64,000 bases of DNA from Vairimorpha necatrix (GCA_036630325.1 CP142729.1:124001-188000), one strand, 5' to 3'. Positions 1-64,000 are shown, counted from the stretch's first letter. The notes: generated by a model not told the origin, from the letters alone. Numbers and translations are program-made.

Positions 1-12873: not shown

Positions 12874-13504
12874 GGTACATGACCGTTTGGAACTCGCTTT
12901 GAGAAAATGAACCCGCTTTGAAAATTTTAAAAAAAAGGAAAAATAAAAAAAACTTATAAAAAAGAGACTTGATGATTTATTTAAAATAATGAAAGAAGAC
13001 GATTTATCCGTTGATTTTTAAGGATTTGGAAAGCTCAGAGGAACTTTAACCGGTACTCATAGTGTTCGTCCTGGTTTATTCCATGTCTATATCATATATT
13101 TTTTTTTAGAAATGAGCTAAAACTAATTAAATTATTTGCTATTGGGTCTCAGAATCGCTAGGATTTACAGCGTTGATGGTATGATTCACAGTTCTTTGCA
13201 TCATCCTTAGCTTGTCTAATGTGGTCTCATATCCTCCCATTGATCAAGATCATAATAGAAACAGGGTATACATTATCCCGTATTGCCTCAAGAAAAAAGC
13301 AGTATTTCTATAGTTACAGAAACGAGCAAGGCGTGCGCCGATTCAATCACATGTTACTATAATACATTTTCTTTGTTTTCCATGTATAATTGTATTTTAT
13401 TTCTAAAAAGCTCATCTGCCCCGACAAACATTGTTTTTGCCAATTTTGTTATTTTTTAAAAAGGGCCCTTTAAAATTTCAAAGCGGGTTCCAAACGGCCA
13501 TGCC
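12874..13504 (-). mobile_element. Internally deleted Merlin-like TIR element
   Basis: TIRs CATGrCCGTTTGGAACyCGCTTTGA at both ends; minus-strand remnant RTVNHTINAVNP resembles the Merlin TVNHS motif. Confidence 0.7.
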
Positions 13505-14439
13505 TGAAATATAAAAGAAATTCGTGTTTGATAAAGGTTGAGATAAAAGAGAAACGAAGCAACCAGCAATGAATTTATTAATAAGAAAGTTATAAAATGT
13601 GTGGTAATTTTTAACACATTATTATATTTTTATTTATTTTCCACCAAATAAATTTTAAAAAAAATATGTTGTTATAGATTTTCTTTTTATGTTACCCCGG
13701 CCACCTTAAAAGAAAAAAAGGAGTCTTTGAGAACGAACGTCGAAAATAAATATAGTAACGACCAAAAATATTTTAGGGAGGAGCACTATCGAGTGTTATT
13801 TACAAAAAAAAACCGCTCCACTGGTGGTAATACCACAAAATGCTATTAAAGAAATAGTATTGTTCAAATAAAACAGGACAGAGAAAAAAATTACTGACCA
13901 CTCTAAATATAAAATTATTGCGGACAATTGAACAAACTATCTGAAAAGTGTTAGTGTATTAAATGTTTATTTTTCTCCAGAACTCAAACTCTTCGGAGTT
14001 GTTCTTTTTATGTTTGTAGAGAAAAAATTATTCATTTTTCTTCTAAGGAACAATTCGAAAGGAAGAAATTATATATAAAATAGCCTTCTTCTAGTTTCCA
14101 CATTGATTTAGCACTACTTAGACGCAGTCGGAAGGCAGTAATCGTGGTTTTATATCGTTCGTTCATTAATATACCCTTTGTTTTTGTTTATTGTGAGAGA
14201 AAAATTTTCTAAGTCTTTTTCTACCATAAACCAACTCTTAAAAGTAATCCAATCAAATATAGAACAACTTAACGCATCTTACATTTTAAACCTTTTATAT
14301 AGCAAATGGAAATTTTTAATAATATTGAAAAGGTTAAAAATTAAAATATAAGTGAGTCTAGATTACCACAATATTTTTATTTTACTTTTTCAACAAAAGA
14401 ATTGTCTAGAATTTATTTTCCTCTAAATATTTTTTTATT

Positions 14440-14610
14440 CTAAAACACGAAAATGCAGAGGAGTAATTCAAACTGCACAATCAATCGTTGTATCCCCAAA
14501 GGAGAAAATAATGCTCACGCAGACAATTTAAGTATATATCATATTATTTTAACAATATTCTAACATACGTAGAAGCATCATAGAATGCTATCTGAGGAAT
14601 GGCCTACACC
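14440..14610. repeat. Dispersed repeat, inverted partial copy of 31185-31350
   Basis: AGAAGCATCATAGAATGCTATCTGAGGAATGGCC matches the reverse complement of GGCCATTCCTCGGATAGCATTCCATGATGCTTCT with 2 mismatches. Confidence 0.7.
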
Positions 14611-16099
14611 AACGTAATACCTCAATAAGCACAAATTAATTAAATATTTGGCTGTAAATTAAAATTTAAAGTAGTTAGTAAATCCTAATCCCATCTTACT
14701 CTACCTTTTTGACATCACTTTATGGACAAAAAAATAAACATTAATCTATTCTCAAAGGAAGAATTAAATATGCCTTTCCCCCCGTCTAAAAGGTATAAGT
14801 TATTGCTTACCTTTCAGACTTAGTTTTTTATAATAATTATTACTCTCGATAATCCAGCTTCTAATTGTTCTCTATGTAGATTTAGAATTTCAATTTGATG
14901 GAAAAATAATAGGATCTCTTTTTTGATCAAATTATATCTTGTTGAAGTATTCTTTCTTCTAAAAGTACAAATTAAAAATTAAATACAAAAAACAATTAAG
15001 CACCAGCTTCACGTCTATAAAATTTTAGAGCTGATGCTGTCCATACATAAATATATATAAATCGATCAATTTTTTGTTAAAGATAATAATACAAAATATA
15101 GTGCAAAAAATGATGGTTTAACCAATTACATCTTAAAATTTCACATTTTATAAATATTTATCAACTATCATTCTTATTAAGTCACAATTTTCCGTCCTAG
15201 ATTTCACCTCTTTATTAATAAAATCGTAAAAAATATAATAAATAGATTTACATATATCATAATCGAATTAGTTTAAAAAACGGAAAGAAGGGCATTTAAA
15301 TATTTTAAAGAAGTTACAGGGTTTTGCATTTTTATAGTCCAACTTTTGCATTTTTATAGTCCCACTTTTGAAAAAAAATAACAAAAAAACCAAAATTTGA
15401 TACAATGAACAATCAAGAAATTATGTGTAAATAATATACAACCTCATTTAATTAGATAAACTCGTTTTTCTGCCTTGCCATTTCTAGCCATCTTACCATA
15501 TTAGTGTAGAATCCATTACACGAAAGGCTAAACTCATTGTTCAGCACCTGCTCCAAATCTGTTTCTACTGTATTATTTGAGTTTCGTATAGCACAAAACC
15601 TCGATTTTATCATAGAAAAAAATTCTTCAATAGGATTAAGTTGTGGGGAATATGGAGGCAAAAAAAACATAAGATATGCCCAATTCTCTTAGATTATCCA
15701 AAACTTCTCTTAAATGATGAAATTTAGCATTATCCATTATTAAAATTTTTTTAGGATTTATTTGGAAAAAATATACAAGATGCCTTTCAATAAATTCGAC
15801 GAATAGAGCAAAATTATATGCGCCCCTTTTCATTTCGTATGTTATAATATATGATTTTGAAATCACGCAAAGACAACTTAAATTTTTGCCTCGATTTGCG
15901 GGGACTGTTTTAAATGCTTTTTTATTTTTATAAGAAACCCCATAATGCCTTGTAGTATGGGGATTAAATCCAGTTTCATCCAAAAAAATCAAATTTTCTA
16001 GTGAATACCCCGATATTTCCATGGCATATTCGGCTCTTTTATCAATTTTGTTTGCGAATTACGCTCTGCAGGAATTAGAGATAGTCTTTTTCTTGTAAT

Positions 16100-19000
16100 T
16101 GTGGTATCCCACATGTCAAACATATCATTTTTGACATTTCTTGATTTGTTTACCCCGTAAACAAACAATAAAAAACTATAAAAGAAAATTCCATACTTAG
16201 GGGTTTGGAAGATATTTGAAATAAACATTATAGGTTTAACTTATCTTTATTGGAGTTGTACTTCCGCAGGAGGTACGACATATTGAATTCAATAAGAGAG
16301 TACAAACATCATGAACTCCAACCCACGCGAGGAAAGAAATCGCAGGACACAACTCTAAAACTCAAGAAGCAAAAGTAGTCTCTATAAGAATTAATACAGG
16401 TGAAGTGGACCTAGGAATCACCAAAAATGTAGAAATGATTGACGATATCTACGAAATCGATCTACTAGGATGGTTTAAGAAAATTGAAGAAATTTTCCAA
16501 AGGAATCAATGGAACGAAGAGACAAAAAAGCTATTTTTATTCGATCTCATTGAAGATCAGATTATAGACAAAGCCAATTTGAAAGATAACTACGAAGAAA
16601 ACAAGAACTACATCATTTCACAGGTGTTCTCACAGAAAAGAGTCGAGAACTTAATAGTAGAACTGGATAATCTAAAACAAACTGACTACATTTTCTTTGA
16701 TAACTACATAAACGAAATCATGAAACGAGTAACCATCTACAGTAAGGTATCTAATTGCAGCCAGAAGGAATACGAACGAAGATCAAAGGAATCCATTTAC
16801 AGAGGACTTGGCTTAGAAACGGTAAGATACCTTGAGGAACAAAACCTCGAAACACTACTTGAAATCATACCAGCCCTGAAAAGAATGGAAGAAAACATCA
16901 TAACAAGATTTAACATACCGAGGAAGATAAACAACATCTCAGGTATAAGATTCATGAAAAAGTGGTGTAAAGTCCACAAAACTCTGGGACATACAACGAG
17001 AGATTGCGGTCAAAGCAACGAAACAAATCGATCAAATATTAGCAAAGTTAAAAACGAAAAATTTAACCTCAACAAGAAGGCATTAGCTCCCGATACCAAC
17101 TTGAACCTAAAGAATACAACGAGGAAGATTTCAGAACCCAGAGAAAATAAAAACTCTTTAAACTACGTTATTTTAGAAAATCCTACTATTGTCGAACAAC
17201 TCGACATTCCACTCATAATCAATAAGAAACACGAGTCAACAGGAACTCTAGACTGTGGAGCAGGATTAAACTTCATCAAAGCAGACCTCGTAGAACAATG
17301 GAATCTTACCACCAGAGAAAGTAAAGAGATCCAGGTAATGTTTGGAAATAAATCAAACGAAACCACCAGTACGTTAATAGAATTAGAATTACAGCTGAAG
17401 GAAAAAAACGAAACATGTAAAATAGAATTATATCTATTACAAAACTTACCGGTTAATATCTTACTCGGCAGAGACTTTATATCGAGAAATGAAATTATAC
17501 TTGACTTTACAAGAAGGAAAATAATTTGGAACAACTCAACCATGAGTATGAAAACTAATCAAGAAGAAACAGAATTCCAAAAACCTTTGAAAACGCTCAT
17601 TACAAAAGATGAAGCAAGATTACATAAAATCATAGATGACTTTAAAAGCAAAATTAAAGAAAGCGACCCAATAAACACAGATCAAGTCAAATTACAAGTG
17701 TCTAAAAACAACATAAAGCTTAAGAAAATTAATTACGCAGTACCTTCAAACTACAAAGAAGACGCAATACTAGAAATAGAACTACTATTGGACTCTAATA
17801 TAATCGAGGAATGCAACGAAAGGAACACCAGCCCCGCTTTCTTTAAGAAAAAGAAAAACGGCAAGATTAGACTAGTAATAGACTACAGAGAAATTAATAA
17901 CTTTATCGAAGACGAAGTAGAAATAATTCCAAAGATGGACGATATCATTTATCAAATCGGAAAAAGCGAAGTAATAAGCAAATTGGACCTGACGAATGGA
18001 TTTAACCAATTACTCCTAACAGAAGAAAGCAGGAAATGGACAGCATTCTCTATATTCGGCAAAACATTCAGATACAAAAGACTCCCTTTCGGATTAAAAA
18101 ATGGCCCCAAAGCATTCCAGAAAACAATGAACAAAATACTCTTCGGGATCAAAAATATATCGGTATACATAGACGACATAATTATAGCCACGAAGGACTA
18201 CGAGTCTCATCTGAACACACTAAAGAATTATTTACAAGGCTACAGAAGCACAACGTAATTGTAAACTTCGCTAAATCAGAATTCTGCACCAAAGACACAG
18301 AAATTCTAGGAACAAGAATCTTTAACGGTAAAATGTACCCTCTCACTAAAGACAGTAAACTAATCGAAAACATGAAATGTAAAACCAAAAAATATCTACA
18401 GAAAATAATAGGAATATTCAATTGGTATAGGAAATACATCCCAAATTTAAGCTTAGAAATTTTAAATTTAACAGAAAAACTAAAAGGGAAAGAACAGATA
18501 GTTAAACTAACTAAAGAAGACAATTCAACGATAAATAAGCTAATAGACAAACTAAAGAATAAAAGCTACCTAGTACTACCAGACTATAACAAAAAATTTA
18601 CACTACACTGCGACACCTCAGAACTCGGAATGGGAGCAGTATTATCAAAGGAACACGGAATAATACTAAATATAAGCATGAAGTTCAACAAAACAGAAAG
18701 AAACTACACAATAGTAGAGAAAGAATACTTCGCGATAGTCTACGCAATGGACAAATGTAGAAACATTATACTTGGAAATTATGTCGAAATACACACGGAT
18801 AATAGGAACTGCCTTTTTAAAAGCAAAATAAGCAGAAGAATAGAAAGATGGGACGCGATGATGCTAGAATACAACTACAGTATAAAACAAATAGCTGGTG
18901 AAGACAACACCGTAGCAGATCATCTATCAAGATGTTTCAGAACAGAAAAAGCTAAGTACGAAAACGATCTAATAAATACAATAGAATTATATGCAGAGAA

Positions 19001-20193
19001 AATATCTACAAAAAAATTCGGGACAAAAAACTGGAAAAAGAACAAAGATGATAAAATAATAACTAAAAACTCCGAATCCGAAAACTTCCTAAAAAAGATA
19101 CATGAAATTGCTGGTCACCCAGGAATAGTCGTATTGAACAAAAATTTATCTCCCTTTTACAGCATCAACGGAATAAAAAGCAAGATAATTAATGTAACAA
19201 AAAACTGCAAAATATGCAACCTAAACAAGAAAGAAAAAGTAAAAATTCAGAAATTACAAATAACCTCCGATAAAATGTACGGAACGATTGCAATGGACAT
19301 ATTTGGACCATTTGAACTCGAAAATTTCATCCATGAAGATATTCATCACAAGGCATATTATCTGTCCATAACAGATGTCTATTCAAGAGTCTCAAGGGTA
19401 TACCTACTGTATAACATCACGGAAAATACCATAATAAAATGTATAGATAAATGGATACAAGAATTCCAACAGCCGGAAAAAAATTATCATGGACAATGGC
19501 ACACAATTCTCAGGCGAAAAACTAAGAGAAAAATACGGAAACTGTAGGGGAATTAAACTTATAAACACCCCAATATATCATCCACAAAGTAACGGAATGG
19601 CTGAAAGACAAAACAGCATAATAGCTGAGTGCTTAAGAATGAATAGATCTAATAACATCAGAGAAACAACAAATAAAATCAACATCAAGCTAAACGTCAA
19701 TTATAAAAGAACAATCGGATGCTCACCATTCGAACTGGAGAAAAAATACAGTTTTTTTGACCCATTCAAAAGGCAAACCACCAACAAAGAGCCTAAAAAT
19801 AAAACAACTCCCATTATACCAAACCTTAAAAATGATAAAAAATTACAAATAAACGAAAAAGTATTTATTAAAGAATTCAACGCCGGTAAGATGGATGAAC
19901 AGTATAAAGGACCATACACAATCAAAGAAATTGTAAACAAGGGAATCTGGGCCAGAGTGAACGAAGGAGGAAATTGGATCCACATAAAAGACATTAAAAG
20001 AAGTGGGTAGGATGTGGTATCCCACATGTCAAACATATCATTTTTGACATTTCTTGATTTGTTTACCCCGTAAACAAACAATAAAAAACTATAAAAGAAA
20101 ATTCCATACTTAGGGGTATGGAAGATATAAGAAATAAACATTGTAGGTGTAACTTATCTTTATTGGAGTTGTACTTCCGCAGGAGGTACGACA
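16100..20193 (+). mobile_element. Ty3/Gypsy LTR retrotransposon, full length, frameshifted
   Basis: 181-bp TG..CA LTRs (16100-16280, 20013-20193); TSD GTAAT/GTAAC; PPT before the 3' LTR; CHHC knuckle, LDCGA protease, YIDD RT, RNase H, HHCC-DDE integrase with GPY. Confidence 0.96.
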
Positions 20194-20599
20194 GTAACAT
20201 TAAGATATTTCAACTTTCGAGAAATAGTAGACAAAGACATTGAAACATTTGCTAAAGAATTTAGTTCTTCTTTGATTTCACTAAGAGTCTTGTCATTACT
20301 ACGTACAATTATGTTTTTTAGCACAAGGTCGGATGGCTTTAATACACTAGAAGATGATACTTTGATACGATTTATTGTACTTGTAGAACAAATGGGTTCT
20401 CCCTCTAACATTTTCCTATGTATTTTCCAAACTGTTTTATAACTTAAATCTAATGTAGTAGCTATATTATTTAATGTCAATATTTTGTTTTTTATATGTT
20501 TTTCAATAAGTTTTAAGACATCTGGAGTGACTGTAGATCTTGGTTTTCTAGGCATTAGGGGGGGTTTTTTCAAAAAAAAAGGCCTTCAGAAATAAAAAA

Positions 20600-20735
20600 A
20601 AATGGACTATAAAAATGCAAAAGTTGGACTATAAAAATGCAAAAGTTGGACTATAAAAAATGCAAAAGTTGGACTATAAAAATGCAAAAGTTGGACTATA
20701 AAAATGCAAAAGTTGGACTATAAAAAATGCAAACC
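20600..20735. repeat. Subterminal 21-22-bp tandem repeats of the Tc1 element
   Basis: About six GGACTATAAAAATGCAAAAGTT units; only about two inverted units at 15320-15370. Confidence 0.9.
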
Positions 20736-21189
20736 CCTGTAAACACCCCGCTCAAATGTACCAAAAAATGATTTATTGTAATTTCTTTTATAAAATTTCA
20801 ATCATTGAAAATTTTCATTATTCTCATGTATATTCTAGAAATTAAAAAAAAATTATTTTCGCTATCATCTGATTTATTTTTTTTATGATGTCAGATAATA
20901 AAGTATATTATATTTATAAAAAAAAGTAGAAAAGTCTAGATTAAATTGCATGTTATTTAAAATGGCTTTTCTTTTATATTTTTAAAACAATGGTTGAGTT
21001 AATCATGCTGATCGAGGGAACTTGTGCAAAAATAGTCTGGTATAAATAAAAAGAGTAATCATTGGTGCCTAGATCACAACAAATCTAATTCCAGTTCATA
21101 ATATAGTCTATACTTGTTTATTATTCTTTTTTGACGATTTGTAAAATTTTAAGAATTTTTATAAAAAATAAAAATTAGTAGCCCCAAAT

Positions 21190-22952
21190 ATGAAACTCTT
21201 GAAAATATTCTCTTCGACTATGTTTATACAAGCTTTTATGCTTCTATACACTAATATTAATAAAACAATGGGGAAATGATGCAGAAGGGAGACTATTTGA
21301 AATTTGATATTAATAAAAAATATGCCAAGGTGTCTATTTCTCCTTGTGGTGGGTTATTAAAAAATGTAATATATTTTATAGAAAAAGATGATGCTACAAA
21401 TAAAAGTGACTTAGATTTTAACATAGATTGTGAAAAAGGAGATGCTACAAATAAAGGGGACTTATATTTTAGCATAGAATGTACGAACAAAACCATAGAT
21501 CATATTATAAACGACTATGAAAAGAAATTAATTGAGATGTTAGATCTTGACAGCTTAGAACTAATTGTCCTTACATACAGAGAAAATGATTTGGACGCGT
21601 GTGTTAGTCCTGATGAATGTATTACCATGAGAAAAATTATAGAAGAAATCAGAATGCTAAACATAAGTTTTAGAAACCAAAACCATAAAAATCTTTTGTA
21701 TATTTGTGAAGAAAAATCTCATATACAAGAAATTTTCAAGAAAAAAGTGATAAGCCAATATAGCTACGATGATATGGAATGTTTCCCTGGATTTGGTCTT
21801 AAACTTGTTGTAAATTCGACTGGTGATACAGATCGTGTTATATTGAGATTATTTATAGAAAATGTCTATTATTTTTTCGAATTTCCTATAAGAGAATTTA
21901 AGGAGTTCATGTGTCCTTCAATAGTACATAAATTAGACTCAACTGATGCAATACTATTGAAATGTCTTACTTTTTTTGATTTATTTGTTGAAAATTCGAC
22001 TTTACGGGATTACGATATTTGCAGTTTCCATACAGATGAAAATATTGATAATTACAATGAAACAGATATTATAGCTAATTTAGACTTGGCTTCTACATCA
22101 ATTGAATATTTTATGCTTTTTCAACAGAGTTTGGAGGAATTTGAAACGAAAACAGAAGAACAACATTTAGCAGAAATACAGAAAAGCTATATAAAAATTT
22201 CTGAGATTCTCGATATGAAAATTTACAAGGAAATTGAAATATTTTATCTTTTATTAAAAAAATACAATAAGGTAAAATTTGTCATACAGAGAATTTTGAA
22301 CACGTCCGTTATGAGTATTAATAGATTATTTACATATATATTATTTATTGAAAAATTAATAGACAGATGTGATATTAATTTATTAATTGAAAATGTTGAA
22401 GTAAATGAAATTAAAAAAGAAGAACTTATTGATTCCATTGTTAAAAAACTATCGGAGTGTAGCACATACGATTTGTATTGTATTAAAATTTGTCTATTTA
22501 TCGAAGCAGAAATATTTATTAATTTAGTTCCTGCAAGTAAAGATTTCTTATTTTCAACCCTAAGAGATATTGGAAATCATATTGAAGATAATAACCATAT
22601 TAAAAAATGTAGAACCTTTACAGACTGCAATAATATTGATTTGATTAAAACATTTAAAGAAATAAATCTAAGGTCGAATAAAAAACATGATGACTGCATC
22701 ATATATAATTTCTGTGCTATAGTATCATTATTTACAGGATCAAAAATAAATTTCGTATTTAATTACGAGACAAAAAAATATGAAGAGTTTAATAAAAGTC
22801 ACATTATAAACATGTTGAAATTTGACAGAGAAATGGTAGAAGGGAACAATGAAAAAATCAAAGCAATGCTAATAGGAAAAAATGGAAAGAATAAAACCAT
22901 GGATAACAGCAAAAAGAAATTTTATAAAAAATCGGCTTGTACAATAATTTAA
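21190..22952 (+). CDS. Signal-peptide family protein (MKLLKIF family), 1-bp frameshift near 21270
   Basis: CCCC then ATG at 21190 encoding MKLLKIFSSTMFI, out of frame with the 558-aa ORF at 21276; shares KGDY, YFFEF, IKICLFIEAE, SLFT with 60966-62705. Confidence 0.8.
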
Positions 22953-23474
22953 TACAGAAATTCATAAGTTTGTTTATTAACTTCTTCTTTCCAAAAATAA
23001 ATAAAATTTTCTCTAATTTTTTTATACATATTGTCAAGGAACAGATCTCCAGTGGCCCCGAGATTGCCCTGGAGACCAGAGAATACTATCCTTTAAATAT
23101 TCTCTTTCTTTTTCCAATAATGTTTTGAAGGGAAAATGTACATTTTTTTCGCCTAAAAAAATAAAAGAAATTCATGCCCCCAAGGGGTTGTCAATTAATG
23201 TCAAGCGCCCAGGGCGCACGTGCGCCCAGCCCGCACAAAAACGAAGTTTTTGCCGGGTTCGAGCGCAGTGAGAACAATTTTTTTTTTCCGATGGAAAATT
23301 AAGGAATAAAAAATAATAGATTTGTTTTACTTTAAAAAGATAATTAAATTGTTTAGATTTACAGAAGTTTTTTTTTGCATGGGAATATTTTTGATATTGG
23401 AATCTTTTTAAACTCAAGATAATATGTTGGGTTCGGGAATCCTTATAAGTAAAAGTACTGACAAAATATATAAA

Positions 23475-24764
23475 CTAATTTTTTATTTTTTTAATCAAAT
23501 TTAAATCTACTATAACTTCATTTCCTTCTAAATTTAACTTTACTCGATTGTTAGATAAAATTTCTATTACTATAGACTCTTTATGATAGAAAGATTCAAG
23601 TTTTTTTTTCTTAGTTTTTTTATTATTATCAAAATCTTTTTTCAATAAAACAGTATCACCTACTTCAAAATCATAAATAGAATTGTGTACCGCGCGTCTA
23701 TCCATTCGTGCAAAGTATTTTTTTTGGTAACTCGAAAATACACAGTCTTCTTTAGATTTTTCTTCCTTTTTAACACAATCGATTTCATTATCAACAGACA
23801 CAGGACATATTTCTCTATCTAACTCTAAAGACACTTTATTCTCAGGTTCTAAATTTTTACGAACTACTGTGTTGTAACCAGCTCTGTTAAACATTTTCTC
23901 AAATGGAGTAAAAGAAGTCGCAGAATGAACTGCTTGATTATAAACACTAGTAACCTTTTTTAGACAATCAATCCACCTTTCACTTCGTTCTGATGTTTCT
24001 TCGTCCATTAATTTTTTTGATAATAACCTTGTGATTGTTTGGTTAAACCGTTCCACCTGACCCTGTGTCTGTGGATGTCTAGGTCTCCCGTTTATTAGAA
24101 GGATTTTATATTTTGATGCAAGATCATACATCAATTTGTTCCTAAACTCCTTACCATTATCACTTTGAATGATCCCAGGTACACCATAATGTTCAAATAA
24201 ATCCTCCAAACACTCTATAACACACTCAGCTGTCTTACCTTTTATCGGATATGTTCTGGCAAATTTTGAATATACATCCAAAATAGATAATATCCAGCAA
24301 TACCCATCGTTAAACTCCTTGTATGATCTCATATCAATAAGATCTATCATTAGGCGTTCCCATGGAAATTCTGCTGTAATATGTTTCATTTTTTCCTTTG
24401 TCTTCAAAGGCTGACATTGAGCGCAAATTTTACATTCACGTACAACATCACGTATCAATTCCCTTGGGATTGAAAAATATAAACATTTACTTTTTAGGTA
24501 TAGGGCATTCTGACCTAAATGCCCATCTACGTGAAGTTTTTGCATTTCTAACTTCATCGCACAAATATCCGTTTGTGCAAAAACCTTTAAATGTAGATTG
24601 TCGATACCTCTTAAGTAAAGATGATTATCTACAATTGTAAAGTGTTCAGCCTTTTTCCTTAATCTCGCCAAAGAAAACCTCGAAATATCTTTTACGACTT
24701 TGTTTTCTACAATAATATCTAGAATATTTTTATATTCTTCCGAGTTTTTCACAGGTAAGACCAT
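23475..24764 (-). CDS. Gypsy-like integrase/transposase (HHCC + rve DDE)
   Basis: HVDGH..CKIC, LMIDLID, QSDNGKEF, HPQTQGQVERFN; uninterrupted 429 aa. Confidence 0.93.
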   Translation of the reverse strand: MVLPVKNSEEYKNILDIIVENKVVKDISRFSLARLRKKAEHFTIVDNHLYLRGIDNLHLKVFAQTDICAMKLEMQKLHVDGHLGQNALYLKSKCLYFSIPRELIRDVVRECKICAQCQPLKTKEKMKHITAEFPWERLMIDLIDMRSYKEFNDGYCWILSILDVYSKFARTYPIKGKTAECVIECLEDLFEHYGVPGIIQSDNGKEFRNKLMYDLASKYKILLINGRPRHPQTQGQVERFNQTITRLLSKKLMDEETSERSERWIDCLKKVTSVYNQAVHSATSFTPFEKMFNRAGYNTVVRKNLEPENKVSLELDREICPVSVDNEIDCVKKEEKSKEDCVFSSYQKKYFARMDRRAVHNSIYDFEVGDTVLLKKDFDNNKKTKKKKLESFYHKESIVIEILSNNRVKLNLEGNEVIVDLNLIKKIKN

Positions 24765-24838
24765 TTGAGGGATGTTATGAAATATTTTTTAAAATGGTGT
24801 TGTTTTTAACTTATTTATATTTTAAGGTTTTTTTATAA

Positions 24839-24924
24839 CTGAGTTTAGCTCAGCGGTCAGAGATTCTGAAACGAACTGGTCAAATTTTAAGAGGAAGGGT
24901 TCGATCCCCGCGCGAGCCATTTTT
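24839..24924 (+). ncRNA. tRNA-like Pol III cassette inside the Ginger-like element
   Basis: Box A TAGCTCAGCGG (24846-24856), box B GGTTCGATCCC (24898-24908), then CCA and TTTTT; acceptor stem does not pair properly. Confidence 0.55.
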
Positions 24925-27808
24925 CATAAGCACCCTTAAAAAAATGAAAAATGGCTCAAAAAGCGGGAATTGGGCCGTGTGCGGGCTGGGCGCACGTGCG
25001 CCCCGCGCGCGCGACAATTAATAAAAAACTTAGTTTAAAACATTTTTAGTCTGTTGGGAAACCGACAGAACACACATAGAATGAAAAAAAAATTATCGTT
25101 TTATACAATAAATTACCATTGAATTTTCAAAATAAGCGCAAGTGAAAATACATTAAAAATATAAAGTTTTTTCTTGAATTCCTAGAGTATCTTGTATCAT
25201 TTGTGTAAATCATGTATTCTAACAAAATGTGCCCATTGTGTCTTTTAAACTTAATTTTGACTTCTTTTAAATTTTCGAATGAATTTTATTTGGTATTAAT
25301 TAAAGATGTACTCATTTTTTATATCCCCTATAGGCATTCTACCAGGAAAATTTTTAAGTTTTATTTTCTCTGCTATAAATTCTCTATATGCTGCTTTATC
25401 TAATTTTCCAATAACTTTCTCGATTACACTATTAAAATCAAAAAATAAATTTTTTAAATGATCTGATTTTTTAAAAAATATTATAATTACTAGTCCAAAC
25501 CCCATCACTCTGACAAATATAATGTCTTCTCATTTTTATTTTTGAAATAGCAGAAAACATGTCTAAACTAAACATAAATTGCGTTTCTGCAGTTATTTAC
25601 AAAACACCTTTAAAAATGTATTTTCATTTTATATAATTTTTTGTGAAATGAAATACTTGTTATAAATTTGCTTCTTATTTTGCTTGATTAAAAAATAAAA
25701 ATTATAATGTCATCGGATCGTAATCCGCCGACACTAAATAATATCGTGCCGAGAGCGAAGAAAAAATGGGGGACGAGGTGAAGCTGTTTAATTTTCAGAA
25801 AATTTTGTCCGTAAAAGTGAATCTAAAAGAAAAAGGGCATGTATGAAGTATGGTTTAAATAACACGCTCATAATAATCATCATTTACCAAAGTAAAGAAT
25901 AAATTTTAATAGTGCCTTTTTTGTGGTTTTGTAAATCTACAAGTCCTATTTTAGCTATACAGTTCAGAAGTGTCAGTTATAAATTTAATGCATTAATTTA
26001 GACGCATATCTGTGTTACTTTTTGTCAGGCGACGACCTCCTGCTAACAATAAGAATCCCTAAATGTGAGTGTTTCTCATTTAATTTACATGTGAAGGACG
26101 ATATAAGTGGCAGGTGATTAATAAATATTGATTATAAGCATTTAGAGAATAACTTCTATTTCTGCAATTTACTCTTTTCGGAAAACGCCGTCGAGATGGT
26201 CTATAGCAAATATTTCTTATTACTTAATTTCCAGCCCTTACTTTTCATCATGAGTCTAAACCGAAACTAAAATAAATCTATTTTGAATACTTCGTCTTTT
26301 ATTTACGATCAGACCTCGTATCTTCTGATCACACTATTAATAATTTTTTTTTTATTTATTATTTTTGTAAAACTTAGTTTCGAAAAACGGTCAGAATCGT
26401 TTTTTAAAATTTAAAAACCCTTCCACGATATTTTCAAAAACATTATTCATCATAGATTTCGAATGAAAAGTGTCAAAAACTGAACTTTGAAACATAAAAA
26501 AAAAGTCATTAAATGGAGCAATTTGATTCTTTATTCAAGTTAAATTTGTTTTGAATTCTTATAGTTTAAGAAAATTACATCGCCCCTTTTCATATTTTAA
26601 TCATAATAAAAACTTAAAAAAAATTAGAGAAGAGGTCCATAAAAAAATGTAACAATTGCGTTTTCAAAACGGAGAAGGATACGCTAGTTATACAATTAAA
26701 AAAAATTATGAATTGTTGATCTATGTTGTTTAATTAATATTAGTAAAGTTTTATGAGTTAAGATGAAAAAAAGTTCTAGAGATTCTATTCGTTGAGCTAT
26801 TTAATTCAGTTTTGTTACTGTTGTGACATTCTCATGCCATTGTTTTTTTATATTTTTATTATTAAATACCCCTAAACTTGGATTTGTTCTACAGTTTTTA
26901 GATTTTTTATATTTTTTTCTAATATAGACTTATAATACAACATATAAACTATATTTCATAAAATCCCTTTCTTTTTCTCTTGCTTGTCTCTTATTTATTC
27001 AGTTGTCAAAATTCGTTAATAAAAACAGAAAATACTGTGATAGATACCTGTTTGACTATAATTGTCGTTTGCCTCTTATTAAATTTTCTGGCTTGTTTGG
27101 GCTTAAAAATTTCACAAAAAAAATAATTTAAGAATATTTTTTTCGGAAAAATGCAATGCTCAATAAACGTATCTGGAATATGGATAGAAGGAAAATAGCA
27201 TACAATTGGGTTTTATAAATTATTAAGCCTACACTGAAAGTATATATGCCTTCGATGTTCTGAGATTTTATGTAATTTACACATAACATATCAACGTCGT
27301 TTCAAACAAAGATGTGCTTTGAAATTTTCTAGCACAATTTAAAATGTATGCAAAAAAAGTAAATTGTTAAGTCTCTCCTGTTTTAAATATTTGCATAAAA
27401 TTTTTAAATCCTACCATCACTAAAAAAAAATCAAATATTGTTTAAAAAATTCTAACTTTAAATACGTAAAGTTTTAAACATTACTTTTACTAATATTAAG
27501 GCTTTTTAATTATAAAAAAAAATAATATTCTTAGTAAAACTTTTCATATTGATGTATTAGAGTTTAGATTGGTTCTCAAAATATATATATATTCAGCCTA
27601 TTTACTGTTCAAATGTGAATGTAGTATGTTTTTATGCAAATAAATATGCCATTGATATAGAAAATACTTTAAATTTTGAAAAAAATTCTTAATTTTTAAT
27701 TCGTGTTCACATAAGACTGCTACTTCAAAAAATCTTCATTTAGTGGGCCAAAAAATATTTTAATATTCATTTTGAAATAAAATTAAAAAAAGTGAATATT
27801 TTTGCCCA

Positions 27809-27946
27809 TATGGATTACTTAAGAGAGTATGTATTTGTGTTAATTTTTGTTTTTTTTGTATTAGGATTTGGTATTAATTATAGATACTCAACAAAAAAAG
27901 TAAATCTCAAGGGCAATCACGAAATGTATGAAAATACCAATAATTA
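27809..27946 (+). CDS. Possible small membrane peptide or truncated gene (about 45 aa)
   Basis: CCC before ATG; MDYLREYVFVLIFVFFVLGFGINY is hydrophobic. Confidence 0.3.
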
Positions 27947-30900
27947 AATTTATGATGACAAAACTTACCCTTCGTACAGCTCTAGGAGAAAAAAAGATGA
28001 ATTAGAAAAAAAAAAATAAATGATTTAGAATTTAATAACGTTTTTAATCTCTTTAATGGCATTTATGTTAATAAATTCTTTCAATAGTATGTTCGCTGCG
28101 ATTTCTTCAATTCAAAAATGAAATAAAATAAAAGATTTTAAACAACACATCAAAACTTTCATAATTAAAAAAATAATTATCAAAAAAATAATATTAAAAT
28201 AGGGTTAAATATTGTGTGATATGCCTATATTACAGTTTTTTTTTATTTTTTTTGGTAATGTTTTTTTAAATGATCTCCGCTCTCTATTTTATAGTTATAT
28301 TCAATTTTATTGATGTAAATACATCCTATGCATGACAATGTCTTAAACTTGTAATTAGAGATTCCAAACAATATTTGTTTGTGTCTTGTTTTGGTGCATG
28401 AGATGGTGAATGATACCCATCCACGACTTTGTTTATATATAAAATCAAAATTATTAATTGTTATCGTAAATTAAAAGATCACATTTCAAATTACTATTAT
28501 TTAAGTTTTCAAATCTACTTTATGTCTCTAAACAATATATTGTTTTATGTCATATAAAAATTTGGCTATTTTCTATATATATACAGATTCTATTTCGCAT
28601 GTTTTATTGTATTGTATATTTATGCAAAAATGTTATATTCTTGATTATGAGTCTTACAAAGAGTCCAAATCCTAAATTCTATGTTTTATTGGTTTTCGCC
28701 TAGTTTAGACCAGATAAAGAAAATTCCATTTCAATACTTCATTATCCATAAAATTTATAACTATATATAACTCATCCATTTAATATATATGATCCTATGA
28801 AAAAAATTAGTTAGTTTTTTGTAATTATACAATTTGCGTCTGAAAAAATCGAATATTAAACATTAACAATTGCTCTATTATATTTTATGCTAAATTTGGA
28901 TCTACTTTATTATTCTTAAAAAGCTTTATGATTGTTTTTTTTCTTTTAGAGATATCATATCTCCCCTTTAAGCTTGTTTCAAAATAAATCTCTAACAAAT
29001 ATTAAGCTACAGATAATATTGATCTCATTTTGAAAATGGGAAGGCGTACGCGAGATTTCATCTAAAAAACTTATTAAATATTTATCATTATTCAATATTT
29101 TTTTTAATAATGATTGAAATTTGTATCAAACAAGTTCATCTTGTTTTTTAAATACAGATATCCCGCTACAATATATTAAGATAGCAATATCTGTTACAGA
29201 TAAATACGAGGAAAATCTTCTATACAAAAAATATAAGAGGAATATTAAACAACAAATTGATGTCTAACGCACAACCCAATATTGGAAGATAACCTATAAA
29301 ACAAGTTTCTGAAAAAAACCCATTGATTATAGCTCAAATGAAAAACGTTCATGTGAAAATCTTACAATTTATTCAGATGCATGTAACGAAAAAAACAAAA
29401 AAAGCAATAACTGTGACCTATTATGTGTCATTAAAACAATTACAAAATAAAGATTAAGAATGAAAATAGAAAGACTAAGAAAATATAGATTAGACAACTC
29501 AAAAATACTAATATATCAACTGAAGATATCAAAATTTGAAAAGATAGAAGAACTAAAATTTGCTGAATTTTTTTCGTGATGAAAACAAATAATAAAGAAA
29601 CTTATTTTTGAGCACTAAAAAAGCTATAGAAAGTATTTTATAGACAATAACAAAAAATATTATTATTACATCAATTTTCAACTGTTATGAACTTCTATAC
29701 TTTCATAAAAATTGATTATCATTGAACTAAAAAGACACATATGCAAGATTCATATTGTAAATTTAACATATGACAAAAATAATTACGACTCAAATATTAT
29801 ATTTCATTATCTTAAACTAATGGAAGATTTATATTAAATTTTGAAGAAATATACCTAAACCATTTATTAATGATGTATATCGGCACTAAATTATTAGAGG
29901 AAGATTAAAACAGCGTTTATGAAATCTAAGTACAATAAAAACATATGTTTTAGAATTGTAAAGCATCTTACTATCGCTAGATAGAGAAAAATATAGGAAA
30001 TTTGGAATGTCTAAAAATAGCTTTTGCTTCTCATATAAAATATAATAAATACAAAAAGGCACTGTAATATTTAGTTTTTATATATTTTGAGCATAGCTTA
30101 AACAATAATTATCTATTATTTTTTGACACAGAATTTTTAACATTCAAGTTATCGATAGATACTAGCGAATTGCCAAAACACATTAACTAATAGTAGTTTA
30201 ATAATCAAACACAATTTTTAGTCAACTTTAATAAAAACATGTGGGATGAGTTTTTAACATGATTCTAAACCTATTAGAAGTTAATATTAAATTTTACAAC
30301 AAATTCATTCATTTTCTTTCTTGTGTACTTAGTGTTAAAAAAATATACTTAATATATTTAACCCTTAACTTACAATTATCAGTAACACCTAGAAAAACAA
30401 TCCTGCATATAAATTGTAAAAGTAAATAGAAAATTTTTAATAGTTTGTCTGATCTCTTATATAGAACAGATTTTATATTTTATCTCCTATTTTTGTAGTT
30501 TTGCAATCTTATAACTTTTTTTCCATATATGATGTTAAAATGAGAATATAAATTTTTTAAATAATATAATTAAGATACTGTGTATTATATAAATTTATTT
30601 TTCTAGTTTTCAGTCTATAAATATGATCAGAATGATTTTTTAGAATTTCGGTAGCCTTTTTAGAAAAAATACAAAACCATTTCTTTATTAAATTTTTGAC
30701 AGACAATTGTTAATTTTTGACTTAAAATGTATAAAAAAATTCGTTTACATCACGGAATATCTTGATTTTTAAGTCAATCTACAATTGATTGTTATTCAAA
30801 GAGTTTAAGTTCATATTTTTCCTCGGTTCTAAAAAAAATTGAAAATCGAAATTAATATGGATTTATATATTTTATATAATTCCCGTTTTCAAGAACGGAA

Positions 30901-31137
30901 ACCAGGCGCTGTATTTTCGCGCATATATTTCAAAATTTGATATTTGTATTTACCATAAATTATGTCCTAAACTGAACATATTCCTGTTATAAACTAACAT
31001 TGCAATGTTTTTTCTTAAAAAATATATTTTTTTATATAACAAATGAGTGTTTTATATAAATTATTAATTATACTATATTGATTCAAATATGTATTTTCAC
31101 TAGAAAATATTTATTTTGAGATTAAATCAAAAATAAA

Positions 31138-31790
31138 TGTGACATCCGTTTTTAGGTTTTTTTATTTGTCATGTGAGGTATCACCCGGAAGTTGGCCATT
31201 CCTCGGATAGCATTCCATGATGCTTCTCCCATGTGTTAAAGTTTTGTTATTATTTAAGTTAAATTTATTTAGTTTGCCTACTTGGGCATTTCTTCCCTCT
31301 TCTGGGGAACAAGCAATTATAGTGCTGTTTGCTAGACTTCTCTGTTCTTCTCCGAATTTTTGTTATAAGGTAAGGGTTAGATAAAAATAAAATATTTATA
31401 GCAAAATATTTCTAGAAAACCCATTTGGAGGGAAAAATTATGTGGTAAATAATACCACATCATGTATCCGTATGACATGGCCATTTTTATAGTAATTTTC
31501 TAAATAGTTTTGTTTAAGTAATATTTTTATTGATGGTTTCTTTTTTTCTCTTATATTCCATGCCCTTCGAACACAAGCTTTCTTTTATATTTTATTTTTA
31601 ATTTATTACATTTTGTCAACACTAAACAACCATTGCCGTACTTACGAATGTAGATACGACCATGCAACTTTCGTTTGTTTGTTTGTGTGACTCATTTTGA
31701 AAGTCTTTAGAAATACTTGACATGTTTTTGAAAAGTGTGACAGATGATATTTATGACATCTGTCCATGTGATGTTGTTATGTACATCACA
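31138..31790. repeat. Dispersed ~650-bp repeat, solo-LTR-like
   Basis: TGTGA...TCACA ends; homologous pieces at 8300-8554 and 14440-14610; no TSD seen. Confidence 0.5.
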
Positions 31791-33462
31791 TTATTAAATT
31801 TCGCGAACTTGATAACTTTTAGTTAAGGTCATCAAGTATGGTCAATTTAAATTATAACTGTAGTTTGTAAATTTCTAAATGAACATTTTACAAAATTATT
31901 AAGAAATTTTGTGATATTATAACTAATTGATAATATTAGCCTGAAACGTTGACAAAAAATGTAAGCAATCATGCAAATAATGAATAATAAATTATTTTTC
32001 TCTGCTATACACAAATTAGTTCATGAAATTATAATAAAAAAAGAATATTACTAACGCTGGCAATAGATTTCGTTCGACGCTAAAATTTTTCCTATATTTA
32101 TATTTTTTACCATTTATCATTTATTTTAGTTCTCTTGTTAAATATTATAAAATCCTTGACAAAGAATGTTGTTTATTACTTGTCAGCTGGTTTTGTAACT
32201 TATAATTGTATAAAGAAAACACTAAAAATTCTGATTCGATATGTATTTTCACGTTAATATAAAAAAAACTTTTTTATGAAAAAAAATAGCAGCTTTTAGT
32301 GTTTTTTCTTGGTTTATGATTCCAACGCTCGATTCATAAAATGTTATTTACACGAAAAAAGAAATTTACATTATATTGACAATTATTATGGGGATAAGAA
32401 TGCAACATATAAACGCCTGCTGTGCTAATCAATGGAGCTTTTAGGCGTAGGATGCACTAGTAGCTCTAAAGATAATATAAATCATTAGAAGTAATTTATA
32501 ATAACTGAGTGTTATGAGTTATAAGGTTTTAAAATTCATGGCAATCGTCGATCTTTAATATTTAATGCATCGTTAAAATCTATAAATGATAATGCGATAC
32601 ATTGTATATTGATTTATATCAAGGATATAACTATTTAAGCACAATAGTGCCTGTGACTTAGTGTATTTTACGTTAAAATTAATGTTTTTCATTATTTAAC
32701 TATTAATGAGTTAGAAAAGATAATACACGGAGTAAGCTTTTATATAACAGACGTAAGTTGAAAAGGATTGGGACCGTCTTAGAAACAAATCATATATTAT
32801 ACTATGATTTTATGTACCTTCAATTTTTTTTGGTTGTTTTTTAAAAAATATAAATTATTTTAAAATATATAATACACATAATTAAGTTTATCGTCGATAA
32901 TTCTTCAAGTAAAATAAATTTTATAGTTCGATAACATATTTTTTATTAAATTGAATTTAGAATATATTAAAGTAATCAGAATGTGTAAATTATCATGAAA
33001 TTTAGTTTCTAGAATTAGGAAATACTATGAGGTTATAAAATCTTTAGTGTTGAGTACAAATAACTTAAAATCTATTCTTCCAGTTCGGAATCCTTATATT
33101 GGTGCGAAAAAGTGCAGTCTATTCTAAGCACATTGTATTTTAGAAAAACTAATTATAATTCTTAATTTGATAATATTCTGAAATTTTTATTTTTTACATG
33201 AAGATTTTAATGAGATTATTATTTTTCTTTTCTGGGACCTTTATATAAAATTGCAATATACATTTTTTCTTATTTGAACATATTTTGTAAAAAAGCAAAA
33301 TCTTTTTTGATTTTACGATTAATATGTAGTGATGAAAATTTATAGTTTAGCAACAATTCGTATTAATTAAAAAAGCAATTAAATTTTTTATATTTTTTAA
33401 TAATTGTGAAATGATCATTTTTATATTTATTTTAAAAAATTGAAAAATATTCCCCTATTGAA

Positions 33463-35115
33463 ATGACAAAATTCATAAGTTTTATTTTATTTGTTCGATC
33501 TACAATGGAAGTTTTTAACAATTTCAAATTTATCATATTAAATAAAATTCAGGAAAAGGATTACATCACAATAGACAGCCATAGAAAAAACGAAATTGAA
33601 ACTTTGAACTATATAGATGAAATAAAAGAAATAAGAGCAATTTTTAATGTAAATAGTAATTGCGACCTTTCGAATAAAGAACACCTGTTATTTCTTTTAG
33701 CTATCAAGATATTTGAAAGACAGAGAATATCCACTAAAAATGTTATATTGGAATACAGTAAAACCGATACCACACTAAATAAAAATTATGAATATATGAT
33801 AAAGATAACTAAAAAATTAAATACATTAAGAAAATTTAAAAAAGAACCAAATAAATTTTTCTTCGATTATATAGTAGATAAAAATAGTTTATTGTACAAC
33901 GGTTTTCATCGGAATCAAAAAAATGGAAAATTAATATATTATAATTACACAAACCAACAATTTTACGTAAAGAAAAAAGGAACATTTTACATCAATTTTT
34001 TTATTTTTTGTGAAAATTTTTTATATTTCTTTGAAATTGACGTAAGAGATCTAAATATTAATCAATATTTTAATAATAAATTACTAAATAGTTTAAAAGT
34101 TTGTCAATCCGATAGAAAAGTATTGCAACTTACTCTTAAACTATTCAATATTTTTGAACTGACTGACATTTACAAATCTAAAAATCTAGATAATATAACA
34201 TGCTTCAATACAAGAATCGAAGTGTATCATAACTATTTATGTTATAAGAAAGAAAACAAAGAGCATTTTGCTGTTAAAATAGAAAAGGATGTAATCATTT
34301 TTGAATATATGCGCATCAAAAATATACATAAAGTGAAAAAATTTTTAAAAGAGAATGATACAAGGTATAGAGTAACAAAATCATGTTTTAAAGAATTTAA
34401 AAAATTATTCGAATTTATGACTAAACAACGCGAAAGGAATTTCATTGAAGTTGAGTTGTGTTATAGATTATTAGAGAGTAATGGATTAATAAAGAAAATT
34501 GTGCATAGAATTTATATGGACAATGAATCTGCACTAAGATTAGTGCTAATTAATATATGTGCCAATATTGAGGTTATGAAAATGAGCAATATAAAAGATC
34601 ACTTGAACGAAAAAAGAGAACTTAATTTATTTTTAGAAGATAGTAATATTGAAGATATGACAAGAATTATAATAAAAATAATCAAGAACATTGACGACGA
34701 TTTTTCATATATAATAAAATGCTGCTTATTTATAGAAATAGAAAATGTACTTAATGATACTAACTTCACTTTTAATAGATTAATTGAAGATTTAAGACAA
34801 ATTGGATCAACTTCTCTAATGAACAAACTAGTTAAATGTTTTCATCTTGATAAATTTACAAAAAAATATTATGATTTGTTGAATATATTTTCTAAGATGT
34901 TGCTTACAAAAGGTAATATTGAAGAAGTTATTTTTAAAACATGGCTAGGCATTTTTCAAGTTACATCGTTAATTTCAGGTGTTCCCAAAAAAATCAATAT
35001 TGAAGACAAAATACATATTATAAATGATGAAATTCCATTATGGTTTACAGGAAGTATAGAAGAACTCAAAAGATTAAATGAGGATATATTTTCAAAATTA
35101 AATAAAAATAATTAA
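33463..35115 (+). CDS. Signal-peptide family protein, distant paralog of the MKLLKIF family
   Basis: 550-aa ORF, CCC upstream; LFVRS leader, KDY, YFFEI, IKCCLFIEIE, SLISG at equivalent positions. Confidence 0.82.
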   Translation: MTKFISFILFVRSTMEVFNNFKFIILNKIQEKDYITIDSHRKNEIETLNYIDEIKEIRAIFNVNSNCDLSNKEHLLFLLAIKIFERQRISTKNVILEYSKTDTTLNKNYEYMIKITKKLNTLRKFKKEPNKFFFDYIVDKNSLLYNGFHRNQKNGKLIYYNYTNQQFYVKKKGTFYINFFIFCENFLYFFEIDVRDLNINQYFNNKLLNSLKVCQSDRKVLQLTLKLFNIFELTDIYKSKNLDNITCFNTRIEVYHNYLCYKKENKEHFAVKIEKDVIIFEYMRIKNIHKVKKFLKENDTRYRVTKSCFKEFKKLFEFMTKQRERNFIEVELCYRLLESNGLIKKIVHRIYMDNESALRLVLINICANIEVMKMSNIKDHLNEKRELNLFLEDSNIEDMTRIIIKIIKNIDDDFSYIIKCCLFIEIENVLNDTNFTFNRLIEDLRQIGSTSLMNKLVKCFHLDKFTKKYYDLLNIFSKMLLTKGNIEEVIFKTWLGIFQVTSLISGVPKKINIEDKIHIINDEIPLWFTGSIEELKRLNEDIFSKLNKNN

Positions 35116-36156
35116 AATGCCTTTTCGAAATTTTATCAACATAACAATAGTACAAAATTTAATAAAAAACTATATTTTAAACTATTCGTACACAATTTTT
35201 AAATTAATTTTGATTTTTTATTTATGTACCTCAAAATTCAAATCTTGCAAACACTACCACATAACATTTAACTATTTTTTAGACAGCATTTTATCATAAA
35301 GGCGTGTATAATTCCGATAAAAGTTCTAAATTTAAAGACTAAATTCCATTCTTAAAGAATGAAGAATACAAATTTAAAAACAATTATCGATACATGTCTG
35401 GTATGAACAGTCTTTTAACACTCCATGATAAAATATGTGCTTATTTAAATACAAACTTATTCATTCAGTTATAATCAAAAATATTAAGTTTTTTCGAATT
35501 GATTTAATAAATTCCAAGAACTTTGTAATCATGTGTTGAGTCAGCCACATAATTTATGGCAAAAATGATTATACTCAAATATTACTGTTGAACATAATTG
35601 AATACCCTTTCAGATCATAAAAACTAGTGCACATTGTCAATGTTTATCATTTTAAATAAATTGTTAAGTGTGTTAAAAAAATTATAATATATACATACCT
35701 TAAATATGTGTCTATCTACTTTTCTCATTTACGTTTCAAATTTAATAAATTACGCAATATTATTGATGTTTGACACAGGAGCCATTTAAACACTTCATTT
35801 TTTATTTTAAATTAAGATAAAGATCTTTGTAAATTCACTAGTTTTATATATAAAAATCAATTGAAATAAATACTTATAAAATACGAATTGTCAATCATAA
35901 ACTTCACGATAAAAAAACATAAAATCAAGATTATGTTTTATTATATATTAATTTATGGCATGCAAATTTTTTTTCAAATAAATATTTCTGTCAGATCAAC
36001 AATATTTGACGAATCCTCTAAACTATCATTGTGGATTATCTTAATTATAGATGTATTATATTCAAACAGATGTTTTTGTAGCGACAACTATTGGCAATGT
36101 TAAAAGAATAATCGTAATCCTTTATTTTGTGTCAGAGTAGACGCTATATAAACACA

Positions 36157-39100
36157 AGTATTTATTTATCATAATTGGAGTTCAGAAATATAAGAATATA
36201 TAACATCCTCCTTCAAAACGGTTAGTCTCCTACATCACCATTAACCCTAAGCAGATTTTTCAAGTCATAATGTCTCTTTTTAACATATCGCCCATTAGAT
36301 AGCTTCACAACATACGAGTCCCCAGGGCATACCACCATTATAATACCTTCGTCTAAAAACCTTCCCTTTTCATATTTATTACATCCTTTGATGTTTTCTT
36401 TCTTAGCTATCCTTACTCGTTGTCCTTCAATAAACCGCTCTCTATATCTTCTAACAAATCTTTTACTGTAGTCTCCTTCTAGTACATTTAATATCATCAC
36501 TTTCCCTGTATTGTCTTTTACTGCTTCATTGGGAGTACTTCTTATACCTTCATGGTAACTATTATTGTAAATTTTAAAGCTTTCCATCACTATGACACCA
36601 AAACTCGTCGTCTCTTTACTCATTTTCAATATTAGCTCTCTCAGCATTCCTATAACTCTTTCAACTCTACCATTGCTTCTATGAGACTCGACACTCACCT
36701 TATTATGGGTAATATCCAATTTTCTACACAAATCCTTAAAGTCAACATTATCAAATTCCTTCCCATTATCCGTTATTATTTCCTTCGGCCTCCTGCCATT
36801 TCTACATAAGTTCTCAATAAACTGGGCCACAGAGGATCTCTTATTCCCGTATAATACACATCCCCACGCTATCCTCGTATGGTAATCTATCGCAACTAAT
36901 ACATATTTGACCTTATCTCTAAAATCAATCAAATCTAACGCTACTTTTTCTAAATACCTGCTTGTAGCAACAAAATCACATCCTCCAGACTTTTTCCTAT
37001 TGTAAATTTGACACTCCTCGCATCTTTTTATCATTTTCCCTTTAGCTTCTTTTATTCCTAGCCAATAATAATCAAACTTCATGGCATAATACATGCTTCC
37101 TAGTCCTCTGTGTCCATGCTCTTCATGATAACGTCTCATAAGCTCATCTCTTTCTTTTATTTTAAAAATCAATGCTTTCCTCCCCGAATCAAATTTCCAG
37201 TATTCTTTACCGTCTATTGTCTCGACGTGCTTCAACCATTTACCTTCAGTTTGGCGCTCACTTCTTTTTTTTAATCCTTTATTTATGTTCATCATCCTCG
37301 TGTATCCTACTCAAAGCATCCGCCACTACCATATGCTCTGGTTTCCTGTAATCTATTTCAAAGTCAAATTCTTGGATCTTTTCAATCCATCGATTAATTC
37401 TAACATTATTAAAACACGGCTTTCTTCTTATTTCCGCCAATGCTTTGTGATCCGTTTCTACTTTAAATTTTCGTCCTCTTAACTCATACTCAAATTTCTT
37501 TATTCCCCAATATATGGCATACATTTCCTTTTCACTTATACCATATCTAGTTTCCGTCGGGGTGAATTTCTTCGATGCCCATTGTACTGGCACCTACTCT
37601 TCTTTATCATTCTTCTGCATGAGTACTGCGCCCATTCCTATATTGCTCGCGTCAATTCTTAATAAAATTCCTTGCATAGGTTACAATTTTCAATTTACTC
37701 ACACTTCTTAACGTTTCCTTCATATTTTCAAACTCTTTATTCAAATCATCAGTCCAATTTAATTCTTTACTTTACCTTTCAAACTTTCAGTCATATTTAA
37801 TGTCTTCTCCGCATAATATTAATAAATCCTCGAAACCAGACACTCAGTCCTAAAAATCTTCTTATGTCAGACACATTCTGCGGCGTTGGAAACTCTAGTG
37901 CTTCGTTTTTCTTGATTTCAGACGGCATCATATCATATCCGTTTAATGTAACTCCCAATAACTTGACTTCCTTTTGGCAATACTTAATTTTCTTTGAATT
38001 TATCCGCATATTATTCCGTTCTAACAATTTCATCGCTTCTACAAATAATTTATCATGTTCTTTTCTAGTCTTCGCATGAATCACTATATCATCCATGTAT
38101 ACTTCTATTTTACCACCCAAATGTTTTTCAAAAATCTTATTCATAATTCTCTGCATGATCTGAGGCGAGTTTTTTAACCCTATGACCATACTATTCCACT
38201 CATATACTATCTTATCATACTCAAAAGCAGTCTTATGCTTGTCTTGATCCTCTATTTCGATTCCATAAAAAGCCTCCTTAAGGTCTATAACACTGAAAAA
38301 CTTCGACCCTTGCGTGTTCCTTATGATATCCCTAATGTTCACTAATTCATAAGGGTCTTTCTCCACTAAATCATTTAATGCCATGAGATTGCTAACCAGT
38401 CTTATACTTCCATCTGGCTTAATTAAAGCTTTAATCGGATTTCTCCATTCCGACGTCGATCTTCTTATGACATTCCTTGTCTCTAACTTTTGAATATATT
38501 TTCTCAGCTCTTCTTTATGCGCTTGTAGCACCTGCTGACCTTTACTTATAACTTTCTTACCTTCTTCAGTTCTGATTCTGCATTTTTCAATTTTACAATA
38601 TCTTATTTTCTCTTCTTCGTTGTCTATAACGATCCTAAACCTCTTTCTCATGTCTTCTAATGTTAGACCGTTCTTTTCTACCTCATCATAACATCTTTTA
38701 TTTCTTGTCTTCCATTCTTGTTTCTTTTGTCTTTTAGCATCCCATGTGTTCCTATAAGTCCTTTCACCACAGCTACTGCTACCTTCTTCTTTAATACTCT
38801 CACATTCGTCTTTATTCTTAACATTTCTATATCTATAATAACACATCTGACTCTTATGTCCCATTCTTGAACAATTATAACATCTCATTGTTCTTCTCTT
38901 CTCAAATATTCTTTCCTCTCTACTAATATTTCTAATCTCCCCTGCCACCATCTTTGTGACCTCCTCAATCATCCGTAATCTCATATCCTTTTTCTCCTGT
39001 ACTTTAACCAATTCCTCTAATTTGGTTTCCATAACTTTCTAATGATCTCCAATCTTAATATTCTTAACCATATATTCTTTTAACTCATCAGTTCCAAGAT

Positions 39101-39293
39101 CAAAAATCTCCTTCTTTACATTCTTCTCAAGATCATAATCAGAGAATACTGGTCCATAAACAATCCTCTTAAACTCTTCTAATAACCTTCTGGCCTCTTG
39201 ACCACAGCCAACACTTGTTAACTCACGATTCGGTATCGCCCATATGTATTTATTTATCATAATTAAGGTTCAGAAATATAAGAATGTATAACA
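36157..39293 (-). mobile_element. Minimal Ty3/Gypsy LTR retrotransposon with 49-bp LTRs, frameshifted
   Basis: Direct repeats 36157-36205 and 39245-39293; TSD CACA(A); PPT GAAGGAGGA; CCHC knuckle, YMDD RT, RNase H (TDHKAL, ADALSR), HHCC-DDE integrase. Confidence 0.9.
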
Positions 39294-40319
39294 CACAATA
39301 TCTCTCATAAGATCCTAAATATGTCTTGAGGTGCAAATTATTTGCATTTCTTCAATTTTTTTTTACAAAATCTTGATTATCTAAATCATTTTAGCATGGC
39401 TTTAACATGCATTTTTCTATAACTAACTTAATAACAATTATTGCTCTTTTGTCAAGCCTAACGGACCTTATTAAGATTCAAGTAATGTGCCACAAACTCG
39501 ATCGCTCTTTATTATTTTACTGCTCCTATAGCTATCATGTGCTATCGTTTTTTTTGTAATTAAAACGTTACTTGATAGAATTATAATAATAGCCTTATTT
39601 TTAATTGTATTTGTTTCTAAAATCGTCAAATTTGTGCTAGATATTCTAAATGTTGCAGTTATTTAAGTATATAAATCTGTAGAAATATTTCATGCTACAT
39701 ATAATATAGTTTATTGGCTTGATATTGACCAATCGTAATTTTTTAAAAAAATATTAAAAATTTTTCATGATTGAATTTTTAGCAAAAATTTACCTTAACA
39801 TTATTCGTTTGTACAAAATTTAAATTATTGAAAATACCGGATACATTTTTAATATCTCCCATTTTATAATTATAAACGATTTTTACTTGAATATACAAAT
39901 GCAGTGATTATTCTTGGTCTTTTATTATGTACCGGTTGTTTATACAAAAAGCAAGCATTCCATGATGATTTTTAAATATTTTTTAGTCAATTTCCTAACA
40001 AATTCAATACAATTGAGTATATTGTAATTTTTCAGACAATATTTGTTGAACATATTAATAATTACTCCTTTTGTTTTTTACAATATTGTATATCTTACAA
40101 CAAATGTTCAAGATAATGTAAAAAGATGATAAAAATCTAGATGAAATTTTAATTTATCAATTGTATAAATTAATTATGAGCAATCAATTCCAAAATACTG
40201 TCTATACAATACATATAAACGAATAATACTCGTTTGTTTTATTGATTAATTATTAATTATATTATGTCCATAATTCATGCCAATTGTTGAAATGATTTTA
40301 TTAGATACACGGACGAAAT

Positions 40320-40730
40320 GCTTTTGTCTACAAATAAAGTAATAATATCATGTTAACAAGCTATATCATGGAATAATTAATGATGTTGTTCGGTTAAATT
40401 AGTTTTGTTTTTCACTACAAATAAAGTAATAATATCATGTTAACAATTTACAACATGGAATATTCAATGGTGTTGTTTGGTTAAATTAGTTTTGTTTTTC
40501 ACTACAAATATTGTGTAATAATATTATAGAAAACTTTACATGGAATATACAATTATGTTGTTTGGTTAAATTAGTTTTGTTATTTTCCTACAAATATTGT
40601 TTAATAATATTATATTAACAAGCTATAACATGGAATATCCAGTGACATTTTCCCTAAATTTTTAGTTATGTTTATGTGCTACAAAAATTAAGCAATAAAT
40701 TATTTTAACATCTATAACGACGAGAATTCA
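40320..40730. repeat. ~87-bp tandem repeat, about 4.5 diverged units
   Basis: CTACAAA anchors at 40328, 40415, 40502, 40588, 40679 with recurring CATGGAATA and GGTTAAATTAGTTTTGTT. Confidence 0.85.
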
Positions 40731-41661
40731 AAAAGGTTTTCTCCAAATATGTTTTTATTTTTGATTGTTTGCCTAAAAAGAAAAAGTGTTAATATTAAAT
40801 GTATTGTCCAATAAATGTGTTGTGTTTCTGTTTATTTGCAGAGATGAATATTGTTAGAAACCCTACACTAAACTAGCACATATTGTTTAATTTTTTTTGA
40901 TTGGTAATACAATCATGGAATAATATGAAGCACATTTAATTTTGGGTCTGTTTGCCTTAATTAATATAGGTTGCTACATTTAATTCTGTGAAAACTCTTT
41001 ACCTAAGTTTTTACAAATACTTTTACAAAATAAACTGTCATTATCCAAAATATTATTATTGATTTTTGACACATGTTGTTGGGGATTTTAGTGATTAAAT
41101 CACCATTACCTCATGAGATATGTTAATATATTAGATTTATAAAAGAAATAGTATATCAAAAGAAATTGATAAAAATGATTTTATAACCTTACTTTTCATT
41201 TAAATGGCACTATAATATGATGATTTATAGATCTAGTTATATATAATATATGAATTTTTATAAATGTTTGTTTGTGCATGCGTCATTATTTGAGTGTGTC
41301 AAATTAGTGATCATTAATATGCAATTAAAATATCATAAAATATATTATAAAATCATTATTAACATTATAAATCTTGCTATCCAGCACTAGTTTATAATTA
41401 TATAAATATTAAACAATAACAATATGATATATGACAAATTAAAAGTTATAAATCAAGTTATTACATAATATTCATTTTATACTTACAATCTTATGTCTTG
41501 GTTACTTTACCTTACACAGAATATAATTTTGTTTTTATTGATTTTCCCTGTCAAATGTCGTCTTATTAAATTTAATTATGAAATTATGTTTTCCGTTTTT
41601 AATTTCCTTATATTAATTATTTCTCGTATTTATTAATATTTTTCTGATATCCCCCTCTATT

Positions 41662-42297
41662 ATGAGTGAATCAAATTCCGTTGATAATAATTTACAAAAT
41701 ATTAACGGCGAAAGTCGTTATATATTTCTTCAGAAAGAAGAGATAAAGAAGAAATCCTACAATGATGAATATAATTATACTAAATTTGATAATTTAATAA
41801 ACAAGAAGTCTGTATTATTTAATTTCGTAGGAGAGAGTCATTTGTCAGATCATGTTATTAAATTAGATTTTTATAATAAGAAGTATAGTACTTTGACCCG
41901 GGAAGAGATAATTGAGTACAGAGATAAGATTTTAAAGAATAATGGATTAGAAGAAATAGAGAAATGTAGTTTATGTAAGATGAGTCATGAGAATAAAACA
42001 TGTTCTTGTACTCATAAAAATGAGGAGTCTGTAGACCGAGACACTAAGATTTTAGGCTTATTTCAGGAGTATATTATTGATTTGAAGATTTTTTTAAGTA
42101 AAAGCGAGTTAAAAGAGAATGAGGTGATTTTATTTGATAAGATAATTTTATGGATGGATAATTTATTTAAGAAGATGCCTTCTGGGTATAAAGAGAGTAT
42201 ATTTACTAGACTTAGTAATGAGTTCTTTGATTTGGATTACAGTTATATAGTCGTTATAGAATTCCTTAAGAAATATTTCAACAAGGAAATATTATAA
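41662..42297 (+). CDS. Hypothetical protein with Cys/His cluster
   Basis: 211-aa ORF, CCCCC upstream, CSLCKMSHENKTCSCTH. Confidence 0.75.
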   Translation: MSESNSVDNNLQNINGESRYIFLQKEEIKKKSYNDEYNYTKFDNLINKKSVLFNFVGESHLSDHVIKLDFYNKKYSTLTREEIIEYRDKILKNNGLEEIEKCSLCKMSHENKTCSCTHKNEESVDRDTKILGLFQEYIIDLKIFLSKSELKENEVILFDKIILWMDNLFKKMPSGYKESIFTRLSNEFFDLDYSYIVVIEFLKKYFNKEIL

Positions 42298-42391
42298 GAA
42301 AATAAAATAAAATAAAATAATAAAATAAAATGATTATTTAATATTATGTCTATTTCATATGTCTATTTAGTATTATTGTTCCCTTTTTTTA

Positions 42392-42595
42392 ATGAACTTA
42401 GATCAAGAAATGACTAAAATATTGGCGAAAGTAATGCACAATAGTTACAAGAGAAAAGAAGTTAATGAATTAATAGAGAGAATAATAGAAAAAATGGACA
42501 AGATTATCAAGACTGACAACTTAGAGGAGGAATTCTTAAGACTTAAAGAAGAATATTATAATATATTACAAGATATAAAAACATACCACAATTAA
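42392..42595 (+). CDS. Small hypothetical helical protein
   Basis: 67 aa, CCC upstream, gene-dense context. Confidence 0.6.
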   Translation: MNLDQEMTKILAKVMHNSYKRKEVNELIERIIEKMDKIIKTDNLEEEFLRLKEEYYNILQDIKTYHN

Positions 42596-42694
42596 ACATT
42601 TTAAATACATTTGTAAATTTATTTACAAAATTTAGTAAAATAAATATTTTTAAATTTATTAAATATTTTCCTTTGTTTTTTTTTACCCCTTAAA

Positions 42695-43030
42695 ATGAAC
42701 ACAGCATTGGAAAACAACAAAATGATGGAAATTACTGTCAACCTAGGCAAACTTACAAAAGGTTGCAACTGGACCAAAAAGGCCAGTATAGCCATTAAGA
42801 AGTTTAGATCTCATCTTAAGAAGATGCTCAAGACTGATGAGAAGATTACAATCCAGAAAGATTTAAATAAATATATATTTAGTAAAGGGCTTACCAAAGT
42901 ACCAAGAAGAGTAAGAATTAAAGTGGAGAGGATAGCCGACAAAGATAATGCAGAATTAAATGTTATAAAATGTTCTCATGTATTGGTAGGGAATTTTAAG
43001 GGATTGAAGACAGAAATAATAAGCGAATAA
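42695..43030 (+). CDS. RPL31: 60S ribosomal protein L31
   Basis: [40 protein letters not shown] match the eL31 pattern. Confidence 0.92.
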
Positions 43031-43513
43031 ATAATATTACTATTTAATATATATAACAATATTATGTAATATCACTTATATTAATTTATTATTATATAAT
43101 ATTTATATTATTATCTTATAATATCTATAATATTATCTTAAAATATCTCTAACATTATCGTATAATATTTATGATATTAATTTATTATTTTATAATATCT
43201 TAATAATCACTTGGCACGGTATAGTGACTAAGTTTCATAAATCTTATACCACAATACTCAAATCCCTAAGAAGGTAAAAATGTACATCCAGATGATCACG
43301 CTACAAAGCATTTCTCTGGACTACCAAAGCAGATGTGGAAAGGATAATAGAGACGCTAGCGCTGAATAAAACTAGTAGTATAAACTCAAAATATAAATTA
43401 CAATAAGCATACCCTAATAAGATTCATTTATCTTATAATATTTATTTATAAATCTTGGTTCCTGTGTCTAAGTCTTTTTACACACAATTCATTTCTATGG
43501 TCGTAAATCTTAG

Positions 43514-43602
43514 CACCCCATTTACATTTGTCTCTTGGGCTTAAGTTCTAGAGTGACACCCCATTTGACATTTGTCTCTTGGGCTTAAGTTCTAGACTGA
43601 CA
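43514..43602. repeat. Tandem ~43-bp duplication
   Basis: CACCCCATTT(G)ACATTTGTCTCTTGGGCTTAAGTTCTAGAsTGA twice. Confidence 0.85.
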
Positions 43603-43859
43603 TTTTAGGCCAAGAGATTCTTATAGAAAATCAAAGCCATACTGTCTGTGTGTCATTAAATGATAATATTATTTCATTCTCTATTATAGTAAGTCGATCC
43701 TAATTGGTTCCATTATTATATTATATTTATATTAGTTCTTTACCCTCTTAGTTAGATTTTTTATTTATAGATAATCTTAAATAAAATAATCTTAAATATT
43801 ATAATTTTAATTTATAGATAATCTTAAATAAGATATCTTTGCAAATAAAATTTATCTCC

Positions 43860-44023
43860 AATTTTACACTATCTAAAACATATACAGACAAGAGTCCCTA
43901 GTAGCACTGCATAAAGCAGTCTTAATAAAATATTAAATTCATTTAAATTTTACACTATCTAAAACATGTACAGACAAGAGTCCTTAAAATGATATAGTAG
44001 CACTGAATCAAGCAGTCTTAATG
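43860..44023. repeat. Local direct duplication of about 65-75 bp
   Basis: ATTTTACACTATCTAAAACATrTACAGACAAGAGTCC...TAGTAGCACTG..AAGCAGTCTTAAT twice. Confidence 0.8.
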
Positions 44024-44120
44024 ATATATTATAATAATATTTGAGTATTTTATAAATCTCCTAAAAAAATAATTCGAAAAAACAGAATATAAATATATTT
44101 TAAACTAATCCATTTTTTTT

Positions 44121-44777
44121 TCATGTTATGTCCTCACATGTGATCTCATGAATTTTTAATGCATCATTTTCTTTATATACTTTTATGTTGCATATTTTGT
44201 TTGTTTGAACAAACAAACTGGGATCATACATTCCTATTTCGAATGTGTATTCCATATCCCTTATATTTTCTATATTTCTTATACTTATAATGTTTTCTAA
44301 TCCTGTCTCCATATAGTTTTCTAATCCTGTCTCCGTATAGTTTTCTAATCCTTCCTCCGTATAATTTTCTTTTTTTGTTATATTTTTTATTAGTCTGTTT
44401 TTTATAAAGAATTTGTCTTCTGCTTTAAACCAGTTTAGAAATGTGTAGTAGTAGTATTTTACGAGATCCAGATACCTTCCTTGATATTTAACAATATTAA
44501 ACTCATGTAAGATCCTTTGATTTATATTAATATTATGTTTATTATCATATGTATTATAGTGCATTTTATATTTGTTTATTAGTTGGTTTATTGTCTCTAG
44601 TTTCTTGAGTATTATGTTGTCTGTCTCTACTAATATCTTCTTGAGTTTATTATTATTGTATATTCTACTATATCTCTCTATTTCTTCTACTAGTTTTATA
44701 TTCTTGTTGTATTCATTGTATAAATTACTAGTAAATGAGTTTATAAAGTTCTGTATCTTTTTATAGTACACCTCCAT
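44121..44777 (-). CDS. Hypothetical protein with 8-aa repeats
   Basis: 218-aa ORF, CCC upstream, ENY(T/M)E(E/T)GL three times. Confidence 0.72.
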   Translation of the reverse strand: MEVYYKKIQNFINSFTSNLYNEYNKNIKLVEEIERYSRIYNNNKLKKILVETDNIILKKLETINQLINKYKMHYNTYDNKHNININQRILHEFNIVKYQGRYLDLVKYYYYTFLNWFKAEDKFFIKNRLIKNITKKENYTEEGLENYTETGLENYMETGLENIISIRNIENIRDMEYTFEIGMYDPSLFVQTNKICNIKVYKENDALKIHEITCEDIT

Positions 44778-44946
44778 AAGAGGGTATATTATAATATTAT
44801 AGTATATATTATAATATGGTAGTAATATTAATATAGTATAATATTATTATAGTATTATTATAATATAATAGTTATATCTTGTTCTGGTTGTTTATTTGTT
44901 TTGTTTCACTTGACTTTTTTTAGGAATAAACATTCCCCCTCTTATT

Positions 44947-45240
44947 ATGTTTGATAAATTTACTAAGATAATCCAGTGGTCTTTTAGTAACTTGTACAGT
45001 ATTACAATAATCTCAGTAGTGAGTATTATAGTCTTAGTCCTGGTGAATGTACTTCCTAAGCTTCTACAGAAGGAGAAATGTAAGCCCAATGAAGAGATAA
45101 AAAATAGAACTGAGAAAGTATTTGAGAAGGCCGAGGAGCAAGTAGAGGCCGAGGAAGAACAAGTAGAGGAGGAGGAAAGCAGTGAAGAGGAGAGTGAGAG
45201 TGAGACAGATGAAGAAGATTCACTTGAGAATTTACAATAA
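44947..45240 (+). CDS. Small single-pass membrane protein with acidic tail
   Basis: CCCCC upstream; TM ITIISVVSIIVLVLVNVL; E/S-rich C-terminus. Confidence 0.75.
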   Translation: MFDKFTKIIQWSFSNLYSITIISVVSIIVLVLVNVLPKLLQKEKCKPNEEIKNRTEKVFEKAEEQVEAEEEQVEEEESSEEESESETDEEDSLENLQ

Positions 45241-45360
45241 AAAAGAATATTGAAAAAACAATATATTTCTACTAAATATAAATAATAATGTATATTTATA
45301 AATCTATCATTATAATGATTATTAATAATATTAATTATTATAATATCTATATGTATTTAT

Positions 45361-47394
45361 AGCAAAAGAACAAGCTATGGTTAATATAGCAGTCAATAAG
45401 GAGCATGGAAACAAGCTGAAGACTATGTGGATAGATGTAAAGAAAGCCTACGACTCCGTAGACCATTCTTATCTATTAACATGTACTAGCAAGTTAAATC
45501 TCCCCCAATGGATAAGTAAATTCTTAGAAGCCACGGTTAAAAGGTGGCACATTGAGATAAAATCAGGATCGGAAACGATACTGAATAAGAAGATTGAAAG
45601 AGGCATATTACAAGGGGATTCCCTGTCGCCGCTTTTGTTTGTACTATGTATGGACCCGTTGAGCAGGAAACTGAATTCAACTTACCCAAAAGTAGGAATA
45701 CAGACTCACGAAAGTGTTTATGTAACAAACCATCTTCTATTTATTGATGATCTTAAGCTCCTCGCAGAGAACGATGTCGTTTTAAAACTGATGAATGAGA
45801 AAAATAAGTAGTATTTCTCAGCTGTTGGTTTGGAAATGAACATGAGTAAGTCAGCGACTAACTGTATTGATTGTAGCGAAGATGCAGTAATATTAGAAGG
45901 GCATCAAGGATACAAAAACCTTGGAATAACAGAGGATGCCTCTTGTGCTGTCAAAAGAGAGACTTTTGAAAAAGTAATAAATAAGATCCTACAGAGGGCT
46001 AGAAAACTGTGCAAGACTAAATTAAATGGTAAGAATATGATTCGAGCTATAAACGAGCATGCAATATCAGTAACAAAAATCATGTAGGATTATTAAAATT
46101 AGAACGAATAGATTTCAAAAGTCTCGATTTTGGTATCCGACAGGTACTTATCAAGTACCAGGTCCATACACAGCCGGCCTGCAAGGAAAGACTATACCTT
46201 TCTAGATCCGAAATGGGTAGAGGCTTCATAAGTATCGAAGATAGAAACGAAAATATGCTTCTGAATATTTATAAATTGTTAGATTAGTCTAGAAATAGCT
46301 CACTAAGACGGGCAGCAATACTTAAAGTAGAGGCGGAGAGCAAATCCCACTTATTTACAATTAACGAGTATCTAAGGATTAGGTATAGCTTTGTAGGAGC
46401 GATAACCCAGAAGATGCTAATAGAATCCCAAAAAGAAGCGCTTTACAACAAAATTAACATAAGGACAAACCATGGAAAGTTGTTTAAAGCTAGGGACAAT
46501 GATTTAGTAAGCATTAGGGACTCTTCTACCTGGCTGGTTAAAGGAAACAATCAGGCTAGATCCGAAGCAATTTACTGCTTCCTACAGGATAGAAATATCT
46601 TCTGTGGACAAGAGGGACAATGTCCCCATTGTGGATCTCATAGGAAGACCGTGGATCATTTAACTACCAAGTGTGATCGAATGTTGGGTTTTGATTATAT
46701 GAAAAGACACAACGAGGTAGTTAGATGCATTCATCTCTTACTATGTATTAAATATGGGTTTAAGAAGACAAAGAAAATACGTGGACACTCAGTACAAGAG
46801 ATCATAGAAAATGATCGTGCTGAAATAAGAGTAGATACGAGAATATCCACTAATATAAAGGTGACCCATAATAAGCCTGATATTCTTGTGTTTGACAAGA
46901 AGAAGAAAGAAATTTATATAGTTGAAGTAGGTATAACCAACCAGGATCGACTTATAATAGCCCGAATGAAAAACTAAGAAAATATGATCTTCTTGTAATA
47001 ATACATAAATCTTCTGCAAGAATAGTTCCTTATGTAATGACATGGACTGTAGTGATCACCAAATATCACAGAAAGTACATCAGAGGCCTGGAAATCCGAC
47101 CATACTTTGAAGCATACATCCAGTCTATTGTGCAGAAGACGACGAAGGTACGATCAGGGGATGCAGTAGAAGAAGAAGTGGCTAGAGCAGTAAGCGCACT
47201 AGCGAATATGGCGACTGTTAAAGAAGTGGTTTCGGCAAAGGGGAATGAAGCTGCTAAAGTGAAGTTGGAAAACATTAATAATTCCACAGAAACCAAAGTC
47301 TGTGAAGAGCTGAATCCCATGAGCGATACCGGGGAAAGCTGTGCTATGAATATCTAATCTTAATGATAAATTAACTCAATAAATCTTTTATTTT
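45361..47394 (+). mobile_element. 5'-truncated RLE-type (R2/R4/NeSL-like) non-LTR retrotransposon
   Basis: RT motifs DVKKAYDSV, GILQGDSLSPLLF, FIDD; CPHC..H..C knuckle, RHN, KPD, EV endonuclease; 11-bp TSD TATGTATTTAT (45350-45360, 47395-47405). Confidence 0.94.
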
Positions 47395-47430
47395 TATGTA
47401 TTTATTGTATTTACCCTTATTTTGCTTATT

Positions 47431-48114
47431 ATGAAATATTGTACAAATGAATTGTCTTTTATAAAAGACTGTCTCCTTTCACAGGGACTTAGATCTGATC
47501 TCAGATCCATAAAAGACACAAGGGAGACTCAAGTCACTCCCCTTGATAATCTCCACTCTGATGGGTCTCTCCTCCTCAAGAGAGGATATTCCTCTATAAG
47601 GCTCAGTATAGAGTTCAATATTGAGGGGACTATAGAGTCAAATTATGAGATCTCGTCTTTCTTCCTCAGGGAACTCTCCGAGTTCCCTGGGATTTATATA
47701 AAGATGGAGATTTATAAAGATGACGGGAATATAAGAGACTTATTTTATGAAGGAATAAGAAACATACTCAATAATACAGAAGAACTACTAAAAGAAGTTT
47801 ATAAACTACTAGATCATAAAAGAGAAGATCATAAACTAGTATGTAATAAACTACTAAGTACAGTCTCAATGAATAATTTGCTAGACGATAAAAAAGAAGT
47901 TTATAAAAATATTTTAAATGTTTCTTCTTTCGCTATATTTGAAAATCTTGTCATCAGTGACCCCTTGAAAATCGAGGAAGAAAGTTCTGACGCATTAGTG
48001 ACTGTATTCCACAGGAATGGGGAAATATTATCATTTATCCAAACTAAATCAGGAATAATAAACCAAGAAATAATCCAAGAGATACAAAAGAGACTTATAC
48101 AAAATATAAAGTAA
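47431..48114 (+). CDS. Exosome core subunit, RRP42/RRP45-like (RNase PH fold)
   Basis: ELSFIKDCL..GLRSDLR, DGS, IYKDDGNI, ISDPLKIEE, IQTKSG; ATG at 47431 after CCC. Confidence 0.78.
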   Translation: MKYCTNELSFIKDCLLSQGLRSDLRSIKDTRETQVTPLDNLHSDGSLLLKRGYSSIRLSIEFNIEGTIESNYEISSFFLRELSEFPGIYIKMEIYKDDGNIRDLFYEGIRNILNNTEELLKEVYKLLDHKREDHKLVCNKLLSTVSMNNLLDDKKEVYKNILNVSSFAIFENLVISDPLKIEEESSDALVTVFHRNGEILSFIQTKSGIINQEIIQEIQKRLIQNIK

Positions 48115-48121
48115 TAATATT

Positions 48122-48448
48122 TTATTTATTCTTCTTCTTTAAATATCTTATGGGCTTCCTCTTAGAGGGGACATTTGTGTCCTTCTCTTTTAAAGGACTA
48201 GAAATATATTTAATATTTGATTCTTTAATAAACTTGTCTTTTATATTTTTAGTATTCTCAAGTAAACTGCTTATATCTCGGATTTGTACATCTAGATCTT
48301 CTAATATTTTATTAAACACCCTTCCAGTCTGGTAATCTTTCTTAATATTCTCTTTTACTATGTCTGTGTGTAACTCATTAATCTTATTTATTTCATGAAG
48401 TAACTCTGTGTTCTTCTTTGTCAAATTCTTATTCTTCTTACTAGTCAT
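48122..48448 (-). CDS. Hypothetical coiled-coil protein with basic C-terminus
   Basis: 108-aa ORF convergent with the exosome gene, about 7 bp apart. Confidence 0.6.
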   Translation of the reverse strand: MTSKKNKNLTKKNTELLHEINKINELHTDIVKENIKKDYQTGRVFNKILEDLDVQIRDISSLLENTKNIKDKFIKESNIKYISSPLKEKDTNVPSKRKPIRYLKKKNK

Positions 48449-48671
48449 TTATGCAAAGAAGAAAAATCTAAAACAAATATAAAAAATATAATAAGATTCA
48501 TTATAATTTATTATAATTTATTAAAATTTATTAAGATTAATTATAAAAAAGTATAAATTTGGTAATTTTGAATTATGGGTGAAGATGCTAGTAGGCATCA
48601 ATTCATATAGAGGCTGATTCAGTGCCTCTTTATGTCTCTATATTATACTAGTCATATTAATAATAATATAT

Positions 48672-48825
48672 AAAAGCGCACTAGCGAATATGGCGACTGT
48701 TAAAGGAGAATGAAGTTGAAAAACGAAAATAATATAGTCTGTGAAGACTTAATCCCATGAGTGATACCAGGACAAGCTGTGCTACAAATATTTAAACGGA
48801 AAATAGATTGAATAAACTATTTTAT
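48672..48825 (+). mobile_element. Short 3' end of the RLE non-LTR family
   Basis: AAGCGCACTAGCGAATATGGCGACTGTTAAAG is identical to 47192-47223; same terminal motif. Confidence 0.85.
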
Positions 48826-48856
48826 CATATAAAATTTATATTCCATCCCTTTTAAC

Positions 48857-49249
48857 ATGTTTGATTACTCAGAAATACAAGGAACATTTTCTCTACGAAA
48901 CAGAAGATTCGAGAGATCTCATAACAAACCCATAAAACTACACAGATCTCAAGGAATAACTTACAAAATACTAGAAAAAGCAAACATTCTCTTTAATGAA
49001 TACATAAAAACACAAAAAATAGACACAAGTTTCATATACAAAATGGAGCTTACTGGGTCACAAATTTATATAAAAAATGTACCGTGTTTTGTAGTAGAAG
49101 AAAGAAAGAATTCTTTAGTAGTGATTTATAAAGATGAGAAGATTAAAACATTTATAAAAAATGGGCTGGTGTTTTGTATAGAACTAAATAATATAAAATA
49201 TACAATAATAGGTAAGAACTTAAAGATTAACAGATTTATAAAAAGATAA
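48857..49249 (+). CDS. RNase P/MRP subunit POP4/Rpp29-like
   Basis: KMELTGSQI, VVEERKNSLVVI, IKNGLVF, IIGKNL..R resemble the Rpp29 C-terminal domain; CCCC upstream. Confidence 0.7.
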   Translation: MFDYSEIQGTFSLRNRRFERSHNKPIKLHRSQGITYKILEKANILFNEYIKTQKIDTSFIYKMELTGSQIYIKNVPCFVVEERKNSLVVIYKDEKIKTFIKNGLVFCIELNNIKYTIIGKNLKINRFIKR

Positions 49250-49505
49250 TATAAACATTATAAAGTTTAATTTTTTAAAGTGTAATTTAATAAAACTTAT
49301 ACAATATAAAAATCTATACTAAATTTTAAAACAAGTAATATAAACATTATATAGTATAAATTTTATAAAGTATAATTTAATAGATCTTATACAATATAAA
49401 AATCTATACTAAATTTTAAAACAATACAAATTTACTATATTAGATATATAATTATTGTAGAATAAAAATAAATCTTTTTAAATTTTTTTGTTTTTTTTTC
49501 ACCCC

Positions 49506-50774
49506 ATGGGACAAAATCACTCGGCTCCAAACAGTATAGACGACTCCGCAACTATAAACATAAAACGGAGAAGAAGAGTCAAAGAAAACAAAAATGCTTC
49601 TAAACCTCCTATAGTCTACCCACTAGTCAAATGTAAACTAAGAGATCTGAAACTACAAAAACAACTAGCCTATCTCTCCTTAGAAGACAACCTTCTAAAC
49701 TTGGCAGAAGTCAAACCAAGCGAATTTGGATCTCAAAAAATGCTAGTAGACCAAATTAGAGGGAATCCTCTAAGTATAGGCACTCTAGAAGAATTCGTAG
49801 ACGACAATCATGCTATTGTAAGTACAGGACTCGGGCCTGAATACTATGTAAGTATCTACTCATTCGTAGATAAAGACTTACTTGAGCCCGGGTGCACTGT
49901 ATTACTAAACTATAAAGATAATTCAGTAGTAGGTGTACTAGAAGCAGAAACAGATCCAATGGTGAGTGTAATGAAACTTGAAAAAGCGCCTACAGAAACA
50001 TACGGAGATATTGGGGGACTAGAATCCCAAATACAAGAAATCAAGGAAAGTGTAGAATTCCCACTTACTAATCCAGAAATATATCTGGAAATGGGTATAA
50101 AACCACCAAAAGGAGTCATTCTTTATGGTCTCCCTGGAACAGGAAAAACACTACTAGCGAAAGCAGTGGCAAACCAAACATCAGCAACATTCTTGAGAAT
50201 TGTAGGCTCAGAACTAATTCAAAAATATTTAGGAGATGGACCCAAATTAGTTAGGGAATTATTCAAAGTAGCTGAAATGCACGCACCTTCTATAATTTTC
50301 ATAGACGAAATAGACGCCATAGGTAGGAAAAGATACGACTCAAGCTCAGGAGCACAACGAGAAATACAACGTACTATGTTAGAATTACTAAACCAACTAG
50401 ACGGATTTGATACAAGAGATGATATAAAAGTCATAATGGCTACTAATAAAATAGAAATATTAGATCCTGCTTTAATAAGACCTGGTCGTATAGACAGGAA
50501 AATAGAATTTGGTATGCCAGATGCTGCTACTAAAAAGAAAATATTTTCTATACATACCAGTAAAATGACACTGGATGAGAATGTTAATCTTGACGAATTA
50601 GTAACAAGTAAAGAAGACTTAAATGGGGCTGATATTAAAGCAATATGTACAGAAGCAGGAATGATAGCATTAAGGGAAAGAAGGAAACATGTGTGTAAAG
50701 AAGATTTTAATAAAGCGAGAGAGAAAGTATTTTATACTAAACAGAATAGTTTACCGACGGGATTATATTCTTAA
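49506..50774 (+). CDS. RPT2: 26S proteasome AAA ATPase subunit 4 (Rpt2/PSMC1)
   Basis: MGQ start after [51 protein letters not shown]-terminus. Confidence 0.96.
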
Positions 50775-50794
50775 TAAACTTTATGTACTAAAAA

Positions 50795-51000
50795 GAAATT
50801 TAATATGTGTTTCTAAAAAATTTCATATGTGTTAAAAAAAATTTTATGTGTTTTAGAAAAAAATTTAATATGTGTTAAAAAAAAAATTTAATATGTGTTT
50901 TAGAAAAAAATTTAATATGTGTTTTTTAGTTTTTTAGAAACAAAATTTTATGTGTGTTTTTTTAAAAAATTTTATGTGTTTTTAGAAAAAAAAAAATATT
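50795..51000. repeat. Low-complexity ~23-bp tandem repeat
   Basis: About eight AAAAATTT(A/T)ATATGTGTTTT-like units. Confidence 0.8.
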
Positions 51001-51049
51001 TTAACGAATATTTTTTATATATAAAAAAAAAAGTTACTGTAAGTTTGGA

Positions 51050-51837
51050 TTTTTTTTCTTGCAAGTAAGAGGTAGGGAGAAACCTTACATAGGGACCAGA
51101 GGGATTTGAGTGTGATCCTCATCCAACTGGTACTGTGAGATTCTTACTCACTAAAACTCCCTCCATACAGTTTGCCGGTGCAGCAAGCTCCGCCGTATCC
51201 ATTGGACTTTGGCTCCAGGAGAACACTTTCCATTTATACCTCCAATCGCGTCCAGAGTGACCTCACAGCGGATATACTTAACGGGCATGGTTATCTATAA
51301 CCCGAGGAGAGACATCATCGTACTACTCAAAGGTCCCTACAATCATCTGTATTGCACACACGGCTCCTTACACGACCACATCACCAGCCCGACGTTTTTT
51401 ATTGGGCTGCGTTGACCACCAGTATTCCACTAGTTTCGGCCACCGTGCTACAGAATCTTGTAAGATGGGGTCCACGAGATCTTCTGTTGCCCTACTTCTT
51501 CTAGTCTCTTAGTTAGCTCTAGAATCCCACCCTGGAGTGCACCAGCCATGGGCTCCAACTAGGCCGTACCCATTAGATACTTTTATGTATCATTAAGTCA
51601 CCAAAGGGTGATACTGCTTTTTGGCCTTGAGGTGCGTTCTACACTAGATGCTAATCCCCTTGTGGCTGGACACACACAAGTTTCATTGAATCAACTTAAT
51701 GATTATCGTGGACATTTTCATCATTTAAGTTGTTCCAACTGCATCATGTAAAGTAGAAACAATTTTGGTGCCCCTGGGGATCGAACCCAGCCATTGCTCA
51801 ATGGAAGCATTGCATTCTACCACTGTGCTAAGGGCAC
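51050..51837 (-). mobile_element. tRNA-headed SINE-like element
   Basis: Minus-strand head GTGCCCTTAGCACAGTGG...GGTTCGATCCCCAGGGGCACCA with box A/B; ~715-bp non-coding body; A-tail. Confidence 0.85.
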
Positions 51838-52119
51838 TTTTTTTTAATTTATATAATATCGAAGAATACTTTTAAGTTATAAATTATTTTATGAAGCAAA
51901 AAAAAGAATTCTTTGATCATAATTCTTATTCATGATAATTTTAATGAATTTTATATAGTAAATTAATTCAACAATAAATGGTTATAAACAAGTAAAATAT
52001 TATTTTTAAGTCCTAATCCAAAACAGAGAATAACTATGTTAAATTGTAATATATCAAAATAATTTGGTTTTTCCTAAGATATAGAAAATAAATTTAGAAA
52101 ATAGAATTTATTGTTCTTT

Positions 52120-53861
52120 TTATTTTTTCTCTTTTTTGTTTCTTTCTGTCGGTAATTTTTCTTCTTTGGCAGTTTTTTTTGATAATAAATTTATAATATT
52201 TTCAGTATTTTTTTGCACCTCCTTTTCATTAAGTCCCATATTTTTTATTATTTCTTCCTTTACAAATTCACATTTGTATTCATATTCTTCAATTGCGCAT
52301 GTAGAACGATCTAATCTCGTAAATAATGATAATATTTTGCATATTTGATATAGAATCTCCTTTTTATACTCTCTTATTATATCAATATAGCCATTTTCTA
52401 GCTCTTTTACTATGTTTACCATATTAATGCCCCTAGAATTTTTTTTTAATTTATTTTTTGCCTTTTTATTTTCCGGAACAATTAAATTATAAATTTCTTT
52501 AAGAGATTTAAAAAGATAATCATCGCTTACATCGTTTTTATTTATATATTTTTCTGCTTCTATTAGCAAACAGATATTAATCAAGTAACATGCATTGCAA
52601 GTATTGTTATTGTCAATTAAAAAATATCTAAGATCTATTGCAATTTTTTTTTTTCATCTTCTAAAGTATTGTAAGTTCCTATTAACTTTCCTGTTTTAAA
52701 GTCTAGATCTTGTGCATCTATTATACAAATAAAAAGTAAAATATAATTGAATATTAGACTTATAGCAGAATCTTGGTTATTAAAAATTTTCATTATGAGG
52801 AATTCGATTTTATTATGGTGATGTAGTAATCTACAAACACATTGAACATATGAGCAATCATCAGTGTTTTTCAGAAGGTATATTTTGTTAATTGTTTTTT
52901 TTAGTTCTGTAAACTTTTTTTGCCCTATATAATTTTTATTGTTAGCTGATCTATTCAATGCGTAAAAATATTCTTTTTTTTCCAATTGGAATTTCACAGA
53001 GCCTGGATTTATTTCTAGCACCATTTTGTGTATATGCCCAAGTTCGATTTTATTAGATGTAATTTTGCAGTAATTTCCGCAGCTATAACTTTTCATATAT
53101 TTAGCATCTGCAACTTTATATAATCTTAATAATCTCATTAAAATTTCTTTCTTTCCTTTAAATTCATCCTCAATTGCTATGTTGACCAAGCTATTAACGT
53201 CTTTATTGTCAATTTCGTTCAAATTAAATTCAAATAGGTAACAAATATTGTTTTTTTCAATACAAAATCTAATATAGTAAATATTGGTATATCTGTTATA
53301 ATAGAAAGATATTGGGATGTCTGGTATACGCAACTTATATTTGTTATAGTTATTAAAATTTTCAATTTCCCTAAGTATTTTGTTTAGGTGACAATCTTCA
53401 TAAGAAATGTTTTTGTAAAATATTTTATCTGTATTCTTTTCACTTCTACTTTTATTATTTTCTATTATTTTTTCGATAATTTGTTTCGCAAACGAACTAT
53501 ACGTGTAATTATAAAGGCTATAAAACAATACAATGTTTTTATCGTACGATAAATTTATTATGTTTTTTATATTTTCTTCTAAAATCTTGATATTATCATT
53601 AATTGATTTTCCTTCATAGTTAAAACTAAAATTTTCCGTGTGTTGTTTTTTTTCGTCAATACTTATATCTTTTATTGTGCAGTTTATTTCTTTATTATAA
53701 TAGTGTACACGTAGAAATACTCTAGTATAATCTTTGTTTGAATCATAAACTGTATAATCACCTTTTTTAATTGCATTAAACAGGTTGTCTTTTATATTTC
53801 TGTAATTAATTTGATTAGATCTTACAAAAAAAATAGCAAAAAATATTTTGAGTAACTTCAT
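52120..53861 (-). CDS. MKLLKIF signal-peptide family protein, split by a 1-bp indel in an A11 run
   Basis: ORFs 53861-52635 and 52584-52120 join if one A is added at 52644-52654; paralog of 60966-62705. Confidence 0.85.
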
Positions 53862-54413
53862 TGGGGTAAAAAGAAGTTAGTATATTTATATGAAAAAATT
53901 TAAAGGAGAAAAATACTATGTTCATTTAACTATAGTAATGTCACAAATTCGTACAAATTTATAAATTTTTCAACTACATGTCAAATGTCTTCTTTTTAGC
54001 GATGTGTGTCAAAAAACTCAGTAAAATGTCACTGCCCCTATTTTCTGCAATTGTGAACATATTGAATCGCAATAATTATAGAAGAATAATATTTAGGCAT
54101 TTATAAATATGTCACCGACTAAAAATTAAGAACTTTTTGTGGAAATATAAATTTTTTATATAATTGCAATGTACGCAAATTTTCTCCTAAAGCCGACATT
54201 AGCCAATCATTTTAATTTAGTAAAACAACTTTTTACATTTGCAATTTTTGCTTACTTAAATTTGATTTTGACATAGCATATTTTATCTTTAAAAATTTTA
54301 TACTATTTTTGGAGACTTATTACTATAAATAATTGATGTGTTGTGCAATATAAGGCATTAATTGTGTTTTACAAATAGTTATCTAAAGCTTCCATTTTTT
54401 AAACGAACTTTTT

Positions 54414-55391
54414 GGAGCTTTGGCCCACTATGGTCAGAAAAAGGGTATTTAAGTAAATTTGTAATTTTTTTGCCCCAAAAATGAAAAGTCGAGAGGAGGA
54501 GCTCATGAACATTTTTTCAACAGCAATCGAAAACAAGACAGTAAAGTGTACAAAATGTGATGCTGATTGTAAAACGACTAAAAAAAACAAATATGTAGCT
54601 ATATGTAAATGGAAAGCTTGTAAAGTCAAGGTGTCATTATTAAAAGACACTCCATTTTATTGCGAAAAGACAAGTATATTAGATATTTTGTTAGTAATAA
54701 AACTATGGTCTTGTAAAGTTAAACAGACTGCCATATGTGAATTTCTGGGCATTAGTCAAAAATGCATAAGACATATAATAATAAAACATTATCTATTGTG
54801 GAAAATACTGTTTATAATTTAACTGGTAAAATAGGTGGACCAGGAATAATAGTAGAAATAGATGAATCCAAATTTGGTAAAGTGAAATATCACAAAGGCC
54901 ATCGTGTCGATGGTGTCTGGGTTTTTGGGATGGTTGAAAGAACCACCCAAAGGAAGATTGTAATGATTCCAGTAGACAATAGAAGAGCTGACACTTTAGA
55001 AGAAATAATTAAAAATTATGTTCACAGAGAATCAATAATACACAGTGACTGCTTTAAGTCTTACAGCAAATTAAAAGATATATTTGCAGAGCATAAAACT
55101 GTTAATCATTCCATTGAATTTGTGAACAATATCAATAGCTGTCATACTAACACTATTGAAGGAAATTGGTTTGGTATAAAAAATGAAACTTCAGTAAACA
55201 CAGAACAAGAACACTGATTTCTGGTTCACAATAAGATTTATGTTAAAAAGAAATTTTAAAGGAGATGTATTTACAAATATTATTAAATTTATTTTTTCTT
55301 CCTTTTTTCCCGTTTTGACTTTCCAAAAAAAGGGTGTTTTTTTTAAAAAAAATATTTATAGCCAAAAACGCTCATTGTGGGCCTTTTAGCC
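54414..55391 (+). mobile_element. Merlin (IS1595-like) DNA transposon, frameshifted
   Basis: GGPGIIVEIDESKFG, WVFG, HSD, TVNHS, TNTIEG; imperfect TIRs with core GGCCCACwATG; TSD GAACTTTT/GAATTTTT; empty site at about 63251. Confidence 0.93.
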
Positions 55392-55864
55392 GAATTTTTG
55401 CATAATGTTTTAAGATTTGGTGATTACGTTTTTTAAGAAGAAAAGTATTACGTAGCATCATGATTAATATAAGAAATTTTACAAATAACAACAACAAAAT
55501 TGAATTCATTTTGTAATGTTGGTGCCTACATGATAATGACAGATGTTATAAATTCCACCTGTCATATATTTTAAAAGACCTGTCAGATACCCCCTATGGC
55601 CAATAAAATTGTGTCATATTAACAAACAAAAAAATAGAGGGTGTATTGTTGGTAAAGCATCGAAAGTCACCAATGTTGTATTCTTTTTAGAATAAAACAT
55701 AATAGAAAGTATGATCAGAAGAACAGGGTGATTGGAGAAACTAAGTAAAAGAGCTGCGCTGAGAAGGCCAACAACAATGTTGACAAACTCTATATATATA
55801 TATATATATATATATGAATTTTTGTGGAAATCTAATACAATAATAGTAAAGTCCCTGTGATACA

Positions 55865-56654
55865 TTTTTTTTTTTGCAAGTAAGAGGTAGGGAGAAAACT
55901 TACATAGGGACCAGAGGGATTTGAGTGTGATCCTCATCTAACTGGTACTGTGAGATTCTATACACCTAAAACTCCCTCCATACAACTTGCCGGTGCAGCA
56001 AGCTCAGCCGTATCCTTTGGACTTTAGTCCAGGATGAAACCTTTCCATTTATACCTCCAATCGCGTCCAGAGTAACCTCACAGCGGATATACTTAACGGG
56101 CATGGTTATCTATAACCCGAGGAAAGACATCATCGTTCTGACTCAAAGGTCCCTACAATCATCTTTATTGCACACACGGCTCCTTACACGACAACATCAC
56201 CAGCCCGACGTTTTTATTGGGCTGCGTTGACCACCAGTCTCCCACTAGTTTCGGCCACCGTGTTACAGAATCATGTAGGATAGGGTCCACGAGACCTTAT
56301 ATTGCCCTACTTCCTCTAGTCTCTTAGTTAGCTCTAGAATCCCACCCTGGAGTGCACCAGCCATGGGCTCCAACTAGGCCGTACCCATTAGATACTTTTA
56401 TGTATCATTAAGTCACCAAAGAGTGATGCTGCTTTTTGGCTTTGAGGTGCGTTTCTACACTAGATGGTAATCCTCTTGTGGCTGGACACACACAAGTTTC
56501 ATTGAATCAACTTAATGACTATCGTGGACATTTTCATCATTTGAGTTGTTCCAACTGCATCATAGAAAGTAGAAACAATTTGGTGCCCCTGGGACTCGAA
56601 CCCAGCCCATTGGTCAATGGAAGCATCGCCTTCTACCACTGGGCTAAGGGGACC
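55865..56654 (-). mobile_element. tRNA-headed SINE-like element, second full copy
   Basis: Highly similar to 51050-51837; head GGTCCCCTTAGCCCAGTGG...GGTTCGAGTCCCAGGGGCACCA; A11 tail. Confidence 0.85.
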
Positions 56655-56736
56655 TTTTTAATTTATATAATATCGAAGAATACTTTTAAGTTATAGATTA
56701 TTTTATGAAGCAAAAAAAAGAATTCTTTGATCATAA

Positions 56737-59700
56737 TGTTACCGGCTGTGTTGCACACACCAATAATCAGACTAAAACTGAAAGATGAAACAAATCATAA
56801 TGATCTGAAACATGATTGTTTCAGATCCGAAACTAAAACTATTTAAGAAATCTTAAATAGAATAAAGATGCCAAATAAATATAGTTCTTCTTCTAATAAA
56901 AAGCCTTCTTCAATAACCAGCTCTCCTTCTGGTAACACTGGCGACAACTATTCGAAATCCAACGAATTGGGCCACCTACTAGAAAAATTAGGGATATCTA
57001 CTAACACAATGGTGAAATTCAACGGTACCCAAGGCGAGAATGCATGGGTCTGGATTAATCAATTTAAATACCTCGAGGGAGAATGGAATGATATAAAACT
57101 GCTCAACTACATTAAAAGATACTTAGGGGAATCAGCTCTCCTATGGTATGAGGCTGTAATTGAAGACGAGGTGGAAGGATATATGGAATTCAAACAGAAA
57201 TTTCTAACAAAATATGGGAAAGAAGAATTCCGGGAGGGAATTAATCCCATTAAAATGCTTTATAAGAGACTATACTCTGGACCTGTAAATATGAAAATTG
57301 AAAACTTTATATACGAACTAATGAAGCTTAACAAGAAAGCAGGAGTTAGCGTGTCTGAAATTACGGAGGAGTTGGCTAGATATTTCCCACCGTCACTTAA
57401 AGAAAAGGTGGAAGAGGCAACGTCATGGTACGTTGTACTAGAGATTTACGAGAGAAATCGTAAATTTATTGAGAGTTCAAGGCAGAGACCTGAACAGAGT
57501 AGGCCAAGAGAAGCGAGGACTTTGAGGTCAGATACTACAAGGACTAAAGAGAGTCCAAAAAAGCTAGTATGCTATAAGTGCGGAGGCGAGCACTTATTTA
57601 AGGACTGCAAGAAACACGAAGGGAAAAAAGTGTTATTAGTTGAAGCAGATCCTGTGTCAAGGGACACAAATTTCACTACGGTAGAAGGATCTTTCAATGG
57701 CAACGTAGTCAGAATACTTTTTGATTCAGGTGCCTCTAACTCATTTATTAATGAAAACTTAGTTAGCAGAGAAGAACTAAGAAAGGTAAAGGGAGTCACA
57801 CTCAGAACTGCAATATCTAGCACTTTAGTAAATGATTCATTGGAAGCGAAAATCAATATTAGTGGGGAGCGATTCAAAACAACATTGCTCGTTGTGCCAA
57901 ACCTGAATGAAAGCATTATACTCGGGCGCGACTTTATGATAAAGCACGGAGTCAAAATAGATCATGGAGATCAGACAATCAGGTTAAACAATAAAACTAT
58001 TAACTCCTATATCTTGTTAAGCACGAGGCGACCTAAACTTCTAACTATTGATGCGAACCCCCAAGGGAAGCAAACTTCGATTACAAAGCTCATAGACCGT
58101 TATAAGACACGAGTATCTAAGCACAAGGGAACAAGTTCAAAAGTAGAACATGAAATACAACTAACGGTCCCTAAAGTTATATGTAAACGAAATTACCCTT
58201 TGAGTCTAGACAAAAGGAAATTCATACAGGAAGAAGTCGAGAGACTATTAGACGAAGGAATAATCGAGGAAAGCACGAGCACATGGAATGCCCCTACAGT
58301 AGTGGCACCGAAAAGGGACGGCGGTATGCGATTGTGCATAGACTTCAGGGAGTTAAACGAGATCACTGTGAAAGAAGTTTGTCAACCCCCATTAATTGAA
58401 GAATGCTTAACGTACTTGAGCGGCGCGAGGATATACTCCCAGCTAGATCTGGAAAAGGGATATTACCAAATACCCATGAAAAAAGAATCAAAGAAGCTCA
58501 CTGCGTTCATGACACCATCTGGGAAGTTTCAATTTCGACGAATGCCCTTTGGTCTGACAAATGCGCCAGCAACATTCCAAAGCTTAATGTATAAAATATT
58601 TAGAAAACAACTAAATAGAACCACGGTAGTCTACTTAGATGATATCTTTGTATACTCAAAAACAAGGGCAGAGCACGAGGTTCACCTTAAAGAGGTTTTT
58701 GATATTTTAGCTGAAAATAACTTACAAATAAATTTTAAGAAAAGTAAGTTTATGACAAATACAATCGATATTCTTGGATATACTATAGTCTCGGGGTCAG
58801 TGACGCCTGATAAATCACGAATGGGGCCGCTAGAAACAGCGCTTGAGTTAAAGAATATTAAACAACTACAATCAGCTATCGGACTCTTGGGATTCTATCG
58901 TATGTTCATAAGAAACTTTAGTGAAAAGGCCCTAGATATATACCGGGTTATTAACGAGAAAGGCCCGATCACAACGAAGGTAAGAGAAGACGTAGATTCT
59001 ATTAGATTGGAACTAATAAACAGTCCATGGCTAGCACTTCCCGATATGAAACTACCATTTATTATTGAAGCAGACGCTTCGGACTCGTGTATCGGGGGAG
59101 CCCTTAAACAGGCACAAGCAGGCAAAGAAGTAACGATACGCTGTGCGAGTAGAGTTCTGAATAAGCATGAACGAAACTACACGACCCTAGAGAAAGAAAC
59201 TCTAGCTATAATATTCTCAGTTAAGAGCTTTAAAATGTACTTACACAATGAGTTTACAATTAAGAGCGACCATAAGCCCCTCATGTGGCTGTATAAAGTG
59301 AAAAATCCACAAGGAAGGATAGCTCGGTGGTTGATGTTTCTGAGCGATTTACGCTTCAAGATAGAGTACAAGGAAGGAAAATCACATATCCTACCAGATT
59401 GCCTATCTAGAATAAATGCGTTAAACATGCAGCTTATACCATATTCCGAGGAGAAGAGCATAAAAGACTTGATAAGAGAAGCACACTCTTACATAGGACA
59501 TGGAGGAATAGAAGCGACCATCCTGTTTTTAAAATCACACAGATTAGCGTCTAGTATCAAGAAGGAAGACGTAAAAAAGATCATAAACGGCTGTGTGACG
59601 TGCCTAGAACATAAGAAACCACGTAAAAAGTTCGTAGTGTTCCCAACGAGACTGGATTCGGCTTTTAAAATGATCGGAATTGACTGTATAGGCCCTCTAC

Positions 59701-60762
59701 CCAAATGTTCGTCGGGTAAAAGATTCATTATAGTAGCAACAGACTATATGACAAGATGGGTAGAGGCGAAGGCAGTGAAGCATAAATCTGCATTCGAAAT
59801 CGCAAAATTTATTATGGAAGATATCTTCTGTCGACACGGTACAGTAGAAATAATTCGAAGCGACCAGGGATTAGAATTCACTAATCAAATTGTAAAAAAG
59901 ATTACGGAGCTATTTGGTGCTCACTTCAGACACTCGAGCCCCTATCATCCACAATCAAATGGACTTGTGGAACGTACAAACCAAAGTTTAGTAGTGAAGT
60001 TATCAAAGGCGGTAACGGATTATCAGAGCCAATGGGATAGGATATTACCACTTGTACTTATGCAGTACAGGTTGTCCCCTATAGAGAAATTGCACATGTC
60101 TCCGTTTGAAATGCTCTATGGCAGGAAAGGTGTACTACCTACCGCATTAGAAGAACTGCCAAGCGACTTTGAAATGCTGTTTATAACCCCTGCGGATTAT
60201 CTGAGCGAACGTACAAGACTGACTAACCAGATAAGAGAATTCGTATGTGCGAAGAGAGATGAGGATATTAGGAAATATGATGAACAGAAGTCGAGCAAAC
60301 TTTCCGCCGACGACGTAAAAGAAGGAACATTGGTGTTTATCAGAAATAGAAATATGAGAAGCAAACTTGATAAAAAATACATCGGACCCTACATGGTCAC
60401 AAAAAACAAACTAAAAGGAGCCTATGAAGTAAGGAGTCTTGAAGATGGAATAGAACACTCTATAAACCGAAATTATTTTGTAGTATATAAGAAAGACGAC
60501 GATATATTGGAGAATATAACATCTTCCCTGGAAGTGAAGCCTTGTTCTAAGGAGGGGAGAGTGTTACCGGCTGTGTTGCACACACCAATAATCAGACTAA
60601 AACTGAAAGATGAAACAAATCATAATGATCTGAAACATGATTGTTTCAGATCCGAAACTAAAACTATTTAAGAAATCTTAAATAGAATAAATATGCCAAA
60701 TAAATATAGTTCTTCTTCTAATAAAAAGCCTTCTTCAATAACCAGCTCTCCTTCTGGTAACA
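56737..60762 (+). mobile_element. Intact young Ty3/Gypsy LTR retrotransposon
   Basis: 201-bp LTRs (56737-56937, 60562-60762) with TGTTACC..GGTAACA ends; TSD CATAA; PBS-like TGGCGAC; PPT AAGGAGGGGAGAG; empty site at about 51918. Confidence 0.97.
56868..60671 (+). CDS. Gag-Pol polyprotein
   Basis: 1267 aa: gag, CYKCGGEHLFKDC, FDSGA protease, YLDD RT, RNase H, HHCC-DDE integrase, GPY. Confidence 0.95.
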   Translation: MPNKYSSSSNKKPSSITSSPSGNTGDNYSKSNELGHLLEKLGISTNTMVKFNGTQGENAWVWINQFKYLEGEWNDIKLLNYIKRYLGESALLWYEAVIEDEVEGYMEFKQKFLTKYGKEEFREGINPIKMLYKRLYSGPVNMKIENFIYELMKLNKKAGVSVSEITEELARYFPPSLKEKVEEATSWYVVLEIYERNRKFIESSRQRPEQSRPREARTLRSDTTRTKESPKKLVCYKCGGEHLFKDCKKHEGKKVLLVEADPVSRDTNFTTVEGSFNGNVVRILFDSGASNSFINENLVSREELRKVKGVTLRTAISSTLVNDSLEAKINISGERFKTTLLVVPNLNESIILGRDFMIKHGVKIDHGDQTIRLNNKTINSYILLSTRRPKLLTIDANPQGKQTSITKLIDRYKTRVSKHKGTSSKVEHEIQLTVPKVICKRNYPLSLDKRKFIQEEVERLLDEGIIEESTSTWNAPTVVAPKRDGGMRLCIDFRELNEITVKEVCQPPLIEECLTYLSGARIYSQLDLEKGYYQIPMKKESKKLTAFMTPSGKFQFRRMPFGLTNAPATFQSLMYKIFRKQLNRTTVVYLDDIFVYSKTRAEHEVHLKEVFDILAENNLQINFKKSKFMTNTIDILGYTIVSGSVTPDKSRMGPLETALELKNIKQLQSAIGLLGFYRMFIRNFSEKALDIYRVINEKGPITTKVREDVDSIRLELINSPWLALPDMKLPFIIEADASDSCIGGALKQAQAGKEVTIRCASRVLNKHERNYTTLEKETLAIIFSVKSFKMYLHNEFTIKSDHKPLMWLYKVKNPQGRIARWLMFLSDLRFKIEYKEGKSHILPDCLSRINALNMQLIPYSEEKSIKDLIREAHSYIGHGGIEATILFLKSHRLASSIKKEDVKKIINGCVTCLEHKKPRKKFVVFPTRLDSAFKMIGIDCIGPLPKCSSGKRFIIVATDYMTRWVEAKAVKHKSAFEIAKFIMEDIFCRHGTVEIIRSDQGLEFTNQIVKKITELFGAHFRHSSPYHPQSNGLVERTNQSLVVKLSKAVTDYQSQWDRILPLVLMQYRLSPIEKLHMSPFEMLYGRKGVLPTALEELPSDFEMLFITPADYLSERTRLTNQIREFVCAKRDEDIRKYDEQKSSKLSADDVKEGTLVFIRNRNMRSKLDKKYIGPYMVTKNKLKGAYEVRSLEDGIEHSINRNYFVVYKKDDDILENITSSLEVKPCSKEGRVLPAVLHTPIIRLKLKDETNHNDLKHDCFRSETKTI

Positions 60763-60965
60763 CATAATTCTTATTCATGATAATTTAAGGAATTCTATAT
60801 AGTAAATTAATTCAACAATTAATGGTTATAAACAAGTAAAATATTACTTTTAAGTCATAATCCAAAACAGAAAATAACTATGTTAAATGGTTTTATATCA
60901 AAATCATATAGTTTTTTCCCTTGAATATAGAAAATAAATTTAGAAAATAAAATTTATTGTTCTTT

Positions 60966-62705
60966 TTATTTTTTCTCTTTTTTGTTTCTTTCTGTCAGTA
61001 ATTTTTCTTCTTTGGCAGTTTTTTTTGATAATAAATTTATAATATTTTCAGTATTTTTTTCCACCTCCTTTTCATCAAGTCCCATATTTTTTATTATTTC
61101 TTCCTTTACAAATTCACATTTGCATTCATATTTTTCAATTGCGCATGTAGGACGATCTAATCTCGTAAATAATGATAATATTTTGCATATTTGATATAGA
61201 ATCTTTTTTTTATACTCTCTTATTATATCAATATAGCCATTTTCTAGTTCTTTTACTATGTTTACCATATTAATGCCCCTAGAATTTTTTTTTGATTTAT
61301 TGTTCTTATTATTTTCCGGAACAATTAAATTATAAATTTCTTTAAGAGATTTAAAAAGATAATCGTTGCTTACATCGTTTTCATTTATATAATTTTCTGC
61401 TTCTATTAGCAAACAGATTTTAACCAAGTAACATTCTTTTGAGGTAATCATTAGTAATTTACTCAAAAGAATTTTTGTAATTTTTCTTTTTTTTTCGTCT
61501 TTGAGTTTTTCAGAAATTATTAACTTCCCTGTTTTAATGTCTAGGTCACGGAATTCTATTATATTTAAAAAAAGTAAAATCCAATTAAATATAAATCCCA
61601 TAGCTGAATCTTCGTTATTTAAAATTCTCATTATGAGAAAATCGGGTTTGTTATATTGATGCAATAATCTAAAAACAAATTCAACATAAGAATATTCATC
61701 AGTATTTTTCATCAGGTATATTTTGTAGATTGTTTTTTTAAGCTCTGTAAACAAATTTTTCCCCATCAGATTTGCATCGGTAGTTGAATTATTCAATGCG
61801 TATAAGACTTTCACTTTCTTCGAATAGGCCTTGAATTTAACGAGGTCTGTTTGAATCTCTATTAAATTATATCCTGAATAAACAAGCTCGATTTTATTAG
61901 ATGTAATATTGCATAATTTTTCTGCACTGTGCCTTTGGATATATTCAGCTTCTGCAAAATTATATAATTCAAATAATCTCATTAAAATTTCTTTCTTTCC
62001 TTTAAATTCATCCTCAATTGCTATGTTGACCAAGCTATTAACGTCTTTATTGTCAATTTCGTTCAAATTAAATTCAAATAGGTAACAAATATTGTTTTTC
62101 TCAATACAAAATCTAATATAGTAAATATTGGTATAACCGCCATAATAGAAAGATATTGGGATGTCTGGTATACGCAACTTATATTTGTTATATTTATTAA
62201 AATTTTCTATTTCATCAAGTATTTTGTTTAGGTGACAACCTAAAAAAGAAATGTTTTTGTAAAAAATTTTATCTGTATTCTTTTCACTTCTACTTTTATT
62301 ATTTTCTTTTATTTTTTCGATAATTTGTTTCGCAAACGAACTATACGTGCAATCATAAAGGCTATAAACCAATACAATGTTTTTATCGTACGATGAATTT
62401 ATTATTTTAATTATATTTTCTTCTAAAATCTTGATATTATCATTAATTGATTTTCCTTCATACTTAAAACTAAAATTTTCCGTGTGTTGTTTTTTTCCGT
62501 CAATACTTATATCTTTTAATGTGCAGTTTATTTCTTTATTATAATCGTGTACACGTAGAAATACTCTGATATAATCTTTGTTTGAATCATAAACTGTATA
62601 ATCATCTTTTTTAAACGCATTAAAAAGGTTGTCTTTTATCCTTCTATAATATATTTGATTAGATCTTACAAAAAAAATAGCAAAAAATATTTTGAGTAAC
62701 TTCAT
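60966..62705 (-). CDS. MKLLKIF signal-peptide family protein, intact 579 aa
   Basis: CCCC before ATG; signal-peptide-like MKLLKIFFAIFFVRS; lysine-rich C-terminus. Confidence 0.9.
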   Translation of the reverse strand: MKLLKIFFAIFFVRSNQIYYRRIKDNLFNAFKKDDYTVYDSNKDYIRVFLRVHDYNKEINCTLKDISIDGKKQHTENFSFKYEGKSINDNIKILEENIIKIINSSYDKNIVLVYSLYDCTYSSFAKQIIEKIKENNKSRSEKNTDKIFYKNISFLGCHLNKILDEIENFNKYNKYKLRIPDIPISFYYGGYTNIYYIRFCIEKNNICYLFEFNLNEIDNKDVNSLVNIAIEDEFKGKKEILMRLFELYNFAEAEYIQRHSAEKLCNITSNKIELVYSGYNLIEIQTDLVKFKAYSKKVKVLYALNNSTTDANLMGKNLFTELKKTIYKIYLMKNTDEYSYVEFVFRLLHQYNKPDFLIMRILNNEDSAMGFIFNWILLFLNIIEFRDLDIKTGKLIISEKLKDEKKRKITKILLSKLLMITSKECYLVKICLLIEAENYINENDVSNDYLFKSLKEIYNLIVPENNKNNKSKKNSRGINMVNIVKELENGYIDIIREYKKKILYQICKILSLFTRLDRPTCAIEKYECKCEFVKEEIIKNMGLDEKEVEKNTENIINLLSKKTAKEEKLLTERNKKEKK

Positions 62706-63339
62706 TGGGGTAAAAAGAAGTTAAGTATATTTATATGAAAAAATTTAAAAGGAGAAAATTACTATGTTCATTTAACTATAGTAATGTCACAAATTCGTAC
62801 AAATTTATAAATTTTTAACTAAATGTCAAATGTCTTCTTTTTTAGCGATGTGTGTCAAAAAACTCAGTAAAATGTCACTGCCCCTATTTTCTGCTATTGT
62901 GAACATATTGAATCGCAATAATTATAGAAGAATAATATTTAGGCATTTATAAATATGTCACCGATTAAAAATTAAGAACTTTTTGTGGAAATATAAATTT
63001 TTTATATAATTGCAATGTACGCAAATTTTCTCCTAAAGCCGACATTAGCCAATCATTTTAATTTAGTAAAACAACTTTTTACATTTGCAATTTTTGCTTA
63101 CTTAAATTTGATTTTGACATAGCATATTTTATCTTTAAAAATTTTATACTATTTATGGAGACTTATTACTATAAATAATTGATGTGTTGTGCAATATAAG
63201 GCATTAATTGTGTTTTACAAATAGTTATCTAAAGCTTCCATTTTTTAAACGAACTTTTGTATAATGTTTTAAGATTTGGTGATTACGTTTTTTAAGAAGA
63301 AAAGTATTACGTAGCATCATGATTAATATAAGAAATTTT

Positions 63340-64000
63340 GGCTAAAGTTAGCTTTAGCTAACAAAAATGCATATAGGGTTTTTTTTCTTTTTTTTGCCCC
63401 TTTTTTTAAAAAATGGAGGAGACAATTATGACTAGAGCAGAAATGGAAACAGTCTATAATATTTTATTTGACAAAAAAAGAAACAGTTATCCAAAGTGTG
63501 TAACGGTAGAATGAGGTTGCTTAGTAAACAGGTCACTATCTTAAAATGTACTTGAAGAACTGTAAGAAGACATTTCAATGTGGAAAGGCACATTCTTTGA
63601 ACTTTAGACTCGATCATATCACAATTTTGCAGATACTTAATTTGTGGCTTCTAGGATATCCTCGTTAGTATATTAGCCAAATTTTATGTTGTTCAAAACC
63701 TTCAAAATCGTTTAATTTAAAAAGCTAAAGCAAATAGACATTTATGATAAATATTTATCATCTTTGGACAAGATGGGCGGGGAAAATATTATATTAGAAA
63801 TAGATGAAACTAAAATTGGAAAAATAAGTATAATAGAAGTAAACTAGTGAAAGGGTTTTGGTGTTTTGGAATGATAGAGCGTTTTTTAAAACGAACTATA
63901 ATAATTACGTATATTAAAAAAAGAGATAAAAAAGCACTTACTGACCTTTTATTTAAATATGTGAGCACGGAAAGTACTATATACAGCGATATGTGGAAGG
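63340..64000 (+). mobile_element. Second Merlin family element, degenerate, runs off the window
   Basis: Begins GGCTA exactly where similarity to 55470 ends; MGGENIILEIDETKIG, FWCFGMIER, IYSDMWK. Confidence 0.88.

Follow-up and report, generated by a model that had tools for sequence, protein, structure and literature searches.

An element of 788 bp, or about 780 nt without its A-tail, is present in three collinear copies in the 64-kb stretch of Vairimorpha necatrix DNA analyzed here (hereafter the window), all of them on the minus strand and alignable from head to tail (Table 1). The unit consists of a tRNA-like head of ~72 nt, a non-coding body of ~710 nt, and an A-run; it has fixed ends and belongs to a dispersed multi-copy family. 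We consider it probable that this is a tRNA-derived, A-tailed SINE family that has been moved in trans by a LINE. Three collinear copies with the same 5′ and 3′ ends and the absence of any LTR-like structure speak for a SINE, as does a head whose A and B boxes remain canonical although it no longer qualifies as a tRNA. On the other side, no more than two independent insertions are directly visible in the window, a conserved T4 run lies ~100 nt before the tail, and the one target-site duplication that can be made out is rich in A and blends into the A-run.

Copies of the element in the window

The original prediction had described three copies with this anatomy, and both reading of the sequence and self-BLAST confirmed their positions and their parts. 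The young copies 2 and 3 are closely alike, with 51049–51923 aligning to 55864–56737 at 93.75% identity over 880 columns. Copy 1 is old and decayed: 11334–12077 aligns to 51064–51845 at 67.6% identity over 785 columns, and copies 1 and 2 are 70.1% identical when gap columns are left out. Self-comparison places the copies at 11.3, 51, and 56 kb, and a tandem arrangement is absent.

The body had been expected to measure ~715 nt and to be richer in GC than the genome, and this proved correct, with GC contents of 46.8% in copy 2 and 46.5% in copy 3 against 28.5% in the window. The published V. necatrix genome, as excerpted, has a GC content of 28.3% and consists of about 50% repeats (PMC10759460). 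Copy 1 has fallen to 35.7%, and its mismatches with copy 2 are strongly directional: a G or C in the young copy faces an A or T in the old one at 122 sites, and the reverse holds at 44. The family is GC-rich at its source, and inserted copies drift toward the AT-rich composition of the genome. This GC-richness may reflect a foreign origin or a constraint on the source copies.

All three copies end in the A-tail that had been predicted, in the form of runs of A8, A11, and A6 in copies 2, 3, and 1, respectively, and no AATAAA is found near the 3′ end of the element in copy 2. The 8-bp target-site duplication ascribed to the old copy fared less well. Copy 1 lies outside any duplication and indeed has AAAAAATA on both flanks, but this repeat is A-rich and overlaps what would be the A-tail of the copy, which makes it ambiguous.

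Table 1. Coordinates, counted from the first letter of the window, of the element copies, their parts, and neighboring features.
Feature	Position	Strand	Basis
Copy 1, old, decayed, full-length	11328–12070	−	Sequence reading, self-BLAST, 35.7% GC
Candidate target-site duplication of copy 1, AAAAAATA	12071–12078; partner 11326–11333	−	Direct reading
Degenerate non-LTR (RLE-type) retrotransposon remnant	45344–47389	+	RVT_1, motifs, 3′-end alignment
Copy 2, full-length: head, body, A8 tail	51050–51838	−	Self-BLAST; loose ends of X1/X2 contigs at 51050 and 51837
Copy 2 A8 tail, preceded by AAG	51050–51057	−	Sequence; X1 loose ends with + strand T-runs before 51050
Copy 2 body, 47% GC, one T4 run at about 51153–51156	51058–51765	−	ORF scan, folding, composition
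Copy 2 head	51766–51838	−	ARAGORN, Rfam tRNA model, B-box scan
Copy 2 A box, TAGCACAGTGG	51820–51830	−	Motif read from sequence
B box, GGTTCGANNCC	51777–51787 (copy 2); 56592–56602 (copy 3)	−	B-box scan
Rest of block around copy 2: intergenic stretch, broken paralogue of 579-aa ORF, upstream	51839–54412	−	Self-BLAST
Broken ORF paralogue	52120–53876	−	Self-comparison
Copy 3, full-length, A11 tail, canonical A and B boxes	55865–56654	−	Self-BLAST, B-box scan
Copy 3 A11 tail	55865–55875	−	Sequence
Copy 3 A box, TAGCCCAGTGG	56636–56646	−	Motif read from sequence
Ty3/gypsy LTR retrotransposon, 85 nt upstream of copy 3 head	56738–60762	+	LTRs, domains, junctions
Matching block part around copy 3, with intact ORF	60763–63258	−	Self-BLAST, Pfam
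Intact ORF P0001, 579 aa, no Pfam family	60966–62705	−	Pfam search

The tRNA-like head and the non-coding body

The tRNA-like head with A and B boxes that had been predicted is present in degenerate form in all three copies. In copies 2 and 3 both boxes are canonical and lie at tRNA positions 8–18 and 52–62, the B boxes reading GGTTCGATCCC and GGTTCGAGTCC. The B-box motif has three matches in the window, where 0.05 would be expected from shuffles, and the third of these, at 24898, lies outside the copies. ARAGORN calls one of the three heads, that of copy 2, as a tRNA-Met(cat) with its anticodon at the atypical position 36. At gathering scores, Rfam has no match anywhere in the 64-kb window. 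The copy 2 head reaches 27.2 bits with the Rfam tRNA model (gathering score 29, E = 0.0033) with all 71 positions aligned, and the best Rfam match of the copy 3 head is mascRNA-menRNA, a MALAT1-type tRNA-like module, at 24.9 bits versus a cut-off of 42.5. For the head of copy 1, neither ARAGORN nor Rfam at relaxed thresholds reports anything tRNA-like. In the minimum free energy (MFE) fold of the element, the acceptor and T arms are all that is left of a cloverleaf. The head appears to be a tRNA-derived relic and is not a functional tRNA gene; the contrary case, that of a normal tRNA gene, is countered by Rfam scores below the gathering score in all three heads and by the misplaced anticodon in the ARAGORN call.

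A second, unrelated tRNA-like stretch was noted at 24841–24925 on the + strand. It has an A-box-like TAGCTCAGCGG and a perfect B box (GGTTCGATCCC, 24898–24908), and is followed immediately by a T5 run and then by a very GC-rich stretch at 24960–25015. Neither ARAGORN nor Rfam at gathering score calls it, and its possible identities are a tRNA gene in decay and the head of a further SINE-like family.

The body has no conserved reading frame, in agreement with the original prediction. Its longest stop-free frames comprise 86–89 aa and are unlike between copies, and an antisense frame of 86 aa is frameshifted between copies 2 and 3. The element is non-autonomous and has no coding capacity. When the body was searched against the window by word-7 BLASTN with the three copies masked, no similarity to the rest of the window was found, LINE and LTR elements included (best E = 2.9). 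It contains no internal direct repeats, which led us to reject a dimeric or complex SINE; the unit is monomeric. Conserved motifs of the body have zero matches in two scans of JGI metagenome contigs, and a conserved 17-nt word taken from it is absent from the literature searched.

Two ideas about an internal organization of the body were rejected. With the three copies and relaxed thresholds, Rfam returns only chance-level matches and no family for the body, and the sense strand folds with an MFE of −237.9 kcal/mol versus −233.7 ± 7.6 kcal/mol for 20 shuffles (z = −0.55), the antisense strand giving z = −1.34 (20 shuffles); a structured RNA was dismissed because folding on the sense strand is no better than in shuffles and no Rfam family matches. 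Similarly, the windowed identity between copies 1 and 2 is no more uneven than that of shuffled columns (P = 0.087 for the maximum and 0.14 for the variance), which does not support a conserved core domain. Of the "mobile structured Pol III RNA" that had been proposed, mobility is upheld by the contig flanks described below, but structure is not, given the folding score and a conservation that is not uneven.

A single T4 run had been pointed out in the element. This is true of the sense strand of copy 2, but copies 3 and 1 have two and seven such runs, respectively. Although one run compares with ~12 per 788 nt in the window background, dinucleotide shuffles of the element contain a mean of 1.14 (P = 0.68, range 0.68–0.83), and base composition therefore fully explains the scarcity. 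T-run depletion as a signature of Pol III was rejected accordingly, since it is not significant when composition is kept. So few T4 runs are compatible with long transcripts from Pol III but do not count as separate evidence of such transcripts.

At about 790 nt, a Pol III transcript would be unusually long. A different origin of the family deserves attention, namely a polyadenylated non-coding RNA transcribed by Pol II whose processed copies were retroposed (as a retropseudogene or in an SVA-like manner), the A and B boxes being relics. The A-tails vary in length, a T4 run precedes the tail in both young copies, and the copy 3 head scores best with the MALAT1-type module, albeit far below the cut-off. 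In addition, 780 nt exceeds the length of all 175 SINEBase families, which span 75–662 nt in the excerpted SINEBase article (PMC3531059). However, the first nucleotide of the tRNA-like head is also the first of the copy in all three cases in the window and in five contigs of run X2 (see below). This is what a Pol III promoter inside the head would produce; transcription by Pol II would require a start site that happens to fall on this very position. Moreover, neither young copy departs from the canonical sequence in its A or B box, and the 3′ end lacks a nearby AATAAA. We judge a Pol II origin to be unlikely.

The duplicated block and the dispersal of the family

Self-comparison revealed that copies 2 and 3 have more in common than the element. 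The segment 51049–54412 corresponds to 55864–56737 plus 60763–63258, which defines a 3.36-kb block consisting of the element, a spacer of ~280 nt, a 579-aa ORF, and ~540 nt upstream. The two copies thereby have a further 2.5 kb of flank in common, with 90.3% identity between 51918–54412 and 60763–63258. Because both sit in this block, they represent one insertion that was subsequently duplicated. The predicted number of three copies is correct as a count, but the window shows only two independent insertions. No reverse transcriptase (RT) or endonuclease domain is found in the 579-aa ORF, and its only non-self homologue, with 32% identity and E = 8.6e-44, is labelled a Vairimorpha necatrix protein. 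The ORF paralogues have an N-terminus resembling a signal peptide.

The block around copy 3 is interrupted by a Ty3/gypsy element with 202-bp LTRs (56737–56938 and 60562–60763) that are 99.5% alike and are flanked by TTATG. A single ORF of 1267 aa encodes protease, RT, RNase H, and integrase domains, and the element at 56737–60763 is apparently intact and young. Its insertion near copy 3 postdates the duplication of the block.

The abundance of Ty3/gypsy elements in the window invites a reading of our element on the + strand. There the sequence after the body, TGGTGCCCC..., is complementary to the 3′ end of a tRNA, and the unit would be a solo LTR with an extended tRNA primer-binding site behind it. 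However, the + strand unit starts with a T-run of variable length and has no TG...CA termini, the complementarity spans the entire tRNA instead of 12–18 nt, no copy has a paired LTR or an internal region, and the body is unlike every LTR element in the window. A solo LTR is accordingly a highly improbable identity for the unit.

Contigs of four public sequencing runs (X1–X4) were placed on 50400–54900 at a likeness of at least 80%. The low-coverage run X2 differs from unique parts of the window by one position in 256 nt and two in 523 nt. Its summed depth is about 0–22 in flank bins and 340.7, 417.8, 437, 536, and 632.6 in the five full bins of the element; summed contig depth is not a copy number, and the excess, read only roughly, would correspond to some tens of copies up to about a hundred. 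At 51050, seven X2 contigs depart from the locus (median loose length 140 nt, agreement 0.52), as do five at 51837 (median 122 nt, agreement 0.52), and since these loose ends agree only to ~0.52, the flanks differ between copies. In X1, 36 contigs have loose ends before 51050 with a consensus that ends in a + strand T16 run, which implies A-tails longer than the A8 of copy 2. At 23 listed positions between 51109 and 51779, nearly all other contigs agree on a letter unlike that of copy 2 (for example 51109 A>G, with 265.9 of 282.8 depth in X2), which looks like one copy diverging from the family consensus. The metagenome X3 provides pieces spanning 51138–51825 with 4–11% or fewer differences per piece, and its few matches outside the element mostly continue into unlike sequence; the metagenome X4 provides one contig, at 51093–51323. 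The pattern in these two metagenomes fits a multi-copy repeat at trace abundance. The element is a dispersed multi-copy family, and its ends are exactly those given in the original prediction.

Run X1 has an odd depth profile, for which reason it was left out of copy-number and expression estimates. Along the element its depth falls in the 3′-to-5′ direction from 172,200 to 5,533, which could be due to 5′-truncated copies or to 3′-biased RNA. Over the ORF region (52061–53872), X1 reaches depths of 60,000–288,000 versus 40–200 in the adjoining intergenic sequence, and X2 has 0–8 there. X1, which is labelled 'DNA?', may be more like a transcriptome than a genome, or the gene may be amplified in the sample.

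These contigs bear on the question of whether the copies might be products of segmental duplication only, without any mobility, as copies 2 and 3 in their duplicated block would suggest. Copies confined to segmental duplications and lacking target-site duplications had been named beforehand as an outcome that would contradict a mobile element. Copy 1, however, is unduplicated, lies 40 kb away, and has no flank in common with the others; X1 and X2 contigs run from both ends of the element into diverse, unlike flanks; and the element has excess depth in X2. One target-site duplication is readable, if an ambiguous one. The contig evidence has largely refuted an origin by duplication alone, to which we assign next to no probability.

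A further possibility is that the element is the 5′-truncated 3′ portion of a longer, unrecognized autonomous or ORF-bearing retroelement, for example the entire 3.36-kb block. Copies 2 and 3 do have 2.5 kb upstream in common, the end of the block coincides exactly with the A-tail, beyond which the downstream flanks are unrelated, and block 2 is bordered on either side by a 6-bp TCCAAA repeat. Nevertheless, the ORF part is at single-copy depth in X2 (0–8) where the element is at 340–630, contigs break at 51837, copy 1 starts at the head with unrelated sequence upstream, and the ORF has neither an RT nor an endonuclease domain. The divergence between the two blocks is also a mosaic, which is lowest upstream (0.9% over ~535 nt), intermediate in the spacer (6.1%) and the SINE body (6.5%), and highest in the ORF (11.7%). 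A longer parent element is thus very unlikely.

Because of this mosaic, the block cannot be attributed to one clean event, and 5′ transduction or retro-duplication of the whole block in a single event was rejected as unsupported, in spite of the 6-bp TCCAAA. The uneven divergence of the ORF paralogues points to gene conversion in the promoter region or to a rapidly evolving coding part. The block also enters into a more far-reaching version of the SINE interpretation, in which the family would be a recently arrived, horizontally acquired SINE, for example from an insect host or another parasite, that is transcribed by Pol III over ~800 nt and may occasionally carry upstream host DNA, the block being a SINE-driven retro-duplication of a secreted-protein gene. 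The horizontal origin is suggested by 47% GC in a 28% GC genome and by old copies decaying toward AT, and the retro-duplication by the exact coincidence of the block's end with the A-tail and by the flanking TCCAAA. We regard this scenario as a rather doubtful one.

Mobilization and relation to known SINEs

For a tRNA-derived SINE moved in trans, the machinery would presumably come from a LINE. The window contains one non-LTR retrotransposon, a degenerate remnant of the RLE type. It has an RVT_1 domain at 45344–45811 (E = 1.3e-16), and in P0007 a CCHC motif and a PD...E restriction-like endonuclease motif were read, with only sub-threshold matches to zf-RVT and HSDR_N_2. Its 3′ end, set by alignment to a fragment at 2875–3682, lies near 47389 in ...AATAAATCTTTT and has no A-tail. 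BLASTN found no similarity between the element, at its 3′ end or elsewhere, and this remnant, which agrees with the earlier statement that the two 3′ ends do not match. The remnant was consequently rejected as the mobilizing partner, its 3′ end being unrelated in sequence and without an A-tail. A-rich targets and plain A-tails point to a poly(A)-dependent partner more readily than to the RLE element of the window, and a partner LINE was not found within the 64 kb.

A likely course of events would begin with source copies that are transcribed, presumably by Pol III, with the A and B boxes inside the decayed tRNA head serving as promoter. The transcript would cross the 47%-GC body, which is almost free of T-runs for compositional reasons, and extend into the templated A-run. 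A LINE-encoded reverse transcriptase acting in trans would then copy it into A/T-rich DNA by target-primed reverse transcription. Copying at A/T-rich targets is supported by copy 1, which is flanked by AAAAAATA, and by the insertion represented by copies 2 and 3, which follows an A-run. The outcome would be A-tails of variable length and short target-site duplications, and the inserted copies would subsequently decay toward the AT-rich composition of the genome.

The excerpted SINEBase article describes SINEs as '<700 bp' and operationally delimits them at '<1 kb'; it asks in addition for 100 or more copies and for a 60-nt stretch with no less than 60% identity to a tRNA, and it takes A and B boxes as an indication, not a proof (PMC3531059). 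With 788 bp and unlike flanks, our element is short, interspersed, and non-tandem in the operational sense of that excerpt, and above its descriptive '<700 bp'. [quoted passage not shown] Its ~780 nt without the tail set it apart from the tRNA SINEs covered there, although this length is within '<1 kb'.

Long fungal SINE-like elements such as Foxy, Egr1, and MgSINE carry A-rich tails and target-site duplications. Lengths comparable to that of our element have been published for several of them, with 700 bp for Egr1, 800 bp for mgsr1, and 900 bp for EGH24 in the excerpted PMC5063351, which also gives 472 bp for MgSINE. Their hosts are Erysiphe/Blumeria graminis (Egr1 and EGH24) and Magnaporthe (mgsr1 and MgSINE), with Foxy belonging to Fusarium oxysporum; Foxy and MgSINE are listed as tRNA-derived, and the fungal repeats in this excerpt are non-coding, dispersed, and present in tens to a few hundred copies (PMC5063351). 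The V. necatrix element is similarly non-coding and dispersed and comparable in length to those of 700–900 bp, a likeness at the level of the excerpted published descriptions. In contrast to them, it resides in a microsporidian and has 47% GC in a genome of 28% GC. Its characterization as an unusually long SINE therefore holds relative to the 75–662 nt of SINEBase but has to be tempered by the fungal precedents of 700–900 bp (PMC5063351, as excerpted). The length is unusual, but in light of these excerpted descriptions it is not unprecedented in fungi and their relatives.

Within the microsporidia, the excerpted N. bombycis genome paper contains a RepeatMasker tally in which 'SINE' accounts for 0.18% of the genome (PMC3614468); this concerns a related clade and bears an equal class label, but it is an automatic tally without a described element. 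SINE likewise appears solely as a RepeatMasker category in PMC13702014 and PMC11585130, the latter with zero elements. The word is absent from the main text of two microsporidian transposon surveys (PMC4202319 and PMC7313128), of the V. necatrix genome paper (PMC10759460), and of a study of genome architecture (PMC12449221). The transposon surveys searched describe LTR elements, LINEs, and DNA transposons and no SINEs, and no description of a SINE was found in the microsporidia and Nosema literature searched, where supplementary repeat libraries may hold the family under an automatic name. The original prediction that no well-described equivalent is known in microsporidia agrees with this literature, in which nothing was found beyond RepeatMasker categories.

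The surroundings of the element include several other mobile sequences. A second LTR retrotransposon occupies 16100–20193 (+), with 181-bp LTRs at 16100–16280 and 20013–20193 that are 97% identical and a pol spread over three frames. Remnants of DNA transposons comprise a Merlin/IS1595-like DDE domain at 54457–55217 (+, E = 2e-15), a DDE_3 domain of the Tc1/mariner-like kind at 15636–16058 (−, E = 1.6e-14), and a hAT dimerisation domain at 1076–1567 (+, E = 5.5e-4). Self-comparison also detected local tandem or direct repeats of 74–79% identity at 40319–40718 and 50790–50992. The repeat classes tabulated for N. bombycis in the excerpted PMC3614468 resemble the transposon remnants of the window. 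Together with the V. necatrix label on the homologue of the 579-aa ORF and the agreement between 28.5% GC here and 28.3% in that genome, this resemblance supports a microsporidian source. In a PDB comparison, the proteasome ATPase had human Rpt2 as its best match and was of no help in this respect.

The family is apparently a new, long member of the tRNA-derived SINEs and the first to be characterized in a microsporidian. It is not a new kind of system, and it leaves the understanding of how SINEs work unchanged. For V. necatrix, a tRNA-headed family would fill the SINE gap in the repeat annotation of a genome that reportedly consists of about 50% repeats, and it would imply that a LINE recognizing A-tails is, or formerly was, active there. 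As a high-copy marker, the element is visible even in metagenomes in which the parasite is rare, and it could serve to test what length a retroposon driven by Pol III can attain.
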